From: an uncultured delta proteobacterium
GTDB lineage: Bacteria > Desulfobacterota > Binatia > UBA9968
Direction of reading: 5' to 3'
NCBI GenBank assembly: GCA_963737905.1
Contig: CAVTUQ010000005.1
Coordinates: forward strand, 64,001 to 128,000
DNA: 64,000 nucleotides
Part shown: positions 1-64,000 of the stretch, one piece after another
Layout: the number at the start of each line of letters is the position of its first letter
Numbering within the stretch: the first letter of the stretch is position 1
Position numbers and translations under genes: made by a program
Notes under the pieces: model-generated
Database searches by the model: none
The model's input: the letters and a program-made list of their open reading frames with translations, nothing else
What the model was told of the DNA's origin: nothing

Positions 1-93
1 AAAGCGGACAAAGTCATTCCACTCTCCCAGGTGCGGGACATTTCTCTGCTCCGAGAAGTACAAAAGGAATTGCGCTTACAACAAACTCAGTAA
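1..93 (+). CDS. 3' end of a gene truncated by the window edge, possibly an ABC transporter substrate-binding protein
   Basis: Frame 1 is open from base 1 (KADKVIPLSQVRDISLLREVQKELRLQQTQ) to TAA at 91-93. The tail resembles NMT1/SsuA-type binding protein C-termini; product is an inference. Confidence 0.4.
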   Translation, partial: KADKVIPLSQVRDISLLREVQKELRLQQTQ

Positions 94-104
94 ACGACTG
101 TTCG

Positions 105-458
105 ATGAGCCCCGAAGCGCAGAAGCTTGCCCAAGTGCTGTTGGATCACCGTAGAAAAGCTTGCCAGCTTCAGAGTGAGACACGCCCGAGCGTGGAGTCC
201 TGTCTTGTAGCATATGGAGATCTGTGCGAGCGGGCCGGCATATCTCATTTAAAACCGAAAATCGGTAAGTTCTTGCGGGAAATCGCAAAGTGGTGTCATG
301 ACAACGGCTGGCCGCCGCTCAATACACTGGCCGTCAATCACGATACCCAAAGGCCCGGTCGTGGCTATGACGGCGCTCCCGGTTGCAGCCTCGAGCGCTG
401 GCAGGATGACGTGGCGGCGTGTATCAAGTTTACCGATTACCCGGATGCAATCTCTTAG
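105..458 (+). CDS. hypothetical protein, 117 aa, possible winged-helix-like domain
   Basis: ATG ORF filling the gap between neighbours; motifs YGDLCERAG and WPPLNTLAVN..RPGRGY. Confidence 0.6.
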   Translation: MSPEAQKLAQVLLDHRRKACQLQSETRPSVESCLVAYGDLCERAGISHLKPKIGKFLREIAKWCHDNGWPPLNTLAVNHDTQRPGRGYDGAPGCSLERWQDDVAACIKFTDYPDAIS

Positions 459-463
459 CTTCG

Positions 464-1723
464 CTATATCGGTTTTTCAGAACCGAACCGCCGCAACCCG
501 GGCAACGCGGCCCAGCAGGCGAGTGTGAGGATTGAACCGACGGCGCAGCCGAAGAGGAGTGAGCCCGGAGCTCCAATTAGTGCTGCCATAAAGCCGACTT
601 GAGTGGCTCCAACCGAGTTGGCGCCTTGGGAAAACATGTTAAAGACGGCGAAAGCTCTGCCGCGAACTTGGTCGGGAGTTAGAAGATGGAAAGTGGTTTG
701 GCGCATAACCGCTTGCAATGAGTTCACGAGTCCGAGGATTCCAAGCAAAAAAGCTGACAGCCAGAAGTTCGTGGATATTGCGAAGACTCCGACAGCCACC
801 GCGTAAGAAAAAAACGACCAGAGTGCCAAAAGTCCTTTGTGCTCGACATCGCCGATCACAAGCAGGAGGACGGTTCCGATAATCCCGCCTACCGCTGGAG
901 CTGAGGATAATACGCCGAAGCCGGCAGGTCCCACGTATAAAATATCTTTGGCAAAGATCGGCAGCAGCGGCCGGTAATAGCCCACTCCGGCGACTATGAA
1001 GTCGAGCATGACCATGGCCAAAACAATGGGCTCCGAAAAAAGAAACCGCAGGCCGCCCAAAAAACTCCCAGCGGAAAATAGCTCTCTTTTGCCATCCGGC
1101 GCTCCCGGCGTTTGAATGAGAATAATGCTGGCTGCTGCCGGAAGGTAGAACAAAGCATTGAACAGGTACGAGTTGCCGATATCCATCCATTCAAGACTCA
1201 CGCCGGCTATCATGGGACCTATGAAATGGGCCGCTTGGGACACGCTGGAGTTTAGCGACACCGCGTTCGTGAGATGGGAACGGGGCACGAGCTTCGAGAT
1301 CAACGCCATTCGAGTCGGATTGAGAACGATGTTCAGAGCTGAAGTCAGAGCGGTACCGAGGAGGATGTGCCAAACGCGAATGGAGCCGGCCAGGGTCAAG
1401 ATCCCCAAGGCGACGGCAACGAGCAAGTTGCCGGCCACAGTGATGATGAGGAGCTTTTTACGATCAACAAAGTCCGCCAGCGTACCGCCGAAGAGTCCGA
1501 ATGCGAATAGAGGAATTCCTTGGGCCAAGCCCGTCAGCCCAAGCTGAAGCGCAGAGCCCGACAATTCATAAACCTGAAAGAGGTTCTGAGTCAGGCGCAT
1601 CTGTTGCGCTGTGGTGGCAAAAAGCGCAACGGAAAAAAGCAGGCGGTAGTCGCGATATCCGAGCGAAGCCCAGGGGGACCGCGATTTGGGCAAATCGGTG
1701 CTATCCAATTGATCGTCGGCCAT
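464..1723 (-). CDS. MFS transporter (EntS/DHA3-like)
   Basis: About 12 hydrophobic segments, motif A GGTLADFVDRKKL, C-terminal TPDQVRGR. Confidence 0.9.
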   Translation of the reverse strand: MADDQLDSTDLPKSRSPWASLGYRDYRLLFSVALFATTAQQMRLTQNLFQVYELSGSALQLGLTGLAQGIPLFAFGLFGGTLADFVDRKKLLIITVAGNLLVAVALGILTLAGSIRVWHILLGTALTSALNIVLNPTRMALISKLVPRSHLTNAVSLNSSVSQAAHFIGPMIAGVSLEWMDIGNSYLFNALFYLPAAASIILIQTPGAPDGKRELFSAGSFLGGLRFLFSEPIVLAMVMLDFIVAGVGYYRPLLPIFAKDILYVGPAGFGVLSSAPAVGGIIGTVLLLVIGDVEHKGLLALWSFFSYAVAVGVFAISTNFWLSAFLLGILGLVNSLQAVMRQTTFHLLTPDQVRGRAFAVFNMFSQGANSVGATQVGFMAALIGAPGSLLFGCAVGSILTLACWAALPGLRRFGSEKPI

Positions 1724-1743
1724 TTGGAGCGGGTGGGAAGGTT

Positions 1744-2907
1744 TTACTTCTTACTGCTCCTGACGGCCTCGTCGTAAAGAAGCTTGAGAGGGATTTTCTT
1801 GGCGGCGGCAATTCGTTTCAGATCGTCGTATTCGGGGGCGACTCGTTTTGCACCGTCCGGTGCTCCAACGATTTTGACTCTGATTGTTCCGTAGCGTGTC
1901 TTAACCTTTTCTGATTTGCGCTTGAGGATGACCCGGCCCACGGGATAGTAGCGAACACCGATGGTCGAAGTTTCGCTCAGAATAATTCGCGCTAGCGCTT
2001 CTCGATCCTTCGGCTCGGCAATGACACGGAGCAGTGTCCCGGGCCGGTTCTTCTTCATTTGGATCGGCGATAGGAACACATCGCGCGCCCCGGCGGCCAA
2101 GAGACGATCGAAAACATAATCGTAAAACTCGGGATTCATGTCGTCGATGTTGGTTTCGATGACGAGCATCTCTTCTTGGCTCCATGGGGCAACGTCTGTG
2201 CCGATCACCAAACGGAACACATTGGGCCGATTTGGGAAATCTTTCTGTCCCGCCCCGTAGCCGATCTTTTCCATCGTCATGCTCGGCTGTGCACCGAAGC
2301 TCTTGCCCAGGGTGCTCACAATGGCAGCTCCCGTGGGGGTTACGGTTTCGCCATCGAGATCGATTCCCTGAACCGGCAATCCCTTTAACATTTCAAGCGT
2401 CGCTGGTCCCGGAAGCGGAAGAGGACCGTGTAGAGCACGGATCACGCCTCGACCTAAGGGAATGCGGGAAAAATGGAAGGCGTCGATGCCGAGTTCATCC
2501 GCGCCTGCCGCTGCGGCCATGATGTCGACGATTGAATCCGTTGCGCCGACTTCGTGAAAGTGGATTTTTTCGGGGGCGACGCCGTGGATCTTTCCCTCGG
2601 CTTCGGCGAGGCGAGAGAAGATATTAATGGCCGTTTCCTTCACCGCGAGACGAAGCCTGCTCCGCCTGATCAAGCTTCGAATTTGTTTCCAGGAACGCGC
2701 GGACTCCTGATGGGGACAAATGACGTGAAACTGAGTCGCGCGGATGCTGTGAATCGTTTTCTTGGCGACTGCGAGCCTGTATTTGAGGGTGGGGATTTTC
2801 TTGAGTTCCGACTTGAGCCTATTTAAGGGCAGACCGAGATCCAGCATGGCGCCGACAAACATGTCGCCGCTAATGCCGCCGATGAGGTCGCCGTAGGCAA
2901 TCCTCAC
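1744..2907 (-). CDS. larC: nickel pincer cofactor biosynthesis protein LarC (Ni insertase)
   Basis: GISGDMF, HFHEVGAxDSIVDI, TPTGAA, ETNIDD, MKKNRPG, ETSTIGVR and PEYDD motifs. Confidence 0.93.
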   Translation of the reverse strand: MRIAYGDLIGGISGDMFVGAMLDLGLPLNRLKSELKKIPTLKYRLAVAKKTIHSIRATQFHVICPHQESARSWKQIRSLIRRSRLRLAVKETAINIFSRLAEAEGKIHGVAPEKIHFHEVGATDSIVDIMAAAAGADELGIDAFHFSRIPLGRGVIRALHGPLPLPGPATLEMLKGLPVQGIDLDGETVTPTGAAIVSTLGKSFGAQPSMTMEKIGYGAGQKDFPNRPNVFRLVIGTDVAPWSQEEMLVIETNIDDMNPEFYDYVFDRLLAAGARDVFLSPIQMKKNRPGTLLRVIAEPKDREALARIILSETSTIGVRYYPVGRVILKRKSEKVKTRYGTIRVKIVGAPDGAKRVAPEYDDLKRIAAAKKIPLKLLYDEAVRSSKK

Positions 2908-2923
2908 CCTCCGACCCCTCCTT

Positions 2924-2988
2924 GAGGATTGAAGATCGAGGATTGAGGATCGGCAATCGCCATCTTCGATCCTCTATCTTCCATCCTC
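2924..2988. repeat. inverted pair of heptamer tandem arrays (GARGATY x4 / NATCYTC x4)
   Basis: gaggatt-gaagatc-gaggatt-gaggatc at 2924-2951 and catcttc-gatcctc-tatcttc-catcctc at 2961-2988 can form a hairpin. Confidence 0.8.
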
Positions 2989-2993
2989 GTTTT

Positions 2994-4208
2994 TCACCAC
3001 GACATGTCGGAGTTTCTTTGCCACTCATCTCGACGTAAATCTTTTCCGATTTGAACGGCGTGCCGGCCAGCCGGTCGGCGAGCCAGTCGACGAGCAAGGT
3101 TCGGGCGCGGGGGTTGCGGATGGAGTGTTTTTCTCCTTCATAAACCACCAGCACTCGGGGACCGGGAATGGCATTCATGAACTGATAAACAAACTCGATG
3201 GGACACAGGTCGTCGTCTTCGCCGGCCGACGATGAGATAAGGACAGCGGATCTTGGGGGCCACGTCCTTCAAGGTCAACGTTTTTGCGAACTCATCAAAG
3301 TCAGTCTCGTTGTCATACCCGGCCATGTACATGTAATTGAGCTTGAAGGTGGGCGAGGCCGAGTTGAAAATCGTGTTTTGGCCGGGTTCGACGTTGACCC
3401 CACTCACCGCGCAGGCCTTAAAGCGGGGTTCGACAGCCGCGACGCGGGGACCCCAGTAGGAGCCCATACTGGAGCCCATGATCGCGAGGCGGTCGGGATC
3501 GATTTCCTGGCGCTTCGCCAAATAATCGCAGGCGAGCTTTCCTGCGTCTTCGTAGTTGGAGGCGGTGCATTTGATACCGCGCTCCCTTGTTTCGCCCTGG
3601 CCGGGCCCGTCGATGGCAAGCACAGCAATGCCCCGTTCCAACAGCGGATCGTTGTGCATCGGATTGTCCTCTTTGACGCCGTCCATACCCGGAATGTAGA
3701 GAACACAAGGAACTCGCTCGCCGGATTTCCTGTTGGGAGGCAGGTGCAGCAGAGCTGCGATGGATTTGGATTGGTATGGAAGTTCGACCCGTTCAATGGG
3801 CCGGCCGGCATATTGAATAAACTTATCATAGCACGCTCTTTTGCGTTCGGCCCAGGCGATGCGCTTCTCATTGCCATCTTCGTACACCCCCCACATGGCG
3901 TTGGTGTAAAAGGTCGCCGCGATGTAGTAGTGCTCGCGGGCGTCCACGAAGTGCCCGGCCCTTTCGGCCTCGCGAGCCAATTCTTCGCGCCGTACCGCGC
4001 CGCGCGCGAACTCACGAGGGATATCGACGAACTTTTGCACCCGGCGGGTAATCTCCTGAATGTCCCCTTGCACGCCGGGACCGCAGTTGCGCAGGATCTT
4101 CCCCGTCCGTCCCTGATCCCAATCCAGCCCGCGGGTTTGAATGATTTGATCCAGTAACCAGCGCTGCTCGCGCCAGCGTTTCATCTTCTTTTCAGTCTCA
4201 ACTCTCAT
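2994..4208 (-). CDS. alpha/beta hydrolase (FrsA / 2,6-dihydroxypseudooxynicotine hydrolase-like), apparent frameshift near 3226
   Basis: PGMDG, DGPGQGE and GSSMG nucleophile motifs. Removing one G after YLIV restores AGEDDDLCP...EGEKH (catalytic Asp and His). The 3' end is approximate: the TGA at 2994 needs a second indel, otherwise the frame runs on to 2870. Confidence 0.8.
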
Positions 4209-4354
4209 TTTTCTCTCCTCCACGACCGATATAAGACCCATCTCCTTCCGACCGGTCCAAGGCAAGCAGAGCTACCTAACAGGTGGCGCTGACTTTAGTC
4301 AAAAAACGTAACGATGGCAAATACGCCAGTGGGCAATCGAACGCTCGTTCCTGG

Positions 4355-4384
4355 TTGATTATTAAGAACTTTTGTGGTTATAAG
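4355..4384 (+). promoter_or_regulatory. possible sigma70 promoter of the nuo operon
   Basis: TTGATT-18 nt-TATAAG in an AT-rich region 40 nt upstream of nuoA. Confidence 0.3.
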
Positions 4385-4424
4385 GAAGCATAGGCTTTTT
4401 GTGGGTTAATTACGAAAAATCAAT

Positions 4425-4811
4425 ATGTTATTTGATTTTGCCAACGTCTTGGTATTTACCGTGCTCGGCCTCGGATTCGTCGGGGTCAACCTCTTGATCG
4501 GCAAACTGCTGAGGCCGTCGAATCCCCAGGTTCGCAAGCTATCGACTTATGAGTGCGGTGAACCGTCAAGCGGTAGCGCCTGGGTGAATTTCAATATTCG
4601 GTTTTATCTCGTGGCGCTGATTTTTATCATCTTCGAAGTAGAAATTGCCTTTATTTTCCCGGTGGCGACCGTGTTCCGGCGTTGGATCGAAAATGGACAG
4701 GGGCTCTTTGCCTTTGTGGAAATTCTCGTTTTTATTGGGATTCTATTTCTTGGCTTGGTCTACGCATGGGCCAAGGGCGACTTGGAGTGGGTGAAGAAAG
4801 TCAAGGTTTGA
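4425..4811 (+). CDS. nuoA: NADH-quinone oxidoreductase subunit A
   Basis: YECGE loop, [21 protein letters not shown]. Confidence 0.95.
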
Positions 4812-4835
4812 TTCCTTGATCCGTGAGGGTCTTTC

Positions 4836-5348
4836 ATGAAGCCATTGCTTAACTCATTACCGGAAACAGTGTTTACGACTAAAGTGGATGACCTGCTCAA
4901 TTGGGGGCGGGCCTCTTCACAATGGTACATGCTATTCGGGTTGGCCTGCTGCGCCATTGAGCTCATGCAGACGGGAGGCCCACGGGCTGACCTGGACCGC
5001 TTCGGCGCGGTTCCACGCGCGACGCCGCGTCAATCGGATCTGATGATCGTAGCCGGGACGTTGACCTATAAGATGGCCAAACGGACCAAGCTTCTCTACG
5101 ACCAGATGCCCGATCCAAAGTACGTTATTTCCATGGGCAGCTGCTCGAACTGCGGCGGCCTTTTCCAGTTGGCTTACTCGGTTTGTAAGGGCGTCGACAA
5201 AATTGTCCCCGTGGATGTCTATGTGCCGGGATGCCCGCCACGACCGGAGGCGCTAACAGAGGGGCTTCTCCGGATTCAGGATAAAATGATGCGGGAACGC
5301 TGGCTGGTCAAGCCGTCGCGCCAAGAGGGGAACGGGGCCGAGGCTTAG
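4836..5348 (+). CDS. nuoB: NADH-quinone oxidoreductase subunit B
   Basis: [24 protein letters not shown] and PGCPP (N2 cluster ligands). Confidence 0.97.
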
Positions 5349-5352
5349 GGGG

Positions 5353-5859
5353 ATGGAGGCTAAAGAGGTCTATCAACAGCTGGAGAAGCAGTTTCCCGGC
5401 AAAGTCGGTGACTTTAAGGGGGAGGTGCCGGAGCCTTACTGCTCGGTAGATCCAGAGGCGATTGTGGAAATCAGTCGCTTCTTGCGAGATGACTCAAAAT
5501 TAAAGTTTGAAGTCCTCTCCGATCTCACCGCGCTTGATTGGCCCAAGGAAGAGAAAATCCAGGTCGTCTATCACCTCTATTCCTACTCCAATAAATCACA
5601 GATCGTCTTGAAGGCGGATTTGCCCCGAGATAACCCGAAGGTTCCAACCCTGGAAGGGGTATGGAAAGTGGCGAATTGGTTCGAGCGTGAAGTCTTCGAC
5701 CTCTTCGGGGTGATCTTTGAAGGTCACAGTGACCTTCGACGGATCATGTTGCCGGAGGATTGGGTTGGATATCCGCTGCGTAAGGACTATGTCGAGGAGG
5801 AGGAGTACGACGGCATCAGTACCCAGCGCGCGCCACTGGTAGAAAAACTACTCCGCTAG
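5353..5859 (+). CDS. nuoC: NADH-quinone oxidoreductase subunit C
   Basis: ANWFEREVFDLFG..FEGH..LRRI..GYPLRKDY. Confidence 0.96.
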   Translation: MEAKEVYQQLEKQFPGKVGDFKGEVPEPYCSVDPEAIVEISRFLRDDSKLKFEVLSDLTALDWPKEEKIQVVYHLYSYSNKSQIVLKADLPRDNPKVPTLEGVWKVANWFEREVFDLFGVIFEGHSDLRRIMLPEDWVGYPLRKDYVEEEEYDGISTQRAPLVEKLLR

Positions 5860-5868
5860 AAAGAGCAC

Positions 5869-7010
5869 ATGAACGAAACTGCGCCGGTTGAAAGCCAGGG
5901 CTTTTACGCCGAAGAGATGACCATCAGCGTCGGGCCGCAACATCCCAGCACCCACGGCGTGTTGCGCTTCGTGGTTAAGACCGACGGCGAAGTGATCAGC
6001 GAAGCGATCCCCGATGTCGGTTACCTGCATCGGTCCATTGAGAAGATCGGCGAGAAAGTCACCTGGCATGGATACGTCCCGTATACCGATCGGGCGGATT
6101 ATCTTGCAGCGATGTTCGCCAACCAAGTTTTCTGTATGGCGGCGGAAAAACTCGCTAAAACGGAAGTTACGCGCCGGGGAGAGTTCTGCCGGGTGATCGC
6201 GTGCGAGCTTAACCGCATTGCCAGCCACTTGATCTCTGTCGGCACTTTCGGCCAGGACATCGGTGCCATGACACCGTTCGTCCACGCGCTCCGGGAGCGG
6301 GAGACCATCAATAACCTGATGGAGGAGATTTGCGGCGCGCGGTTAACTTACAATTACATTCGAATCGGGGGGGTCGGCTACGACATCCTGCCGGAGACCT
6401 GCACGCGGATTTCCGAGTTTTTGGAGCACTTCGAACCTATTGTCGATGAATTCAATCGTCTGCTATCGAATAATAAAATCTTTATCGAACGGCTTGCGGG
6501 CGTTGCGGTGATCAGTAAGGAAGAGGCTTTTTCGTACAATCTCGTGGGGCCGAACCTACGCGGTTGCGGGATAAAATGGGATATCCGCCGCGATATTCCC
6601 TATTCCGTTTATCCCGAACTGGAGTTCGAAGTTCCGGTTGGAACCGGTCAAGTAGGTACCCTCGGCGATAGCTATGACCGTTACTGGGTACGTATCTGCG
6701 AGTTACAGGAAAGCTGCAAGATCCTGCGTCAAGCTTTAAAGATGTTGCCCAAGGGACCGGCCATTGCCAAAGTGCCGCGCAAATTCAAACCTCCGGTGGG
6801 AGAATGTTATGCCGCGTCGAGGCGCCCCGCGGCGATATGGGTTTTTACGTCGTCAGCGACGGCAGCGAATATCCTTATCGCGTACGAATCCGCACCGGTT
6901 CGTTTACGGCCATGAGCATTATTGACAAGCTCAGCAAAGGAATCATGGTCGCCGATCTGATCGCTCTCATCGGCAGCCTCGACGTGGACGCTCCGGAAAT
7001 CGATCGGTAA
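5869..7010 (+). CDS. nuoD: NADH-quinone oxidoreductase subunit D, single-base frameshift near 6813
   Basis: [12 protein letters not shown] and GYLHR; the C-terminus RVEAPRGD...[14 protein letters not shown] is in another frame. One missing C in gcc[c]gc restores ECYARVEAPRG. Confidence 0.92.
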
Positions 7011-7028
7011 TAGAATTTCGAGTCCATC

Positions 7029-8216
7029 ATGCAAGCTCTCATCGATCAGCTGATACGAGATGGCTACTTCACGGGGGTGCCCAAAGAAATCGTTTATGCC
7101 ATCGCTATGGTACTGGCGGCGTTTATCGTGCTCTCCATTTTCGTTGCTCCATTAGCGGGAGTGACAAGCTGGCTCGAGCGGCGTGTCTGGGCCAGAATGC
7201 AATCCCGTGTAGGCCCGAATCGGGTTGGACCCCAGGGGATTCTTCAGTGGCTGGCGGACGGCATCAAGAATTTACTCAAAGAAGATCTGATCCCATCTGC
7301 GGCGGACGCCAAGCTCTTTTCGCTGGCACCCTATGTCGTCTTCATGGGATTTCTCTGCACCTTTGTGGTCATTCCTTTCGGCAGCGCCCTCATCGTAGCG
7401 GACCTCAACATCGGCATTCTGTACATTTTGGCGGTGACGTCCCTCGTCGTCGTCGGGATTCTCATGGCCGGCTGGTCCTCCAACAACAAATGGTCCTTGC
7501 TCGGCGGCATGCGTTCAGCGGCGCAGATCGTGAGCTATGAAATTCCCGCGGGTTTATCGATTCTCACCATTGTTTTTCTTGCGGGCACGATGAGCATGCA
7601 GGGAATTATCAACGCCCAAGGTTGGGCGCCGTGGGACTGGTTCCTCTTCAACAATCCGTTTACGTTTGCAGCGTTTTTCCTCTACTTCACGGCGGCCTTG
7701 GCCGAAGGTAACCGGACACCCTTCGATATTCCTGAAGCCGAATCGGAGCTCGTCGCCGGTTACGTCACTGAATATAGCGGCATGCGCTTCTTGTTTTTCT
7801 TTTTTGCCGAATGGGGCAACCTTTATGTGATTGGCGCCGTGGCGACAACCCTGTTCCTAGGCGGTTGGCACGTTCCGCCCATCACCCGCGATCCGATTCT
7901 TCTTGGCGTGCTCCAGTTTGTGGTTTTCTTCCTTAAGGCTTATCTCTGGGTGTTTATTGCGATGTGGGTGCGGGCGACGTTGCCACGTGTTCGAGTCGAT
8001 CAGCTCATGGCGCTCTGCTGGAAATACATGGTTCCCCTATCGTTTATCTGTTTACTGGGAACTATCTGCTGGATGCTGGCCTTCCCGAAGGGTAACCAGA
8101 TTTTTAGCGTCGCGATGTTTGTTTTGGGGTTGCTCATTTTGGCGTATTTCTTCAAGCGGGTGGTTTTTCAAATTCGTCATGCGCGGCCGGAGCTTTACTT
8201 TAAGCCGCATATTTAG
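7029..8216 (+). CDS. nuoH: NADH-quinone oxidoreductase subunit H
   Basis: WLERR..MQSRVGPNRVG, ADGIK, AEGNRTPFDIPEAESELVAGY. Confidence 0.97.
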   Translation: MQALIDQLIRDGYFTGVPKEIVYAIAMVLAAFIVLSIFVAPLAGVTSWLERRVWARMQSRVGPNRVGPQGILQWLADGIKNLLKEDLIPSAADAKLFSLAPYVVFMGFLCTFVVIPFGSALIVADLNIGILYILAVTSLVVVGILMAGWSSNNKWSLLGGMRSAAQIVSYEIPAGLSILTIVFLAGTMSMQGIINAQGWAPWDWFLFNNPFTFAAFFLYFTAALAEGNRTPFDIPEAESELVAGYVTEYSGMRFLFFFFAEWGNLYVIGAVATTLFLGGWHVPPITRDPILLGVLQFVVFFLKAYLWVFIAMWVRATLPRVRVDQLMALCWKYMVPLSFICLLGTICWMLAFPKGNQIFSVAMFVLGLLILAYFFKRVVFQIRHARPELYFKPHI

Positions 8217-8233
8217 TTTTTAGTTGAGGACTT

Positions 8234-8791
8234 ATGGGTATTGCGAGTTACGCTAAAGATATCAAGGATACGATAACTTCGGTTTTTGAGGGAATGTCCA
8301 TTACCTTTTCACACCTGGTTCGACGTCCGATGACGATCCAGTACCCGGATAAGATTCCAGTGCCGATCCAGGAAACTCTGCCGCGGCGCTACCGGGGGAT
8401 TCTCGAAGTCGATATGGATATCTGCACCGGTTGCCTGGCTTGCGAGAGAGACTGTCCGATCACTTGCATCACGATTGGCATCGAAATGGACAAGGCGACT
8501 AAGCAGAGGAATTTTACTCATTTCGATATTGATATTTGCAAGTGCATGTACTGCGGACTCTGTTCTGAAGCTTGTCCGACCGGAGCCATCCGCCACTCCC
8601 AGGAATTCGAGGGGGCGAGTTACAATCCGGCGGGGCTGGTCCGTCATTTTGTAACTCAACCTCAACCGCTCTATAAACCCAAGAAGGGCGGTGAAACAGA
8701 TTCGAAGCTGGCGGAGAAAGTCGATATTGGGATGAAGTATTTGGATGAATTCGCCACGCCGGACGGAGGGGCAGCCGCCGAGGAGGGGTAG
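8234..8791 (+). CDS. nuoI: NADH-quinone oxidoreductase subunit I
   Basis: Two CxxCxxCxxxCP motifs, TIQYP, RYRG. Confidence 0.95.
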   Translation: MGIASYAKDIKDTITSVFEGMSITFSHLVRRPMTIQYPDKIPVPIQETLPRRYRGILEVDMDICTGCLACERDCPITCITIGIEMDKATKQRNFTHFDIDICKCMYCGLCSEACPTGAIRHSQEFEGASYNPAGLVRHFVTQPQPLYKPKKGGETDSKLAEKVDIGMKYLDEFATPDGGAAAEEG

Positions 8792-8910
8792 GCAGCAAAA
8801 GCGGGGCGAGATCTGTAAAAACTCTCAGCACCTCTTGATCCCAGACCGATCTTCCGGTATTTGAGCCAAAAAGTCTTTGGCTTTCCAAGACCCCCAAAAA
8901 TAGTAGAGCT

Positions 8911-9411
8911 ATGGATCTCTCGACGGCAGTTTTTTATCTGGTCGCTCTGATCACGGTGGGTTCTGCGCTGATGGTAGCGTTTTCGCGGAACATCATCTAT
9001 TCCGCGTTTTCGCTTCTCGGAGCGTTCGCAGGTGCCGCAGGGCTTTACGTGTTTCTCGGCGCCGACTTTGTGGCTGCGGTGCAGCTACTGATTTACGTGG
9101 GTGGTATTTTGGTGCTCATCCTCTTTGCCGTCATGCTCACTCATCGCATCACGGATGTCGAAATCACCAACCGGGCAGCGGGGCGCATCCCGGCCCTCAT
9201 CGTTACCGGCGTATTCATTTATCTCCTCATTCAGACCGTTCGTGAGACCTCGTGGGTCAAGGCGAAAGAGATCATCTACCAACCGACGACGGGAAAAATC
9301 GGCGACCTGTTCCTCGACAGCTACCTGCTTCCGTTCGAGCTGGCCTCTTTGGTTTTGTTAGCCGCTCTTATCGGCGCCGTAGTTATCTCCCGCAAGGAGA
9401 TCAAAGAGTAG
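8911..9411 (+). CDS. nuoJ: NADH-quinone oxidoreductase subunit J
   Basis: QLLIYVGGILVLILFAVML, LPFELAS. Confidence 0.95.
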   Translation: MDLSTAVFYLVALITVGSALMVAFSRNIIYSAFSLLGAFAGAAGLYVFLGADFVAAVQLLIYVGGILVLILFAVMLTHRITDVEITNRAAGRIPALIVTGVFIYLLIQTVRETSWVKAKEIIYQPTTGKIGDLFLDSYLLPFELASLVLLAALIGAVVISRKEIKE

Positions 9412-9413
9412 CC

Positions 9414-9734
9414 ATGCCAGTATTTTCACCCAACGAGCTCTCTTCCTATCTCATTATCGGAGCTATTCTTTTCACCCTTGGCCTGTTTACCGTTCTCACC
9501 CGGCGCAACGCAATCAGCGTTTTGATGGGAGTCGAGCTGATATTAAATAGCGCCAACATCAATTATGTCGCGTTCTCGCATTTCGGCAGCGGCAACGCGG
9601 ATGGCCAGATCTACGCCATTTTTGTCATCATGCTCGCTGCGGCCGAAGCCGCGGTTGGATTAGCGATCGTCCTGGCGATCTTCCAGATCTTCCATACCAT
9701 CGATGTTGAAGCCGTGGAGACGCTGAGAGATTAG
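9414..9734 (+). CDS. nuoK: NADH-quinone oxidoreductase subunit K
   Basis: RRNAI..LMGVELIL and AAAEAAVGLAI; ATG at 9414, 2 nt after the nuoJ stop. Confidence 0.95.
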   Translation: MPVFSPNELSSYLIIGAILFTLGLFTVLTRRNAISVLMGVELILNSANINYVAFSHFGSGNADGQIYAIFVIMLAAAEAAVGLAIVLAIFQIFHTIDVEAVETLRD

Positions 9735-9761
9735 TTCAAGGTTCAAGGTTTCAGGTTCAAG
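9734..9761 (+). repeat. heptamer tandem repeat (GTTCAAG)x4
   Basis: gttcaag gttcaag gtttcag gttcaag. Confidence 0.8.
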
Positions 9762-9805
9762 GGAAATAAAGGAGACACAATTCTTCTAACCGTCAATTTC
9801 TCATT

Positions 9806-9840
9806 AATCCAAAATCTAAAATCTAAAATCCGAAATCGAA
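9806..9840 (+). repeat. degenerate heptamer tandem repeat (AATCNRA)x5 abutting the nuoL start
   Basis: aatccaa aatctaa aatctaa aatccga aatcgaa. Confidence 0.8.
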
Positions 9841-9842
9841 AT

Positions 9843-11885
9843 ATGGATCATCCGATACAGACAGACACTCTTCGCTGGATCGTCTTCTTGCCCTTGATCG
9901 GTGCAATCATCAACGGTCTCCTGGGCGCGGGCATACAAAAAAAATTGGGCAAGGGAGCAATCAGTTTCATTGCCTGTACGCCGGTTGTTATCGCTTTCGG
10001 GATTTCGCTGGGTGCCTTTTTTCAACTTAGGGGATTGAACCCGGAGCAGCGGTTTCTCATCGATCACCTCTATTCCTGGATCACCTTAGGATCGCTGAAG
10101 GTTGATATGGCCTTCTTGGTGGATCCACTTTCCGCGGTGATGATCCTGGTCGTTACGGGCGTCGGCGGTCTGATCCATATTTATTCCATAGGCTACATGC
10201 ATGATGACAAAGCCTTCTGGCGCTTCTTCGCCTTCCTCAATCTCTTTACCGCCGCCATGCTCACCCTAGTCCTTGGTGATAGCTTGCTTCTGATGTTTGT
10301 GGGTTGGGAGGGAGTGGGGCTGTGCTCCTATGCCCTGATCGGATTCTGGTACCAGGACCACAACAATGCGCGGGCCGGGAATAAGGCATTTATCGTCAAT
10401 CGAGTCGGCGACTTTGGCTTTGTCTTGGGCATATTTCTGTTGTTCTGGACTCTCGACGGGCAGGGCCATGGCACAGTGACCTTCCGCGAGATAGCGAAGT
10501 GGGCGCCGGCTCTCCAAGGTCAGATGATCTGGGGCGTGCCAGTCGTAACCCTGGCGACCCTGTTTCTCTTTGTCGGCGCCACCGGTAAGTCAGCACAGAT
10601 TCCGCTCCATGTCTGGCTGCCCGACGCCATGGCGGGACCGACGCCTGTGAGCGCGCTGATTCACGCTGCGACGATGGTGACGGCGGGCGTCTACATGATC
10701 GCACGGTTGGGCTTCCTTTTCGCTATGGCGCCGGCGACACTGCATGTGGTGGCCGTCATCGCGGCAGCCACCGCGCTTTTCGCCGCGACCATCGCCGTTA
10801 CCCAGAACGACATCAAGAAAGTGCTTGCCTATTCCACGGTGAGCCAGCTTGGCTACATGTTTATAGCGATGGGTGTGGGCGCATACGCGCAAGGGATCTT
10901 TCACCTGGTGACGCACGCGTTTTTCAAAGCCTGCCTGTTCCTCGGCGCCGGAAGCGTCATCCACGCGATGGGCGGCGAGCAGGACATGACAAAGATGGGC
11001 GGTCTCAGAAAGCATATGCCGCGCACCTTCATCACCTACCTGCTGGCGACGCTTGCCATCATGGGTTTTCCAGGAACCGCGGGATTTTTCTCAAAGGACG
11101 GCATTCTCGAGGAGGCGTACGCCCGCGGTGGAATGGAGCTCTGGCTAGCGGGACTGTGCGGCGCCGGCTTGACCGCCTTTTACATGTGGCGCCAGGTTTT
11201 TATGACCTTTTTTGGCGAAAGCCGCGCCGACGAGCACACCAAGCATCATCTGCACGAGTCTCCCGGTGTTATGACCTGGCCGCTGATAATCCTCGCCCTG
11301 GGCGCGTTTCCGGTGGGTTTTCTAGGATTGCCGGCTTTTCTTGGCCATCATCAGTTCGTAGAGTGGATGGAGCCTGTCTTCGGTCACGGTCACGGGGAAG
11401 CAGCCCACCTTTCGCACGAGACCGCCATATTGCTTACCGTGGTGTCCGTCGGTGTGGCGCTGGCGGGATTTGCGTTGGCTTACCTTATGTACTACCGGCA
11501 GAGCCTTGCTCCGGAGCGTTTCTCTTCGCTCGCCGGCGGTTTGTTCTATCGTTTGTCCTACAACAAGTATTACGTGGATGAGATCTATCAGGCGATCTTT
11601 GTCAATGGAACGCTGCTTCTCGCGCGCATCGGCTCTCTGTTCGACCAGTATGTCATTGACGGCATCGTTGACGGCTCCGCCAGCCTCACCCGATTTATCT
11701 CATGGCTGAACGGTCTATTCGATAACTACATCATCGACGGGATCGTCAATGCCGTTGCGAATATCACTTTCTGGATGGGCAACCGCTTCCGCAGAATTCA
11801 GACGGGCAATATCAATAGTTATCTATACGGGATTTTAATCGCGGTAGTCGTCGCCATCATCGTCAAGTTGCGTTACTGGAGCTGA
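9843..11885 (+). CDS. nuoL: NADH-quinone oxidoreductase subunit L
   Basis: GWEGVGLCSY, NRVGD, GKSAQIPLHVWLPDAMAGPTPVSALIHAATMV, THAFFKACLFL. Confidence 0.98.
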   Translation: MDHPIQTDTLRWIVFLPLIGAIINGLLGAGIQKKLGKGAISFIACTPVVIAFGISLGAFFQLRGLNPEQRFLIDHLYSWITLGSLKVDMAFLVDPLSAVMILVVTGVGGLIHIYSIGYMHDDKAFWRFFAFLNLFTAAMLTLVLGDSLLLMFVGWEGVGLCSYALIGFWYQDHNNARAGNKAFIVNRVGDFGFVLGIFLLFWTLDGQGHGTVTFREIAKWAPALQGQMIWGVPVVTLATLFLFVGATGKSAQIPLHVWLPDAMAGPTPVSALIHAATMVTAGVYMIARLGFLFAMAPATLHVVAVIAAATALFAATIAVTQNDIKKVLAYSTVSQLGYMFIAMGVGAYAQGIFHLVTHAFFKACLFLGAGSVIHAMGGEQDMTKMGGLRKHMPRTFITYLLATLAIMGFPGTAGFFSKDGILEEAYARGGMELWLAGLCGAGLTAFYMWRQVFMTFFGESRADEHTKHHLHESPGVMTWPLIILALGAFPVGFLGLPAFLGHHQFVEWMEPVFGHGHGEAAHLSHETAILLTVVSVGVALAGFALAYLMYYRQSLAPERFSSLAGGLFYRLSYNKYYVDEIYQAIFVNGTLLLARIGSLFDQYVIDGIVDGSASLTRFISWLNGLFDNYIIDGIVNAVANITFWMGNRFRRIQTGNINSYLYGILIAVVVAIIVKLRYWS

Positions 11886-11907
11886 TTCTGACGGGAGAAT
11901 GTAAAAG

Positions 11908-13428
11908 ATGGAACACGTGCTCAGTTACATGACCTTTATCCCCGTTGCCGGCATGGTTGTGGTGTTACTGCTGCCGAGCCAGAGCTATAACCTGATCCGC
12001 TGGGTCTCCGCCGCCTTTACCGTCCCTCCGCTTCTCATAGCGTGCTGGCTGTTAGCGAACTTCGATCGGTCTAAGCCTGGTTTGCAATTTATCGAAAGAG
12101 CTTCATGGATTCCCGCCTACAACATTCAGTATCTGGTCGGTGTCGATGGCCTCAGTATCTCCATGGTGCTGCTTACCGCTCTGTTGAGTTTTCTATGTAT
12201 CTTTGCCTCCTGGGGCATCGATAAGGGAGTCAAAGGATACTTCGCACTTTTTCTGCTGTTGGATGCCGGCATGATGGGTGTTTTTGTTGCCATCGATTTT
12301 TTCCTCTTTTTTATCTTTTGGGAAGTGATGCTCCTTCCCATGTACTTTCTCATCGGCGTATGGGGCGGCCCGCGGCGGGAGTATGCCGCCATCAAGTTTT
12401 TTCTCTATACTCTTTTTGGCAGCGGCTTGATGTTGCTTGCTATTCTCGCGCTGTACTTTACCAGCGAACCCCACACTTTCGATATGACGGTGTTGATTTC
12501 TCAAGCCGACAAATTCGGTACTCAAACCTTGTCTATTTGGCCTTTCAATCAGTGGGGTTGGGGCTTCCAGCACGTTGTTTGGATGGCGCTTTTCATAGGG
12601 TTTGCAATCAAAATTCCGGCCTTTCCGTTTCACACCTGGTTGCCGGACGCCCACGTCGAAGCGCCCACCGCGATCTCCGTCATCCTGGCCGGCGTATTGC
12701 TCAAGATGGGTACCTACGGGATCCTGCGGATCAATTTTCCGATGCTGCCGGCGGCGACGGCTGATCTCGCTTTCTGGTTCCTGGGCGCGTTAGGTGCCTG
12801 GAACATTATCTACGGCGCCTTTTGCGCCATGGCGCAAAAGGATCTCAAGAAACTCGTGGCCTACTCTAGCGTCAGTCACATGGGCTACGTCATGTTGGGC
12901 ATGGCGAGTTTTACCACTCAAGGAATAAATGGCGCGGTGCTCCAGATGTTCAACCATGGAACCATCACCGGCATGCTCTTTCTTTTGGTGGGTGTTATAT
13001 ACGACCGTGCTCATCATCGTGACATCGAAGGGTTCGGGGGGTTGGCTACGATCATGCCCGTCTATACGGGCGTCACGGCGCTCGCCTTCTTCGCCTCTAT
13101 GGGTCTACCCGGTCTCTCCGGATTCATCTCCGAAGTTCTGGTTTTACTCGGAAGTTGGCAAAAGTTTCCGGTGCTTACCATTATCGGCGCAAGCGGTGTC
13201 ATCCTGACCGCAGGTTACCTCCTGTGGACGATTCAGCGCGTTTACCTGGGTCCTGTCAACGACAAATACAAGTTACTCCCCGACATCAATGGCCGAGAGA
13301 TGTTCACCCTGGTGCCATTGGGAGCTATCGTGATTCTCGTCGGTGTCTATCCGAACGTTGTGCTTGATCTCCTGCGCGCATCTTTAGATCACATTAACCA
13401 GATCGTCTTGCCCCATCTCCACAGCTAG
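11908..13428 (+). CDS. nuoM: NADH-quinone oxidoreductase subunit M
   Basis: FWEVMLLPMY, PFHTWLPDAHVEAPT, LLKMGTYG, AYSSVSHMG. Confidence 0.98.
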   Translation: MEHVLSYMTFIPVAGMVVVLLLPSQSYNLIRWVSAAFTVPPLLIACWLLANFDRSKPGLQFIERASWIPAYNIQYLVGVDGLSISMVLLTALLSFLCIFASWGIDKGVKGYFALFLLLDAGMMGVFVAIDFFLFFIFWEVMLLPMYFLIGVWGGPRREYAAIKFFLYTLFGSGLMLLAILALYFTSEPHTFDMTVLISQADKFGTQTLSIWPFNQWGWGFQHVVWMALFIGFAIKIPAFPFHTWLPDAHVEAPTAISVILAGVLLKMGTYGILRINFPMLPAATADLAFWFLGALGAWNIIYGAFCAMAQKDLKKLVAYSSVSHMGYVMLGMASFTTQGINGAVLQMFNHGTITGMLFLLVGVIYDRAHHRDIEGFGGLATIMPVYTGVTALAFFASMGLPGLSGFISEVLVLLGSWQKFPVLTIIGASGVILTAGYLLWTIQRVYLGPVNDKYKLLPDINGREMFTLVPLGAIVILVGVYPNVVLDLLRASLDHINQIVLPHLHS

Positions 13429-13430
13429 CC

Positions 13431-14915
13431 ATGGATCTCAAGAACCTCGAAAGCCTGAGCTTCTTTTACCCGGAGATCATTCTCTCGGGAACGATCCTTT
13501 TGTTGATCGTGGTGGATCTGCTAGTCCGAAGCCAACGAACTCTTGCGACGATTGCCGTGATCGGTTGCATCGGGTCTCTGTTGGCCACCTTTGATCTCTA
13601 CAGTGCGCAACAGGGCTGGCTCTTTCACCGGATGATCATCCTGGACAACTTCAGCCTGTTCTTCAAAGTCTTCGCCCTGGTGGCGACGATCTTGACCATC
13701 TGGATGTCACTGGGGAGCAACGAGATTCGCCAGGTCCATCAAGGAGAGTATTACACACTGCTTTTGACGTGCGCCTTGGGCATGTTTTTTATGGCGTCAG
13801 CGAGCAATCTGCTGACAGCCTATCTTTCTCTGGAGCTGGTGAGCCTCACCTCTTATGTCCTGACCGGTTTTTTGCCGCACAACCGACGCTCCAGCGAGGC
13901 GGCCCTCAAATATCTTATCTACGGCGGCGTTGCCTCTGGGACAATGATCTACGGCATGAGCTGGATTTTTGGTATGACCGGCAGCCTTGACTACGCCGCG
14001 ATCCAGTCGGCTCTGGCGCAAAATGCAGTGAGCAAAGTCGCCCTGTTCATGGCCTTTGTCTTTATCCTGGCAGGATTTGGCTACAAGATGGTCTTTGTTC
14101 CTTTTCACATGTGGTCGCCTGACGTTTATGAGGGAGCGCCGACGCCTTTCACAGCGTTTCTTTCTGTCGCTTCCAATGCAGCGGGCGCCGCGATCATGAT
14201 TCGTTTTTTCTTTCCCGGCGTTTCGCGCCTGGTGGCGGGCGGTGATTGGGCTTTTGTCTCAGGAGTCGAATGGCCCCAGGTGCTGCTGTTCGTCAGCATG
14301 ATTACCATGACCCTGGGCAACCTCTGCGCCCTGAATCAGAGGAATCTCAAGCGGATGCTTGCCTATTCGGGCATCGCTCATGCCGGCTACATGTTGATGG
14401 GATTTGCGGTCCTGAACAATGACGGTCTGCAGGCGATCCTTTTTTACGTCGTGGTTTATTTGATCATGAATCTTGGCGCGTTTCTCGTGGTGGTGATGAT
14501 TGCCAACGCCACCGGCAACGAAGAGATCGAGAGCTACCGAGGACTCGCTTGGCGTGGTGCGGTCCTTCCAGCCGCCTGCTTGGCGGTTTTCCTTTTCTCT
14601 TTGACGGGACTCCCGCCCTTCGCCGGCTTCATCGGCAAATTCCTACTCTTCGCCGTAGTGATCAATCAAGGCGGAACGTTCGTCATCCTTGCAGTGGTGG
14701 CCATCTTGAACAGTGTCATATCGCTCTACTATTACGCCAAGATCGTCAAGACCATGTTTCTCGACACGCCCGACCCTGGCGACAAATCGTTGACTATTGC
14801 CGCCAATAATTTCACGCTCCTCATACCGTTGACGGCACTCACGATTGTTCTCGGGGTTTATTTCTCACCCCTGGTTTATTACACCAGTCAATCTCTGCGT
14901 TTCTTCATGAAATAG
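13431..14915 (+). CDS. nuoN: NADH-quinone oxidoreductase subunit N
   Basis: EAALKY, PFHMWSPDVYEGAPTP, KRMLAYSGIAHAGY. Confidence 0.97.
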   Translation: MDLKNLESLSFFYPEIILSGTILLLIVVDLLVRSQRTLATIAVIGCIGSLLATFDLYSAQQGWLFHRMIILDNFSLFFKVFALVATILTIWMSLGSNEIRQVHQGEYYTLLLTCALGMFFMASASNLLTAYLSLELVSLTSYVLTGFLPHNRRSSEAALKYLIYGGVASGTMIYGMSWIFGMTGSLDYAAIQSALAQNAVSKVALFMAFVFILAGFGYKMVFVPFHMWSPDVYEGAPTPFTAFLSVASNAAGAAIMIRFFFPGVSRLVAGGDWAFVSGVEWPQVLLFVSMITMTLGNLCALNQRNLKRMLAYSGIAHAGYMLMGFAVLNNDGLQAILFYVVVYLIMNLGAFLVVVMIANATGNEEIESYRGLAWRGAVLPAACLAVFLFSLTGLPPFAGFIGKFLLFAVVINQGGTFVILAVVAILNSVISLYYYAKIVKTMFLDTPDPGDKSLTIAANNFTLLIPLTALTIVLGVYFSPLVYYTSQSLRFFMK

Positions 14916-15034
14916 TATTGGGCGCCGCGATTGATCTGCCTTACTCTGGGGTCTATTCAATCGTTTCGTTCGGTTTGACCCTCTCGCCACGCTAGTGCTA
15001 GCTTAAGAGCCGATCTGGAGGCGCCGTTGCTTTG

Positions 15035-16447
15035 ATGAAAATCAAGTCGTTTTTACTTCAGCAAGCGAGCCTTACCACACGGTTTGCCGTCCACAGTTTT
15101 ATTTGTATCGGTATTATGACGGTAGCCCTATGGTTCCTAGTTTCCGACTATCTGATCAATGGGATCTTACGGAGGGAGTGGGAGACGACCGCTCAGTTCG
15201 TTAGAACGGAAGTGAGAGAATTTTTAACCGCGGAAGACTTTACGACCAAAGATCGAAAACCGGTGGGCAAGAAATTCACTGCCCTTTTGCGTCACATTAC
15301 CCTCATGCCCGATATCCTGCGCTTCAACGTTTACAACCCTCAGGGAGTCGCGATCTGGGCGGCGGTTGACAAGCAATTGGTCGGTCGCTCTTTTGCCGAT
15401 AACGAGAAGCTTCAGGAGGCGATTCAGGGAAAGGTGGTTGCGGATGTGAGCTCCTTGAGCCAGCAAGAGAATGTTTCCGAGCGCGACTCTCCTAAGCGGG
15501 CGGTGGAAGTCTTTATTCCGCTTTATTCTGAGGCAACCCGAGAGCTGTTGGGTGTGATGGAGATCTATAAACGTTCGGATCCCATCGATCGAGATATTCG
15601 AGAAGCAAGAATCGTGGTGTTGTTGGGAGCGCTATGTGGCGGCTTGCTCCTGTATCTCTCGTTATTCGCGATCGTCCGGCAAGCGGCGCGGAAGATTAAA
15701 GAGCAAGAGGAGAATCTTCTCAAGGTACAAACGGATCTGGTAGCTTCGCAGCGGATGGCGGCGGTGGGGGAAATAGCCGCGGCGGTAGCCCACGGCATCG
15801 GTAACCCCCTATCTTCCATCCGGGCGGCGGCCCAGGTGGCAAAGCTCGACTGTGACGAGTGTGAGGGACCGGATCTGCAGCAGAAAACTTTAACCACGCT
15901 CGATGAAATTATCCAACAAGTCGACCGGGTGCAGAAACGGATGCGAGGGTTATTGAACTTTGCTAAACCCATGGAACCCCGTCCGGCCCCCGTAGAAATC
16001 AACTCACTCCTGAGCGACATTGTTGATGTCTTGCGGCCGCGATTTGCTGAAGCAGGCGTGAGTCCGCAGTTGGACTTAGACCGGAGCCTCCCCGAGGTGC
16101 AGCTTGACGCCAATCATGTGGAACAGATTTTCATGGGCCTGGTTACCAATGCGCTGGAGGCCACACCCGGTGGGGGTCGCGTAACTATCCGGACAAGTAC
16201 TCTTAAGGACAACGGATCCGCCACCAACGTTCGTATTTCCATCGAAGATACGGGAGAAGGCATCCCTGTTGATGGCAGAGAGCGAGTTTTTGACCCCTTT
16301 TTTACTACCAAACCTGACGGAACCGGCATCGGCTTGCCCCTGGCGAGAAAATTTGTCGAACGGAATGGGGGAAAGATCATTGTCTCCGACGGAACTTCCG
16401 GCGGCGCAAAGTTCGATGTGGTGTTTCCTGTGGGCGGATCAAACTGA
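15035..16447 (+). CDS. membrane sensor histidine kinase (NtrB-like HisKA plus HATPase)
   Basis: Two TM segments; H-box AHGIGNPL, N-box LVTNALEA, G1 DTGEG, F-box FDPFFTTK, G2 GTGIGL. Confidence 0.93.
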   Translation: MKIKSFLLQQASLTTRFAVHSFICIGIMTVALWFLVSDYLINGILRREWETTAQFVRTEVREFLTAEDFTTKDRKPVGKKFTALLRHITLMPDILRFNVYNPQGVAIWAAVDKQLVGRSFADNEKLQEAIQGKVVADVSSLSQQENVSERDSPKRAVEVFIPLYSEATRELLGVMEIYKRSDPIDRDIREARIVVLLGALCGGLLLYLSLFAIVRQAARKIKEQEENLLKVQTDLVASQRMAAVGEIAAAVAHGIGNPLSSIRAAAQVAKLDCDECEGPDLQQKTLTTLDEIIQQVDRVQKRMRGLLNFAKPMEPRPAPVEINSLLSDIVDVLRPRFAEAGVSPQLDLDRSLPEVQLDANHVEQIFMGLVTNALEATPGGGRVTIRTSTLKDNGSATNVRISIEDTGEGIPVDGRERVFDPFFTTKPDGTGIGLPLARKFVERNGGKIIVSDGTSGGAKFDVVFPVGGSN

Positions 16448-16497
16448 GTCCCAGGAGATCTCCTGGCCCAGGGATTTTCGCGCGATGATGGCCGTGG

Positions 16498-17118
16498 CTA
16501 TGTCAGCGGTATCATGATGTGCTTCTGGTACGCTGGTCGCTCGCAAAGACGCTTATACCATGCGTCAAAATTCGCGAATTTCGGTCGTTCGATAGGTAGG
16601 TTGAACCAGCGGTAAGCCCACACTCCCAAGGGGATATCGCCGAGAGTCAAATCGTCGCCGGCGACATAGGGCCTATTGGCAAGTTGATGATCGACCATTT
16701 TCCATGCGCCGCTGGTTTTCTCCAATGCAGTACTGACTACCTTAGGATCTCGTTTGTCGGCGGGCGTGCGGATTAAAGACCAAAACAGGGGGACAATGGA
16801 AGGCCCCAGTGTTGTGAGTTGCCAGTCCATCCATCGGTTCGCATCGGCTCGACCCTCGGGTGTGGACGGAAGCAACTTTCCCTGGCGGTACTTATCGACC
16901 AAATACCGCATGACGCTATTCGATTCCCACAGGATAAAATCCCCGTCTTGGATCGTCGGAACCAGCCCGTTCGGATTCATGTCGAGATACGGCTTTTCTT
17001 TATTCCCGCCAAACTTACCGCCGAAATCGACACGGTCGAAATCGAGGGCCAGTTCGCCGCAACACCAGAGAACCTTCTGCACGTTGGATGAATCCGTTCT
17101 GCCCCATATCTTGATCAT
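16498..17118 (-). CDS. glutathione S-transferase (GstB/YliJ-like)
   Basis: WGRTDSSNVQKV, NPNGLVP, LWESN, RWMDWQ. Confidence 0.93.
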   Translation of the reverse strand: MIKIWGRTDSSNVQKVLWCCGELALDFDRVDFGGKFGGNKEKPYLDMNPNGLVPTIQDGDFILWESNSVMRYLVDKYRQGKLLPSTPEGRADANRWMDWQLTTLGPSIVPLFWSLIRTPADKRDPKVVSTALEKTSGAWKMVDHQLANRPYVAGDDLTLGDIPLGVWAYRWFNLPIERPKFANFDAWYKRLCERPAYQKHIMIPLT

Positions 17119-17282
17119 TGTTCCCTCCGTCGAATTTCAATTTTTTCTTCTGCAGCTCTTATCATTCTTTGCGCTTCATAGACAGTGGCAATTCGTCCCA
17201 TTTTGGCAACCAAGTTGTTACACTACCATCTTGTCCTTTTATCTGCTAAGAAGAGCATAATCACAGAGAAAGTGCGGCTTGT

Positions 17283-17660
17283 ATGAGAAGAAAATCGATT
17301 TGGATATTCGCTTTGTGCGTTTTGCTGCTAGAGGCGATGCCCACAGGGGCGCAGAATCAATCCGAGGGAAAAAAACTCTACGTTACTTATTGTTCCAGCT
17401 GCCACGGGGACAACGGCAAGGGAGACGGCCCGGCTGCACAGTCTCTCCCGGTGAAACCCGCTAATCATACCGATGGGGCGGTAATGAACCAGCTTACTGA
17501 CAAATTCCTGTTGGAGATCATCTCAAAAGGCGGAAGCGCGGTCGGGAAGTCACCCATGATGCCGGCCTGGGGAGGTCAACTCAAAGAAAATCAACTCCGG
17601 GACATTGTGGCCTATGTGCGCAGTCTCGCCGAGCCCCCCCGTAAAGGTTCAGGTAAATAA
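17283..17660 (+). CDS. monoheme class I cytochrome c, exported
   Basis: Signal peptide, CSSCH heme motif, distal MMPAW. Confidence 0.92.
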   Translation: MRRKSIWIFALCVLLLEAMPTGAQNQSEGKKLYVTYCSSCHGDNGKGDGPAAQSLPVKPANHTDGAVMNQLTDKFLLEIISKGGSAVGKSPMMPAWGGQLKENQLRDIVAYVRSLAEPPRKGSGK

Positions 17661-17687
17661 AACTTTGGTAATTTTTCAGTTCCCCCC

Positions 17688-17715
17688 TTGACGATTGGAT
17701 AAGCGAAATTATATT
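17688..17715 (+). promoter_or_regulatory. putative sigma70 promoter of groES-groEL
   Basis: TTGACG-16 nt-TATATT upstream of the AGGAGG RBS; no CIRCE element seen. Confidence 0.4.
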
Positions 17716-17775
17716 TGCTCCATCCAACCTGTGTTTTGGGATATCTAAATCTACGTTTTATTTTAGGAGGGTTTT

Positions 17776-19706
<1,931 letters not shown>

Positions 19707-19731
19707 GGCATTTGACCATTACGTGCATGAG

Positions 19732-19765
19732 AAAGGGTGCCTGAGAAATCAGGCGCCCTTTTTTT
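19732..19765 (+). terminator. Rho-independent terminator after groEL
   Basis: AAAGGGTGCCTGA-GAAA-TCAGGCGCCCTTT followed by a T run. Confidence 0.85.
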
Positions 19766-19818
19766 GGTGGAGATTGTCGACAGCCCTTTGAAAATGAGAA
19801 CGGTTGGTCGTCAAAGCC

Positions 19819-19842
19819 GGGCGGTTTCAACCCGCCCCCTAC
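19819..19842 (-). repeat. single GTAG-type REP-like palindrome
   Basis: Reverse strand reads GTAGGGGGCGGGTTGAAACCGCCC: GTAG followed by a GGGCGG/CCGCCC stem. Confidence 0.5.
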
Positions 19843-20025
19843 TACTGTGTCCGCTTCGATGCTCACTCTCAGTCCACAGCGCGGGTCTTGGAAATTTTTG
19901 GAAATCGGTTCCGGAAATGGTATGAATTTAGGAGGATTCGTCGGAGTCGAAATGCGCGGGCATTTTAAAGTGGGTGGCGGGAGTTCGAGTAGGGTCTCTT
20001 AGGTGTTAATCGGGATCCAGTTACA

Positions 20026-21165
20026 ATGCAAAAGCTAGGCGCTAGACGCCACACGCCCCAATCCATCCGGATTTACGGATGGGCCGCTGCGGCGCTTTTT
20101 TTGCTCGTTTTCGTCTTCGTGAAACAGTCATGGGTCGATAGCGCTTCCCTGAATGACCCTCGCGCGACCGCCCGTGCGGTGTCTCCACGCGGCGAACTCG
20201 CGCCGGGAGAAAAATCAACCATCGCGCTATTTCGCCAAGCTTCGCCGTCGGTTTTGCATATTACGGCGATCTCGGTCCAGCGGGATCTTTTTACTCTCAA
20301 TCTGTATCAAATACCCGAAGGCACGGGCTCCGGTTTCATCTGGGATAATAGCGGAAATATCATTACCAATTTTCACGTGATTCAAAACGCTGATGTCGCG
20401 CAAGTGACGCTGGGAGATCAAACTACGTGGAAGGCGCGTCGCGTCGGTGTGGCCCCGGATAAGGATATCGCCGTCTTGCGCATCGATACACCGGCGAATC
20501 GGCTTCAGGCCATTCCTATCGGTACATCGAAGGATCTGCAGGTAGGACAGAGCGTCTTCGCTATCGGTAATCCCTTTGGGCTTGACCAGTCGCTCACCAC
20601 AGGCGTCATCAGTGCATTGGGCCGAGAAATTGAATCCGTGACGCGGCGGCCCATTCAGGGTGTCATTCAGACCGACGCTGCCATTAATCCGGGAAACTCC
20701 GGCGGCCCGTTGCTCGATAGCGCGGGCCGCCTGATCGGCGTGAACACGGCAATCTATAGCCCCTCCGGTGTTTCTGCGGGAATCGGTTTTGCGATTCCGG
20801 TGGATACGGTGAACCGCATCGTTGCTGAACTTATCCGTTATGGAAAGGTGACGCGGCCGGGAATCGGCGTCCAGATCGCGGAGGAGCAGATTGCCGACAG
20901 ACTCGGAGTGAAGGGAATCTTGGTTGTTGATGTGGTGCCGGGGAGCGCCGCGGCCAAGGCGGGCATTCGGCCGACTCGCCGGGAAGGTTCAGGTCGGGTC
21001 CGCTTGGGCGACGTGATCACCGCCGTCGATGGTAAGAAGATAGAATCACCCAATGAGCTTTTCATTCTGCTCGAGAACTATAAAGTCGGGGACGTCGTCA
21101 ACATATCCTTGCTGCGCGACGGGAAAAACATCCAGACGAAAGTAACCCTGGAGGCGGTCCAATAG
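20026..21165 (+). CDS. HtrA/DegQ-family serine protease with one PDZ domain
   Basis: N-terminal TM; GTGSGF, TNFHV, DIAVL, IQTDAAINPGNSGGPL; C-terminal PDZ. Confidence 0.96.
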   Translation: MQKLGARRHTPQSIRIYGWAAAALFLLVFVFVKQSWVDSASLNDPRATARAVSPRGELAPGEKSTIALFRQASPSVLHITAISVQRDLFTLNLYQIPEGTGSGFIWDNSGNIITNFHVIQNADVAQVTLGDQTTWKARRVGVAPDKDIAVLRIDTPANRLQAIPIGTSKDLQVGQSVFAIGNPFGLDQSLTTGVISALGREIESVTRRPIQGVIQTDAAINPGNSGGPLLDSAGRLIGVNTAIYSPSGVSAGIGFAIPVDTVNRIVAELIRYGKVTRPGIGVQIAEEQIADRLGVKGILVVDVVPGSAAAKAGIRPTRREGSGRVRLGDVITAVDGKKIESPNELFILLENYKVGDVVNISLLRDGKNIQTKVTLEAVQ

Positions 21166-21194
21166 TTGGCTGCCTGCATTTTTCATGTGGCAGC

Positions 21195-21369
21195 GAACGA
21201 GGAGCAAGCTTCTCCGGTCGCGGGCAATGGGCCTCTGGCTCGAGGGAGCCTGCAAACTCAAGTGGCGAAGCGTAGCGTCGAGGGAAATGCCACCTCATAA
21301 CTAAGCCCATCAAAGTCATTGCGGCTCCGCGCCCCTATGCCCGCTCGCTTCGATGCTAACTCCTCGTTC
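21195..21369. repeat. 175-nt element with imperfect ~38-nt terminal inverted repeats
   Basis: GAACGAGGAG at 21195-21204 pairs with CTCCTCGTTC at 21360-21369; GCGGGCA and TGCCCGC sit symmetrically 25 nt inside each end. Confidence 0.6.
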
Positions 21370-21378
21370 AAATCGCGG

Positions 21379-22404
21379 CTAAGCTTTTTCTAGAACATCT
21401 TTTAGGTTCGACTGATTGTCGTCGCGCTCGTAGGCGGCAATAATCTCCTGGACCAAATGGTGACGGGCAACGTCCTTCTCGGTGAAGGTAACGAATCGAA
21501 TCCCGTGCACGCCTCTAAGAATCCGCGAGGCTTCCTTCAGGCCTGAAGGTTTGCCGGCTGGAAGATCGATCTGAGTTGCATCACCGGTGATGACGGCCTT
21601 TGAGCCGTAGCCCAAGCGCGTAAGAAACATCTTCATCTGCTCCGGCGTCGTATTCTGGGCCTCATCTAGGATAACGAAGGAGTCATTCAAGGTTCGACCG
21701 CGCATGAACGCGAGGGGCGCGACTTCGATGGTCCCCCGCTCCACCAGCTTCCGGGCCCGGTCGAAATCCACCATATCATGCAGGGCATCGTACAGAGGAC
21801 GAAGATAAGGATTGACCTTCTCGGCGAGATCCCCCGGTAAAAAGCCGAGTTTCTCTCCGGCTTCCACTGCGGGACGGGTCAGTATGATGCGGACATAACT
21901 ATTCTTCATCAGCTCCGCTACCGCCATGGCCATAGCGAGATAGGTCTTGCCGGTGCCGGCCGGACCGATGCCGAACACGATGTCATAGCGGCGGATGGCA
22001 TCGATGTATGCCTTCTGGGCGATGCTCTTCGGCGTGATCGTGCGCTTGTGCGCCGAAATGTAGATCGTGTCGAGGAAAATGTCTTGAAGTTTGGCGCGAC
22101 CGTCGCCGCTTAGTATGCGGATAGCATAGTCGACATCGCTGGCATAAACCGGATAGCCTTTTTCCAGGAGACCGTAGAGTTGGCGGATAATTTGGTTGGC
22201 GAGCTCCACTTCAAGCGGATCACCTTCGATTTCAATATCGGAACCGCGGACACGGATCCTGACCCCGAGCGCATGCTGCAGGATCTTGATGTGCTGATCG
22301 TGTTGCCCCAAAAGATCACGGAGAAGGCGCGGGTCGTTGAATTCCAGATGGCTGGTCTCGATGTCTGTTGTGACGCTGACCACTTGTTCTTGCTCGTCTT
22401 TCAC
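21379..22404 (-). CDS. phoH: PhoH-family ATPase (YbeZ-like, with KH domain)
   Basis: GPAGTGKT, RPAVEAGEKLGFLPG, AFMRGRT, DEAQN. Confidence 0.96.
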   Translation of the reverse strand: MKDEQEQVVSVTTDIETSHLEFNDPRLLRDLLGQHDQHIKILQHALGVRIRVRGSDIEIEGDPLEVELANQIIRQLYGLLEKGYPVYASDVDYAIRILSGDGRAKLQDIFLDTIYISAHKRTITPKSIAQKAYIDAIRRYDIVFGIGPAGTGKTYLAMAMAVAELMKNSYVRIILTRPAVEAGEKLGFLPGDLAEKVNPYLRPLYDALHDMVDFDRARKLVERGTIEVAPLAFMRGRTLNDSFVILDEAQNTTPEQMKMFLTRLGYGSKAVITGDATQIDLPAGKPSGLKEASRILRGVHGIRFVTFTEKDVARHHLVQEIIAAYERDDNQSNLKDVLEKA

Positions 22405-22832
22405 GGAGTCTCTCCTCCTATCAGTTGAACGATGATTTCCCTTGTACGAGGACGATTGTCAAAATCCAGTAAAACAATTTGCTGCCACGTGCCAAGCAGG
22501 GGGCGGCCTTTCTCAATGGGAATGGCCAACGACGGACCGAAAAGAGAAGCGCGCAGGTGAGAAAAACCATTGTCGTCGCCCCAGCGATCATCGTGGTGGT
22601 ATCTTCGGTCCGACGGAATGAGCCGCTCGATGAATTCTTTAAGATCGCGGACTAAACCGGGCTCATACTCCACGGTGGTCAATGCGGCCGTAGAGCCCGA
22701 GACGAAGAGAGTTACTAGGCCGCGCTCAATCTTTGCCTGTTCGATCTGTTCCCGGACTTTGGCGGTGATGTCGATGATGTCGCAGAAACCGGAAGTTCTC
22801 TCTGAAAGTTTCTTGGTGTGAATCTTGATCAC
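22401..22832 (-). CDS. yjbQ: YjbQ/UPF0047 secondary thiamine-phosphate synthase family protein
   Basis: GSTAALTTVE, YHHD, NGFSHLRASL, LGTWQQI; GTG start at 22832 inferred. Confidence 0.9.
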   Translation of the reverse strand: MIKIHTKKLSERTSGFCDIIDITAKVREQIEQAKIERGLVTLFVSGSTAALTTVEYEPGLVRDLKEFIERLIPSDRRYHHDDRWGDDNGFSHLRASLFGPSLAIPIEKGRPLLGTWQQIVLLDFDNRPRTREIIVQLIGGETP

Positions 22833-22926
22833 GCGATTAGTCGGGCGCTGCGAGTGAAGTTGGCAATGAAAGGCCAGCAAGAGCGTGAGAGGTGATGAAA
22901 CTGGCGGTTGTGTCCCATCGCTGCAA

Positions 22927-26151
<3,225 letters not shown>

Positions 26152-26172
26152 GGTTCAACGAAACCTTTGCTG

Positions 26173-27219
26173 TTACTTGCCTTTGTTCTTTTCCTTTTTC
26201 TCGGCGGCCGGCGCCTCGAGTTCAGGCCGCTTCAACCCGACTTTTTCCATCACCTTGACCATAATTTGTTCGGCCGTTTCCGAATGCTCTTTGAGAAATT
26301 GTTTCGCCGCTTCACGGCCTTGGCCGATTCTCTCACCGCCGAATGAATACCAGGCACCGCTCTTCTCGACGATACCCATTTCGCTTCCGAGATCGACGAT
26401 TTCGCCGTCACGGGATATTCCGGTTCCATACAGGATATCGAATTCCGCTTCTTTGAACGGTGGGGCCATCTTGTTCTTGACGACTTTGACCCGCGTGCGA
26501 CCGCCGACAATATTATCACCGTCTTTGAGCGCGCCGATGCGGCGGATGTCCATGCGGACTGAGGCGTAAAATTTGAGCGCGTTTCCTCCTGTCGTAGTCT
26601 CCGGATTGCCGAACATAACGCCGATCTTCATCCGGATCTGGTTGATAAAGATGACGACGGTTTGGGAACGGGAAATGGTTCCAGTCAGTTTACGCAAGGC
26701 TTGTGACATGAGACGGGCCTGGAGCCCCATATGAGCATCGCCCATCTCACCTTCGATTTCCGCCTTCGGCACCAGCGCGGCGACCGAGTCGACGACTAAT
26801 ACATCAATGGCGCCGCTACGGACCAGGGTTTCCCCGATTTCCAGTGCCTGTTCGCCATGGTCCGGCTGAGAGACCAAAAGATCGTCGGTTTTAACACCGA
26901 GTTTCTTCGCGTATCCCAAGTCCAACGCATGTTCTGCATCGATATAAGCTCCCATGCCGCCCTGCTTCTGCGCTTCAGCTACGATTTGCAGCGCCAAGGT
27001 CGTCTTACCGGAGGCCTCGGGCCCATAGATCTCAATGACGCGGCCGCGCGGCACACCGCCGATGCCCAAGGCAATATCGAGTCCGAGAGAACCGGTCGAG
27101 ACTACGGGGACGTCTTTCACTACGCCCCCCTCGCCGAGCTTCATGATCGCCCCCTTGCCAAATTGCCTTTCGATCTGGCTTACGGCGAGATCAAGTGCTT
27201 TCTCCCGATTTACGTCCAT
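26173..27219 (-). CDS. recA: recombinase RecA
   Basis: [36 protein letters not shown]. Confidence 0.99.
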
Positions 27220-27259
27220 CTTCCTTCTCCTTCAAAAATCCCGTTGTGCGCCTGGTTTA

Positions 27260-27820
27260 CTACGCCAAAGCCACGACTTTCAATGGGTGGTATGTAGCGC
27301 CGTCTCGTCTGAGCTCGCTTTGGAAAAAGATCACTTCTGCCACCATCGATTCGCCGAATTCGTGACCCTTCCATCTTTCAAGTTCTTCCCCGAATTTTCT
27401 TCTTGAGGAACGATCAAATTGCCGCCAACGCCCCACCGTTAAGTGCGGTTTGAATTCTCTGTTTTCAGGCGCAAAGTCCAAGGACACCAAGACCGTTTCG
27501 ACTTTTGAGGCCAAAGCTGTCAACCCCTTGCCTTCCAGTCCGACCCACAATATTCGCGGCCGTTTTAGGTCCGGGAATACTCCTAAACCTTTAGCATTTA
27601 TGGTGAAGCGCGGAAAGGGGTGAAGCGCACGCTCGAGCGCCTGCGCAATGGGTTCGATTCTGTTTTCCTCAATGTTGCCCAGGAACTTGAGTGTGAAATG
27701 GAAGTTTGTCGGTGCGACCCAGCGAATACCCGGAATACCGGGTTTGAGATCGGCGAGGACCGCAGAGATTTGTCGGACGGTTTGCGGGTCGATATCAACG
27801 GCGATAAAGGCGCGAATCAC
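27260..27820 (-). CDS. thpR: RNA 2',3'-cyclic phosphodiesterase (2H family)
   Basis: RAFIA, HFTLKFLG, FKPHLT (two HxT motifs). Confidence 0.93.
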   Translation of the reverse strand: MIRAFIAVDIDPQTVRQISAVLADLKPGIPGIRWVAPTNFHFTLKFLGNIEENRIEPIAQALERALHPFPRFTINAKGLGVFPDLKRPRILWVGLEGKGLTALASKVETVLVSLDFAPENREFKPHLTVGRWRQFDRSSRRKFGEELERWKGHEFGESMVAEVIFFQSELRRDGATYHPLKVVALA

Positions 27821-27823
27821 AGA

Positions 27824-29098
27824 CTACGGCTCAGTGATTTCTTCCAGGAGTGTAGTGCGTAACCAGTGGAGGGCGGCTTGCGACGTGCCGATGATAATTC
27901 GCTCACGGTCGCCGTGAAACGTGAAGAGTCTAGCTTCATGGTTACCCTTGTGGGCGATGCTTGTCCAGACGGTGCCCACGGGCTTTTCCGGACTGCCTCC
28001 CGATGGACCGGCGATTCCCGTAACGCTGAGGCCGATACTGGCACCGGTTCGTTCTCTAATCCCCCGGGCCATTTCCAGGGCAGTCTCACGGCTGACAGCT
28101 CCATAGGTTTCTAGTGTTGCCGGCTTGACGCCGAGAAAACTCATTTTTGCATCGTTGGAATAGGTTACGGCGCCGCCGTAATAATAAACTGAGCTGCCGG
28201 CAACTCGTGTGATGCGGTGGCTAATGTAACCGCCGGTACAGGACTCAGCGAGGGCGAGGGTTTGCAGCCTTGCCGAAAGGAGTTGTCCGACGACTTCCTC
28301 TAAAGTCATGTCGCCTTCACAATAAATAAATGAGCCGAGAGCCCCGCGAATTTCATCCTTGAGGCGGGTCAAAATCTCATCGATCTCCTGTCCTCCCTTC
28401 ACCGTCAGACGCAGCGATAGGTCTGGATAATGGGCGCGAAATGAAAGTCTGGCCGCTGATCCGAGCTTTATGGGCTTCACCAGATCGTCCAGCTTTGACT
28501 CAGTTAGGCCATAGATCTTGAAAGTACAGGCGATAATCTGCTCCGCATCGGCTCTTTGTTGCACGATCCAGGGAATAACGGTCTCGCTCAACATTGCCGT
28601 CATCTCTTGCGGCACGCCGGATAGCCAAATGAGGGCTTTACCGGGCCCAATGGAAACGCGGAACCCCGGGGCCGTACCAATGGGATTAGGAACGATCACC
28701 GCCCCTTCCGGGAACAGAGCTTGTTTCAGGTTGTTCGGTGTCCAGGAGATGCCGCGGGCCTCGAAGCGCCGTTTCAGCGAGCCAGCGATACGCTCGTTTT
28801 GTGCCAGCTTACACCCAAGGAATTCGGCCACGACTTCCGTGGTCAGATCGTCCGCCGTTGGCCCAAGTCCCCCGGTGCCGATGATCACATCCCCAAGCTC
28901 GCGTCCTTGGCGCAGGGCCCAATTGAGTTTTTCTCGGTTGTCAGAGACCGTGAGAACAGCAGCCACTTCAACCCCGATCGCAAAAAGTCGATCGGCAATA
29001 GCGGAGGAGTTGGTATCGACAACTTTGCCGGTGGTGAGTTCATCGCCGGTGCTCAGAATGACTGCCCGTTCAATCATAGGCTTCCGTGTCTTTGCCAT
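27824..29098 (-). CDS. cinA: competence/damage-inducible protein CinA (MocF-like plus NMN deamidase)
   Basis: GDELTTG..DTN, GGLGPTADDLT, AESCTGG, TGIAGPSGG; start placed at the ATG behind a G-rich RBS. Confidence 0.95.
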   Translation of the reverse strand: MAKTRKPMIERAVILSTGDELTTGKVVDTNSSAIADRLFAIGVEVAAVLTVSDNREKLNWALRQGRELGDVIIGTGGLGPTADDLTTEVVAEFLGCKLAQNERIAGSLKRRFEARGISWTPNNLKQALFPEGAVIVPNPIGTAPGFRVSIGPGKALIWLSGVPQEMTAMLSETVIPWIVQQRADAEQIIACTFKIYGLTESKLDDLVKPIKLGSAARLSFRAHYPDLSLRLTVKGGQEIDEILTRLKDEIRGALGSFIYCEGDMTLEEVVGQLLSARLQTLALAESCTGGYISHRITRVAGSSVYYYGGAVTYSNDAKMSFLGVKPATLETYGAVSRETALEMARGIRERTGASIGLSVTGIAGPSGGSPEKPVGTVWTSIAHKGNHEARLFTFHGDRERIIIGTSQAALHWLRTTLLEEITEP

Positions 29099-29220
29099 TG
29101 GAACACCCCCTTCCGATATCAAAAAAAAGAAACAATACAAGTGGAAGGGCAAGAAGTACGCTCGCCTAACTGGCCAGACACTGGCTCATTGCCCGCAGGC
29201 AGCCTGGCAATAAAATGCGT

Positions 29221-30648
29221 CTAGGAATGAGGCACAGAGGTAAGTTCGACGAGAAAAATATGCTTTTGGTTATCGAATACCGTCTGGAGAGTAGGTTCGA
29301 TCAGATCCTCGGCGGGGAAATCAACGCTCAAGGGATCGATGTACTGCTGATCCTTGTAGAGCTCGAAATGTAGATGCGGGCCGGTTGCTCTACCGGTCGA
29401 ACCGACATAACCGATGATCTGTCCCTTCGTGATAGAGGTGCCGTTTCGGACGCCTTCGGCAAACCTATCGAGATGGGCATAACGGGTGGTGTATGTGGAA
29501 TCGTGTTGGATTTCGACTGTTTTTCCGTAAAAGCCATTCCAGTCAGCGAGCGTAATTATGCCGTCACCGATCGAGCGGACCGGAGTACCCCTTTTCGCGG
29601 CGAAGTCCACCCCCGTATGGGGTATATTCACTTTCAGGATGGGATGAAAGCGGGAGTGGGCAAAGTGAGAAGTGATGTTGGTAAACTCCAGCGGGAACCG
29701 GAGGAACGAGCGAGCTAGGCTTCTGCCCTCTAAATCATAGTAGTTTCCTTGTCCTTTTTGTTTCTCAAAGTAGATGGCGGTCAATTTCTGGCCGGCGCTC
29801 ACCAGCTCGGCCGCAAGAATATGGAGGGAGGCCTTGGTTTCCTGCCCTTTTCGGCTTCTCTGCTCATACAAGATCTTGATGCTGTCCCCTTTGCGAACTT
29901 CTTTTTCCAGATCGATGTCCCAAGTAAAAATGTCAGCCAGTTGGGAGAGTAAAGTTGGGTTGATGCCTGCCTTTTGCCCGTCCGCAAAAAGTGAGTTTTC
30001 CACAGATGTGCTGACAGTTTTGATCTCGACATCATAAGGTTTTTCGCGCTTCTGAAAGAGAATCCCTCTGATCCCTTTTTCCCAGGTGAGCGTGGAGGTA
30101 TCGGAAACGTCGACTTCCAGTGCTTTCAGCTGCGGCCTTTGACCCCGAATGCCAGGGGTTAACTTGCTAAAATAGAAATGGACTTCTTTGCCCCCCGGTA
30201 ACAGCCCCCGAGGTCCAATGTTGCGCTGAATCGACCGTGTCCAAAGCTGTCGCTCGGTATACGACAAGCCAAAACGGCTCAAAAGCTCTTGGAGGGTATC
30301 ACCCGCTTTTGTCTGCTGAATGACATGTTCCCGCCTTTCCATGGTGTCCGCGGGGATGTCGCTTTGGGTCTTAGTGAGTCTTCGGATCGGTGGTGCTGGA
30401 GCAGTTGTCTTAGTTTTACTTTTGGGGTCTTCTTTGCGGAGAGTCTTTTCCCTAGCCCCTTGGGCAACCGTGGGTTTCATTGCGAAAACAAAGCTGATAA
30501 CCCACAGCCAGATTAAGGTTCTAAAAACAGAGGGGAACGCTGAAGAGTGCCACTGGCCGGAAAACGTTCGCCCGGTGCCTGTATGTTTGATTTCCAGGCC
30601 CATAGCAAGAAGTCCCCACTGAATAAACCGTTTTGCTGATCGTGTCAA
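29221..30648 (-). CDS. M23 peptidoglycan endopeptidase (MepM/Csd3-like)
   Basis: HPIL..HTGVDF (HxxxD), YAHL, TGPHLHFE (HxH); start uncertain. Confidence 0.93.
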   Translation of the reverse strand: MTRSAKRFIQWGLLAMGLEIKHTGTGRTFSGQWHSSAFPSVFRTLIWLWVISFVFAMKPTVAQGAREKTLRKEDPKSKTKTTAPAPPIRRLTKTQSDIPADTMERREHVIQQTKAGDTLQELLSRFGLSYTERQLWTRSIQRNIGPRGLLPGGKEVHFYFSKLTPGIRGQRPQLKALEVDVSDTSTLTWEKGIRGILFQKREKPYDVEIKTVSTSVENSLFADGQKAGINPTLLSQLADIFTWDIDLEKEVRKGDSIKILYEQRSRKGQETKASLHILAAELVSAGQKLTAIYFEKQKGQGNYYDLEGRSLARSFLRFPLEFTNITSHFAHSRFHPILKVNIPHTGVDFAAKRGTPVRSIGDGIITLADWNGFYGKTVEIQHDSTYTTRYAHLDRFAEGVRNGTSITKGQIIGYVGSTGRATGPHLHFELYKDQQYIDPLSVDFPAEDLIEPTLQTVFDNQKHIFLVELTSVPHS

Positions 30649-30722
30649 ACAAAAAATTCTTTAGGTAAGCGTTCGATTTCGAGCACTTGGGAGATGATCG
30701 ATGTCCAGGCGGCGGAGGTAAC

Positions 30723-33275
30723 CTAAGTCCCGGGGAAAAGCAGCTTCCTAGCAGCAATCTCAAGAAGGAAGAGAGCTGCTGCCCACATAATTAAGGCCTG
30801 ACGCAAGGGTCGATAGATGTTCGTAAGGTCTTGTTTTTGCAGCGACTCTAGAGACTCTGGATTAATTTCGCCGCCGCTGGTTTGAGCCAGTGTATTCAAC
30901 AACGAAAGGTTAAAATCGGGTCGTGGAAGTTCACTGCCGAGCTCATATGCCAAGCTGTAGCCAACGGGTGGATAGGTTACTCGCCGGCCCCGTCGCTCTT
31001 CTGTGAGTTCAACGTGATAATCCCCCGGAGCGGATAAAGGCAGCGCAACCTGGTAATGGCCGGCCGCCAATTTTCGTAGTGTTCCTTCCGCCTTGCCGCC
31101 TTTTCCATTGACAGAGAACCGGAATTGGCTATCCACACCGATATCCTCGTAGAGAAACAAATCCAGAAAAGGTCGGTTTGCAGAAATGCCAACCCGCGTC
31201 TCGTGAACAGGTATCGGATCACGCTCATCGCTGGGGCGCAGCCAACCGAGGACCTTATCCCAAAACGTCTGTAAAGCGCTCCACTGGATCCAGTTTTTGG
31301 TCCAACGACCCTCCAGGTCGGTCGTGAAAGCGGCGGCTCTTCCCTTCTCATATCGCCAGGAGGCCAGTATGGGGATTTTTCGGTCGTCTCTGGGGAGCAT
31401 GAGGTCTAGGTGAGCCCCTCGCTTTAGCTCGGTGTCCATGTAACCGAACAGCCTTGGATAGGATCTCGCAGAAAAGCTTGCAAGTACCTCCGAACCTCTT
31501 TCTTGAACCGGGGTCAACTCCCTTTCGCCCTTCGGTTCCTCTGGAGGATTTTCTTGGAGCTGCTGCAGGACGATTTGTGGCAGGGAACTAGGATTAATCG
31601 TCTGATGGAATAAGCCGCCGCCATATTGACTAATCCGTTTCATGATTCGAATATCGGCTTCTGCGCCGATGGCGATAGCCGAAACAGTGACCTTCATCTC
31701 GTTCTTCATCACGCTTACGAGATCCACCAGCTCTCCCTGCGTCCCTCGGGTTTCTCCATCGCTCAACAAAATGACATGCTTTCGCGCCGCGTTGGCTCGT
31801 TCGATCTGTCGTTTGGCTTCTATGAGGGCTGGATAAAAATAGGTTTGTCCTCCCGGTTTCAGACGGTTAATCTGAGCATCGATAATCCCCCGAAGCTTGC
31901 CTACGGCTTCCAGCGGTACAACTACGAACGGGGTAACATCGAAGCCTATTATCCCAAGAAGATCATTATCCTTGAGCTGGCGGGCCACGGCCTTAGCAGC
32001 TTCCTGAGCGTACAGGATACGGTTTTCTTCGCGCATACTGCCGGACTTATCGATGACAAGAATAATGGCCCGGTTCCTTTCCTCCCGCTTCGGTTCCTTT
32101 GGCTCCACCGGCAGTAAGGCCTCGATTGGCGTGCGGCTGTAGCTTCCAGGGGCAAAGCTGGCATCGCTTCCCAGCATCAAAAAACCATTGCCCTGAGCGG
32201 TGTGCCGCTCGACGGCAGAAAGATAGTTAGGGGAAAATTTGCTGCGCTCGACATTGTTGAAGATTACAACTCCATAGCCTGCCGGTGACGGTGGGCTGCC
32301 AGCAGGATATGAGGCTACCTCGAATCCTTGCCGTTTGAGAATTTCTTCTAAATAGCGACCGCCATTATTTTGCCCGCTCAGCAACAAAACCTTCGCCTTC
32401 GTTTTCACTGCCACCCACGCGACAGCTTGGTTGTCCGCCAAGTTAATATCCAGTTCGGCCTGTCGTGGCATGAACTGGGCCCGATAAGAGACGACCGGAT
32501 TGTCGGGAAGTATCGTCTGGTAGGTGTAAATTTGGCTTCCCGGTTTGAGCTTAATGCTCTCTGACTTTAGATTCTGATTGTTCCGTGTCAATATCAAAGT
32601 TCCTTCGACTTCATCTTCGCTTTGGTTTTCGAGAACCACTCTTAGATTTGCGGCTTCGCCACTTTTCCCCTGGTTGGGGATCACGAGTCTTTTTACGGCC
32701 ACGTTATGGATCTTGAGCTGCTCCGTCGGAAGAACGGGGAAAATCTTAAGCCTAGAGGCCGCGATTGCCGGTAACAAGTGCTCCACATTTCCCTGTGTTT
32801 CCCAGCCGTCGGTGAACAGGAAGAGGCTGCGCGGCGCTGGGGGAAGGGCCAGCAACGCCGCGAACAACTTTTCCAGGTCGGTCTTGGCCGGCTGAATCGG
32901 CTCTAGGTGGGCACCGTCCTTCTTGAGCCATTCACGCCAGTCCGGAGCTTCCTTCGTATCGGAGGCGAAAACGAAGACGCGGTCTCGCTCGGTGGGAGCG
33001 ATTTCCCCGTCAGCCGTGGCTTCCATCCAGCGGCGCATGGCGGGGGTTACGCTTTGTGAGATATCGAAAGCGAAAATTCGCTCTTCTTGCTTAGTCTGTC
33101 GAGTAACCCACTGAGGGTCGGCGAGACCACAAATCAGCAGCAAAAAAATAATGGTTCTTGTGAAAATGACAAGTAATCTCTGATCACGGACGCGTATCCA
33201 GAGAAGCGGTAGCCCGAGCAGCAGCCAGAGAAACAGCGGCTTAAAAAATTGAATCTCCGAGAGAAGTTCTTTCAT
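30723..33275 (-). CDS. membrane-anchored double-VWA protein with glutamine-amidotransferase-like domain
   Basis: N-terminal BatA-like TM, DISQS..FTDG, DKSGS..LSDG MIDAS motifs, C-terminal TM. Confidence 0.85.
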   Translation of the reverse strand: MKELLSEIQFFKPLFLWLLLGLPLLWIRVRDQRLLVIFTRTIIFLLLICGLADPQWVTRQTKQEERIFAFDISQSVTPAMRRWMEATADGEIAPTERDRVFVFASDTKEAPDWREWLKKDGAHLEPIQPAKTDLEKLFAALLALPPAPRSLFLFTDGWETQGNVEHLLPAIAASRLKIFPVLPTEQLKIHNVAVKRLVIPNQGKSGEAANLRVVLENQSEDEVEGTLILTRNNQNLKSESIKLKPGSQIYTYQTILPDNPVVSYRAQFMPRQAELDINLADNQAVAWVAVKTKAKVLLLSGQNNGGRYLEEILKRQGFEVASYPAGSPPSPAGYGVVIFNNVERSKFSPNYLSAVERHTAQGNGFLMLGSDASFAPGSYSRTPIEALLPVEPKEPKREERNRAIILVIDKSGSMREENRILYAQEAAKAVARQLKDNDLLGIIGFDVTPFVVVPLEAVGKLRGIIDAQINRLKPGGQTYFYPALIEAKRQIERANAARKHVILLSDGETRGTQGELVDLVSVMKNEMKVTVSAIAIGAEADIRIMKRISQYGGGLFHQTINPSSLPQIVLQQLQENPPEEPKGERELTPVQERGSEVLASFSARSYPRLFGYMDTELKRGAHLDLMLPRDDRKIPILASWRYEKGRAAAFTTDLEGRWTKNWIQWSALQTFWDKVLGWLRPSDERDPIPVHETRVGISANRPFLDLFLYEDIGVDSQFRFSVNGKGGKAEGTLRKLAAGHYQVALPLSAPGDYHVELTEERRGRRVTYPPVGYSLAYELGSELPRPDFNLSLLNTLAQTSGGEINPESLESLQKQDLTNIYRPLRQALIMWAAALFLLEIAARKLLFPGT

Positions 33276-33295
33276 GGGCTCTGAGGGTTGTTGTC

Positions 33296-35086
33296 TTAGC
33301 CGGAACGCGTTCGAAGCAGACGCGGATTAACGAACCATTCCACCAGCAAGAGAAACAACGAAGCCAATAATAGGTAAGGCCAGATGGAAAATAGCGCCGA
33401 CGCCCTGCTGCCGCTGCTGCTTGCCTCCCGGAGTTCAATGGGAGTTGGCGTGCGGAGATCAGATTCGTTTGTGTTTTCAAGGTTGACGGCAAAAAGCTCC
33501 CTCCGGGTGCCGCGATCGATTTGGTATAGGCCTTGGAAATAGGTGTCGGGAAAGTTATTTGCGCCTGGGTTAAGAGTGATCTTATCGCCTCTCGGAGTAA
33601 GGAGAAAGTTTCCTTGCTGCATAGAGCTAAAGGTAAGGGACGCGCCGGTAGCTCTGTCCCCTCTTTCCGAAGCGTGAAAGAACCAGTCCAGCAGATTGAG
33701 GGTAAAGACTGAGACCGGTAGATTCTCTCGCCCCAGGTAAGGGAAAATATCGAACCCCAGGGCTAGCTGGCGAAGCCCGCGCCGCTCGGTTGCGAAAACG
33801 ATCGGTCCCGCGGTGCTCTCAATGATTGTCTGCCCGGATGACCTCGGCTTCAATGGGCGTGAAAACGCAGGCCGAAAAAGAGCGAAATTGACATAGCGGG
33901 TCAGCGGATGGGGCTCGCTCCAACTTGAAACGACTGGTCGAGAAACCGGCTTCTCCAAAGCGACCAGGGGGTTATTGTCGGGCGGAAGCACAAAAAGCGC
34001 GGGATTTCCGGGTAATACGGGGGGCGCCGCGTAATGGAAGATTTCCAAGTCGTATCCCGTGCGATCGATTTTATCGTATTCCTGAGGAGCGATGAGGTCT
34101 AAGCTCACCCCGGCAATAGAGCGCAGGCTATTGAGCGCTTGGGGTCGGGGGGATATTCCAAGGATGCGTAGGTTTTGCGCCGCCGGCGGTACGGCAAAAC
34201 GGCGATTATCGAGGGGCAAATCGTCACGGGCATCGATTTCGACTTCGTAGTAAGGGTGCGCTGGGAAGCCCGCGAAGGTCGCCTGTGCGGTCTTTCCCGG
34301 GGCGACCAACAGTTCGCGGCTGGAAATCGCTGCACCGCCACCTAGGAGCGTGATTCTCAACCGCTCATCTTTGGTTGAGAAGTTGGCGACCTCGGCCGTG
34401 GCTTCCAGTTGCGAACCGACCAAGGACGTATGGGAAATACTAAAAGCGCTCACAGCGAAGTTGTCTTTTGGCTGTCCTACGGTGATCACCCGTAACGTAT
34501 CCGTTTGGCCCGCAGCAGGGTGGTCGGTTACAAGAAAGACCCGGTCATACTTCAGCTGTTTTGCCAATTCGCTGAGGCTCTTCTGGTAGTCGATGGGGGT
34601 ATCCGACAAATCGTAGGGCGCCAGCGCGGTGAGGACACCGGCTGCTTCGGCTGGTTCAAAGGTGGCTCCGCGCACTCTTTCCAGCCGTGGTGCGGTAAGG
34701 TAAAGATCTACCTTGCCCGTGGAGCCCAGATCGGCCAGCAGCTCACGCGCTTTTTCCTGTGCCAGAGCGAACCGCGTTTGTTGGTTTTCGAGCGTTTGCA
34801 TGCTTGCAGAATTGTCCAGCACAATGGCAATGTTCGACGCCCGGAGGGAGAACACAGGCTCTCCAATCGCTAGAATCAATAGAGTCAGCAACAAGAGCTG
34901 GAGAAAGAAAATCAGCGGGAGGCGAAGTCTGCCCAGGGGCCGGCCGCCGGCGCGCTTACCCGGATCCGTGAACAGGAGCAGACTCGAAAAGATGACTCGC
35001 TGTGGTTTCCTTCTGATCAGGTATGGAATCAGCAGGAGTGGCAGCGCCAAAAGCCCGTACAAAGCCCCTGGATTTAGAAATTCCAT
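33296..35086 (-). CDS. BatA N-terminal plus VWA domain protein
   Basis: MEFLNP..LALPLLLIPYL..FSSL, LDNSASM, VTD, C-terminal LLVEW. Confidence 0.88.
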   Translation of the reverse strand: MEFLNPGALYGLLALPLLLIPYLIRRKPQRVIFSSLLLFTDPGKRAGGRPLGRLRLPLIFFLQLLLLTLLILAIGEPVFSLRASNIAIVLDNSASMQTLENQQTRFALAQEKARELLADLGSTGKVDLYLTAPRLERVRGATFEPAEAAGVLTALAPYDLSDTPIDYQKSLSELAKQLKYDRVFLVTDHPAAGQTDTLRVITVGQPKDNFAVSAFSISHTSLVGSQLEATAEVANFSTKDERLRITLLGGGAAISSRELLVAPGKTAQATFAGFPAHPYYEVEIDARDDLPLDNRRFAVPPAAQNLRILGISPRPQALNSLRSIAGVSLDLIAPQEYDKIDRTGYDLEIFHYAAPPVLPGNPALFVLPPDNNPLVALEKPVSRPVVSSWSEPHPLTRYVNFALFRPAFSRPLKPRSSGQTIIESTAGPIVFATERRGLRQLALGFDIFPYLGRENLPVSVFTLNLLDWFFHASERGDRATGASLTFSSMQQGNFLLTPRGDKITLNPGANNFPDTYFQGLYQIDRGTRRELFAVNLENTNESDLRTPTPIELREASSSGSRASALFSIWPYLLLASLFLLLVEWFVNPRLLRTRSG

Positions 35087-35089
35087 AGT

Positions 35090-35983
35090 CTATTTGAAAA
35101 GCCCAATGGCCGGCAGGGTTGCAAAGACGAAATTGTCCAGCTCGAGGTCCGTCACATAGAGTGAGTAATGAATACCGCTTTGATGGCAGAAGCTGCGAAT
35201 TTGTGAATTGTGCTGGGACAACTTAGCTTGGTAGTCTTGCCGCGCGCCGGCGTCCCACTGGAATCCAATTTCTGCGTTGGTTTCACTGTCAACGACCCTC
35301 AGACTGCCATCAGAGAACGGGGGGTCGACTTCCTGGCGGGTCAATACTTGAATAACCGCGATATCGAGATTGAAGGCGCGCAATAGATTCAGTCCTTGTT
35401 GATAGGAGACTGCGGGCATCAAGAAGTCGGAAATCAGGATTGCCTTTCCCGGCCGGCGCAGTCTTCTTAAGTGCTCTGCCAGTGCCGGGGCCAGCTCCAA
35501 AGGCCCCTCCGGGGTCGATGAGGTGATGAATTGGATGCAATCGGTGATGCGGCGCCGCCCGCGAAAAAAGGGCGAGGCAGCATGGGTGAAAGAGTCGCCG
35601 AGCAGATGCAGTTTGACGTGATCGTGATTGGCCAGGACGACGTAGGAAAGGGCTGCCGCGATGTGGCTCGCCGGCAGAAATTTTTGCTTGGGCGATGGAA
35701 AGGCCATCGATGCGCTGGCATCGACGAAGATGTAGGCAAAGAGATCGACCTCTTCGCGAAATAGTTTTATGTAGAGCCGGTCGCTACGAGCATAGATACC
35801 CCAATCCAGATAGCGAAGATCATCCCCCGGAGCGTATCTGCGATAATCGGCGAACTCTAGACTGGTGCCCCGTTTGGGCGAGGAGTAGTTGCCCGTGTGG
35901 CTGCCCAGGAATTCCTTTCTCGTACGTAACCTGAGAGTTTCCAATTGGCTGAGAAATTGGGGCGTAAATGGCTCAGGCAGCAT
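35090..35983 (-). CDS. DUF58 family protein (usually MoxR-associated)
   Basis: EFADYRRYAPGDDLRYLDW, DASASM, ISDF. Confidence 0.93.
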   Translation of the reverse strand: MLPEPFTPQFLSQLETLRLRTRKEFLGSHTGNYSSPKRGTSLEFADYRRYAPGDDLRYLDWGIYARSDRLYIKLFREEVDLFAYIFVDASASMAFPSPKQKFLPASHIAAALSYVVLANHDHVKLHLLGDSFTHAASPFFRGRRRITDCIQFITSSTPEGPLELAPALAEHLRRLRRPGKAILISDFLMPAVSYQQGLNLLRAFNLDIAVIQVLTRQEVDPPFSDGSLRVVDSETNAEIGFQWDAGARQDYQAKLSQHNSQIRSFCHQSGIHYSLYVTDLELDNFVFATLPAIGLFK

Positions 35984-35996
35984 TTAAACGTTGGGG

Positions 35997-36692
35997 TCAA
36001 AGACCGACATAAGCAATCGGGTCGTCGAGCCCGACCTCCTTGAAACCTTTCAAACGGAGTTGGCAACTGTCGCACAGCCCACAAGCGCGTCCGTCGGGTG
36101 CAGGATCATAGCAACTCCAGGTGAGACCATAGTCTAGGCCAAGTTCGATGCCTTTTCTAATGATCTGTGCCTTGTTCATTGCAATCAAGGGCACATGAAT
36201 CTTGATCCGGCTCTTGCCTTCGACCCCTGCCTTGGTGGCCAGGTTGGCCATCGCCTCGAATGCGCGAATGTATTCCTCTCGGCAGTCCGGATAACCGCTG
36301 TAATCGAGCTGGTTGGCGCCGAAGAAAATATCTCCGGCCTCAATGCGCTCCGCTAGAGCCAGGGCAAAAGCGAGGAAAATCGTATTCCGCGCCGGAACAT
36401 AGGTAACGGGGATATCGCCGGCCATTTCTTTTGTGCTTCGCCCCTTGGGCACGTCTATTTGGTCGGTAAGCGCGGAGCCGCCGATGGAGCGAAGATCGAA
36501 ATCGGTCACCCGGTGGGTTTTCGTTTGTAAAAATGCCGCCACCTTCTTGGCGGCATCGATTTCCCGCTGATGGCGCTGCCCATAACGAAAACTCAGCGCG
36601 TGAAGCTGGAAGCCCTGCTGTTTGGCTATCGCGGCGGCGGTGGCGGAGTCGAGCCCGCCGCTCAAGAGAATAACCGCGTCTGTCCCTATCAT
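35997..36692 (-). CDS. queC: 7-cyano-7-deazaguanine synthase
   Basis: [40 protein letters not shown]; start at ATG 36692. Confidence 0.97.
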
Positions 36693-37165
36693 TTTTGCGG
36701 CGAGGTGATTTTTGTCCCTTCCACCGGGTAGTGTTTTTGATACCAGCCGACAATGCCCTCGTCGAGGACTTTCATGTTGCGGTAACCCTTTTCGTAGAGA
36801 ATGCCATAGGCCAAACTGGCCAGGTGATGGGGACAAGCTCAATACAAGATGACTAATCGATCCTTGGGAATGCTTTGCACATAAGCATTGAACTCCGTGA
36901 GGGGCGCAGATATCGCGCCCAAAATGTGCACCTCACGGTACTCTTCGTCAGTGCGCACGTCGATGATCAGCGGCTTTTTTCCCGATTGGATATCTTTCGT
37001 GAGCTCATCCACAGAAATTAGTACAACGTTTGCCGGGGGTGATTGCTGGGCGAATTGGGGATATTTCGATGGATCGGCTTCGGCCGGCTGGCATCCGAAA
37101 AGAACACCCGCCAAAACTCCGACAATGAAGAAAGAGCTTGCTCGTGGACCAGGAAGGAGCTTCAT
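36689..37165 (-). CDS. rhodanese-domain lipoprotein, probable selenoprotein (UGA at 36839-36841 read as Sec), 158 aa
   Basis: Lipobox LFGC, IIDVR, HILGA, then [48 protein letters not shown], which completes the rhodanese fold. Final TGA overlaps the queC ATG. Confidence 0.85.
36804..36830 (-). promoter_or_regulatory. putative bacterial SECIS hairpin
   Basis: CCAU-caccu-GGCCA-GUU-UGGCC-u-AUGG begins 8 nt after the UGA; apical-loop G is the 23rd base after the UGA. Confidence 0.6.
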
Positions 37166-38040
37166 GGTTTGCCTCCATCGTTTTTGTAGTTGCTATACTG
37201 CGCCAGGGCATCCAAGCTCTGGGTGCCCATGTATCGCTGGCCGTTGATTACCCAGGTGGGATAATTTTTTATCCCTGCATCGTCGCAGACCGCAGTTTGT
37301 CGAGATCCCGCGCCCGCTGAGCTACACTCGATATATGGAAGGCGGCGCTCGGAACTGCCGAAAAGCTCCTTTTGCTCGGCACAGTGCGGGCACCAGGATG
37401 CGCCGTAAAATTTAGCGTCGGTTTGCGCGAGATGTTCGGCCAAGCCGCGGATCCAGGGATCCTCGGGACCAGGGGCTTTACCCAGATAGCCGGCATAGTG
37501 GAGATGCAACGCGACCACTAGGACGAGAGCTGTCCCAACCGACTTGCCGAGCCAGGGGCCCCAAGAAAAGTGAGGTAAATTGGCGGGCTTTTGAAGAAGC
37601 AAGGTGACGAAAATTACTGTCATCAACCCCAAAGAAGTCAGGCAGTAGGGGCAGGCGGCCTGCAGCACGAAAAAGGAGATCCCGGTCAGGTATAAACTGT
37701 AGAGGAGTCCAATGACGGTGACGAACCAAGCGAACTTCCACTGGCTGTCGGCATACTTGTTCCAGGCGATGGCGGCCAGCAAAGCGTACGTTAGAAAGCC
37801 CCAGAACGACGTCGGCATGCCAAGTAAGGTCGACCAGCGGCTATTCAAAACAACATCACAGGCGCTACCCACCGTACAGCCGGCCACCAGCTTTCCTTGC
37901 CATGCGTTGAAAGTGAGATAGGCAGTCAACCCCATGCCGATGAGAGCGAGAATGAAGAGCGGCCAGTTCGGGCCCTCGCGCAATAAGCCCTGTTTATTTC
38001 CTCTCACGTCGGTTTTCTTATGCTTGGCTGACTTGGCCAT
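37162..38040 (-). CDS. VKOR (DsbB analogue) fused to a thioredoxin-like domain
   Basis: C-x6-CDVV..SRWS, CPYC; C-terminal FYGASWCPHC and YPTW. Confidence 0.93.
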   Translation of the reverse strand: MAKSAKHKKTDVRGNKQGLLREGPNWPLFILALIGMGLTAYLTFNAWQGKLVAGCTVGSACDVVLNSRWSTLLGMPTSFWGFLTYALLAAIAWNKYADSQWKFAWFVTVIGLLYSLYLTGISFFVLQAACPYCLTSLGLMTVIFVTLLLQKPANLPHFSWGPWLGKSVGTALVLVVALHLHYAGYLGKAPGPEDPWIRGLAEHLAQTDAKFYGASWCPHCAEQKELFGSSERRLPYIECSSAGAGSRQTAVCDDAGIKNYPTWVINGQRYMGTQSLDALAQYSNYKNDGGKP

Positions 38041-38053
38041 GGGAACGCTCCTA

Positions 38054-38701
38054 TTATCCTTTAACCAAAGTTGCGACGTCTTTTTTTAGTCGCTCTAATG
38101 CCTGCGGGTCTCGACTATCGTAATAGCCCCGAATCTCGGCTTGCTTGTCGATCAATACGAACCTTGGGCTGTGCATGATAATGCTTTCCGAGCTGCCCGC
38201 GTTGGCGACCGGAACCGCACTCAACTTGAATCCTTCTTGCACGAGCCGGGTGATGTCCTCTTTATCGCCGGTGAGAAAGAGCCAGCGGATTGAATCAGCC
38301 TTATAGCGATCCGCGTAGCGGGAGAGTACCTCAGTTGTATCCTTTTCGGGATCCACGGAGAAGGAAACCAGTTTCAATCCCGCTTTGTCTTTCCATTGCT
38401 CCTGAAGCTGCGCCATTTCTGCGGTTTGCATTGGGCAGGTATCGGTGCAAGTCGTGTAAATAAAGTCGGCGATCCAAATCGACCCCCGGAGGTCGGCCAG
38501 AGTGGTCGCCTTGCCGCTTCGCTCCACGAGAGAAAATTTAGGCACAGTTCCATAGCGGCTCATGCCTTCGAGGGGATTGGCATTCCACCCCGTCAATCCC
38601 GGTCTGGGTGCGAGCTTCAGCCAAAAAAAGGTACCGACGATAATTCCCAAACCGAGCACGGAGACGCCCAGCAGAAGAAAGCGCGCTTTTGAGAAGTTCA
38701 T
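38054..38701 (-). CDS. SCO1/SenC family copper chaperone
   Basis: TM anchor, FIYTTCTDTCP (CxxxC), SVDPEKD, W.FLTG, conserved His in HSPRF. Confidence 0.95.
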   Translation of the reverse strand: MNFSKARFLLLGVSVLGLGIIVGTFFWLKLAPRPGLTGWNANPLEGMSRYGTVPKFSLVERSGKATTLADLRGSIWIADFIYTTCTDTCPMQTAEMAQLQEQWKDKAGLKLVSFSVDPEKDTTEVLSRYADRYKADSIRWLFLTGDKEDITRLVQEGFKLSAVPVANAGSSESIIMHSPRFVLIDKQAEIRGYYDSRDPQALERLKKDVATLVKG

Positions 38702-38905
38702 AAAGGCGAACCAGGGATCGAATGGAATTCTACCGAGTAATTTAGCGTTTGTGTAGAGGCGCTAGGCTCTTTTGCGGTCTTCGGCAAGGATCATGTTCCA
38801 CGTTCATGGGCGGCTCTTTTTTCGCCCGCGACCAGGATCACAGCATTTGGCACAAAACCTTCAACTCCTGTAGGATTCAGAAAAGCTGTCCGGCACGGAG
38901 GTATT

Positions 38906-39319
38906 ATGGAAATTTCTGAGGCGCGGGAGTTTTTGAAGCATAACCATCGTGGCTGTCTGGTAGCCCGCAAGAAAGACGGGTCATTGCAAATGACGCTTGT
39001 GTCGCCGGTGCTCGGCGCCGACGGCAACATAGTGATCACCGCGCGAGACACCACTTTCAAGGTGAAGAATATCCAACGCATTCCGCAAATTTCCCTGTTG
39101 GTATACGGCGAGAAGTTCAACGGCTCCAATTACATCCAGATCGACGGCCGGGCCGAAGTGATCCGACATCCTCAAGCCATGGATATCGTTTTGGACTGGC
39201 ACCGCCAGATTCGTGGCGAACCCGAGAGCTGGCAAGAGATTCGAGAAAAAACGCTTGCCGAAGGCCGCATCGCCATCCGTGTCACGATAGAAAAAGTCGG
39301 CCCGCAGAACAGGAGATGA
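38906..39319 (+). CDS. PPOX-class flavin/F420-binding split-barrel protein
   Basis: KDGSLQ.T.V, KVKNIQR.PQISL, YIQIDGRAE. Confidence 0.85.
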   Translation: MEISEAREFLKHNHRGCLVARKKDGSLQMTLVSPVLGADGNIVITARDTTFKVKNIQRIPQISLLVYGEKFNGSNYIQIDGRAEVIRHPQAMDIVLDWHRQIRGEPESWQEIREKTLAEGRIAIRVTIEKVGPQNRR

Positions 39320-40761
39320 TTGCCCCTATTCGGTTGCAAGATCAACCTCAAGCGAAGAGGATTCGCAGACTTACCCTCATCAATTCCATCATCGGGGTTT
39401 CCACAGCTGGAATTTCTACTCGGGTATTTATGATCTCAGTACCTACCCTCGCGACGGCTTTGGGAACGGACATTCTCGGGATTTCTTGGGCCCTAATTGT
39501 TTATCAGGTAGCTGCGATAGGGTTAGGCGTAGTTTGTGGTCGCCTGGGCGACGTATACAGCCATCACAAGATGTACGGCATTGGCATGGCTTTGATGGCG
39601 GTCGGCTCGCTCCTTTGCGGGCTTTCACAAGATGTTTCCCAATTGATTCTGTTTCGATTTGTGCAAGGAGTTGGCGCTGCCATGATTCAGTCTTCTGGCC
39701 GAACCCTGGCTTACAAATCCATGCCAGAGGGATCTGAGGGAAAGGCGCAGGGACTCATGGCGATGTCACACCAGTTTGGTTTCTTTGTTGGCCCGCCCAT
39801 CGGCGGTCTCATCATTGATCTGGTTAACTGGCGCGGGATCTTTTTCTTATTGTTGCTGCCAAGCCTGATTGGCCTGGTGCTCTCCTTGATGACTGGACGC
39901 TCCGTTGCGGAACCTGCTGCGCGATCCCGGTCGGTGGATTACCTGGGAGCGTTGCTCTTGCTTGGATTAACCATTCTCGTCACTATGCTCCTGGATCAAA
40001 AAATCACTGCGGTCATCGGCCGAGGCAACCAAGCGCTGCTCATTTTGACTTTTGCGGGGACGCTTTGGGGATTTCTTTCTCACGAGAAGAAGACCCCGAG
40101 CCCGATGATAGACCTCTCTTTTTTCTCGATCCCTGCTTTTGGCTACGGCTCCCTTGGCCTTTTCATGGCCTGCATCACGCAAGGGCTCACTATGTTTGTC
40201 ACGCCTTTCTACCTTCAGGACGTGCTAAATCTCTCACCGACGTTCATGGGAATTATCTTTCTTGTTCCGTCGCTACTCAGCATGGTGCTAGCGCCTGTGA
40301 GCGGCGCCATGACCGATCGTATCGGTGCCCGCTTTCTCTTGATCACGGGCGTGCTCATCTTGATGGTTGCTTTTCTAATTGGGGCCAATCTTCGGACCGA
40401 TTCCCATTGGATCTTGCCTACCAGCTTGCTCGCACTTACGGGTATCGGTTCGACCGTTTTCAATACGCCATCGCAGGCGGTGATGGTGAGCTCACTCCCT
40501 AAAGAACATTGGGGCATAGCCATAGGAATTATCAATGGGATCTTTGGCCTGGGACAGATGCTCGGCATTTCGCTGAGCGGGATTTTTTTGACGTTGGCCT
40601 TCCGATTCTATTCTGGGGATCCGGGGACAATCCCCAACCCCGGGGACACTCATGTTTTTGTCGCTTCGATGAACGTGACCTATCTGTTTGCCCTTGGAAT
40701 CAGTTTTGTCCCGTTGCTGACCTCAATAAAGGTCAAGAAGATCACTTTCACAGGGGCTTAA
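39316..40761 (+). CDS. MFS transporter, 14-TM DHA2/EmrB-like
   Basis: GRLGDVY, FRFVQGVG, GPPIGG, WRGIF; ATGA overlap with the upstream gene. Confidence 0.9.
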   Translation: MIAPIRLQDQPQAKRIRRLTLINSIIGVSTAGISTRVFMISVPTLATALGTDILGISWALIVYQVAAIGLGVVCGRLGDVYSHHKMYGIGMALMAVGSLLCGLSQDVSQLILFRFVQGVGAAMIQSSGRTLAYKSMPEGSEGKAQGLMAMSHQFGFFVGPPIGGLIIDLVNWRGIFFLLLLPSLIGLVLSLMTGRSVAEPAARSRSVDYLGALLLLGLTILVTMLLDQKITAVIGRGNQALLILTFAGTLWGFLSHEKKTPSPMIDLSFFSIPAFGYGSLGLFMACITQGLTMFVTPFYLQDVLNLSPTFMGIIFLVPSLLSMVLAPVSGAMTDRIGARFLLITGVLILMVAFLIGANLRTDSHWILPTSLLALTGIGSTVFNTPSQAVMVSSLPKEHWGIAIGIINGIFGLGQMLGISLSGIFLTLAFRFYSGDPGTIPNPGDTHVFVASMNVTYLFALGISFVPLLTSIKVKKITFTGA

Positions 40762-40942
40762 AGTGAGGGTTAAGTGTTCCGATTGTCTCGCCCGATTGCA
40801 GTCGAAGATCCAGCAGCCGCTATCGAACGATTGCGGGAGCGCCGTGGATTTCGACCGGGCCAAGTTGACATGACACGTTGTCCTCGGATACGTTCTGTCT
40901 CACGTTGAGTGCGACAGATAGCAACACGGGAGGAGGATCAAA

Positions 40943-41236
40943 ATGTTATCGCAGATTCGTATTTACACAATCAATAAGGGCGAGATGGACGCCTTCCTCA
41001 AGCATTTCAAAGAGGACGTCATGGCAGTGCACGAGCGGATCGGCGTGCCCATTGTCGGCACGTGGGTGAACCGCCCGCAGAACGAGTTCATCTGGGTCAG
41101 GACCTACAAAGACAAGGCGGACCTTGAAGCCAAGGGTAAGGCGTTTCAAGCGGAGGTTGCGAAGGCGGGGATTAAGCTGGGAGCGAACGTCGCCAAGATG
41201 GAAGTACGCGAAGTCGAGACCGCGTTCACCTCATGA
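40943..41236 (+). CDS. NIPSNAP family protein
   Basis: QIRIYTI..G.M..F, FIWVRTY; GGAGG RBS. Confidence 0.8.
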   Translation: MLSQIRIYTINKGEMDAFLKHFKEDVMAVHERIGVPIVGTWVNRPQNEFIWVRTYKDKADLEAKGKAFQAEVAKAGIKLGANVAKMEVREVETAFTS

Positions 41237-41278
41237 TTCCTTCGGGATTTGATTTAGTGTAGAAACTCTTGCCCGGGG

Positions 41279-41941
41279 CTAACTTGTTTTCTTTTTGGGG
41301 ATGGTTGATTTGGCCATGAGCCAGTCATCTATCATTTCTTGCTTAAAGCGCCATTGATTACCGACTTTGAAGGCGGGCATTTTCTTCTGAGTGACCAGAC
41401 GATAAAGAGTAAACTTGGTAACATTTAGGTAACGGGCGACTTGCTCCGGCGTTTGCAGATCCCCGGGCCCAGCATCCTGGTCGGTAACTGTCATTTTCTG
41501 CGGCGCCGAAAAGTTGGCTTCAATAAGAAGATCCCGCTCCCGCTGCACCGTAAAGAACTCACACGCTTGGTTAAGGATCGTCTCGAGCTGAGCAATATCC
41601 CAGGGCTTGGTCACGTATTTGAAAATGGCGGCCGAGTTAATCGCCTCGACAGCCACATCAAGGTCGGAATAAGCCGTCGTCAAAATAAAAACCGCCTTCG
41701 GGTGTAATCGGCGGGCGCGCTGGAGGAATTCGACTCCTTTTTCGCCGGGCATCCTTTGGTCCGTCATCAGAAGCCCAATCTCGTCTCGATGCTGTTCCAG
41801 CAGGCGATAACCCTCTGAGGCGTTGGCGGCGCTGAGAATCCTAAACCTGTCCCCGAAAGCTCGGGCAAAATATTTGAGCGATTTTTCCTCGTCATCTACA
41901 TAAAGGATACCGCAATTCTGATAATCCAGAGAATGTTCCAT
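41279..41941 (-). CDS. response regulator receiver fused to a C-terminal excisionase-type HTH (HTH_17)
   Basis: YVDDE, TDQRMP, TTAY, KPW; C-terminal TPEQVARYL..TLYRL..PAFKVGNQWRF. Confidence 0.88.
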   Translation of the reverse strand: MEHSLDYQNCGILYVDDEEKSLKYFARAFGDRFRILSAANASEGYRLLEQHRDEIGLLMTDQRMPGEKGVEFLQRARRLHPKAVFILTTAYSDLDVAVEAINSAAIFKYVTKPWDIAQLETILNQACEFFTVQRERDLLIEANFSAPQKMTVTDQDAGPGDLQTPEQVARYLNVTKFTLYRLVTQKKMPAFKVGNQWRFKQEMIDDWLMAKSTIPKKKTS

Positions 41942-42405
41942 AGTCTTTCCTAAGCAGCGTTGCAGGTTGTTGGTCTTTGTGAAATGGGCATGTTCAACAG
42001 TCTACGCCGCACTGGATCCGTTCCGACTCTAGGGTAGCAAATACCACACCTAAATCTATATTATCGCCGCGAGTACAATTTTCAACCCGGGGGGTCCGTG
42101 CACGTGCTGGAACTTCTTAGGCGTGCCTAGCGCCTCCCGTTGTAGAAAACCTTACTATCCTCTTCTGGCCTAGAAGTCAGTGCAACTCTACGCTCCTGTG
42201 TCTGCTTGCCCCGATGCTCACATCTCGGTATACAATGCATCGTGCATTTTCTTCGGTTCATGGATAGTCTGGACTAGGGGGAGCCCGGGCTTCGTTTTGG
42301 CTTGACCAGGATCACGACGGCCTTATACGCAAGCTGGCTCATTAATTTTCACCAGGAACAAATGATCTAAGAGCGAGTTTATTCTTAGTGCGGAAAGGAG
42401 GTCCT

Positions 42406-43428
42406 ATGTCTAGGGGTTATGTCGATGCTGATGGCCATGTGATGGAGGACGCGGAGGAAATACTTGAGTTCGTGCGGGCGCCGTTTAATAACCGGGGCAC
42501 GAGGAACTGGATACCGAGTTTGGATCATTTTCATACTCCGGCGGATGGAACCCCGCGCACTCCCGGAACATTCGATCCGAACACCGGCCCGGAACAATGG
42601 CTGGAGTTCCTTGGTAAGACGGGTACGGATTACACAGTGCTTTATCCAACCACGGGCTTGGCCTACGGCAATGTCGCCTATCCGCAGTGGGCGTTGGCTT
42701 ACGCTCAGGGCTACAACGATTATATTCACGACCGGTATTTAAAGCGGAGTCCTCGCTTCCAAGCCGTGGCGCTGATTCCCATGCAGACCGTCACCGACGC
42801 TGTTAGCGAGCTACGCCGCGCCGTCAAAGATCTTGGGTTTATCGGGGCGATGATTCCCTCGAATGGGCTCACCCGTCATGTCAGCCACGCCGAGTACTGG
42901 CCGATCTATGAGGAAGCCGAGAAACTCAACTGCATCATGGCGGTGCACGGCGGCAGCTACATCAATCTTGGATTCAACACCTACACCGTTTTTCCGGCGA
43001 CCCGCGCGCTCGGAATGCCGTTCCCGCTGGCGATTGCTTTGACCGGAATGATCGTCGACGGAGTGTTTGACCGGTTCCCGAAGCTAAGGGTTGGTTTCAT
43101 GGAGGGCGGCACGGCGTGGATTCCGCTGGTGCTCGATCGGCTCGAGCGCGAATTGGAGTATGGCGGACTCAAGCTCAAGCGGCATCCCGCCGATTATTTT
43201 TCGGACGACCGAATCTTCGTTGGCTGCGAGGGTAACGAGAAGGCGCTGGCTTACTCCATCGAGCGGGTGGGGTCCAAACCGTTCATGTTCGCGTCCGACT
43301 TCCCGCACGAGATCTCGATCAACAACTGTATGGAAGAGATCGACGAGGTCCTCGAGCGGGAGGATCTCAAGAAAGAGCACAAGGCCGCGATTCTCGGTGA
43401 GAACGCGCGACGATTCTACGGTCGCTAG
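42406..43428 (+). CDS. amidohydrolase-2 family protein (ACMSD/LigW-like)
   Basis: DADGH, VLYPT, AVHG, FASDFPH, GENARRFY; AGGAGG RBS. Confidence 0.92.
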   Translation: MSRGYVDADGHVMEDAEEILEFVRAPFNNRGTRNWIPSLDHFHTPADGTPRTPGTFDPNTGPEQWLEFLGKTGTDYTVLYPTTGLAYGNVAYPQWALAYAQGYNDYIHDRYLKRSPRFQAVALIPMQTVTDAVSELRRAVKDLGFIGAMIPSNGLTRHVSHAEYWPIYEEAEKLNCIMAVHGGSYINLGFNTYTVFPATRALGMPFPLAIALTGMIVDGVFDRFPKLRVGFMEGGTAWIPLVLDRLERELEYGGLKLKRHPADYFSDDRIFVGCEGNEKALAYSIERVGSKPFMFASDFPHEISINNCMEEIDEVLEREDLKKEHKAAILGENARRFYGR

Positions 43429-43451
43429 GCAACAAAAGAAGGAGACGTCTG

Positions 43452-43982
43452 ATGCTTGGACAAGGAAATGGAGGATGGCTGATCGTGGCTCTCTTTTCGC
43501 TTCTGATTGGCTGCTCGTCGGCGGCCCCGATTGCTTTTCAGAACAATTCCCACCGGCAGGTTTATAGTTTCAACGAAGAAGACCTGAAAAAGTTGCAATT
43601 CTATATCTCGAGGGACGTTGTCGCTCAATATCAGGATGCTACGGGAACGAAGTCCCTCCTGCTATCCAGATTGACTCCCGGAGTTGTGGCGGCCGCAGGC
43701 CCGGATTGGATTAAAGTGAGCTTTAGGGTGGAGGGTGTCGATGTCCCTTTTGTCACGGACCCGAAGCAATACGACGGCCGGTACTGGATTGCCACGGAGG
43801 TCAAGGGGAGCAAGGACTTCAAGAGGATCGCAGATCTTCCCGAGAAATTTTTTCTTTACAAGGGAATCCAGTACCAACTGGTTTCCGGAGCCGATGCCAT
43901 CCTGCTCTTCGATTGGGAAGGCTGGAAAAGACTCGTCGAGACACGCAAAACGACTGAGGGGCGACGTGTGGGGGACAAGTGA
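43452..43982 (+). CDS. hypothetical lipoprotein
   Basis: GGAG RBS; hydrophobic segment ending LIGC. Confidence 0.65.
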   Translation: MLGQGNGGWLIVALFSLLIGCSSAAPIAFQNNSHRQVYSFNEEDLKKLQFYISRDVVAQYQDATGTKSLLLSRLTPGVVAAAGPDWIKVSFRVEGVDVPFVTDPKQYDGRYWIATEVKGSKDFKRIADLPEKFFLYKGIQYQLVSGADAILLFDWEGWKRLVETRKTTEGRRVGDK

Positions 43983-44153
43983 CCTTGACGAAAATTTGGG
44001 GTATTCCAAGACGGTGCCGTAGAGAGAATGCTTTGTTTCCTTTTCCTGCGGGCTTAGCAAAACGAAAGCCTCAAGGAATCCGCCGGCCGATATTGCTCAA
44101 GAAATTATCGAAGCCTTCGAAGGCGTCTCGAATAGCGCTATGGAGAGTTAAGC

Positions 44154-44912
44154 GTGCAGCAAGAGAATAGCCAGAAAAAGTTGGCGGTGTTAATCGATGC
44201 AGACAATACGCAGCCGGCAATCATCGATGCATTACTAGCTGAGATTGCAAAGTACGGTATTGCGAGTGTCAGGCGCATCTACGGTGATTGGACCACTCCT
44301 AATTTGAGGGGATGGAAGGACGTTCTTTTAGAGCAAGCGATTCAGCCGATTCAACAATTCCGATATACAGTCGGAAAAAATGCGACTGACAGTGCTCTGA
44401 TTATTGACGCGATGGATCTGCTCTACACAGAGAAACTCGATGGCTTCTGCATCGTGTCGAGCGATAGTGACTTTACGCGCTTGGCATCCAGGATTCGAGA
44501 GGCGGGTCTTATTGTCTATGGCTTTGGTGAAAAAAAGACACCCAAAGCGTTTTTGGGTGCCTGCGACAAGTTCGTCTACACGGAAATACTACGCGAAGAT
44601 GAACCGAGCGGTCCGCGGGGCAGGAAAAACACTAGTGATCTGAACCAGGATACAACGCTGGTTAATCTATTGAGAAACGCAGTGGAGTATTCCGCGAGCG
44701 AAGACGGCTGGGCCTATTTGGGCCAAATGGGTCAGCACATTGCTAATCAAGCTCCTGAGTTTGATCCGCGCAACTATGGTTACAAAAAGCTCGGCGACCT
44801 GGTTAGAGCAACTCAGCTTTTTGATGTAGATGAACGACGTTCTGCCGATCAACCGGGAATATCGGTCTACGTGCGGGATAAACGAAAGAAACAACCAATG
44901 CCGACAGTTTAG
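44154..44912 (+). CDS. NYN domain plus OST-HTH/LOTUS protein
   Basis: VLIDADN, YGDW, GKNATD, SSDSDF; FDPRNYGYKKL. Confidence 0.93.
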   Translation: MQQENSQKKLAVLIDADNTQPAIIDALLAEIAKYGIASVRRIYGDWTTPNLRGWKDVLLEQAIQPIQQFRYTVGKNATDSALIIDAMDLLYTEKLDGFCIVSSDSDFTRLASRIREAGLIVYGFGEKKTPKAFLGACDKFVYTEILREDEPSGPRGRKNTSDLNQDTTLVNLLRNAVEYSASEDGWAYLGQMGQHIANQAPEFDPRNYGYKKLGDLVRATQLFDVDERRSADQPGISVYVRDKRKKQPMPTV

Positions 44913-44961
44913 CAGCGTAAGACAATATGTCATATTCGATATTCGAAAGGGAAGGCACAAC

Positions 44962-45246
44962 ATGAAGAGACTGGTTGCAATCAGCTGTTTCTCGGTTCTC
45001 TGTGGATGTGCATCGATGCATTCCCCGTATGACCTGCGAGATTGGTGTTTCATGATGGGGAGCTCGCGGCCGGCAGATATAGGGCCCACAGCGCAAAATC
45101 CTGCGACCTGTAACAAAGAATTGACGGAAGATCTAGCGGACCAGACACCGAGAATTTTGTATATTCCCAGGGATATCATTATGGCTCCCGTGATCACGGC
45201 CCGAGTTATATGGGTTGCTTTTGGTCTGACCCGGCCGCCGTTCTAA
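44962..45246 (+). CDS. small hypothetical lipoprotein
   Basis: MKRLVAISCFSVLCGC lipobox; PRDIIMAP resembles YceK/YidQ-like C-termini. Confidence 0.55.
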   Translation: MKRLVAISCFSVLCGCASMHSPYDLRDWCFMMGSSRPADIGPTAQNPATCNKELTEDLADQTPRILYIPRDIIMAPVITARVIWVAFGLTRPPF

Positions 45247-45353
45247 ATCGCTTGATAGATGCGAGGCCGCACCCAACAAATTGCTGACAGCTTGCCGTGA
45301 GAAGGTGTAGTCGCTTCACATAAGAAACATCACAGAAAGTTGGGAGGGAAAAT

Positions 45354-46355
45354 ATGCCGTTGCCGCAAGCTTTTAAAGCGATGGTCGTTTCGGAAACCAC
45401 CGACCAGAAATTCGTCAGGGAGATAAGACAGCGAGAGTTATCAGACTTGCCCGCAGGCGAGTTACTGGTCGAGGTCAAGTATTCTTCTTTGAACTATAAA
45501 GACGCTTTGTCGGCGTCCGGCAACAAAGGGGTGACGAGAAAATATCCGCATACGCCGGGTGTCGATGCCGCGGGAATTGTCGCCACCAGCTCGACTTCCC
45601 AGTTTGGCGCCGGTGACCAGGTGATTGTCACGGGGTTCGATCTGGGTATGAATACTCCCGGCGGCTTTGGCCAGTACATTAGCGTGCCCGCGGGATGGGC
45701 AGTAAAATTGCCGCAAGGTCTGACATTAAAGGAGAGCATGGGCTATGGCACGGCGGGTTTAACCGCGGCTTTGTGTCTCCTGCGGTTGATGGCGTTCGGG
45801 CTCACAAAGGATTCCGGGGAAGTTCTTGTTACGGGCGCGACAGGAGGCGTAGGGAGCGTCGCCGTTGGCATTCTTTCAAAGCTAGATTTTAACGTGGTGG
45901 CCGCCACCGGAAAAACAGCCGAGAAGGATTTTCTCACGCAGCTCGGTGCCAAAACGATCATTTCCCGGGAAGAAGCGGACGATACTTCGGGAAGGCCGCT
46001 GCAAAAAGGCCGCTGGGCCGGCGTCGTCGATACGGTGGGCGGTAACATACTCGCTACAGCCATCAAGTCGACCAAATACGGCGGACTGGTTGCGGCATGC
46101 GGCAACGCGATGTCGGCGGATCTGGCTGTCAGCGTCTATCCCTTTATCCTCAGAGGTGTGAGCCTGCTTGGGGTCGATTCCGTGGAGATACCGATGAACA
46201 CTCGCTCACGCACTTGGCAAAAACTCGCCCACGACTGGAAGTTGGATCTCTCCGGTATCGTTTCCGAATGCGCCTTGGAAGAGTTGAGCCCGAAGATTGA
46301 TCTGATGCTGAAGGGCGGCATTCGGGGAAGGGTCGTCGTGGATCTGAGCCGGTGA
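45354..46355 (+). CDS. YhdH/YhfP (AcuI-like) quinone oxidoreductase, MDR family
   Basis: YSSLNYKD, GTAGLTA, VTGATGGVGS, PFILRGV. Confidence 0.93.
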   Translation: MPLPQAFKAMVVSETTDQKFVREIRQRELSDLPAGELLVEVKYSSLNYKDALSASGNKGVTRKYPHTPGVDAAGIVATSSTSQFGAGDQVIVTGFDLGMNTPGGFGQYISVPAGWAVKLPQGLTLKESMGYGTAGLTAALCLLRLMAFGLTKDSGEVLVTGATGGVGSVAVGILSKLDFNVVAATGKTAEKDFLTQLGAKTIISREEADDTSGRPLQKGRWAGVVDTVGGNILATAIKSTKYGGLVAACGNAMSADLAVSVYPFILRGVSLLGVDSVEIPMNTRSRTWQKLAHDWKLDLSGIVSECALEELSPKIDLMLKGGIRGRVVVDLSR

Positions 46356-46470
46356 GGTGTCACAGAGGAGGTTTGAATATTTTCTGGCTTGACACCTCTT
46401 CTCTATGGTACTAAGTAACCGTTCATTTGAAGGGGGAATAAACAGGCTTTCGCTTTGAAAGGAGCATTTT

Positions 46471-46920
46471 ATGCCCACGGTAACGTCACTGGGTCATGTA
46501 GGTCTTTATGTCCGCGACATCGAGCGTTCCAAAGCATTTTATCGGGATATCCTAGGCCTGAAGATCAGCGACGAGAATCCCAAAACGGGGAGCACATTCA
46601 TGACGGCCAAGGGCCGGCGGGAAGAACATCACGAGTTGCTGCTGGTGCCGGGCCGAGAGGACGGCAAAGTCGTGCAGCAAATTTCTTTCCGTTGCGCCAG
46701 TCTCGCCGATGTCAAACAGTTTTATCGAGTCTTTTTGGAGCATGACATCCCCATCATCCGCACCGTCAGCCACGGCAACGCCGTCGGCGTTTATTTTCAA
46801 GACCCGGACGGCAACCAGTTGGAAGTCTACTGGCAGACGGGCGTGGATTGGCCCCAACCTTTTGGCAAACCGGTGGACTTGACGGCATCGGATGAGGAGA
46901 TCATTGCAAACTTGACCTGA
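46471..46920 (+). CDS. VOC/glyoxalase family protein
   Basis: LGHVGLYVRD..FY..LGL, HHEL, YFQDPDGN.LE. Confidence 0.92.
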   Translation: MPTVTSLGHVGLYVRDIERSKAFYRDILGLKISDENPKTGSTFMTAKGRREEHHELLLVPGREDGKVVQQISFRCASLADVKQFYRVFLEHDIPIIRTVSHGNAVGVYFQDPDGNQLEVYWQTGVDWPQPFGKPVDLTASDEEIIANLT

Positions 46921-46965
46921 GAGCGTGAGGAGACAAGCGAAGCTGTTTTAGTCTCGAGCAATTCC

Positions 46966-47184
46966 ATGGCTAACTTGTACTACAACGATCGCCTTATTAT
47001 CGCGCATGCGTCCATAAACCAGAGCACCAAACTCTGGAGTGCGGGAGCGGAAATCACTTGGAAACGCGATGGCGAGCGGAACGCGCACACCCTCGGGGGC
47101 CTGGCGGATCGATTCAAAACTTCAGAGGAAGCGGAAAAGTTTATCATCAATCTAGCCAAAACTTGGATCGACGCCAATCCCTAA
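46966..47184 (+). CDS. small hypothetical protein, 72 aa
   Basis: ATG ORF with protein-like composition, ending FKTSEEAEKF..AKTWID. Confidence 0.6.
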   Translation: MANLYYNDRLIIAHASINQSTKLWSAGAEITWKRDGERNAHTLGGLADRFKTSEEAEKFIINLAKTWIDANP

Positions 47185-47245
47185 CGCAGAGACGGCCGGG
47201 GAGCAGAGAAGGAAGCGAGCCATTGGAAGGTGAGCGAGAGAGCGT

Positions 47246-47722
47246 TTATCTTGTGCCTTTGATATTTTTACAGAAATAGTCGTTCATCTGGTCATTCATT
47301 TCAAACCACCATTGCCTGACCTGCACTCCGTCTGGCCGAAAAATTTGAGTTTCGTATCTCCCCTGCTGATCGGCAAGATTGGCGACGAGGTTTGAGGCGC
47401 AATCGAAAATCACGATTCTGGGCCAAGACTCGACTCTACCCCTCTCGTCCTTGTTAAACGATATGACATCCGCGGCTATGAAACCCTTGAACGGCTTGAT
47501 CGAATCCGGATGAACCAGAGTGATGTTCGTGACATAAGGATAAAACAACGTCCAGGGAACAATCGGGGCGCTGCCCATGGTTTGAGAGATCAGTTCAAAG
47601 CCTTGGGTTTTCATCTCCTGGATAATGCGTTTGTCCCAACGGTAGGTTTCGATCAAGGCGTTGACGGCAAAACCCACAAGAGCAACGACCAGAATGGCTA
47701 TGAGGGGTTTGAGAAACCTCAT
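47246..47722 (-). CDS. hypothetical membrane-anchored protein
   Basis: N-terminal hydrophobic helix; fills an otherwise empty interval. Confidence 0.65.
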   Translation of the reverse strand: MRFLKPLIAILVVALVGFAVNALIETYRWDKRIIQEMKTQGFELISQTMGSAPIVPWTLFYPYVTNITLVHPDSIKPFKGFIAADVISFNKDERGRVESWPRIVIFDCASNLVANLADQQGRYETQIFRPDGVQVRQWWFEMNDQMNDYFCKNIKGTR

Positions 47723-47990
47723 GACCCACTTACCTATCTACGAAGGAGTTCATGGGTTAGTAGACATAATGACGCCCCCCAAGGGACGAGTCTTGGAGAG
47801 CGCGGGCACCCAAACGCAAAGGAAGCGTTCAGGCCCCGGCCGTTGGCATAACCGCCCCTGGAGTGGATCGGGTAGCGGCCGACGAGGCACAGGCTGATTG
47901 CCCACGTGCGGAAGGGCTCGTCCCGTGGGCTTTTGCCAAACCCATGTTGTCCACCTACCCTCAATAAGTGGCGATTTTGGCACAAAGAGC

Positions 47991-48017
47991 AAAAAGGAGC
48001 CAGCTATTTCAGGCCCC
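47991..48017 (-). terminator. possible terminator of the SCO/DUF4382 unit
   Basis: Minus strand GGGGCC-10 nt-GGCTCC-TTTTT just after the stop at 48025. Confidence 0.35.
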
Positions 48018-48024
48018 GGCCTGC

Positions 48025-48582
48025 TCACGGCCCCGGCGGCACCTTGTCGACGAGTTTTCCATTTGTGTAAAGCTCGTAGCCTTGGATGCCGAGCTCGTAA
48101 CCGCGGGGCGGATGGTCCGACATATCCAACACGACCAAGTCCAAAACAATCGTGGTCTCGCCTTGGGGGCGAATCTCGAAAGAAAGCTTGATGGGGCCGA
48201 CGGTGTTCTTGATCTTAGTACTCCGTGGCCCCTTCTTCAGGAGACCGCTGACTTCCTTGAGCATCAAATGAATGGCATCGAAGGCTCCCGGAGCGAGGCT
48301 GCCGCGAAAGATTCGACCGCTGTTCTTGCCGACGTATTTTGTCAGATCGATGGATTCAGGAGCCGCAGCCAAGCCTTTCCAGCCGCTTTGCCAGAACTTG
48401 AATCCAGGCTTAGGGCTAATCAAAATTTCGCCGATAGTGAGGGTTAGTTGCGAGAAGTCGCCGATGGCCTCGCGGTGATCTTTAATTCGAACTTCGAAAG
48501 TCCCCTGTTCTGCGGCTCCGGCAGGAGCAGCGAGAAAGAGAACTAAAATAAGGAGCAGCAACCGGCTGGAAATGCTGGTCAT
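48025..48582 (-). CDS. exported DUF4382-like protein
   Basis: Signal peptide (AAPAGA); pattern G.FEVRIKD..F..L.LTI..IDL..L.PG.F..I.L..T.IVLD; ATGA coupling to the SCO gene. Confidence 0.7.
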   Translation of the reverse strand: MTSISSRLLLLILVLFLAAPAGAAEQGTFEVRIKDHREAIGDFSQLTLTIGEILISPKPGFKFWQSGWKGLAAAPESIDLTKYVGKNSGRIFRGSLAPGAFDAIHLMLKEVSGLLKKGPRSTKIKNTVGPIKLSFEIRPQGETTIVLDLVVLDMSDHPPRGYELGIQGYELYTNGKLVDKVPPGP

Positions 48583-49190
48583 TGCCGGTTCGAGGAATCG
48601 AGCGAAACCATGTCCCTGAGAATTTCTTTTTCCTGCCATTTGTCGGTGTAATAATCGACTCTGCGAATCCCCCGCCGGTCGATCAGAGTGGCCAGCGTAG
48701 TGTGCTGAATTTGACCGTCCGGCCTCTTTCGTACCGTCACGCCGAATGCTTTCCAAACCTTGGCCAGGTCTTGCTTGGGTCCCGTGAGAAAGAGCCAATG
48801 ATTGAAATCAGCTTTGAACTGCTCCGCATAGCTTTTCAAAGCCGCGGGAGTGTCCCGCTCGGGATCGGTGGTGATGGTTAGCAACAGGTAGTCGTCCACC
48901 TTCTTTTCCTGCAAGGTCCGTTGGATGCTAGCGAATTTTGCTGTCAGAAGCGGGCAGACATCGGGACAGGTTGTAAAGACGAAAGTTGCCAGTACGATTT
49001 TTCCCCGGGAGTTTGCGAAGTGAAAAGGCTTGTCGTTCTGATCGACGAGGGTAAACTCCGGCACCGCCGTTTGAATTGCCTTTCGGCCGATTTCAGGTTT
49101 CTTCGGCAGAATAGGCAAATGAGGAAACGCCGGAGCGGCGCAAAGGCTCAATAAAATCGTAGTCGATGCGAGGAGCCGGCTAATGCTCAA
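48579..49190 (-). CDS. SCO family protein
   Basis: FVFTTCPDVCP, TTDPERD, WLFLTG, QHT; TTG start inferred. Confidence 0.93.
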   Translation of the reverse strand: MSISRLLASTTILLSLCAAPAFPHLPILPKKPEIGRKAIQTAVPEFTLVDQNDKPFHFANSRGKIVLATFVFTTCPDVCPLLTAKFASIQRTLQEKKVDDYLLLTITTDPERDTPAALKSYAEQFKADFNHWLFLTGPKQDLAKVWKAFGVTVRKRPDGQIQHTTLATLIDRRGIRRVDYYTDKWQEKEILRDMVSLDSSNRQ

Positions 49191-50070
49191 CTTTGAATTC
49201 GTAGGTAACATCGAGATGCTTCGTTCCGTCCGGTATATCGCCGCGAACCACGTAGGTGCTGGAATAGCTCTGTTCCTCCCCGGGTGGAATTCTTACCGGC
49301 AGAAGCAGAGCGCATTCGACGAGGTCCAGGTGCTCGGCCAGAGCCGCAGGTTCGACCCGATGGTTAATGCGCGCAAAAACCTCCTTGTCAGTCAAGTTCT
49401 TGACTCGATAGGCGATGGTAAAAGGCTCGTTCGGTTGGGTGACGGTCTCTTTGATCGTAGGGCCAGCTTCGATGCCGCTATCTTGCGGCACCAATGTCGT
49501 AAAGCTCACTCTCACTCCGGACGCCCAGTCGAAGAATAGACGCCAACTGTTACCTTCTTTGACCAAGGTAAAATCTTCTTGTCCTTCAATGACCTCCAAG
49601 CCGTTTCTTCGCTTCAAGGCGTCGATGGACGTAAGCAGCTTCTTTTGTTCATTCAGTGGAAGCGCGTTGAGCCGCTCCTCATCCCAATCCAACAGCAACG
49701 TCCCCAGGCCGTTCATATCCGGTGCCTTGAAGGCCAAGGTGATCCGTGCGCGGTTATTCTCTATTTTGATTTGCGCTGGCCTGAATTCAATAAACTCGGA
49801 TAGCTTTTTGGCCGCTTCCAGAGCGAGACCGCCAAACGGGCCTCGCTCGCGGACGTAAACCCGTTCTTCCTTTAACCCCTTATCCTCTGAGGAGACGAAT
49901 CGGTAGGCTTGTTTGAAATCGCGGGAGTAAATGGCCCTCAAATACTTGGTGAGAATGCGCACTGACTGCTCGTCGTCTGCCTTGTGAAGTCCCTCCGTAA
50001 GCACATAAGACGCGGGCAGGACGAGCAATAACGTTGCCGCGACGAACAAAATAAAAGGTTTGAGGTGCAT
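49180..50070 (-). CDS. exported two-domain protein, paralog 1 (NTF2-like N-terminus, Cox11/CtaG-like C-terminus)
   Basis: Signal/TM; YLRAIYSRDF..AYRFVS; C-terminal VKN..ARINHRVEP..LDLVEC..PPGEEQ. Domain calls are by eye. Confidence 0.7.
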   Translation of the reverse strand: MHLKPFILFVAATLLLVLPASYVLTEGLHKADDEQSVRILTKYLRAIYSRDFKQAYRFVSSEDKGLKEERVYVRERGPFGGLALEAAKKLSEFIEFRPAQIKIENNRARITLAFKAPDMNGLGTLLLDWDEERLNALPLNEQKKLLTSIDALKRRNGLEVIEGQEDFTLVKEGNSWRLFFDWASGVRVSFTTLVPQDSGIEAGPTIKETVTQPNEPFTIAYRVKNLTDKEVFARINHRVEPAALAEHLDLVECALLLPVRIPPGEEQSYSSTYVVRGDIPDGTKHLDVTYEFKVEH

Positions 50071-50115
50071 CTGTTAATTTCTTTTAAGAACCCGTTAGGG
50101 AACATGTCTGCCCTG

Positions 50116-50703
50116 TTACTTTTTGGCCGGGACGGTCCACAGATAAATTGTCCGGCCGTCTACCCGCTCGGTCTTGTCAGGTTTCCAGTCCCCCATATCA
50201 AAGGCATGGGAGACGACGCGGGAGCCGGGCTTCATTTGACTCAAGACATGGGGCTTGAGTTTTAAGTTCACGTCCGGCAGCAGGTACATCGTCACCACCG
50301 ACGCGCCCGACAGATCCACGGTCAAGATATCTTGTTGCTTAATTTCGGCGAGTTCCTGTACGCCGGCTTTGCGAATATTCTCCCGCGATTGTTTCACAAG
50401 ATCGCCGTCGACATCGAATCCCACGGACCGGGCGCCTTTTTTGGCTGCTGTGATGACGATTCTGCCGTCACCGGAACCCAGATCGTAAACCACATCGCCT
50501 TTTTTAACACCGGCCAGCTCGATCATTTTGTCCACGACTTCTTGTGGGGTGGGAACGAAGGGGACGATTTTTTTGGATTCCAAATCTTGGGCCTGAGCCG
50601 AGCGCGGTGCGAGAGTCCTTGGACTCGGATCAAAAGCTTCAAGTCCAGTTACGGCCAGGAATAGTGACAGACAGAAAAACGCGAAGCGGTTGAATGCTCT
50701 CAT
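50116..50703 (-). CDS. class I SAM-dependent methyltransferase with a signal-like N-terminus
   Basis: VPFVPTP, YDLGSGDGR, YLLP, PGSRVVSH. Confidence 0.92.
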   Translation of the reverse strand: MRAFNRFAFFCLSLFLAVTGLEAFDPSPRTLAPRSAQAQDLESKKIVPFVPTPQEVVDKMIELAGVKKGDVVYDLGSGDGRIVITAAKKGARSVGFDVDGDLVKQSRENIRKAGVQELAEIKQQDILTVDLSGASVVTMYLLPDVNLKLKPHVLSQMKPGSRVVSHAFDMGDWKPDKTERVDGRTIYLWTVPAKK

Positions 50704-50833
50704 TTGTTTTGTTGCCTCCTCAGCAAGCGACGACGTCTAAATGTAGGCCACCAGATAACGCTTTTAGTTAATCATAAAAAAAGCACCGTCGCCAGTCGCT
50801 TATTCCCATTGGCGATGGCCTCGCGGTGAGACC

Positions 50834-50867
50834 TTGAACTGTTTGAACGGCTTGAACGTTTTGAACT
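50834..50867 (+). repeat. nonamer tandem repeat (TTGAACnnn)x4
   Basis: ttgaactgt ttgaacggc ttgaacgtt ttgaact. Confidence 0.8.
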
Positions 50868-50878
50868 TCTAGTTCGCC

Positions 50879-51487
50879 TTAATGAGCGAGTTTCGGTTTC
50901 TCTTCCAACAGCGCGGAAGTATCGCGCACCAGATCCTTGAACTGCCACTTCTCGCCGAAGAAATTAAATCGGCGAATCCCCTGGCGGTCGATCACCGTAG
51001 TCAGGCTGGTGTGCTGGACGAGGCCGCGCCCTTTTTTGATCACTCTGACATCGAAGCCCTTCCATACCTGTTTCAGTTGTGACTCGCTGCCGGTTAAGAA
51101 GGCCCAATTTTGAAAATCTGCGCCGTATCGTTGCGCATAGGATTTAAGAACTTTCGCTGAGTCCACCTCGGGATCGGTGGTGATGCTGACCAAAAACAGG
51201 TTGCCGGCATGTTCATTCTTGAGGGTGCGCTGGAGCTGGGCAAAGTTGGCGGTAAACAAGGGGCAGACATCCGTACAGGTGGTGAAAATGAAATTGAGCA
51301 CGATCACCTTGCCGCGCAAGGTCGTTGAATCAAAGCGATTGCCCTCTTGGTTTAGCAGGACAAAGGCCGGAGCCTTGGTGTTTGGCGTTGCCGAAGTCGG
51401 CGGAACTTCTCGTGGAGCGCCGGGCAAATGAGCATGAAGGTCTAATGGAAACAGGACTAGAAATAGCACTGCAAGCAGGGTGCGCAT
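50879..51487 (-). CDS. SCO family protein
   Basis: Signal ending LHA|HLP, FIFTTCTDVCP, TTDPEVD, WAFLTG, QHT. Confidence 0.93.
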   Translation of the reverse strand: MRTLLAVLFLVLFPLDLHAHLPGAPREVPPTSATPNTKAPAFVLLNQEGNRFDSTTLRGKVIVLNFIFTTCTDVCPLFTANFAQLQRTLKNEHAGNLFLVSITTDPEVDSAKVLKSYAQRYGADFQNWAFLTGSESQLKQVWKGFDVRVIKKGRGLVQHTSLTTVIDRQGIRRFNFFGEKWQFKDLVRDTSALLEEKPKLAH

Positions 51488-51488
51488 T

Positions 51489-52355
51489 TTATTTAAGCAG
51501 TCTAAAATCATAGGTCAGGTTTAACTGGTGCACGCCTTCGGGCAAGCCCCCTCTTAAGAGATACCTGGCAAAATATTCTTGCTCTTTTCCCGGCTGCAGG
51601 GTGATCGGCAGAAGAAAGCCGCATTCAACGAAATCTAGAAAATCAGCAACGTCCTGAGGCTCCACCAGATGGCCGATACGAGCGACGACCGGTTGATGGG
51701 CGCGATTTTTGACCCTAAGAAGAATTTCAAATAGGTCTCCAGGTTGGACCACCACTTCGCTCTTGGATAAAGCTACGTCCAAATCCGCCGCATCGGCGAG
51801 CTCAAGCCGCAAGGGTATTTTAACGCCGGACGACCAATTGAGAAAAATCCGCCACTCATTGCCTTCTTTGACTAGTTCGAGTTTTTCCTCAAGTTCGATC
51901 ATCTCGAAAGATCCGTCCCGTTTCTTTTTCTCCCAAGACTCGATCAGCTGCCTGCGCTCATCGACGGATATTGCGTTCAACCGCCGGGGATCCAAATTAA
52001 AAAGTTGCGCGGGCTCGGGAATGCCAATCTTGGTGACTGCCTCGATCCGGTCGGGCGCCAGTTGTTTTTGAGCCGGCTTGGTTTCGATGAAACTAGCCAG
52101 TTTTCTTGACGCTTCCAGGGCGAAACCCATAAAAGCGCCCCGTTGCTGCGCGTATCGACTCAAATCTCTGACACGCTGGTCGGCGGTGGAAATGTAACGG
52201 TAAGCCTCGATGTAATCGCGGGCGTAAGTCGCGCGCAAATAGCTTTGGATGACCAGCGCGGGATCGCCGAGGTTGGCTTGCTGCTCGGCGGCTTTTAATT
52301 TTGGACCGGCTGCGACGACCAGAAAGATTGTGACGATGGCTGCCAGCAGTTTCAT
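51489..52355 (-). CDS. exported two-domain protein, paralog 2 (Cox11/CtaG-like C-terminus)
   Basis: YLRATYARDY..AYRYIS; VKN..ARIGHLVEP..LDFVEC..LQPGKEQ. Confidence 0.7.
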   Translation of the reverse strand: MKLLAAIVTIFLVVAAGPKLKAAEQQANLGDPALVIQSYLRATYARDYIEAYRYISTADQRVRDLSRYAQQRGAFMGFALEASRKLASFIETKPAQKQLAPDRIEAVTKIGIPEPAQLFNLDPRRLNAISVDERRQLIESWEKKKRDGSFEMIELEEKLELVKEGNEWRIFLNWSSGVKIPLRLELADAADLDVALSKSEVVVQPGDLFEILLRVKNRAHQPVVARIGHLVEPQDVADFLDFVECGFLLPITLQPGKEQEYFARYLLRGGLPEGVHQLNLTYDFRLLK

Positions 52356-53353
52356 TATAAGTTGTCGCGTGTTGTGGAGGTTGTTGCTTTTGCGGCATTC
52401 CGTCGTGGCGTAGTTGTCTTGGAATATGCGCTAGGGGGCGTCGGGAAGGGCTCGAGCTTGAATTCATAGCTAATGCCGATCGTGCTACCGGTTGCCAATC
52501 CGTCTTTGATCAAATAAGCGCTTGAGATCTCTTGAACGTCGCCGGGTTGAAGCTCAAGTGGTCGAAGGGCGCCGCAGGCGATCATGTCAATATTATTTTC
52601 CATGTCCTGCGGCTCTATGTGATGGACAATCCGCGCCACAATCGGCTGTTTACTCCGGTTCTTGATCTTGAGATCGACCTGGAAGGGCTCGTCTTTTTTC
52701 ACGATGAGCTCACTTTGGACGAATCGAGCTTGTACTTCGCTCGACGCCGCCGAATCGACTTTGAACGTGACTTTGATTCCCGACGCCCAATCGAGAAATA
52801 CCTTCCAACCACCCTTATCCGAGATCAGATCAAATGTCTCCTGGCCCTCGATCATGATCATCTTGCCATCTTTCTTTACTTTCCCCAAGGTTTGGAGCAG
52901 CTGTTCTTGGCGCGGCCGTGAAAGCGCATTGAGCTTCTCCGGATCCCAATCGAACAGAAGGGAAGACAGCTCATCGGCGGTGGGGACTTTGTAACCAACC
53001 TTGTAGTGAGCGAGGTCGGGGCTTAGCTGCTTCTCGATAACCCAGACCTCCATGCTCGCGGCGAGCGTTTGCGCTAGCTCAAGAGCAAAGCCGGTAAAGC
53101 CCCCGGACTGTGAAGCATAACTCTTTTCATTCCACGCAAGTTGGTCCCGGGAGGAAATGTATCGATAGGCGGTTTGGTAATCGCGAGCGTAGCTTGCCTT
53201 GAGATAAGCTTTGACGACGTCAAAAGGTTTTTCCTGAGGAGGCTTTGCGCCGGCCGGATTGAAGTAAAGGATCGCTCCGATCAGGAATGTGAAAACCGCA
53301 GCACCGGCGAGAAGAACCGACGGCCGGGAAACTTTGCGCTTTGTCTCAATCAT
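52355..53353 (-). CDS. membrane-anchored two-domain protein, paralog 3 (Cox11/CtaG-like C-terminus)
   Basis: YLKASYARDY..AYRYIS; IKN..ARIVHHIEP..IDMIAC..LQPGDVQ; start at ATG 53353. Confidence 0.7.
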   Translation of the reverse strand: MIETKRKVSRPSVLLAGAAVFTFLIGAILYFNPAGAKPPQEKPFDVVKAYLKASYARDYQTAYRYISSRDQLAWNEKSYASQSGGFTGFALELAQTLAASMEVWVIEKQLSPDLAHYKVGYKVPTADELSSLLFDWDPEKLNALSRPRQEQLLQTLGKVKKDGKMIMIEGQETFDLISDKGGWKVFLDWASGIKVTFKVDSAASSEVQARFVQSELIVKKDEPFQVDLKIKNRSKQPIVARIVHHIEPQDMENNIDMIACGALRPLELQPGDVQEISSAYLIKDGLATGSTIGISYEFKLEPFPTPPSAYSKTTTPRRNAAKATTSTTRDNL

Positions 53354-53577
53354 TTTTTGATGAGGGTTGACGTAGAGTTCAGTATTAGAATTATATCGCA
53401 ACGCGATTCTACCCATTCTCCCCGGCTCAAACAACACCGGGTCAAAGTGTCTTTGGCGGCGATTGGTCATTCCAGAAGACAAAGACAGGCAAGGCTAGCA
53501 AACGCCGGAAATTTTCAACCATGATATAATGCCAACAGAACTGCCCCTGCTTAAGGGCATAAAGATACCTGAAAAAA

Positions 53578-53790
53578 ATGGTCAATGCTTGCGCAAAAAT
53601 CGCCTTTTTACTTGTTCTTCTGGTGTGCGTGCTATCGGCTTGCGCACAAATCAAAGAGGCGGGTCGAACCATTGGTCACACGACTCGGGATGTCACGAGA
53701 GAAATAGGTCATGGTACCCGTGACGCGGCGAAAGCTGTTGGCGAGGGAGTAAAAAAGGTCGTGAAATCAGCGACTGGCGACGAGGACTAG
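53578..53790 (+). CDS. small lipoprotein with IGHxTRD repeats
   Basis: LSAC lipobox; TIGHTTRD / EIGHGTRD 11-mer repeat. Confidence 0.7.
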   Translation: MVNACAKIAFLLVLLVCVLSACAQIKEAGRTIGHTTRDVTREIGHGTRDAAKAVGEGVKKVVKSATGDED

Positions 53791-53941
53791 ATCTCCAGTC
53801 ACTGAATAGACGCATGTCATTGCCACAATGAAGTCAGATACCGAGTGGTTTATGATTTTGAGGCCGCCGTTGAACGGCAGGGCCCGACCGCTCGCCATGC
53901 GAACGGCCGGGTGCTCGAGGTCAGGCTGCGACGTGAGAGAA

Positions 53942-54409
53942 CTATCTCTTGCGCAGATCTTGATGAAGCTCGCGACGGGCTGATTCCAGCTGCGTTTGGT
54001 CTTGCCGAAGGTCGCTTCGGTCGCTGCGGATCTCTCTTAAGTCACCGCGGATCTCTTCTCTGCTGGCGCCATTGCGTCGGTCTTTTCTCAGCTCCTGATA
54101 ATCCCCGCGCAACTCCTGGCGGCCCTGTTTGACTTCATTGCGGGCATTGCGAATATCTTTGAAATCCTGTCGAATCTCAGGCTTATTATGATGCCCACGG
54201 TTGTCATGACGAACATCGCGCCGGTAGTGATTGTCATATCGTCCGCGATGATCCCGTCCGTGGTAGCCGTCGCGCCTCCCGTGATCACCTTTCCACTTGC
54301 TGTGAGAATATTCCTTTCCGTCCTTAGTGTCGGCGGTCGCAGATACTGCTGGGATAACTAGAACCCCCGTAACCATTGCGCTCAAAATGATCGTTCGTAG
54401 ATTTTTCAT
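53942..54409 (-). CDS. exported His/Arg/Asp-rich low-complexity protein
   Basis: AGGAG RBS, signal peptide, HGRRDGYHGRDH stretch, then R(Q/G/S)D coiled-coil repeats. Confidence 0.7.
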   Translation of the reverse strand: MKNLRTIILSAMVTGVLVIPAVSATADTKDGKEYSHSKWKGDHGRRDGYHGRDHRGRYDNHYRRDVRHDNRGHHNKPEIRQDFKDIRNARNEVKQGRQELRGDYQELRKDRRNGASREEIRGDLREIRSDRSDLRQDQTQLESARRELHQDLRKR

Positions 54410-54452
54410 ATCCATTCTCCTTTTCTTGTTAGGGCCGTAGTTAAGTAAACCC

Positions 54453-54728
54453 CTAGCGTCGGTAATCGTCGTCTTCTTGACCTTGGATGTAGTTACCAAT
54501 CAGCGCGCCTGCCCCCAGGCCAACCGCCCCGCCGATGGCTGCGCCGGCTCCGGGATGACCTTTGGCGCTGCCGATAGCTCCGCCAACGGCTGCGCCGCCG
54601 AGAGCGCCGATGCCTGCGCCTTTTTCCCGTGCGGTCAGGGGTCCGCCGGCACAGCCGGCAGCGGCCATGGCGGTCAGACCGATGGCAACGATCGAGGTCG
54701 AGAAGTTGAGTCTCTTTTTGTTGTTCAT
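54453..54728 (-). CDS. glycine-zipper lipoprotein
   Basis: AAGC lipobox; GAGIGALGGAAVGGAIG..GAAIGGAVG; AAGGAG RBS. Confidence 0.85.
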   Translation of the reverse strand: MNNKKRLNFSTSIVAIGLTAMAAAGCAGGPLTAREKGAGIGALGGAAVGGAIGSAKGHPGAGAAIGGAVGLGAGALIGNYIQGQEDDDYRR

Positions 54729-54776
54729 GTTTTCTCCTTTCGTATTTTTTGAACGTTTCATTTGGATCGCGAGCAG

Positions 54777-54792
54777 AGCAACGCAAATGCCA
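54777..54792 (-). promoter_or_regulatory. sigma54 (-24/-12) promoter
   Basis: TGGCATTTGCGTTGCT: GG-N10-GC, close to the TGGCACG-N4-TTGCW consensus, about 50 nt before the ATG. Confidence 0.65.
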
Positions 54793-55042
54793 CCGCGCCG
54801 AAAGGGGCTAACTCACTGATCTTGCCCAGGTCACACTGGAACCGGCTTAAAAACCGCTCAGTAAAAATTACCTGTCACAAGTGAAAATGTGAGGATTAAG
54901 TGGTGGGTTCCCTGGACTGACTTAGAATCCAGACCGTAAAATTAAATGACACCCTAACAATTTTACCGTCCTAGCTGGCCTTTACAGGCACGAGAAAAAC
55001 CGAAACCCTCCATTTTCTTACCTGATTGGTAAATCTTTGCTT

Positions 55043-55058
55043 TGGCTTAGAAATTGCC
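55043..55058 (+). promoter_or_regulatory. possible divergent sigma54 promoter
   Basis: TGGCTTAGAAATTGCC: GG-N10-GC. Confidence 0.45.
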
Positions 55059-55072
55059 TTGACACTTGCCAT

Positions 55073-55501
55073 ATGAAACCAGAGAGAAGTCGGCTTAATC
55101 TTTTTTTGGTTGTTTGTTTGCTGCCCTTGCTAACCGGTTGCGCGGCCGTAGGGTTGACTCTCTTTGGTGTCGGCGCCGGAGTCGCCACAGGCACCACGGT
55201 TTCCTATACGCTGGACGGGATTGCTTACCGTACGTTCACTGTGCCCTTGCCCAAAGTCGAGAACGCCACACGCACAGCTCTAAATCAAATGGGCATAAAG
55301 GTTGATGCGACAGCGAAGACCGAGCAAGGAAAAGCCATCTCAGCCAGCGCAAACGATCGACAGATCGAGATCGAATTTGAAGCGGTCAGTTCCAAGACGA
55401 CGAGAATGCGCACGGTTGCTAAACAAGGATTATTTTTTAAAGACAGGGCCACAGCGGCGGAGATTATCATGCAAACAGAAAAGGTGTTGGGTCTGAGCTG
55501 A
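55073..55501 (+). CDS. DUF3568-like lipoprotein
   Basis: LTGC lipobox, Gly/Ala-rich segment, V..A...AL..M.I, T.MR, D...A..I. Confidence 0.75.
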   Translation: MKPERSRLNLFLVVCLLPLLTGCAAVGLTLFGVGAGVATGTTVSYTLDGIAYRTFTVPLPKVENATRTALNQMGIKVDATAKTEQGKAISASANDRQIEIEFEAVSSKTTRMRTVAKQGLFFKDRATAAEIIMQTEKVLGLS

Positions 55502-55631
55502 ACGTGCTCACGCAAAATCATAATGAAAATAAAAGCTCCATTCGTTACAGCTGCTACAGCCTAAGTTCTGAAATCTTTACTGATGCTGCCTCCACGTTGA
55601 ATAGACAGAGCAATTAGAGGGTAAGAAAACT

Positions 55632-56072
55632 ATGAAAATTTTTAAGAATTCGTTGATTACCATGCAAGCTACGCTTTTGTTCGTGGCTTTCCTTTGGATT
55701 CATTTGTTCGGGGTCGCGGCGGCGTTGGCGTCGGACAAGGACCGGCCGGCGCACTTTCTTCCGGAAGAGAGGACGATAATTTACGAGTACTATCACCGAG
55801 GGTCGCCGTCGAAGGGTCTGCCGCCAGGATTGGCGAAGAAAGGCAAGCTGCCACCTGGGTTACAGAAACACTTGGACAAAAATGGGAAGCTCCCGCCAGG
55901 ACTACAGAAACGGCTAGAGCCTCTTCCACGGGATCTGGAAGTGCGGCTACCGCGCTTACCCGATTATTGGGAAAGAGTCATTCTTCAGGAACATGTCGTT
56001 CTGATCGACCGCCGCACCCAGCGAATATTAGACATCATTGAGAACGTGATTGGGCTAGCGACGGGAAGTTAG
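55632..56072 (+). CDS. exported protein with LPPGL(A/Q)K repeats (RcnB/CigR-like)
   Basis: Signal peptide; LPPGLAKK, LPPGLQKH, LPPGLQKR; C-terminal VLID..T..ILDII. Confidence 0.75.
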   Translation: MKIFKNSLITMQATLLFVAFLWIHLFGVAAALASDKDRPAHFLPEERTIIYEYYHRGSPSKGLPPGLAKKGKLPPGLQKHLDKNGKLPPGLQKRLEPLPRDLEVRLPRLPDYWERVILQEHVVLIDRRTQRILDIIENVIGLATGS

Positions 56073-56178
56073 ATATTCTACTTCCGAGGCAGCGGCTAAC
56101 CTACCCGTGGTCTGTTTTTTTGTCCCACTCGGTGATCCTAGCGACACTGCACCAAGTCCAAAAGGGCGGACTGTTTCT

Positions 56179-56748
56179 TCATAGAGGCGCTCCGGCTTTT
56201 TTCAGCCCTTCACGGGCGCGCTCTGAAGTCATCGGCCCGATGACGACATCGCGGATCGTGCCCTGGGCGTCAATGAAAAATGTCGCAGGCGGGCCGAAGA
56301 TACGATAGGCCCGCTTGACCGTGCTATTCAGGTCCAAGGCGATGGGAAAGACGAGTCCGGCTTCTATGGCATATTCCGTCACGGCGGCGCGAGTGTCTTC
56401 GACGGCAATGCCCAGCACCGCGTAACCGTCCTTGCTCGCCTTGGATGCGAGCCCGTTTATCAGCGGCATTTCCTCCCGGCAGGGATCGCACCAGCTTGCG
56501 AAGAAGTTCATCATCAGGGGTCTGCCGCGAAGCGTATCGAGCCCAATGGGTTTACCATCGAGAGTTCTCAACTCAAAACCGATGGCGGTGCTGCCAACGG
56601 TAGGTGCAGATTTTTGGCCGACTTGGGGGATACCTTGCGTCCAACCGGCGCTCGGATGCAGCGCAAGATCCATCGGAAAACATAACAACGCAAACCATCC
56701 GGCGATGGAGATCAAACGCTTCGTCATTTCCCGCACCGATGGCATCAT
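56179..56748 (-). CDS. TlpA/ResA-family thiol-disulfide reductase
   Basis: NFFASWCDPCREEMP, PATFFID; ATGA coupling to the upstream gene. Confidence 0.93.
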   Translation of the reverse strand: MMPSVREMTKRLISIAGWFALLCFPMDLALHPSAGWTQGIPQVGQKSAPTVGSTAIGFELRTLDGKPIGLDTLRGRPLMMNFFASWCDPCREEMPLINGLASKASKDGYAVLGIAVEDTRAAVTEYAIEAGLVFPIALDLNSTVKRAYRIFGPPATFFIDAQGTIRDVVIGPMTSERAREGLKKAGAPL

Positions 56749-58091
56749 TGTTTCTCTACTCTCGCGTTTTTTAGGACTACCCATGAGTCTTCTCCATCGG
56801 TTTCTGTCCAGGCGACATGGAGTTGATGATTGGAAAGCGCCAACGCCGGCCGGTTGGCATTACCTTTCGCCTGGCTGATTTGCTGGACCGGACTCCACGT
56901 CTTGCCGTCCGGAGCGAGACTGCGGACGAAAATCTGCGACTTGCTCGCTCCATCCAAGTTATCCCATGCAAAATAGACCCGACCGTCTTCGGCTACCGCC
57001 ATCGTCGTGTGGAGTATCTCAGCGGCCGTGTTGGCATGAATCAGTTGCCGCGGCGCGAAGCTTCGACCGCCGTCTTTCGAGACGGTGTAGTAAAGGCCGG
57101 CCTCGCTGACCGAACGGCCCAGGGTAAACCAAGTCACGTGGAGATAGCCACGGGCGTCCCGACCGATGGTGGGACCGGAGTGTGGACAAGACGGGACCTG
57201 CCAGCCATCGTCGCTGATCTCAACCGGCGCGCCGAAGGTCGCGCCGCCATCGGTTGATTGCCGCAAAACGTGGTTGCGAATTTGATTTTTGTCAACCTGG
57301 CGATCCACCATATATACGGTCTTGCCGGCATCGGCGAAGGCGATGCCCAGCCGGCAGCATTCGCACAACCCTTCGCCTACCTTGTAGCTTGCCGTCAGGC
57401 GTTGGCCCGTGGCGCCGATGCGCATCAAATAAAGCGAGCGAGGAATCGGGTTGTCGACTCGGCGATCGATCCAAGCCACCAACAACGTATTATCCGGCGC
57501 AACTTCGACGATCGGAAAGCGCGCTGTGTCTTTGATTTCGTTGAGAGTCTCGGCTGGCGTGAAGCCGCCCTTTCCGTCTTCCATTGCGAAACGAATATTG
57601 GCGCGTGTCTTGTCGCCTTTTTCGTTGGGGATCGACCACACCACATAAGCTTTGTTGTCGGGTCCGAAAGCGACCCTGGGCCCGCCTTCCTCTCCCTCGA
57701 TCGCTTCCAAGAGGCCGTTGATTTGTCTGGGACGCGACCAAGTCTTGCCGTTATCGGCGGAAGAAGCCAGCAAAGCCATGCGCATCGGTGAGGCAGGCCT
57801 TTTCATGCGGGAGTCGTGCTGATGAGCGGGCGATAGCTTGGCTTGAGGCTGCGGCCGGTCGTCGTCTTCCGTCCAGACGGCGAACAATCGGCCGTCGGGC
57901 GCATACCGCAGGAAAGGCGTCGATGGATTCTGCTCGTTTTTCCCGAGCCGTTGCTCCGGTCCGAAGCTGCTTTCGATGGGTTGACGAGCATTGCCCGGCA
58001 CGACGAGATCCGAGCCGCAGCCAAAGAGCATCAGACTGAATATAAGCGGACCTGCAATAATGGCAAGAATTCGGGTGAATTGTGTGTGCAT
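56745..58091 (-). CDS. BNR/Asp-box (sialidase-like) beta-propeller lipoprotein with CECC and CPH motifs
   Basis: LFGC lipobox; Asp-boxes SADNGKTW, STDGGATF, SKDGGRSF, PDGKTW; CECC, CPHSGP. Confidence 0.85.
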   Translation of the reverse strand: MHTQFTRILAIIAGPLIFSLMLFGCGSDLVVPGNARQPIESSFGPEQRLGKNEQNPSTPFLRYAPDGRLFAVWTEDDDRPQPQAKLSPAHQHDSRMKRPASPMRMALLASSADNGKTWSRPRQINGLLEAIEGEEGGPRVAFGPDNKAYVVWSIPNEKGDKTRANIRFAMEDGKGGFTPAETLNEIKDTARFPIVEVAPDNTLLVAWIDRRVDNPIPRSLYLMRIGATGQRLTASYKVGEGLCECCRLGIAFADAGKTVYMVDRQVDKNQIRNHVLRQSTDGGATFGAPVEISDDGWQVPSCPHSGPTIGRDARGYLHVTWFTLGRSVSEAGLYYTVSKDGGRSFAPRQLIHANTAAEILHTTMAVAEDGRVYFAWDNLDGASKSQIFVRSLAPDGKTWSPVQQISQAKGNANRPALALSNHQLHVAWTETDGEDSWVVLKNARVEKQ

Positions 58092-58118
58092 GATTAGCCT
58101 CCTAGTTTCGGCGAATTG

Positions 58119-58535
58119 TCACTTGGTTGTGAAAGTGACTTTGTCCGTAGCGGCGAGCTCCGTCTTATGATCCTCTGTGGCGACCCTTAGTTCAAGCGTA
58201 TGTTGACCCGGTTTGATCCCATTTAAGGTCCCTTTCTCGGTTTGGAACATGCCCATCATCTCCCCGTCGACATAGGCATGCACATGCTCGCCCCGTTTAC
58301 CTTTAGTGAGCTTGAATTCAAGCGGTACCTTATCGCCCGTGATCATTTGGCCAGCTTTAGGTGAGATGATCTTTACGCTGGCACCTTCCGCCGGCTGGAG
58401 GGTGGATTTATCCGGCATTTTATCGGCGTGCTTCATCGGCATATCCATGCCTTTCATGTGGTCTTGAGCCACTGTTGCGATGGGAGTGGAAAAAATCCAT
58501 GCCGTCGCGACGATTGTAATAAGTGAGTTTTTCAT
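58119..58535 (-). CDS. exported Met/His-rich protein with an HxH..PGxH..DH Ig-like domain
   Basis: AGGAG RBS, signal peptide, QDHMKGMDMPMKH linker; domain duplicated in the CopD C-terminus. Confidence 0.8.
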   Translation of the reverse strand: MKNSLITIVATAWIFSTPIATVAQDHMKGMDMPMKHADKMPDKSTLQPAEGASVKIISPKAGQMITGDKVPLEFKLTKGKRGEHVHAYVDGEMMGMFQTEKGTLNGIKPGQHTLELRVATEDHKTELAATDKVTFTTK

Positions 58536-58552
58536 TGTGTCTCCTCTTCTTT

Positions 58553-59806
58553 TTATTTGACTATGAATTCAACGCGGTCTCGTGCATCCAATTCGGTTTG
58601 ATGATCTTCGGTAACCACCCGAAGCTCCAAGATATGAGACCCCGGTCCAATACCATTCAAGGTTCCTTGCTTCCCTGTGAACATGCCCATTAACTCGCCG
58701 TCGATGTAGGCGTGAACGTGATAGCCACGTTTGCCCTTGGTTAATTTGAAACGTAACGGGACTCTGTCCCCCGTAAAAACTTGCTCCGCTTTGGGAGAAA
58801 TGATCTCAACACCGGCGCCTTCCGCGGGTTTTAGTAACGGGGTGCTAGGCGCGGCGCTGGATGATGCGTTCGCGAGGGCGTTCTGATGTACGGCATGAAC
58901 GCCGGGTGGAAGCACGGTGAGCAGCCCAGTTACGAAAAAAACCAGCAAGGCGAGGAAGCTTTCCGCGCCGATCCGCCTCAAAGCTCTGGGCGCCAGGGAA
59001 AGGTCATTGACATTTCCACGGGCGGCTCGAAGGAGCGCGGGACCTGTGGCAAGAAAGTTGAGCGCGCCGAATCCGAGCATCGTGATGAATAGGACCAGCT
59101 TGAGTAAGAGCACTCGACCGTAGTCAGTGCCGAACAGCGTCCGTAGATTGCCGACCTGAATCCAACTCTGGTAGAGACCGGTAAGAACAAGAACTGCGAC
59201 GCTGCCAAGGGCGAGCCGGGAAAAACGACGGATCATCTCTGCCGTCCAGGACAAAGGAAGAGTCATTTTTTTAATGCCACGATGGAGAATCCAGAAAAGC
59301 GCCAACAGGCCGCCGCCCCAAAGCCCTGTGGCAATCAGATGGGCGGCATCGGCCGCCACGACGACCATCGTATCCTCCTTCACAGCGACGGCATGACTAG
59401 TAAAGCTGCGGCCTGCTACGAGCGGGAGAGCAAGAAAGAAAACGCAGCGTATTGCTTTTACGCTCGCCGCCTTTCTCGCGAACCAGAATAGGATAACCAC
59501 CAAGGCGGCGCCGTAGACTTCCCGTAAGAGCCAGACTTTGCCGCTTTGAGTCATGAAGAGGTAGCGAGAAAGAACGTCCAGGGACGGTACAGCACCCCGT
59601 TGGAGCTTTGCGCCTTGTATCACTAGGGAGACCATGGCGATTATTAGGAAAGCGGCGGTCATGTACGCGCCTGAGAACGTCAGCGTTTGTCTCAGTTCTT
59701 TGGGTTCTCCGCCCGGCAGCAGAAAGCCCGCTGTGACGAGAACGCCGAGCAGAAACCCGAGGACGGCGTAGCCCATCCCTGAGACGATTGCTTCTAACGA
59801 GAGCAT
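58553..59806 (-). CDS. copD: CopD-family copper transport protein with a fused C-terminal His-motif domain
   Basis: TSHA, AAHLIATGLWGGGL, RRFS, T.YG..L..K; extra ~93-aa C-terminal domain. Confidence 0.88.
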   Translation of the reverse strand: MLSLEAIVSGMGYAVLGFLLGVLVTAGFLLPGGEPKELRQTLTFSGAYMTAAFLIIAMVSLVIQGAKLQRGAVPSLDVLSRYLFMTQSGKVWLLREVYGAALVVILFWFARKAASVKAIRCVFFLALPLVAGRSFTSHAVAVKEDTMVVVAADAAHLIATGLWGGGLLALFWILHRGIKKMTLPLSWTAEMIRRFSRLALGSVAVLVLTGLYQSWIQVGNLRTLFGTDYGRVLLLKLVLFITMLGFGALNFLATGPALLRAARGNVNDLSLAPRALRRIGAESFLALLVFFVTGLLTVLPPGVHAVHQNALANASSSAAPSTPLLKPAEGAGVEIISPKAEQVFTGDRVPLRFKLTKGKRGYHVHAYIDGELMGMFTGKQGTLNGIGPGSHILELRVVTEDHQTELDARDRVEFIVK

Positions 59807-59812
59807 GAGCCG

Positions 59813-60193
59813 TTACTTCCCCACCGTTCCCACCGTAAACTGCAGCAGGCCTTCAGTTACGTGAGTGTCCACCGAAAGAACCTGCCACTCGATGGTGTAA
59901 GTTCCGGGACTCACCGGTTTGAGGTCGATGGCTAGAGTGTCTTCAGCCAATTGACGCAGCTTTCCTTGGCTGACCACTTCACCGTTCGCTCCCTTGACTG
60001 CGATCTGGCTAAACGCGATCTCGACACCTTCAGTGAATTGAATGCGCACCTCCCGCGGCGGCTCTTTGACCTTGGCGCCGTTGTTTGGGATGGAGACCGC
60101 CGGATAAGCATGCGCCCATGCAAGCCCTTCCCTGTCTTGTAGTGAAAGGATTAAGAGCGCCGAGCTAAGGGCGATTAAAAACCTGGAATACAT
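59813..60193 (-). CDS. copC: CopC-family copper-binding protein
   Basis: Signal AWA|HAY (His1), S.P..GA, F.E..E, GTYTIEW..SVDTHVTEG. Confidence 0.92.
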   Translation of the reverse strand: MYSRFLIALSSALLILSLQDREGLAWAHAYPAVSIPNNGAKVKEPPREVRIQFTEGVEIAFSQIAVKGANGEVVSQGKLRQLAEDTLAIDLKPVSPGTYTIEWQVLSVDTHVTEGLLQFTVGTVGK

Positions 60194-60989
60194 AAGTTGA
60201 CTCGTAACTGGTTTTGTCCTTTTGGCCGTCGGGGCGCGGGCTCTCTTGGTCGATCTTTACCCGCGCTAGATAAAAATCCGCGGGGCCGATAGCAAAGGTG
60301 ACTCTTCCTTTCTCGTCCGTCGTTTGATCTTGCACCGATGCAGAACCGTCCATGCGACGAACCAGGGTGACCACCTGCCCCCTCGTGGGTTTTCCCTTTT
60401 GGCGCAGCTCCAAAGTCATGCTGCCGCCGGAGAAAACCGCGAGAGGGTTATTGACGGGGATGAATTCCACAGCGTCTTCGCCGGCGATAAGCCGGTCAAA
60501 ACCCTTTAGGTTCTTTGCCGCCGCAATGGTCGGTACTTTAAACGCTCCGAATGCCGTCTTGGCGATGCGCACCGTTACGAGCTTCGGCCCATCTCCCTGC
60601 TGCAGACTTCGCGCCTGACGAGCCACGGCCTGGTAAAGGCCTTCATCGTTTGGGACATACACCGCGAGATAAAAACCCTTGGGCCCTTTCGGGCCGACCT
60701 TTTCTTCGTCCTCCCCCAGATCGACGATGCGGTCCGTAAGCGTATTTTGTTTTCCCTTCGCGTCGACGACTGCCAGCGCAGTGTACTTGCCGTCCCACTT
60801 TCCTGCGATACGGTAGCTCTTGTGTTCATTTGAGTGATTGCCTTGGACGAGAGCGATGTTTGCTACCTGTCCTTTTTCAATGATCGTCGGAGTCACCTCG
60901 ACCCAGCCGTCGTGGCTTAAGGCTGAGAATGGATGGAGAAAAAGCAAGGCGACAAAGAGTGATAAACTTGCTTTACTCATTCGGATCAT
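60165..60989 (-). CDS. DUF4198 (CbiK/NikK-like) periplasmic metal-uptake accessory protein
   Basis: ALS|HDGW, G.H, E.IP..NP, GKP, TTDEKG.V.F. Confidence 0.75.
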   Translation of the reverse strand: MIRMSKASLSLFVALLFLHPFSALSHDGWVEVTPTIIEKGQVANIALVQGNHSNEHKSYRIAGKWDGKYTALAVVDAKGKQNTLTDRIVDLGEDEEKVGPKGPKGFYLAVYVPNDEGLYQAVARQARSLQQGDGPKLVTVRIAKTAFGAFKVPTIAAAKNLKGFDRLIAGEDAVEFIPVNNPLAVFSGGSMTLELRQKGKPTRGQVVTLVRRMDGSASVQDQTTDEKGRVTFAIGPADFYLARVKIDQESPRPDGQKDKTSYESTYVFQVFNRP

Positions 60990-61079
60990 TTATTTCTCCT
61001 CTAAAAATAGCCGTCCCTTTAGCGCGAGGATGGTTTCGTTTGGCGACTCCTGAGACTCAAAACCAACAAGTCGCTCCTG

Positions 61080-61463
61080 TTATTTTTTCGCTATGGCGAA
61101 GGTAAAATCCCCCTCTGTTACATGCGTGTCTTTCGCTAATGCCTTCCAGTAAACGTGATAGGTACCGGACGCCAAGGGTTGAAGATCGACTTCAAGTACA
61201 CTGGCGTCCGGACCGTTTACGCGGCTGTTACCTTTATCGACTTGCTGTTTCATCGAATTGAAGACTGTGATGCTGCTGAAGGCCGGTTCCAGCTCCCCGT
61301 CAAACCAGATCGTCACTTTTGGCGGCGCAACAGGGATCGTCCAGCCAACTCTCGGGTCCGAACGCACCGGAAAAGCGTGCGCCTGGGCGAGGGTTTGAAA
61401 CGCGGTTATGCCGAGTATCAAAGCCAATGACAAGCTCAGAACCATTTTTTCTAGCGGTCTCAT
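61080..61463 (-). CDS. copC: CopC-family copper-binding protein, second copy
   Basis: AQA|HAF, LEPAFS, GTYHVYW..DTHVTEG; ATGA coupling to the upstream gene. Confidence 0.92.
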   Translation of the reverse strand: MRPLEKMVLSLSLALILGITAFQTLAQAHAFPVRSDPRVGWTIPVAPPKVTIWFDGELEPAFSSITVFNSMKQQVDKGNSRVNGPDASVLEVDLQPLASGTYHVYWKALAKDTHVTEGDFTFAIAKK

Positions 61464-62404
61464 CTCGGTATCGGCGTCGGGCCGATCACTCCCCATGGCG
61501 TCCACGTGAAAATATTGGGCCAGAGATCGTCGATGAAAAGATGGATTAAAGCATTTACGCCGGCGTTTTTGCCTGCAACGTTGTTCAACGGTAGCTTCGC
61601 TTCCAAGCCAAGTTCGACGTATCTTCCCACCCATATTAGACCCGGATTAGCGAAAGCAGCGGTCTGGCCGCGATCAGGTTTGGAGGCGTTCGTAGTGAAG
61701 TTAAATTCAACGACCGGAAACATGCGGTCAAACGGCGCACCGAGCCCAACATCCTTAACAAATGATTGCAAATAGGGAACGCTGTAGATCACGGCGACTC
61801 CATAATCGAGCGTGGTTGGATTGTGCTCCTTATCATCGCCGCTGCCGGTTGTCCGGTTAGCTGGATTATTGACGTTAAACTGGCCGTTGATCGAGAAAGG
61901 CTTCAGGTAGGCCAAGGAGTCAGGCAAGTCGCCGAAACCTTTCCCAAAAAAAAGGGCCGGAGAAATGGTAGTGACTCTTTCCGCCACCCTTTGGGGGCCG
62001 ACCCCACCAGGCTCTACCCCTAAGCCGACACTAAAGATACCCTCATGCTCAGGACTTGTCAGAGAAACATATTTGAAGCCGAATTCAGGGTTGCCTGCTC
62101 CCGAGGTACTAGATTCGCCTGCCTCTCTTGGATTGAAAAACAGATAGTCCCATCCGACGGTTACGGCGAAGTCGGGCGTCAGACGCTTCGAGAACTCAAA
62201 ACCGACACTGCTCTCTCTTCCTTCTTTGTTGTTGCTTCCCCATTCGACTTTCAGGAGATCCAATTCGTCGGACGCGAAAGGGTCATCTACGACCAGGGTT
62301 GTCGGAATAAACCGCTTTCCTATGACCCCGTGACCGTACGTCGATCTGACGGCGAAGAATAAACTCACCAGTAAAGACAAACTTATGACGACACATTTTT
62401 TCAT
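61460..62404 (-). CDS. putative small outer-membrane beta-barrel protein
   Basis: Signal peptide then HGVIGKRFIPTTLVVDDP; alternating amphipathic strands; GGGAGG RBS. Confidence 0.7.
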   Translation of the reverse strand: MKKCVVISLSLLVSLFFAVRSTYGHGVIGKRFIPTTLVVDDPFASDELDLLKVEWGSNNKEGRESSVGFEFSKRLTPDFAVTVGWDYLFFNPREAGESSTSGAGNPEFGFKYVSLTSPEHEGIFSVGLGVEPGGVGPQRVAERVTTISPALFFGKGFGDLPDSLAYLKPFSINGQFNVNNPANRTTGSGDDKEHNPTTLDYGVAVIYSVPYLQSFVKDVGLGAPFDRMFPVVEFNFTTNASKPDRGQTAAFANPGLIWVGRYVELGLEAKLPLNNVAGKNAGVNALIHLFIDDLWPNIFTWTPWGVIGPTPIPR

Positions 62405-62482
62405 CGAGTCCTCCCATAGAACGAGTCATCAGAGCTGGGTTGTTACCCGGCCCTAACCAATATTAGGAGAGTGATTCGATAA

Positions 62483-62866
62483 CTAGTAGAGAAGTGTGTC
62501 TTTAGGAGGCGCTCTCTGGAAAAAAAGGAAGGCAGTGAATAAATCGACCCACTGTCTTGTCTGTGGGCGAAATGATTCTAATTGCGCTTCAACGAAAGGC
62601 AGTTCAACCAGTGCGGCCTGGCCTAGATGGCAGCTCTGGGCGACGGATTGAATTGCGCAGTCGGTTTGAGCGGGCTTGGTTGGGTTCTGACCATGTTCGT
62701 GGCTTTCTGGATCAACTTGAGTTTCATCGTGTGCGTGGCCAAGCCCCTCAAAAAAATGATGCACCCGATGTGGCTGGGAAACACTCAGGAAGAGCAAAAA
62801 CAGCGACCCTATGGCAAGGGCAGTGCAACGACGCAACGCCGAAACTCTTTCAGGCGATTTCTTCAT
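62483..62866 (-). CDS. His-rich membrane-targeted leader peptide with C-terminal RAPP motif (DUF2946/CruR-like)
   Basis: Hydrophobic N-terminal segment, HRVHH..HAH..HEH, C-x8-CH, ends FFQRAPPKDTLLY 78 nt upstream of the next ATG. Confidence 0.75.
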   Translation of the reverse strand: MKKSPERVSALRRCTALAIGSLFLLFLSVSQPHRVHHFFEGLGHAHDETQVDPESHEHGQNPTKPAQTDCAIQSVAQSCHLGQAALVELPFVEAQLESFRPQTRQWVDLFTAFLFFQRAPPKDTLLY

Positions 62867-62903
62867 CGGTTGCTTAGGCTTTTATCCGAATTCGTTCGCC
62901 GGA

Positions 62904-63746
62904 TCAACCTGAAAAGCGCGGCGATCGTGTACGTTGTTGCCGGCGAAACCAGAACACGATCTCAAGAACAAAGAATAGAGCCGCGGCGGTCAATACGATG
63001 GTAGCGGCCGAAGATATGTCCAGATAGAAACTCAAATACATTCCGGTTGCACCGCATACGATCCCGATGAGAGGAGAAAGAATCAACAGCCGTTGAAATC
63101 GATTGGTTAGGTAACGGGCAATGACCGGAGGGATCACCATGGCGGCGGCGACCAAGGTGACGCCGAGAATTTGGGTCGAGGCCAATACCGTGACCGCAAG
63201 CAGGGTAATGAAAATCAGATCGATTTTGCCGGTGGAGACACCGTAGGCAGAAGCAACTTCCGGATCGAAGGTGGCGAACAGTAGTTGCCGGCGCATGATA
63301 ATAAGCGCACAGAAAACGATTAGAGATATGACGATGACGATCCAGAGATCCTTTTGAGTGATGCCGAGGATGTTGCCGAAGAGCGCGACCTCGATGTTGC
63401 GGGTAAAGCTCCGATAGGTCGAGACGATGGCTACGCCGAGGGCAAAACTGGAAGTCGTAACGACACCGATGGCGGCATCGGCCCCGACCCAGCGCCGGTG
63501 GCTGATCAGGTGGATGAGAAAACCGGCAAATAGCGCCCACAGCCCGGCGCCAACAAAGAAATTGACGTTCATCACGTAGCTCAGGACAGCGCCGCCGAAG
63601 ATGGCGTGGGAGAGGCCATGGCCTATGTAGCTCATCCGGCGCAGAACGACGTAGACGCCGATAAAGCCGCAAAGCGCGCCGACGACGACGGCGGCTAGAA
63701 AGCCGTTGCGAAAAAATTCGTATTCAAATGGGACTAACAAGGACAT
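62904..63746 (-). CDS. metal ABC transporter permease (ZnuB/MntB family)
   Basis: G..VVLRRMS..G.GLSHA, DAAIG, LFGNIL, FDPEVA, IPP..A. Confidence 0.95.
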   Translation of the reverse strand: MSLLVPFEYEFFRNGFLAAVVVGALCGFIGVYVVLRRMSYIGHGLSHAIFGGAVLSYVMNVNFFVGAGLWALFAGFLIHLISHRRWVGADAAIGVVTTSSFALGVAIVSTYRSFTRNIEVALFGNILGITQKDLWIVIVISLIVFCALIIMRRQLLFATFDPEVASAYGVSTGKIDLIFITLLAVTVLASTQILGVTLVAAAMVIPPVIARYLTNRFQRLLILSPLIGIVCGATGMYLSFYLDISSAATIVLTAAALFFVLEIVFWFRRQQRTRSPRFSG

Positions 63747-63748
63747 GA

Positions 63749-63831
63749 GTTCAAATCGTTCAAAATGTTCAAGCCGTTCAATCCGTGTTTGGACGTTTTG
63801 AACTTTTTGAACGGCTGGAACGATTTGAACG
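63749..63831. repeat. inverted pair of nonamer arrays (GTTCAAnnn x4 / TTGAACnnn-like x5)
   Basis: gttcaaatc gttcaaaat gttcaagcc gttcaatcc, then ttggacgtt ttgaacttt ttgaacggc tggaacgat ttgaacg. Confidence 0.8.
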
Positions 63832-63840
63832 CGTCTTCAT

Positions 63841-64000
63841 TTATGTGTGCGGCGCGTGGGGTCGCTCGCCGATCATGACCATGCCGTCGTGGTGGAAGAC
63901 GACCATTTCGCCTCGGTAGGTTTCCTTGAGGACGGAGGCGTTGAGTACTTCTTGAGGACGTCCTTCGGCAATCAACCGGCGATTGAGGCAGGCAACCCAC
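63841..64000 (-). CDS. 3' end of a metal ABC transporter ATP-binding protein (not in the ORF track)
   Basis: Frame reads WVACLNRRLIAEGRPQEVLNASVLKETY...HAPHT-TAA, a typical ZnuC-family tail, upstream of the permease. Confidence 0.8.
   Translation of the reverse strand, partial: WVACLNRRLIAEGRPQEVLNASVLKETYRGEMVVFHHDGMVMIGERPHAPHT

Follow-up and report, generated by a model that had tools for sequence, protein, structure and literature searches.

A predicted rhodanese selenoprotein with a U-x-C active-site motif, encoded beside VKOR and SCO1 genes in an uncultured Binatia bacterium

A gene on the minus strand of a 64,000-nucleotide stretch of DNA from an uncultured bacterium (the window) was found to continue in frame through a TGA codon located where rhodaneses carry their catalytic Cys. 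Judged from its sequence, this is very probably a genuine selenocysteine-encoding gene, in which UGA-109 is predicted to be recoded. The predicted product is an exported single-domain rhodanese with Sec-109 at the catalytic position and Cys-111 two residues further on (U-A-C-P-H-H), encoded directly downstream of genes for a VKOR-family quinone reductase with a thioredoxin-like domain and an SCO1/SenC-family protein. The function of this selenoprotein is something that we infer, and it is worded conditionally below.

Gene layout and sequence support

The called ORF (37165..36842, minus strand) encodes 108 amino acids with the C-terminal residues LVILY, and stops at a TGA at 36841-36839. When this TGA (36839..36841, minus strand), which falls where the rhodanese loop has its catalytic residue, is translated as U, the frame runs on for 49 further codons, giving a coding sequence of 158 codons including UGA-109 at 36692..37165 (minus strand). 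The frame ends at a second TGA at 36691-36689, followed by TAG, with the TG of this stop shared with the ATG of queC at 36692-36690 in an ATGA overlap. An earlier reading of the letters without database searches (the sequence-only reading) had described a frame open for 49 codons beyond the TGA up to the queC ATG overlap, and this layout was reproduced.

The in-frame TGA is covered by contigs from three DNA studies, none of which carries another letter at that place. RNA contigs from one metatranscriptome cover 36959-37206 of the gene, a segment that leaves the TGA outside, and as products of an RNA library they fall short of proving transcription.

Fold and active site

The Pfam Rhodanese family (PF00581) matches residues 52-143 (3e-16, 60.1 bits versus a cut-off of 22.2), with the TGA inside the match. 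An AlphaFold2 model with mean pLDDT of 83.4 places a strand at 105-108, a loop at 109-113 and a helix at 114-125, and the best Foldseek matches of the protein are single-domain rhodaneses. The active-site loop codons U109-A-C111-P-H-H114 lie at 36824..36841 (minus strand). In alignment A1, Tyr-108 and Pro-112 are invariant, and positions 109 and 111 are nearly so. In solved rhodaneses (6mxv, ...YCGGGFRSA) the U109 column is occupied by the active-site Cys, bearing out the earlier placement of Sec at the catalytic position with a Cys at +2. The loop is without the usual basic residue at its sixth position.

Conservation of the TGA and of the downstream frame

Related loci were collected from 35 genomes and fall into three families. 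TGA occupies the same column in 36 of the 37 relatives' loci (40-81% identity), or 37 of 38 when the locus studied here is counted, and all Sec forms share the motif LY-U-[A/Q/E]-C-P-[H/R]-H. Database entries tell the same story from the other side: among the 120 best homologs, 116 have L[V/I][I/V]LY as their last residues, so the same TGA had cut them, and one entry of 154 amino acids has a W called at the TGA column. The homologs with TGA or Cys at this column that the sequence-only reading had proposed to look for were found in both kinds, TGA in the related loci and Cys in forms with the loop YCACPHH.

Over the 40 codons past the TGA, 35 orthologs contain no in-frame stop, compared with 41 and 17 stops in the other two frames, and nucleotide differences are heaviest at third codon positions (0.417 versus 0.216 and 0.097). 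The missing stops and the third-position bias together make a pattern that exceeds chance. Of the codons downstream of the TGA that differ by a single base, 70% differ synonymously. By these sequence measures, the frame downstream of the TGA is under purifying selection.

A true stop at this TGA, leaving a truncated pseudogene or a 108-residue fragment, would agree with the gene callers and the NCBI annotation, which terminate the protein at LVILY, and with the failure to find a tRNA-Sec in the assembly (see below). Against it, both the TGA and the selected open frame persist in 36 of 37 relatives' loci, at identities as low as 40%, and a domain without the C-terminal part would, in the model, miss the active-site loop and two helices. 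An assembly error, the other way in which the TGA could mislead, is countered by the same letters in three independent DNA studies. We consider a true stop or an assembly error extremely improbable. Instead, the Pfam match spanning the TGA and the retention of the TGA in relatives uphold the earlier proposal that a rhodanese-fold selenoprotein lies hidden here.

The one non-Sec relative (L049) has G-N-R in place of U-A-C. In relative G007 the gene still lies beside VKOR and queC, without Sec and without Cys, so some role of the protein may need neither residue.

A SECIS-like hairpin downstream of the UGA

Bacterial SECIS elements place a G in the apical loop of a stem-loop, 16-37 nt from the UGA. 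A candidate hairpin, GGCCA-GUU-UGGCC, lies at 36809..36821 (minus strand), with a 5-bp stem and a GUN triloop; it starts 17 nt past the UGA, and its GUU loop, with the apical G, at 22 nt falls inside the bacterial range. Among the relatives, the entropy of synonymous codons drops sharply at codons 114-119 and nowhere else, with A116 encoded by GCC in 31/31 and S117 by AGT in 30/30. In the aligned relatives, 98.2% of cells are paired and the only changes are G-U-compatible, these pair counts having been made on the named hairpin after RNAalifold had chosen differently; no compensatory double change was seen among them. The hairpin is broken in L049, the sole relative without the TGA. A hairpin of similar design, GUGCAA-GUU-UUGCAC, is present in the Sec-containing selD of the same genome, and the selD genes of relatives carry GUA and GUC triloops.

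The element is short, and general folding methods did not single it out. The folding energy of a 76-nt fold is no better than that of shuffled sequence (z = 0.76, with 153/200 shuffles equal or better), RNAalifold applied to 34 sequences picked a different and weak structure (-3.2 kcal/mol) rather than the hairpin, and Rfam at gathering thresholds gave no match in the whole window. The hairpin at bacterial SECIS spacing noted in the sequence-only reading nevertheless stands, on its start 17 nt from the UGA, the frozen synonymous sites and the selD-like triloop.

Selenocysteine machinery

The genome contains selA (607 bits), selB (410 bits) and selD (381 bits), each scoring above its curated cut-off and all in one cluster on contig 29, and selD carries an in-frame TGA of its own. 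A tRNA-Sec was absent from searches of the assembly: ARAGORN gave none, the best matches to Rfam RF01852 were Leu and Ser tRNAs below threshold, and a DNA search with the tRNA-Sec of a same-genus genome was also negative, as was inspection of the contig 10 region syntenic to the G002 locus. Completeness of the assembly is 87.5%, with only 44 tRNA genes found. A tRNA-Sec scoring 73-77 bits is present in four of five relatives. The sequence-only reading had named a lack of Sec machinery in the genome, together with the absence of TGA from all relatives, as grounds for giving up its case; on the first count selA, selB and selD were recovered but the tRNA-Sec was not, and on the second, despite the tRNA-Sec missing here, relatives do carry TGA at the column.

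With the tRNA-Sec missing from the assembly, the UGA might be read through by near-cognate decoding with a standard residue (Trp, Cys or Arg) rather than with selenocysteine. Several observations speak against such decoding: selA, selB and a selD of the Sec type are all retained in the genome, the UGA stands for a catalytic Cys and is followed by a conserved selD-like triloop hairpin at SECIS spacing, and TGA is an ordinary stop both for the rhodanese gene itself and for its neighbour. We hold read-through with a standard residue to be very unlikely. For selenocysteine insertion, SelB and Sec-tRNA(Sec) would recode UGA-109, directed by the 5-bp GUN-triloop hairpin beginning 17 nt downstream.

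Export of the protein

Residues 1-30 (37076..37165, minus strand) form a predicted signal peptide with a signal peptidase I cut at AEA|DPSKY. The motif [A/G/V/S/T]-x-A stands directly ahead of the conserved mature N-terminus D-P-S-K-Y-P in 118/118 homologs. An LFGC motif at residues 22-25, five residues ahead of the conserved AxA|D site, had earlier been taken as the lipobox of an exported lipoprotein. A lipobox-like motif occurs in 2/118 homologs, and any Cys at that place in 8/118. Lipoprotein anchoring was rejected as a family trait on the comparison of 2/118 with 118/118 for the signal peptidase I site; of the earlier claim, the export signal is retained, whereas the lipoprotein form lacks support among the homologs, its LFGC Cys being unconserved, and would at most be a peculiarity of this one protein. 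The 158-residue precursor would leave the cytoplasm through the Sec pathway, and signal peptidase I would cleave it after A30. From its sequence, the mature protein is predicted to be a soluble periplasmic single-domain rhodanese of ~128 residues, with Sec-109 at the start of the active-site loop.

A conserved SCO1-VKOR-rhodanese module

Directly upstream of the rhodanese gene, at 37162..38040 (minus strand), is a gene for a VKOR-family quinone reductase with a thioredoxin-like domain (Pfam VKOR, 2.2e-24), the stop of which overlaps the rhodanese ATG. Its conserved residues are C55, C61, C130xxC133 and W216-C217xxC220. The first gene of the module, at 38054..38701 (minus strand), encodes an SCO1/SenC-family protein with a CxxxC motif (Pfam SCO1-SenC, 6.9e-30). 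The synteny of SCO1, VKOR(Trx) and rhodanese is conserved: VKOR lies upstream on the same strand in 33/38 loci and SCO1 in 30/38, several of the loci that lack SCO1 being cut short by contig ends. The VKOR module is kept across the three families while the genes downstream differ by family. In family f3 these encode a GST and a SAM hydroxide adenosyltransferase. The downstream gene here is queC (35997..36692, minus strand; Pfam QueC, 5e-74), the ATG of which overlaps the rhodanese stop; a link to queuosine through this neighbour was considered and rejected because queC adjoins the rhodanese gene in family f1 only (19/38 loci).

The partner gene product is presumably akin to the bacterial VKOR-thioredoxin fusion proteins of the cyanobacterial type, with which it shares the VKOR loop Cys pair, the CxxC of the membrane domain and the C-terminal WCPHC thioredoxin-like domain. 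It differs from them in having a rhodanese selenoprotein gene as a dedicated neighbour, an arrangement for which a literature search found no description.

Possible roles of the selenoprotein

The synteny, the logic of the motif and domain fusions in distant Cys forms are the grounds for suggesting a redox-relay role. The rhodanese would be the component that meets the substrate in a periplasmic relay of thiol/selenol redox chemistry, a relay that would also serve or use the SCO1 protein. As a tentative mechanism, which we hold to be plausible but favoured by somewhat less than even chances, the selenolate of Sec-109 would attack the substrate, Cys-111 would resolve the adduct to an intramolecular selenenylsulfide, and the WCPHC domain of the VKOR protein would recycle it, passing electrons to quinone. 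The association with VKOR-thioredoxin and SCO1 suggests a testable function for periplasmic rhodaneses, and the module would connect the use of selenium with redox or copper biology of the envelope in uncultured Binatia.

Periplasmic rhodaneses such as PspE and the Wolinella Sud protein are sulfurtransferases or sulfane-sulfur carriers. The present protein may likewise be a classical enzyme of this kind, with a persulfide-type adduct on Sec-109, an incidental Cys-111, and VKOR and SCO1 as merely co-expressed envelope proteins. It has the fold and nucleophile position of single-domain rhodaneses, and its weak NCBIfam matches are to PspE and GlpE. However, the Cys at +2 hardly varies in either the Sec or the Cys forms and the loop departs from the usual one at its sixth position; the VKOR module persists across three families while other neighbours change, and some Cys forms with the loop YCACPHH carry a fused c-type cytochrome domain (P0255, P0264). 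A classical sulfurtransferase is an explanation to which we give some weight while thinking it rather unlikely.

A role with metals or metalloids may also be envisaged, with copper (or selenite, arsenate or tellurite) bound or reduced at the U-x-C-P-H-H loop and the protein helping SCO1 to build or protect copper centres. SCO1 belongs to the module at 30 of 38 loci, and this, like the Sec, Cys and His ligands in the loop, would fit such a role. Yet family f3 has Arg in place of the first loop His, the Cys forms differ in their His residues, and a look at the 18 kb surrounding the module revealed neither cytochrome oxidase nor copper genes; a metal role is rated as distinctly improbable.

We also entertain a wider reading, doubtful as a whole, of a selenium-dependent branch of periplasmic redox chemistry: the U-x-C rhodanese might be the dedicated catalytic partner of SCO1 and of a VKOR-thioredoxin relay linked to quinone, in a three-gene module that has so far turned up almost only in Binatia-like bacteria, and its LYUAC motif and the LYCAU motif of a second group (see below) might be two independent Sec replacements of one or the other Cys of a C-x-C site.

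Relation to known rhodanese selenoproteins

The table of a 2026 review gives five rhodanese selenoprotein forms (UxxS, UxxG, CxU, UxxG and UxxxxU). U-x-C is not among the five in that table, in keeping with the earlier remark that this form was unfamiliar. Forms 1, 2 and 4 (UxxS and UxxG) resemble the present protein in having the rhodanese domain PF00581 and a motif written with Sec in first place; going by the motif descriptions in the table, they are set apart by lacking a Cys at +2. Form 5, TsoB (NF045694, UxxxxU), also has a Sec-bearing rhodanese domain tied to a membrane thiol-disulfide electron module. TsoB is a rhodanese/DsbD fusion with two Sec, whereas here a single domain with one Sec has VKOR as its neighbour instead of DsbD, and the TsoB model scores 32.2 bits, below its cut-off of 805. 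As given in PMC9312934, the field assigns proteins that share a domain but differ in their Sec site to different subfamilies; under that rule, the U-x-C rhodanese would be a sixth rhodanese selenoprotein form.

Current annotation conceals this family. An NCBI-annotated MAG protein of 109 residues is named only "rhodanese-like domain-containing protein", and well over 100 database entries are cut at residue 108; a selenoprotein family that is widespread in soil and freshwater is therefore invisible to current annotation. The same genome carries a second rhodanese selenoprotein, on contig 40.

Rhodaneses with Cys in place of Sec share the fold and the loop at 32-41% identity, and most have N-terminal signal-like segments; some differ further in having extra domains. 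Their clusters have the motif YC[A/G/S/V]CP[H/N/S] (P0140, P0181, P0192, P0245, P0251), besides the cytochrome c fusions.

The best NCBIfam match of the protein is NF041203 (rhodanese_LYCAU), with a score of 65.8 bits (59 bits in the genome search), below the cut-off of 115. Both are small single-domain rhodanese selenoproteins whose beta-strand ending in LY is directly followed by a Cys/Sec pair with one residue in between. The order is reversed: the motif here is L-Y-U-A-C, not the L-Y-C-A-U of NF041203, the true members of which read LYCA*, LYCS* or FYCT* (for example LVLYCA*LNEATSA), with Cys at the catalytic position and Sec at +2, and the rest of the loop is CPHHLAS here versus LNEATSA there. 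This mirror relation between LYUAC and LYCAU bears on the evolution of Sec from redox-active Cys pairs, and, if the two are independent, could serve as a naturally occurring test of which of the two residues acts as nucleophile. NF041203 itself exceeds its cut-off in 48 of 301 genomes of the same phylum.

The rhodanese frame continues through an in-frame TGA

The annotated rhodanese gene runs on the minus strand from an ATG at 37165 to a TGA at 36841-36839 and encodes 108 residues ending in LVILY. The same frame continues for 49 further residues to a second TGA at 36691-36689, followed by a TAG, and this final stop has two bases in common with the queC ATG (36692-36690, minus strand). The Pfam rhodanese model matched the read-through product over residues 52-143 (3e-16), spanning the TGA. 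An AlphaFold2 model built on the homolog alignment (mean pLDDT 83.4) places residue 109 first in a loop (109-113) between a strand (105-108) and a helix (114-125), a predicted arrangement that is the usual rhodanese active-site geometry. The top Foldseek matches were single-domain rhodaneses such as 3nhv, 6mxv and YgaP, and aligning the protein to solved structures with HMMER puts residue 109 on the active-site Cys (YCGGGFRSA in 6mxv, for example). Since gene layout, Pfam match, model, Foldseek matches and the alignment of residue 109 all agree, the sequence-only reading of a rhodanese with TGA at its catalytic Cys position was correct. A mechanical ORF for queC (35997-36842, minus strand) begins at a TTG at 36842 and so covers, out of frame, the end of the rhodanese gene; the true queC start is ATG 36692, in agreement with the Pfam match and with the ATGA overlap.

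The TGA is conserved and followed by a selected frame

Sixty-one genomes, that of the window and 60 relatives, were searched in six frames. In 36 of them, the window's own included, the match is ortholog-level and has a single in-frame TGA; in one, G007, the match contains no in-frame stop. Thirty-eight loci were fetched (L023-L060, L023 being the window and two coming from genome G020). TGA occupies the site in 37 of them, within the motif LY-U-[A/Q/E]-C-P-[H/R]-H and at identities from 81% to 40%; one of these, L038, comes from a genome (G012) flagged unpublished, and no claim rests solely on it. The sole non-TGA locus, L049 (G007:C39, ortholog at ~1989-2459, minus strand), reads FY-G-N-R-P-R-H, having lost both Sec and the +2 Cys, and may encode a non-catalytic derivative.

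In a large protein collection, 458 proteins matched the rhodanese query, and 116 of the best 120 have L[V/I][I/V]LY as their last residues, which means that gene callers truncate the homologs at the same place. The MAG homolog P0084 is annotated by NCBI in this truncated form, as a 109-residue "rhodanese-like domain-containing protein", and in entry P0001 (154 residues) the TGA codon was called as W.

Coding downstream of the TGA was assessed over 40 codons in 35 sequences, leaving out L049 (no Sec), L043 (cut by a contig end) and L029 (identical to L027). No in-frame stop occurs, whereas the two alternative frames contain 41 and 17; sequence pairs differ on average by 0.216 at the first codon position, 0.097 at the second and 0.417 at the third, and 70% of single-base codon differences were synonymous. 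Logan contigs from three DNA studies span 36839-36841 and retain the TGA with no alternative letter; one belongs to a strain about 90% alike, with differences at 36833 and 36847. They were counted as two or three, not three, independent confirmations because the window may itself stem from the best holder. With the TGA conserved, the downstream frame open and selected, and the Logan contigs in agreement, a sequencing error or pseudogene is ruled out for practical purposes.

A constrained hairpin follows the UGA

A SECIS-like hairpin, GGCCA-GUU-UGGCC (36821-36809, minus strand), lies 17 nt after the UGA and is marked by frozen synonymous sites, not by a folding energy above that of shuffles; a hairpin with an apical G at SECIS spacing had been noticed from the sequence alone. 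In the 35-sequence codon alignment, normalised synonymous entropy at conserved residues is 0.39-1.0 over most of the gene and drops to 0.00-0.33 at codons 114-119, with Tyr108 also lower than most at 0.32. Under the hairpin, Ala116 is always GCC (31/31) and Ser117 always AGT (30/30); Pro112, by contrast, uses all four codons. Stem changes retain pairing (G-C to G-U in five sequences, A-U to G-U in one), the rest falling in the loop, and 98.2% of 170 hairpin cells are paired, compared with 58-59% when the partner is slid one column. L049, which lost the TGA, retains the peptide HLASSAY while the pairing is gone. Folding stability was unremarkable (76-nt fold, z = 0.76; 153 of 200 shuffles folded equally well or better), RNAalifold chose another weak structure over the GUU-loop hairpin, and no hairpin base pair shows a compensatory double change.

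The selD gene of the same genome, with Sec in KAAG-U-AAK, carries the hairpin GUGCAA-GUU-UUGCAC 26 nt after its UGA, and selD of four relatives has GUA or GUC triloops on stems of 6-7 bp. Because the rhodanese and selD hairpins share their loop type, a GUN triloop on a short stem looks like the element to which SelB would bind in this lineage.

Selenocysteine machinery

The window's own genome encodes selA (606.9 bits), selB (409.8 bits) and selD (381.4 bits), all exceeding curated cut-offs and clustered on contig 29 (71024-75669; loci L001, L003 and L011), selD itself being a selenoprotein. The expectation of Sec machinery held for these three genes but not for tRNA-Sec, which was found by no route in the 87.5%-complete assembly (46 contigs, 44 tRNA genes), nor at the site syntenic to a same-genus tRNA-Sec locus (contig 10, ~106.7-108 kb). 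tRNA-Sec was detected at 73-77 bits in four of five relatives tested, one of the same genus included. The missing tRNA-Sec is the sole gap in the Sec case; beside selA, selB and selD, the genome has three or more UGA-containing genes. We consider the window rhodanese very probably a selenoprotein.

A second rhodanese selenoprotein lies outside the window (L061; contig 40, 2294-2608, minus strand), with a C-terminal rhodanese of the LYCxU type (VVLYCS-U-PNEATSARVA) joined to a DedA/SNARE-associated-type membrane domain. Its open frame of ~383 aa contains one TGA and scores 75.6 bits against NF041203, under the cut-off. Several relatives also have comparable frames in the six-frame search, 330-390 aa long and each with a single TGA.

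Sec position distinguishes the protein from known forms

Of the NCBIfam models, NF041203 (rhodanese_LYCAU) matches the window rhodanese best, with 65.8 bits where the cut-off is 115. This family exceeds its cut-off in 48 of 301 phylum genomes, and true members read LYCA-U, LYCS-U or FYCT-U, with Sec two residues past the catalytic Cys, whereas in the window rhodanese the order is reversed, with Sec first. The table in the 2026 review PMC13188914 lists five rhodanese selenoprotein forms, UxxS, UxxG, CxU (NF041203), UxxG and UxxxxU (TsoB), and gives UxC solely for a thioredoxin-like protein and for a Cu/Zn efflux transporter; a U-x-C rhodanese may already be listed under another name in the primary papers and supplements behind that table. 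A passage of the 2022 review PMC9312934 counts forms of one domain that differ in their Sec site as different subfamilies. The window protein belongs to the known class of rhodanese selenoproteins and is new by Sec position and context. Full-text literature searches found no paper joining Binatia with selenocysteine or Binatota with selenoprotein, and none on a rhodanese selenoprotein with Sco1 or on rhodanese with selenocysteine and vitamin K epoxide reductase; rhodanese, VKOR and periplasm together returned one general review only.

Of 25 related loci in public records, most are named as Candidatus Binatia MAGs and some are labelled Deltaproteobacteria or Syntrophobacter. Several studies of soil and freshwater metagenomes yielded contigs that carry the rhodanese stretch. 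Among 300 other phylum genomes, sampled evenly, only one has a related gene, the Sec form VVFY-U-ACPHFLASLAY of a distant family (L110, G096:C287, ~1500-1760, plus strand). Its frame before residue 79 is unlike the usual N-terminus and may reflect a frameshift, fusion or fragment.

Export

Signal sites were counted in 118 of the best 120 homologs, leaving out P0022 (no mature motif) and P0079 (N-terminally partial). All 118 carry [A/G/V/S/T]-x-A directly before the conserved mature N-terminal motif (AxA 87, GxA 26); two have a lipobox-like motif, and eight have any Cys within the last 14 signal residues. The window protein has LFGC, read earlier as a lipobox, five residues before its AEA/D site. 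The family is thus predicted to consist of signal-peptidase I substrates, so the mature product would be a soluble periplasmic protein; lipidation of the window's own rhodanese is unlikely, and the lipoprotein assignment was not upheld.

Genomic context and possible function

The stop of the upstream gene, encoding a VKOR-family protein with a C-terminal thioredoxin-like domain, overlaps the rhodanese ATG, and a gene for a SCO1/SenC protein with CxxxC lies upstream of it. The VKOR loop cysteines, CPYC and WCPHC are all invariant in 18 orthologs. VKOR is immediately 5' of the rhodanese on the same strand in 33 of 38 loci. SCO1 lies upstream in 30; of the eight without it, three or more are truncated by contig ends. 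Three loci have neither and two have SCO1 without VKOR. The module occurs in both families f1 and f3 of relatives, and the downstream genes are family-specific: queC and DUF58 in f1 (19/38 loci), GST and SAM hydroxide adenosyltransferase in f3. Because the upstream pair is kept while downstream genes vary by family, the conserved unit is SCO1-VKOR(Trx)-rhodanese. The window's operon continues past queC into a Bat-like set on the minus strand, DUF58 (35090-35983), a BatA/VWA protein (33296-35086) and a large VWA/GATase1-like protein (30723-33275), with an M23 peptidase and then CinA beyond it.

These comparisons show a predicted periplasmic rhodanese that bears Sec, has Cys at +2 and is inherited together with a putatively quinone-linked thioredoxin module. 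A C-x-C pair within a tight loop is a known redox motif. The selenolate of U109 (codon 109) would attack the substrate, Cys-111 would resolve the adduct to form an Se-S bond, and the VKOR protein would recycle this bond through its WCPHC domain, with electrons passing to quinone. TsoB, described in the PMC13188914 table as a rhodanese/DsbD fusion-like selenoprotein, is a precedent for coupling a Sec rhodanese with a membrane thiol-disulfide module. Given selenoprotein identity, we propose this relay tentatively, at somewhat less than an even chance. On the same premise, a role as a plain sulfane-sulfur carrier is doubtful, and handling of copper or a metalloid together with SCO1 is less probable still; no oxidase or copper genes lie near the module in the window. 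The remaining probability falls to an unforeseen function. Part of the role may also be non-catalytic, because G007 keeps the gene without Sec or Cys; there it still lies between VKOR and queC, with no SCO1 visible in the 2.3 kb upstream.

Scored against 1.84 billion cluster representatives, the protein gave 10,255 matches at E <= 0.001. Among the best 150, four again end at LY and 13 carry [Y/F/V]-C-x-C-P, such as VVYCACPHHLSS in P0140 (41% identity), with Cys in the TGA column. Two of these 13 Cys forms are cytochrome c fusions, P0255 (one domain, one CxxCH) and P0264 (two domains, two CxxCH), which hint that a YCACPHH-type loop exchanges electrons with haem; in such fusions, the loop of the proposed relay would pass its electrons to haem. 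P0121 and other distant relatives are tandem rhodanese proteins of up to 2327 aa, with 16 matched stretches.

Follow-up and report, generated by a model that had tools for sequence, protein, structure and literature searches.

Three genes in the window (the whole stretch of DNA analysed, 64,000 nucleotides), parA, parB and parC, encode membrane-anchored, periplasm-facing proteins in which an N-terminal transmembrane helix is followed by an NTF2-like domain and an Ig-like Cox11/CtaG domain, and which belong to a derived branch within a two-domain NTF2-Cox11 subfamily. We give roughly even chances to the idea that they act together with SCO proteins as copper chaperones of the periplasm, using a remodelled Cys/His site.

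Three paralogues with a Cox11-like domain

The products of the three genes (Table 1) are 32–38% identical to one another, with 38% and 32% identity to parA in the alignment, and each contains one Cys. All share the motifs Y43-L-x-A-x-Y-x-R-D-(F/Y)-x-x-A-Y-R-(F/Y)-x-S60 (parA numbering), L134-N-A-(L/I), W176-(R/K)-x-F-x-(D/N)-W-x-S-G185 and, towards the C-terminus, K224-N...A233-R-I-x-H237-x-(V/I)-E-P241...D249-(L/F/M)-(V/I)-x-C253...P263-G264. Against 31,627 six-frame ORFs of the genome, profiles of the two domains matched parA, parB and parC only (E 1e-34 to 1e-75), so their likeness is far above chance. A sequence-only reading of this DNA had called them three paralogs of an unrecognised protein; the paralogy stands and every motif it listed is present in the alignment, but the proteins are not unrecognised, since public records already name them 'cytochrome c oxidase assembly protein CtaG/Cox11'. 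Each begins with a hydrophobic segment (Kyte-Doolittle 1.9–2.45), and a helix spans residues 3–48 in the AF2 model. The longest ORF of parC covers 52355–53482, and the Met at its residue 44, at position 53353, is the likely start; the parC product ends in a tail rich in Pro and Thr, and the start of parB overlaps the stop of parC.

Table 1. Coordinates of the Cox11-like genes and their neighbours, numbered from the first letter of the window
Feature	Coordinates	Strand	Remarks
VKOR-family membrane protein	37162..38040	-	constant partner of SCO_c in relatives
SCO_c, third SCO1/SenC gene	38054..38701	-	directly after DUF4382 in relatives
DUF4382 protein	48025..48582	-	secreted beta-sandwich; invariant D35-H36, D156-H157; fused to Cox11-like protein in relatives
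SCO_a	48579..49211	-	SCO1/SenC, PF02630 109.5 bits; C82xxxC86, His170; overlaps parA 3' end by 32 nt
parA	49180..50070	-	296 aa; anchor 6-24, NTF2-like ~25-181, Cox11-like 184-296
Class I SAM-methyltransferase-like	50116..50703	-	Sec-type signal peptide
SCO_b	50879..51511	-	SCO1/SenC, PF02630 96.2 bits; CxxxC (C79, C83), His167; overlaps parB 3' end by 23 nt
parB	51489..52355	-	288 aa; same architecture as parC; motif C-G-F
parC	52355..53353	-	membrane anchor, NTF2-like and single-Cys Cox11-like domains; motif H..EP...C-G-A
TlpA-like thioredoxin-fold protein	56179..56784	-	CxxC at 99/102; directly upstream of Cox11-like genes in relatives
BNR/sialidase-like beta-propeller	56745..58091	-	C-x-C-C motif; paired with TlpA in relatives
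CopD-domain membrane protein	58553..59806	-	
DUF4198 periplasmic protein	60165..60989	-	
CopC-domain protein	61080..61634	-	
ABC-3 (ZnuB-like) permease	62904..63746	-	

The likeness of the C-terminus to Cox11, judged by eye in that reading, is borne out by both profile and fold. Scores against PF04442 (30.9, 28.0 and 29.3 bits for parA, parB and parC, over profile positions ~30–146 of 148) exceed the gathering cut-off of 25 bits, and those against the NCBIfam equivalog PRK05089 (32.3, 33.1 and 22.7 bits) do not reach its cut-off of 162. Using the AF2 model (pLDDT 91.4), apoCox11 (1sp0) was the best of 48,161 chains for residues 184–296 in VIA-align (Z 11.8, rmsd 2.3 Å over 112 residues), and Foldseek placed 1so9, the Sinorhizobium meliloti Cox11, at rank 1 (E 2.7e-5, TM 0.69 on the target). 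Profile scores and modelled fold together mark the C-terminal domain as a genuine homologue of Cox11/CtaG. With the S. meliloti protein (1SO9/1SP0) the three share the N-terminal anchor, the periplasm-facing Ig-like beta domain, the KN, (aromatic or His)-x-V-x-P and PGE segments and the first Cys of CFCF. They differ in adding an NTF2-like domain of ~150 residues between anchor and Cox11 domain, and in occurring as three paralogues away from any cox operon, a linkage that is frequent in the family without being obligatory. Work on yeast Cox11 points to a third Cys, near the membrane anchor, as functional as well; this residue too is missing from parA, parB and parC.

Residues 25–181 of the model form an alpha+beta, NTF2-like cone that many NTF2-like chains match at Z 8–10.8. 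The fold is shared, at Z 9–11, with DUF4878-like lipoprotein domains, the Csd6/Pgp2 NTF2 domains and the CaMKII hub, whereas a Pfam search returned no family match for this domain at E 0.1 or better (for example to DUF4878 or SnoaL); a weak match to the NCBIfam model Rv0361_Cterm was seen on parC (E 0.009), and Atlas look-alikes of the domain score at most 0.85. Our literature search for an NTF2-Cox11 fusion found none.

Probable loss of one cysteine in a two-domain subfamily

Canonical Cox11, as described in the relevant parts of two reviews, binds copper through its CxC pair as a Cu2S4 dimer (PMC6696091, PMC9145763). When aligned with 1so9, Cys253 of parA falls on the first Cys of QCFCF and Leu255 on the second, while His237 falls on the Phe of FNVTP, so that the invariant His replaces the Phe/Tyr of the canonical (F/Y)NVTP. 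The position of the second Cys is taken by Leu, Phe or Ala among the three proteins (C-A-L in parA), and the remaining Cys is the only one in the entire chain. Both features had been noted before, as a CFC reduced to one Cys and an invariant upstream His, and both extend to the wider homologues: among the C-domains of 322 relatives, Cys253 is kept in all 322 and His237, 16 residues upstream, in 315, as well as in all three paralogues. Only 35 retain the second Cys, against 287 that lack it. Glu240 is conserved in 86% of the single-Cys group vs 26% of the CFC group, and acidic residues have been gained near the Cys in the former, which could equally mean another metal or another chemistry. Covariation between the His and Cys segments is weak, and this weak signal does not settle the strand register.

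The relatives make up a two-domain Cox11 subfamily whose members come mostly from Candidatus Binatia and Methylomirabilota; a second branch of it carries CFCF together with the same His. A 2022 review restricts Cox11_CtaG to eukaryotes and the alpha-, beta- and gamma-proteobacteria (PMC9145763), a range that does not include the present lineage. A single branch divides the CFC from the single-Cys forms, both in FastTree (170 rows, support 99) and in IQ-TREE quick (63 rows, SH-aLRT 98); the tree is unrooted, and the direction of Cys loss rests on the canonical motif and the Pfam scores. These scores (PF04442, 85–105 bits for CFC forms vs 25–55 for single-Cys forms) place the CFC forms nearer the canonical family. 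In the FastTree tree parC falls within a 34-row orthologue clade and parB within a 16-row clade with support 100. The proposal of a stand-alone new chaperone family therefore gives way to that of a derived branch whose sister retains both CFCF and that His, and the suggested hetero-oligomer of the three is unlikely as an obligate form because several near-complete related genomes hold a single copy.

The CFCF-type proteins (for example L060, L070 and P0161; uncharacterised) have the same architecture and His as parA, parB and parC, and share with them the neighbours DUF4382, SCO, VKOR, CopC/CopD and ABC-3. Unlike the three paralogues, they keep CFCF, are single-copy and are often fused to DUF4382, with no methyltransferase gene adjoining and DUF4382 not separated from the Cox11-like gene by SCO. 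The gene is present at 30 of 32 CFC-type loci; at 16 of these 30 it is fused to DUF4382, and at 23 of the 30 SCO stands beside it. The exported methyltransferase gene was found at none of the 32. Fusions between Cox11-like protein and DUF4382 occur in both orders.

Gene neighbourhood and oxidases

Binatia-like soil bacteria share a conserved cluster that contains ZnuABC-like genes, CopC/CopD, TlpA, the Cox11-like genes, SCO, the exported methyltransferase and DUF4382; here the ZnuC-like ATPase and the ZnuA-like binding protein lie just outside the window, past the ABC-3 permease. That two of the three genes, parB and parA, are each directly followed by a SCO1/SenC gene had been pointed out from the sequence, and both pairs overlap at their ends. 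This link to SCO holds well beyond the genome: in a sample of 56 related loci, SCO comes directly after the last Cox11-like gene in 51 of 53 and is itself followed by DUF4382 in 46 of 49, and the methyltransferase gene lies directly upstream of the last Cox11-like run in 40 of 49. CopD was present in 38 of the 56 loci, VKOR in 21 and TlpA in 16. The SCO residues C82, C86 and H170 do not vary across 39 sequences, and the predicted mature N-terminus of SCO_a reads His-(I/L)-Pro-x-Pro-Pro. The closest model to the methyltransferase-like protein is NF041081, an archaeal protein-lysine methyltransferase, at 126 bits against a cut-off of 200. Transcription is weakly hinted at by contigs of two RNA libraries from one soil study, which match segments of parA, parB, parC and the methyltransferase gene at 90–99% identity.

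In setting Cox11-like genes beside SCO genes, the cluster resembles the PCuAC-to-Sco/Cox11 relay of Rhodobacter and Paracoccus, in which periplasmic copper chaperones act together, with a TlpA-type reductase nearby (PMC9145763). It differs in that SCO stands directly behind each Cox11-like gene of the parA and parB pairs and that searches of this 87% complete genome found neither PCuAC nor Caa3_CtaG; DUF4382 may act in place of PCuAC. Nor was a canonical Cox11 found, the PF04442 matches in the genome being parA, parB and parC only. Two A-type oxidase operons are present on other contigs, without a Cox11 gene, and the cluster adjoins neither. In 41 relatives the PF04442 matches all begin around profile position 30, which means that no canonical Cox11 is among these matches. 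COX1 occurs in 28 of the 29 relatives that the family profile matches and in 9 of the 12 that it does not, and the phyletic pattern is thus not discriminating; moreover, since nine of the 12 non-carriers have COX1, an A-type oxidase in the lineage does not generally need the Cox11-like protein. Two such COX1-bearing non-carriers, G176 and G180, are 98–99% complete and have no PF04442 match either.

These observations bear on a reading to which we give about half the weight of our own, namely that copper is handled, but not for CuB: the Cox11-like proteins would be membrane-tethered carriers in general periplasmic uptake, buffering or distribution, whether for import, for detoxification or for other copper enzymes, multicopper oxidases among them. 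It would fit genes that adjoin a ZnuABC-like importer, CopC, CopD and DUF4198 rather than cox genes, the relatives with COX1 and no Cox11-like gene, the occurrence of ABC3-DUF4382-SCO-VKOR without such a gene at L103 and L104, and the two multicopper oxidase genes elsewhere in the genome. However, CuB assembly is the sole established role of the Cox11 fold in the review sections consulted, the two A-type oxidases have no other Cox11, Caa3_CtaG or PCuAC among the genes found, and the cluster encodes no alternative target enzyme.

A putative copper route

Since one Cys per chain cannot build a Cu2S4 site, that parA, parB and parC bind copper is our assumption. [quoted passage not shown] Each Cox11-like protein would team with its own downstream SCO, which may be kept reduced by TlpA and supplied with copper by CopC/CopD. 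The second Cys would have been lost in the single-Cys branch, for which one split in the tree could account, and the gene would then have multiplied into what are now old paralogues, while the branch acquired SCO immediately downstream of the Cox11-like gene and an exported methyltransferase gene upstream of it. We think it improbable that every part of a more ambitious joint reading holds, in which a novel periplasmic copper relay would be built around the single-Cys proteins, the Cu2S4 Cox11 dimer giving way to a heteromeric Cys/His site that each forms with its own downstream SCO (whose mature N-terminus is predicted to be a free His), the branch-specific exported methyltransferase would modify a partner, and the three modules would serve different copper centres or oxidases.

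The route of copper to the buried CuB is poorly understood and, in the parts of the reviews that deal with it, poses open questions even for canonical Cox11 (PMC6696091, PMC9145763); outside proteobacteria and mitochondria the CuB copper factor is, by the latter's account of these groups, often unknown (PMC9145763). The Cox11 fold now appears, with an NTF2-like domain, in lineages where Cox11 was not expected, and one large branch drops half of the canonical copper-binding pair and retains a His. If copper is bound, this would be a second ligand solution on the Cox11 scaffold and a natural pair of CFC and single-Cys forms for dissecting copper transfer, and would suggest functions for DUF4382 and the puzzling exported methyltransferase; if it is not, a metallochaperone fold would have been put to another use.

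One form of that second outcome, which we hold to be unlikely, is that metal binding was lost and the proteins became thiol-redox partners or adaptors of SCO, with Cys253 forming a transient mixed disulfide with the CxxxC motif or with the protein docking SCO and DUF4382 at the membrane. The lost CxC pair, the abundance of thiol-redox proteins in the cluster (TlpA-like, VKOR and three SCO genes) and the overlap of Cox11-like and SCO genes, which suggests co-translation, would all agree with it. Yet the lone Cys that survives in every relative is a copper-binding residue of canonical Cox11, the His kept in both the CFC and single-Cys branches looks like part of a metal site, and the residues around the Cys match no thioredoxin-like or other known redox motif. 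It is very improbable that these are ordinary Cox11/CtaG proteins acting like the proteobacterial one, as the automatic annotation would have it: PF04442 scores above its cut-off and the public name is 'cytochrome c oxidase assembly protein', but the missing second Cys already contradicts this, as do the 23–33 bits against PRK05089, the extra NTF2-like domain, the three paralogues and the lack of cox linkage. The motif does not justify this label on the several hundred sequence clusters that carry it.

A row of seven genes and the fold of its paralogs

Seven consecutive minus-strand genes span 53353 to 48025 (table), and three of them, parA, parB and parC, encode two-domain paralogs interleaved with SCO genes, as the sequence-only reading had described; every motif that it listed was found by alignment in all three proteins. 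At four junctions of the row neighboring genes overlap or touch: the end of parC runs into the start of parB, parB and SCO_b share 23 nt, parA and SCO_a share 32 nt, and the SCO_a stop is followed immediately by the start of the DUF4382 gene. The three paralog ORFs are intact, each protein contains exactly one cysteine, and identity to parA is 38% and 32% for the other two paralogs. Across the 6.7-Mb genome (31,627 six-frame ORFs), profiles of the two domains match only these three. The RNA evidence consists solely of contigs from two libraries of a single study, which extend over 16 and 13 of 30 bins; DNA carry-over is possible, and gaps carry no meaning. A candidate terminator after SCO_b (about 50779-50826), consisting of a GC-rich stem and a T-run recognized by eye, was rejected; it was absent from the list of the scanning tool, and its stem folds no better than shuffled sequence (z -1.17).

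Coordinates of the copper-cluster genes and other features in the window
Feature	Position	Strand	Remark
parC	52355-53353	-	longest ORF extends to 53482
parB	51489-52355	-	NTF2-like + single-Cys Cox11-like paralog
SCO_b	50879-51511	-	SCO1/SenC gene
Methyltransferase-like gene	50116-50703	-	between SCO_b and parA
parA	49180-50070	-	NTF2-like + single-Cys Cox11-like paralog
SCO_a	48579-49211	-	second SCO gene of the row
DUF4382 gene	48025-48582	-	last of the seven
SCO_c and VKOR genes	37162-38701	-	third SCO, 10 kb off
Secreted-protein gene	53942-54499	-	185 aa; directly upstream of parC
BNR/sialidase-like gene	56745-58091	-	beta-propeller
Alanyl-tRNA synthetase gene	22927-25649	-	frame breaks from 24111 to 24873
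GTTCAANNN array	50834-50866	-	between SCO_b and the methyltransferase gene
GTTCAANNN inverted pair	63749-63830	both	just upstream of the ABC-3 gene

The Pfam CtaG_Cox11 model (PF04442) matches the last 110 residues of each protein just above its cut-off (30.9, 28.0 and 29.3 bits vs. 25), and the NCBI full-length equivalog model is far from reached (23-33 bits vs. a cut-off of 162). When aligned with Sinorhizobium meliloti Cox11 (1so9), Cys253 of parA corresponds to the first cysteine of QCFCF, Leu255 to the second, and His237 to the phenylalanine of FNVTP. parA was modeled with AlphaFold2 from 82 sequences (pLDDT 91.4, pTM 0.81); the model starts with a long helix that includes a hydrophobic anchor, followed by a predicted NTF2-like domain at residues 25-181 (Z 9-10.8 to many NTF2-like chains). 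For residues 184-296, the top match out of 48,161 representative chains was apoCox11 (1sp0; Z 11.8, rmsd 2.3 Å over 112 residues), with which a Foldseek search of the model agrees (1so9, E 2.7e-5). Because profile, alignment and structure matches concur, the Cox11-like domain that had been recognized by eye, with its CFC motif reduced to one cysteine, is correct; parA, parB and parC have a membrane-anchored Cox11 fold carrying one invariant cysteine at the canonical copper-ligand position.

No curated model matches the N-terminal domain of any of the three, and its best scores in the ESM Atlas are at most 0.85, with DUF4878 only at rank 12, which is a lead only. Short proteins that lack the NTF2-like domain and consist of just a membrane anchor and a single-Cys Cox11-like domain are encoded away from the main cluster in two related genomes (L067, 8496-8987, plus strand, 163 aa; L068, 8743-9177, minus strand, 144 aa).

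An uncharacterized branch of the Cox11 family

A word-indexed search returned 525 relatives, the closest from Candidatus Binatia MAGs with the automatic label 'cytochrome c oxidase assembly protein CtaG/Cox11', and when 1.84 billion cluster representatives were searched exhaustively with a profile, there were 543 clusters at E<=0.001, 273 at 1e-10 and 110 at 1e-30. Databases already tag the Cox11 domain, and the separate new family envisaged at first is not categorically new; rather, the three proteins belong to a real, large and uncharacterized variant of the Cox11 family, which combines a new architecture, an altered putative metal site and a conserved copper-handling cluster. Full-text literature searches brought up neither a fusion of Cox11 and NTF2-like domains nor a Cox11 with a single cysteine nor a Cox11-like/SCO/DUF4382 cluster. 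Across a 151-genome sample of the phylum, four of them from the same class, PF04442 was matched in the window's genome only; with this coverage, the result indicates no more than rarity of the domain in the remainder of the sample.

In a set of 322 C-domains, taken from every protein and locus retrieved and not independent of one another, the cysteine is kept in all 322 and the upstream histidine in 315. The second cysteine (C-F-C) is present in 35, and these CFC members share the two-domain architecture and the histidine with the single-Cys members. One branch separates the two types both in a FastTree phylogeny of the two-domain region (285 rows thinned at 80% identity to 170; support 99) and in a quick IQ-TREE run on a 63-row subsample (SH-aLRT 98). 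Both trees are unrooted because no canonical Cox11 outgroup sequences were obtained: a pattern scan with CFC-type C-domains brought up the two-domain subfamily alone, as did a protein search (6 matches among 11 candidates). Given that canonical Cox11 has CxC and that CFC forms score higher on PF04442 (85-105 bits vs. 25-55 bits for single-Cys forms), the natural reading of these unrooted trees would be that the second cysteine was lost in the single-Cys branch. On this reading, the near-invariant histidine arose before the loss of the cysteine.

Glu240 and other acidic residues are more strongly conserved in the single-Cys branch. Mutual information over all rows of the C-domain alignment is dominated by the CFC/single-Cys split, and among single-Cys rows the best pair between the histidine and cysteine segments (236-255) ranks only 21 and leaves the register unfixed. 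The parA, parB and parC types form well-supported orthologue clades of 62, 16 and 34 rows (FastTree), and since each paralog sits in its own clade, sequence comparison indicates that the three are old paralogs and not recent copies.

A constant copper-handling neighborhood

Gene order is strikingly constant across 56 public-genome loci of the single-Cys type, many of them on cut contigs. It starts with a ZnuB-like ABC-3 permease, an unknown gene, CopC, DUF4198 and CopD (in some followed by a BNR protein and a TlpA-like protein), continues with one to three Cox11-like genes with or without SCO, a methyltransferase, a parA-type gene, SCO and DUF4382, and often ends with a third SCO and VKOR. SCO lies directly after the last Cox11-like gene in 51/53 loci, DUF4382 follows that SCO in 46/49, and the methyltransferase gene is directly upstream of the last Cox11-like run in 40/49. 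Of the 56 loci, 22 have one Cox11-like copy, 14 have two, 18 have three and 2 have nothing but fragments. In the window the genes of the third SCO and VKOR lie apart from the row, and ZnuC-like and ZnuA-like genes are found just past the end of the window. The 32 CFC-type loci carry the labels Ca. Binatia, Methylomirabilota and, for single MAGs, others; 30 hold the two-domain gene, which is fused to DUF4382 in 16 of the 30 and has SCO beside it, usually then VKOR, in 23. Both orders of the DUF4382 fusion exist. The methyltransferase gene was seen in none of the 32. The Cox11-like genes are tightly and anciently linked to genes for SCO, DUF4382, thiol-redox proteins and copper uptake. Two Binatia loci (L103, L104) keep ABC-3, DUF4382, SCO and VKOR in order and match only a short stretch resembling the Cox11-like C-terminal end, so the module can exist without a full Cox11-like gene.

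The signal peptides of SCO_a, SCO_b and most of 36 aligned orthologues end in a typical A-x-A/S site, after which comes an almost invariant His-(I/L/V/F)-Pro-x-Pro-Pro. As the site directly precedes the histidine, the mature proteins are predicted to begin with a free histidine (His31 in SCO_a), which by analogy could possibly form an extra copper site; CopC-type proteins have N-terminal histidine copper sites. SCO_c, the gene beside VKOR, lacks the motif. The SCO_c-VKOR pair is constant in both branches (21/56 loci and most CFC-type loci), and its VKOR protein has about 145 additional C-terminal residues without a Pfam match; the pairing suggests that a SCO protein has a redox partner linked to quinone. 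The DUF4382 fold is a generic beta-sandwich (best match a Bacteroides fimbrial protein, Z 8.6), for which Foldseek gave nothing at E<=0.001, and it offers no hint of function. The methyltransferase-like protein is of class I and has a Sec-type signal peptide ending in A-x-A-Q-D, and a comparable N-terminus occurs in all 40 relatives listed of the 41 from the loci; on this basis an exported SAM-methyltransferase fold is predicted.

Oxidases, the putative metal site and further observations

The genome (87% complete) has two A-type heme-copper oxidase operons, both on other contigs. One is COX2-COX1-CtaA-CtaB-COX3-COX3-COX4; in the other, SCO, cytochrome c-fused COX2, COX1 and COX3 come after an alternative complex III cluster. 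Canonical Cox11, Caa3_CtaG and PCuAC were not found in this 87% complete assembly, and for the copper monooxygenase PF02461 it was silent, but so were the control genomes, which makes that silence uninformative. Among 41 related genomes, PF04442 matches occur in 30, all of which begin near profile position 30 and are therefore of the two-domain type and not canonical. COX1 is present in 37/41, and the two-domain family profile is matched in 29, 28 of them with COX1. Since 9 of the 12 profile-negative relatives also have COX1, including two that are 98-99% complete and without any PF04442 match (G176, G180), A-type oxidases of this lineage do not generally require the Cox11-like protein. Two unpublished genomes, G162 (one match) and G156 (no match, COX1), are part of these tallies and affect the counts only. 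Several near-complete relatives carry a single Cox11-like copy, which argues against an obligate form of the hetero-oligomer that the sequence-only reading had considered possible; its interpretation stands for the Cox11-like domain, the single cysteine and the upstream histidine, fails for the separate family and is weakened for an obligate hetero-oligomer.

According to PMC6696091 and PMC9145763, canonical Cox11 works as a dimer whose CxC pairs form a Cu2S4 cluster. This chemistry is impossible with one cysteine, and the site must therefore differ or be completed by a partner. The single-Cys proteins may still carry copper on a Cys/His (perhaps also Glu) site, would act with the SCO encoded behind them, and would serve assembly of the oxidase copper center. 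General periplasmic copper distribution or uptake, not specific for CuB, is an alternative to such a role; copper-uptake genes share the cluster, and COX1 is also present in most of the profile-negative relatives. Another is that the proteins are free of metal and serve SCO as redox partners or adaptors; the adjacent SCO and thiol-redox genes and the departure from Cu2S4 chemistry speak for this, and the retention of the ligand cysteine in every C-domain speaks against it. An ordinary Cox11, in keeping with the fold and the automatic labels, is contradicted by the motif.

Further features were noted around the cluster. The gene directly upstream of parC, which has a homolog at the same place in one related locus (L005), encodes a secreted protein with a His/Arg/Asp-rich stretch and then a charged helical region. 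The BNR/sialidase-like protein carries a C-x-C-C motif (Cys243, 245, 246), and in related loci it is always paired with a TlpA-like gene (15/56). The gene for alanyl-tRNA synthetase is fragmented into several ORFs in different frames, and the ZnuA-like gene just outside the window (L105, 3880-4897, minus strand) is split in two, which looks like assembly indel errors or pseudogenes. Finally, 9-bp GTTCAANNN units form arrays of three to four at two places in the window. The 6.7-Mb genome has exact arrays of at least three units at 96 sites, with 0 expected from window shuffles, and a 34-nt stretch of these units was the sole match in many unrelated metagenome contigs; GTTCAANNN is a dispersed short repeat and not specific to the copper cluster.

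Follow-up and report, generated by a model that had tools for sequence, protein, structure and literature searches.

A probable RAPP ribosome-arrest leader with a single conserved cysteine upstream of copper-uptake genes

A 127-residue open reading frame on the minus strand of the 64,000-nucleotide stretch of DNA analyzed here (the window) probably encodes a membrane-targeted regulatory peptide of the RAPP ribosome-arrest class, positioned ahead of copper-uptake genes. The ORF (62483..62866, as read from the sequence; all features below lie on the minus strand) belongs to a family marked by PH-x-VHH, a Cys and RAPP. On sequence evidence this is a real, conserved family, beyond chance, and it appears to be an uncharacterised His-plus-one-Cys variant of the known copper-sensing leaders CruR and CutF.

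The leader and its family

The leader opens with a +4 N-terminus followed by a hydrophobic predicted export/anchor segment (residues 14-30, 62777..62827; mean KD 2.11). Directly after this helix comes PHRVHH (residues 32-37, 62756..62773), and further on DCAIQSVAQSCH (residues 69-80, 62627..62662), with the codon for C70 at 62657-62659, 48 residues before R118. The peptide has eight His (residues 33, 36, 37, 44, 46, 56, 58 and 80) and three Cys (14, 70 and 79). RAPP forms residues 118-121, encoded by AGA GCG CCU CCU at 62504..62515; these codons are the expected arrest point and contribute a first anti-Shine-Dalgarno (anti-SD) element, CCUCCUA. Six tail codons, KDTLLY, and the stop TAG (62485-62483) complete the frame (62483..62503). 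An AF2 model of the leader contains a helix at residues 7-29 (pLDDT ~92) and little else that is folded (pTM 0.32), and the peptide is predicted to be unstructured outside this N-terminal helix. The first-pass annotation had described a 127-residue ORF with an export segment, many His, DCAIQSVAQSCH and RAPP, a description that stands as a minus-strand reading, as do its positions for the RAPP codons and its distance of 78 nt to the outer-membrane gene; the RAPP that it called terminal is near-terminal, with KDTLLY after it.

Scans of the surrounding DNA returned few regulatory signals. None of 11 relatives has a recognisable SD of the leader's own, Rfam gave no match beyond chance level in 62200-63100 (E 0.98), and 62300-63100 holds no promoter-like site. 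The same promoter/terminator scan found two terminator-like sites against 1.0 expected, one of them within the leader (62533-62554) and not kept in all relatives.

The leader has 59 homologues at E<=0.01, and a search among 1.84 billion proteins gave 107 representative clusters (50% identity) at E<=0.001; the family profile has 411 hits. We retrieved 225 family proteins, 208 of which carry RAPP, and made all motif counts on those 208. In an alignment of 73 sequences with 28% mean column identity, P32, H33, V35, H36, H37, C70 and R118-A119-P120-P121 are invariant, so that the conservation of RAPP, a point on which the first-pass annotation had staked its reading, is borne out. Conservation is otherwise confined to the N-terminal helix, PH(R/Q)VHH, a His/Asp-rich linker and the single Cys. 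PHRVHH, which had not been singled out earlier, is the most conserved motif, and PH[RQ]VHH follows the helix in 207 of 208 members. The register from Cys to the Arg of RAPP is likewise fixed: the Cys lies at R-48 in 189 members and at R-49 in the other 19, together 208/208. RAPP is followed by two to six codons before the stop, the commonest tail being two residues (105/208).

These data refine the proposed sensor residues. Of those named at first, C70 is invariant, but Q73, C79 and H80 vary across the family. The absence of CxxC was correctly noted: the window reads C70-A-I-Q73, and the C+3 residue is Q in 144 members, L in 44, another residue in 20 and never Cys.

Carriers with named records are Candidatus Binatia metagenome-assembled genomes (MAGs); metagenome contigs supply most of the homologues. 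A family-profile scan of the window's phylum matched 3 of 401 genomes, including the window's own, with two of the three marginal; a scan around a Binatia MAG matched 1 of 301, the centre genome itself, and gave no new loci. Among the 30 nearest ESM Atlas clusters, 28 have no family assignment and two have DUF2946 on 12% of their members, which we take as a lead only.

A His-rich, membrane-anchored product encoded between two transporter modules could also be a small, stable protein of the membrane or periplasm that binds metal as a chaperone or accessory for the ABC or CopCD transporters, with no regulatory part for RAPP. We regard this as extremely improbable. RAPP is invariant and the Cys distance fixed to one residue in 208/208 members, the predicted structure is almost nil, and the leader's last codons pair with the ribosome-binding site (RBS) of the next gene.

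Gene neighbourhood and kinship with copper-sensing leaders

The leader occupies a junction within a row of metal-acquisition genes, immediately before a channel-CopC-DUF4198-CopC-CopD module. Upstream, an ABC-3 (ZnuB-like) permease (62904..63746; Pfam 1.3e-65) ends 37 nt away on the same strand with no promoter-like site between, and a same-strand ABC-3 permease precedes the leader in 8 of 15 scanned loci. Downstream lie a 314-residue outer-membrane beta-barrel channel with a FapF/COG4313-like fold and no Pfam family (61460..62404), CopC (61080..61463, from the likely start M58; Pfam CopC 8.5e-18), a periplasmic DUF4198 protein (60165..60989; Pfam 1.7e-17), a second CopC (59813..60193; Pfam 7.3e-20) and CopD with a C-terminal Ig-like extension (58553..59806; Pfam CopD 1.3e-20, NCBIfam copper_CopD 5e-33). 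An Ig-like 138-residue protein, a BNR-repeat protein and an AhpC/TSA thiol protein follow (56179..58535), a trio found again in related loci. The earlier placement of the leader before cop genes is thus upheld by two CopC, CopD, DUF4198 and AhpC/TSA. The likely CopC start M58 overlaps the barrel-gene stop as ATGA; the listed ORF extends to 61634.

The AF2 model of the barrel protein (pLDDT 74.3) has a signal helix and about 14 strands by DSSP. Foldseek matched it to FapF (E 3.8e-8, TMq 0.57) and to a COG4313 channel (TMq 0.53), and the protein has 1917 homologues. Across the 15 scanned loci the leader is followed by an outer-membrane barrel, by DUF4198-CopC-CopD or by a TonB receptor, and Sco1, Cox11 and MbnP occur close by. 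CopC, CopD, TonB receptors, Sco1, Cox11, MbnP and AhpC/TSA are all named among CruR operon families in the available CruR text. The locus scan also found NikR and a ZnuABC-like transporter upstream, and given these neighbours the sensed metal may be nickel or zinc.

ApdA and ApdP, RAPP arrest peptides that monitor protein export (NAR 2021; Nat Commun 2024), offer a different reading of the same architecture. As they are described there, and as in a survey of RAPP/RGPP small proteins, such peptides share with the leader RAPP, an N-terminal membrane segment and a position upstream of the regulated gene; the difference lies in their role as export monitors. If Sec/YidC pulling force freed the arrest, as for ApdA, ApdP or SecM, with His and Cys otherwise used, the N-terminal helix and the RAPP near the C-terminus would be those of a monitoring substrate as these are described. 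We consider this very unlikely: in the 15 scanned loci no sec or yidC lies downstream and the downstream genes are all metal-related, and export monitoring gives no reason for the invariance of the His cluster or the fixed register of the Cys.

A metal-responsive leader is the reading favoured by comparison with CruR (Bp2923), the DUF2946 protein of Bordetella pertussis. As described, its first Cys is residue 90 and its Arg residue 139, placing the Cys at R-49, and its predicted structure is likewise a helix and little else (mBio 2022, PMC9426467); it arrests in vitro with two Pro codons in the P and A sites (EMBO J 2025, PMC12992588). Like CruR as reported there, the window leader is small and predicted to be exported, carries RAPP a few residues from its end, with a Cys some 49 residues ahead of its Arg, is predicted to be unstructured, has a C-over-G tract around its 3' end, and precedes an outer-membrane uptake gene among CopC, Sco, AhpC/TSA and MbnP neighbours. 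It differs from the reported CruR in having a single Cys and an invariant PH-x-VHH in place of CxxC, in scoring below the Pfam threshold, in often not being the first gene (an ABC-3 permease lies ahead of it in those 8/15 loci), in its structured 78-nt spacer (162 nt in CruR), in a downstream SD that pairs with the leader's own codons, and in occurring in Candidatus Binatia MAGs and metagenome contigs, not in Proteobacteria.

Profile comparisons place the family at the edge of DUF2946. Against Pfam DUF2946 (PF11162) the leader scores 13.8 bits where the gathering cut-off is 23.7 (E 0.099; residues 34-121 on profile positions 25-117 of 117), and formal membership, a check that the first-pass annotation had proposed, was therefore not obtained. 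Among 73 family members, 41 match at E<=1 and one at E<=1e-4. A six-frame scan of the window's own genome gave no DUF2946 match above the cut-off, and 4 of 401 genomes of its phylum matched PF11162. With hhalign, the family profile aligned to a CSIC-45-RAPP ORF from a same-phylum genome with 89.7% probability (E 1.9e-6, 57 columns), placing C70 on the first Cys and opening a gap of one residue at the second; with another CxxC-RAPP ORF (L051, which passes Pfam) only the RAPP end aligned, and not significantly. In the CruR family 45 residues separate CxxC from RAPP, a spacing conserved to one or two residues. The two same-phylum CxxC-RAPP ORFs have 45 and 46, and the leader fits this spacing with 44 between its C+3 position and R118. 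The kinship to CruR first suggested for this RAPP leader therefore holds in the shared Cys-to-RAPP register, export helix, poor predicted structure and copper-gene neighbourhood. From the sequence comparisons we judge this family, which Pfam misses, likely to form a sister branch to CruR and CutF, the DUF2946 leaders.

CutF of Rhodobacter capsulatus is the second point of reference. It is described with a CxxxC and a PPP motif, copper-induced stalling and a detoxifying oxidase as its target (mBio 2023, PMC9973294; bioRxiv 10.1101/2025.02.05.636593). The window leader resembles this CutF as a putative cotranslationally exported sensor leader with a short spacer, in which RNA pairing shields the SD of the following gene and a ribosome at the leader end could lift that shielding; it differs in its single conserved Cys and RAPP and in preceding an uptake module. 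The same two sources report a survey of the CutF-type family with 29 clusters bearing Cys, His or mixed sites, one of which may be the PH-x-VHH family, and the available supplements of the CutF and CruR papers contain no HRVHH, Binatia or CopD text. The RAPP/RGPP survey lists metal-related downstream genes, and its supplement file 6 contains three sequences with HRVHH, one of which has its Cys 48 residues ahead of RAPP and is followed by a TonB receptor; the survey's available text gives no description of the PH-x-VHH, single-Cys family (EMBO J 2025, PMC12992588).

The buried ribosome-binding site and the C-rich tract

The outer-membrane gene starts at an ATG at 62404, and its SD, GGGAGG (62410..62415), is buried in the structured 78-nt spacer (62405..62482). 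The modelled cost of opening it, 13.6 kcal/mol, is tied for the highest among 25 SD-bearing genes of the window (median 5.9), and the SD is paired in both the minimum-free-energy (MFE) fold and the ensemble in 14/14 loci. It is buried by strands within the Pro codons of RAPP, the codons of the tail and the spacer's first 20 nt. As first annotated, the Pro codons and a second anti-SD, UCUCCUA (62464-62470, 13 nt past the leader stop), are complementary to the SD; this complementarity is real, and the window MFE pairs CCUCCUA with UGGGAGG. A GAAUC at 62473-62477 is the proposed partner of the stretch just before the ATG. We also derived a consensus fold with RNAalifold from the 10 closest loci only, with L014, L017, L019, L001 and L024 left out. 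In this fold GACACACUU in the tail codons (62492-62500) pairs with codons 3-5 of the next gene (62390-62398), a helix with one mismatch in the window itself, and the 5' strands of the conserved helices lie between RAPP and stop+10. The partner of the SD is ambiguous because RNAalifold favours a third, CU-rich one. The whole-region fold is unexceptional (z = -1.63; 11 of 200 shuffles fold equally well), and synonymous conservation rises only slightly in the leader tail (0.75 vs 0.64). A kinetic model with a local hairpin trapping the second anti-SD was dropped, as the hairpin is not conserved in relatives.

Codon choice points to a role for the RAPP codons in this pairing. Nine of 12 hand-defined lineages (26/31 loci) use CCU as the first Pro codon, over a background of 19% among the Pro codons of these loci (binomial 5e-5), a bias that an anti-SD role would predict. 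When the 384 synonymous versions of RAPP are ranked by pairing to the SD, the codons present in the DNA take ranks 6-50 in 13 of 14 loci. Two loci with two-codon tails give long matches: in L013b the Ala/Pro codons GCACCUCC match the SD GGAGGUGC over 8 perfect base pairs, and in L037 GCCUCCGGUU pairs with AAUCGGAGGC over 10, including one G-U. In two loci with such tails, masking the Ala/Pro codons reduced the opening cost, in one from 13.3 to 6.3 and in the other from 14.6 to 8.0. The relative L027 carries CCG CCG and lacks the first anti-SD. The arrangement recalls the available descriptions of SecM-secA, where the strand of RNA pairing with the next gene's SD contains the arrest site. SecM is an export sensor with a RAGP motif and no metal ligands, in contrast to the RAPP and His/Cys of the window leader.

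The first-pass annotation had further proposed that stalling would expose the SD under metal limitation and that metal binding would release the arrest. Our modelling does not support such exposure in the window, where masking the RAPP codons lowered the cost only from 13.6 to 12.3 kcal/mol and a modelled ribosome at the stop codon lowered it to 7.2. In the window and its close relatives the SD stays closed with the RAPP codons masked because the second anti-SD takes over, and we therefore infer, at this stage, both the direction of control and the identity of the metal. Clear opening by a stalled ribosome was modelled in only 4 of 14 loci. In the window and six close relatives the cost is 10.8-13.8 for the full RNA and 10.2-13.8 with a stalled ribosome; placing the ribosome at the stop gives 6.6-8.5. 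These values fit release-dependent coupling better than stall-dependent opening. As in CutF, the model sequesters the next SD in pairing that could be disturbed by a ribosome positioned at the leader end.

Under such release-dependent coupling a stall would mean OFF: the spacer anti-SD and the tail-codon helix would lock the RBS, only a ribosome that escapes RAPP and reaches the stop would unzip the lock, arrest would throttle downstream translation, and the signal that ends arrest would turn the copper genes ON. The drop confined to a ribosome at the stop speaks for it, as do the same full/stalled/stop order of costs in 12 of 14 loci, the conserved 5' strands spanning RAPP to stop+10, and L001 and L024, whose best anti-SD lies just past the stop or within the tail codons. 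Even so, we hold it unlikely. CruR, CutF and SecM, as the CruR and CutF literature describes them, switch downstream expression ON by stalling; the CCU bias at the first Pro codon would have no role; and with the two-residue tail of 105/208 members, stalled and terminating ribosomes cover almost identical RNA.

The RAPP codons also lie at the centre of a C-rich, G-poor tract (62461..62544), with C 24-25 and G 8 per 78 nt. The C/G ratio of 78-nt windows around RAPP reaches 3.0-3.1, above the window-wide 99th percentile of 2.23, and such a tract occurs in 21 of 22 related loci, within the top 2.1% of its own locus there. A CruR-type Rho attenuation could thus be the main output, with a ribosome stalled mid-tract blocking Rho loading and its release leaving a naked tract for Rho and termination before or within the barrel gene. 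This output is compatible with arrest that opens the RBS, the two not being exclusive. An identical analysis of 78-nt C>G bubbles is described as having located the CruR rut site (PMC9426467), and a buried RBS would leave the downstream RNA untranslated and accessible to Rho. We nevertheless rate Rho attenuation as the main output as possible but doubtful. Synonymous resampling attributes the C-over-G excess of the coding part to amino-acid composition under the window's codon usage (P 0.30-0.40), and because the peptide's amino acids account for it we rejected the bubble as independent evidence of a rut site. The spacer is just 78 nt long, strongly structured and balanced in C and G (19 each), against the 162 nt given for CruR, and the proposal presumes Proteobacterial Rho behaviour, which may not be this organism's.

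Proposed mechanism and significance

In the mechanism that we favour, the ribosome would arrest with Pro120 in the P site and Pro121 in the A site, covering the anti-SD CCUCCU, the first codons of the tail and a portion of the C-rich tract. Arrest would favour expression of the copper-uptake genes by partly opening the RBS lock, and perhaps also by keeping Rho off. The nascent chain would offer copper sites in the His cluster outside the membrane and in the Cys, about 48 residues from the peptidyl-transferase centre and so just outside the tunnel. Copper bound there would alter the duration of arrest, and the module would therefore be shut when copper is sufficient.

A more elaborate version, which we consider rather unlikely, makes the leader a two-point sensor in which the His cluster on the outer membrane face and the Cys compare periplasmic with cytoplasmic-side copper to give a dual output. 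Equally speculative, the Cys, 48-49 residues from the peptidyl-transferase centre, would sit at the tunnel exit or in the SecY vestibule, and, with as little confidence, the arrested ribosome would both hide the Pro-codon anti-SD and split the Rho loading tract. If the two-point reading were true, the copper-uptake module would be gated mid-way along a longer metal-acquisition transcript, an arrangement that the available text of the CruR and CutF papers does not describe for either system.

CruR and CutF, as reported, are nascent exported peptides that sense copper and set expression through ribosome arrest (PMC9426467; PMC9973294). The family described here is a natural variant in which CxxC is cut to one Cys, whose register varies by no more than one residue, and which gains an invariant His cluster beside the membrane helix. 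It separates the essential geometry, namely how far one thiol lies from the arrest point, from what can be exchanged. Since Pfam does not detect the family, surveys based on PF11162 overlook its members. Overall, the family brings leaders of this type into little-studied bacteria, for which metagenome contigs are the main source of knowledge, and places them ahead of CopC-CopD uptake modules that begin with a member of an uncharacterised outer-membrane channel family.

The leader ORF and its family

The leader is a minus-strand ORF of 127 codons (ATG at 62866, TAG at 62485-62483). Its N-terminus is basic (net +4 over 13 residues) and is followed by a 17-residue hydrophobic stretch (residues 14-30, mean Kyte-Doolittle 2.11), a PHRVHH motif (residues 32-37), a His/Asp/Glu-rich linker, the segment DCAIQSVAQSCH (residues 69-80), and, near the C-terminus, FFQRAPP, in which RAPP occupies residues 118-121 and is encoded by AGA GCG CCU CCU (62515-62504, minus strand). 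On the same strand, a 78-nt spacer leads from the leader stop to the ATG (62404) of a 314-codon gene, with the Shine-Dalgarno (SD) sequence of that gene, GGGAGG, at 62415-62410 and a UCUCCUA at 62470-62464. An AlphaFold2 model from the family alignment (pTM 0.32) contains a confident helix at residues 7-29, a short helix at 71-78 after the cysteine, and none elsewhere. The first-pass annotation had placed the leader, RAPP codons, SD and UCUCCUA correctly, and the residues in its motif list are as it gave them, but it left PHRVHH unmentioned, and the RAPP it called terminal is followed by six codons (KDTLLY).

The family to which the leader belongs is real: of 70 candidates from a word-seeded search, 59 reached E ≤ 0.01, mostly exactly 127 aa long; exhaustive phmmer against 1.84 billion representatives gave 107 matches at E ≤ 0.001 (18 at 1e-10, 5 at 1e-30); and a profile of 73 diverse members brought 411 of 2689 candidates to E ≤ 0.01. 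Within the window's phylum, the family occurs in 3 of 401 sampled genomes (the window's own included; two marginal matches). In the 73-sequence alignment, where mean column identity is 28%, the invariant columns are P32, H33, V35, H36, H37, C70, R118, A119, P120 and P121. RAPP is present in 208 of 225 family proteins and absent from the other 17. Every one of the 208 has a cysteine 48 (189 proteins) or 49 (19 proteins) residues before the arginine of RAPP, and 207 carry PH[RQ]VHH. Since these proteins were collected by similarity, part of their uniformity is built in; a Cys-to-RAPP register that holds to one residue across the sequences is still striking. The residue at Cys+3 is less constant (Q in 144 of 208, L in 44); cysteine never occurs at that position, bearing out the earlier claim that CxxC has been replaced. 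The tail after RAPP is two residues long in 105 of the 208 and six in 78. Of 127 codons, 22-38 differ synonymously and 27-53 non-synonymously in comparisons with ten relatives, indicating moderate constraint overall that is concentrated in the motifs.

A link to DUF2946 (PF11162) failed by profile score: the leader reaches 13.8 bits (E 0.099; residue 34 to the second proline of RAPP, profile positions 25-117 of 117), below the cut-off of 23.7 bits. Of the 73 members, 41 match PF11162 at E ≤ 1 and one at E ≤ 1e-4, and none of the 120 best profile matches of the family carries a precomputed Pfam domain. The family thus falls short of DUF2946 on two of its defining features, the HMM cut-off score and CxxC. 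Two genomes of the same phylum encode CxxC ORFs, one reading CSIC-45 residues-RAPP and the other CPLC-46 residues-RAPP. Using hhalign, the family profile aligned to the CSIC ORF with 89.7% probability (E 1.9e-6, 57 columns), placing C70 on the first cysteine and a one-residue gap at the second; alignment to the CPLC ORF was confined to the RAPP end. Oddly, given these alignments, it is the CPLC ORF that passes Pfam and the CSIC ORF that does not. In Bordetella CruR, CxxC is reported at residues 90-93 and RAPP at 139-142, with the spacing kept to 1-2 residues in more than 2000 proteins (mBio 2022, PMC9426467). Judged by sequence, the leader family has the architecture of DUF2946 leaders and probably shares common ancestry with them.

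Metal-related genes around the leader

The genes that follow the leader on its own strand are the 314-aa gene (61460-62404), CopC (61080-61463), DUF4198 (60165-60989), a second CopC (59813-60193) and CopD with an extra C-terminal domain (58553-59806), followed by genes for an Ig-like 138-aa protein, a BNR-repeat protein and an AhpC/TSA protein. Met58 is the most likely start of the first CopC; its ATG and the 314-aa gene's stop overlap as ATGA. The mature part of both CopC proteins begins with histidine after an Ala-x-Ala site, a feature of the Cu(II) type. Homologues of CopC/CopD in E. coli reportedly provide a route for copper uptake. The last ~90 residues of CopD clearly resemble the 138-aa protein (58119-58535, minus strand), both reading ...AEGA-V-IISPKA...KLTKGKRG-HVHAY-DGE-MGMF..., and form a duplicated Ig-like domain that matches BiPBP_C/DUF4399 weakly; the small Ig-like gene recurs in three related loci (L001, L039, L042). 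A 146-aa exported ORF with three GKLPPGL(A/Q)K repeats lies on the other strand (55632-56072, plus), beside the point where the copper module ends.

For the 314-aa protein, 1917 homologues reach E ≤ 0.001, including one from Candidatus Binatia at 68% identity, and no Pfam family matches. Its predicted structure (pLDDT 74.3) comprises a signal helix and a beta-barrel most similar to FapF (E 3.8e-8, TMq 0.57) and a COG4313 channel (TMq 0.53). This likeness justifies the name outer-membrane channel for the modeled protein, although classical porins score below FapF and COG4313.

Upstream, an ABC-3 permease gene ends 37 nt before the leader, with no promoter-like site between them, and is preceded by an ABC ATPase, a split ZnuA-like gene, a TonB-ExbBD set, DUF4198, a TonB-dependent receptor and NikR. 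The row runs on beyond the window's end (locus L049, G000:C5:126000-140000), with NikR, TonB-dependent receptor, DUF4198, ExbB, ExbD, TonB and a methyltransferase with a His-rich N-terminus, then ChrB, chromate-transporter genes and DUF6815, and finally ZnuA/ABC ATPase/ABC-3 up to the leader. In L001 and L002, too, NikR is found close to the leader, and it may set transcription of the whole gene row. The ZnuA-like binding-protein gene is in two ORFs here (L049:2880-3464 and the ORF just upstream) and again at L018:2216-2907, which could be a frameshift, assembly error or decay.

Across 15 scanned loci (145 ORFs), the leader follows the ABC-3 permease in eight. It precedes the barrel gene in the window, L001, L013 and L015, as well as in L024 outside the 15; DUF4198-CopC-CopD in L002 and L032; a TonB-dependent receptor in L037, L042, the second copy of L013 and, with a DsrE-like gene between, L036; and Ig-like-BNR-AhpC/TSA-Cox11 in L039. 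Sco1, Cox11 and MbnP are among its neighbors in these loci, and the same neighbor families are reported around cruR homologues (mBio 2022, PMC9426467). Two contigs carry two leader paralogues each (L013:729-1148 and 2909-3292; L018:5001-5384 and 9897-10283). Those of L013 stand one ahead of a TonB-dependent receptor and the other ahead of a barrel-CopC module; the leader is thus used anew for individual modules.

Predicted RNA pairing between the leader and the downstream SD

No recognizable SD precedes the leader itself (62867-62903, minus strand) or its counterparts in ten relatives. The same region holds a conserved CGAUAA(A/G)AG ~20 nt before the ATG. Where the ABC-3 gene is present, its stop is mostly 17-38 nt upstream, the distance reaching 111 nt in L032. 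This arrangement suggests weak or coupled initiation. Inside the leader, 18 nt before RAPP, is an 8-bp hairpin with a U-rich run over FLFF codons (62533-62554, minus strand), terminator-like by a simple scan that found two such sites against 1.0 expected, which is not significant.

The proposed complementarity of the proline codons to the downstream SD is borne out in the window's minimum-energy fold, where CCUCCUA (Pro-Pro-Lys codons) pairs with UGGGAGG. The fold of the whole 181 nt is not exceptional (z = -1.63); the cost of opening the SD-to-AUG stretch, 13.6 kcal/mol, ties for the top value among the window's 25 SD-bearing genes (median 5.9). The first proline codon is CCU in 26 of 31 leader copies and in 9 of 12 lineages, defined by hand, compared with 19% of 1401 proline codons in the same loci (binomial 5e-5), as would be expected if CCUCC must match GGAGG; the second varies freely. 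Distant members whose tail is two codons long extend the SD match into the alanine codon and its flank. The second L013 copy forms eight perfect pairs (GCACCUCC with GGAGGUGC), and L037 ten, including one G-U (GCCUCCGGUU with AAUCGGAGGC). Among 384 synonymous versions of RAPP, the codons actually used stand between 6th and 50th for pairing to the SD in 13 of 14 loci; in L001 they are 144th.

Other pairings complicate a model in which stalling opens the SD. In the window's clade, the SD has at least two further CU-rich partners, UCUCC(C)UA 13 nt past the stop and CUCUCAU after an internal hairpin. Single-sequence folds of most close relatives pair the SD with UCUCC(C)UA in the spacer rather than with the proline codons, and RNAalifold on ten relatives pairs it with CUCUCAU. 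In that consensus, tail codons GAC ACA CUU pair with barrel-gene codons 3-5, UCAU at the stop with AUGA at the start, and GAAUC with GAUUC. Within the tail-codon helix, L027 has two synonymous changes that both keep pairing, L013 two changes of which one is compensatory and the other disruptive, and the window a single mismatch.

We modeled three states: RNA free of ribosomes, a ribosome holding Pro120 in its P site, and a ribosome that has reached the stop codon. Opening costs for the window were 13.6, 12.3 and 7.2, respectively, with six relatives similar; only the ribosome at the stop brought the modeled SD to the level of an ordinary gene. The cost already fell in the stalled state in just 4 of 14 loci (for example, 13.3/6.3/6.1 and 14.6/8.0/7.4). 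Thus, the window's thermodynamics do not show a stall alone exposing the SD. We weigh this model lightly, since its footprints are crude and its folds represent equilibrium only, whereas characterized arrest leaders (CruR, CutF and SecM, as described) have their target ON while stalled. Exposure of the SD by stalling is plausible for the family, but folding does not support it for the window's clade.

Rho could offer a second route of control. The 78-nt windows centered on RAPP contain 24-25 C and 8 G (ratio 3.0-3.1; 99th percentile of the window, 2.23), and 21 of 22 related loci show the same excess, with the tract ranking within the top 2.1% of its locus; in the spacer, C equals G. The same analysis is reported to have located the CruR rut site. 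Synonymous-codon resampling showed that the amino acids of the peptide alone yield this excess (P 0.30-0.40), ruling it out as evidence for a rut site; the tract is compatible with one.

Relation to known copper leaders

CruR (mBio 2022, PMC9426467) and CutF (mBio 2023, PMC9973294; bioRxiv 10.1101/2025.02.05.636593) are described copper leaders, and a CutF survey sorts 5,334 CutF-like proteins into 29 clusters whose sites are Cys, His or mixed. An EMBO J 2025 survey (PMC12992588) lists RAPP/RGPP small proteins from many phyla ahead of TonB receptors, YcnI, PCuAC and copper-resistance genes; three sequences in its supplement file 6 have HRVHH, and one of these has its cysteine 48 residues ahead of RAPP and is followed by a TonB receptor gene. 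Thus the principle is not new, and the leader family already has listed members. In the portions of the DUF2946, RAPP-arrest and CruR/copper literature consulted, CutF cluster logos aside, we found no description of a PH-x-VHH/single-Cys family, its fixed Cys-RAPP register, or its placement before CopC-CopD modules.

The leader resembles CruR in its RAPP, cysteine register and copper-gene context, and differs in having no CxxC. Overall, the first-pass observation is confirmed: architecture, register and context support well the view of a CruR-like metal-sensing arrest leader, and for the family the particular switch proposed, in which stalling would expose the SD and metal would release the arrest, is plausible, though unsupported by folding in the window's clade.
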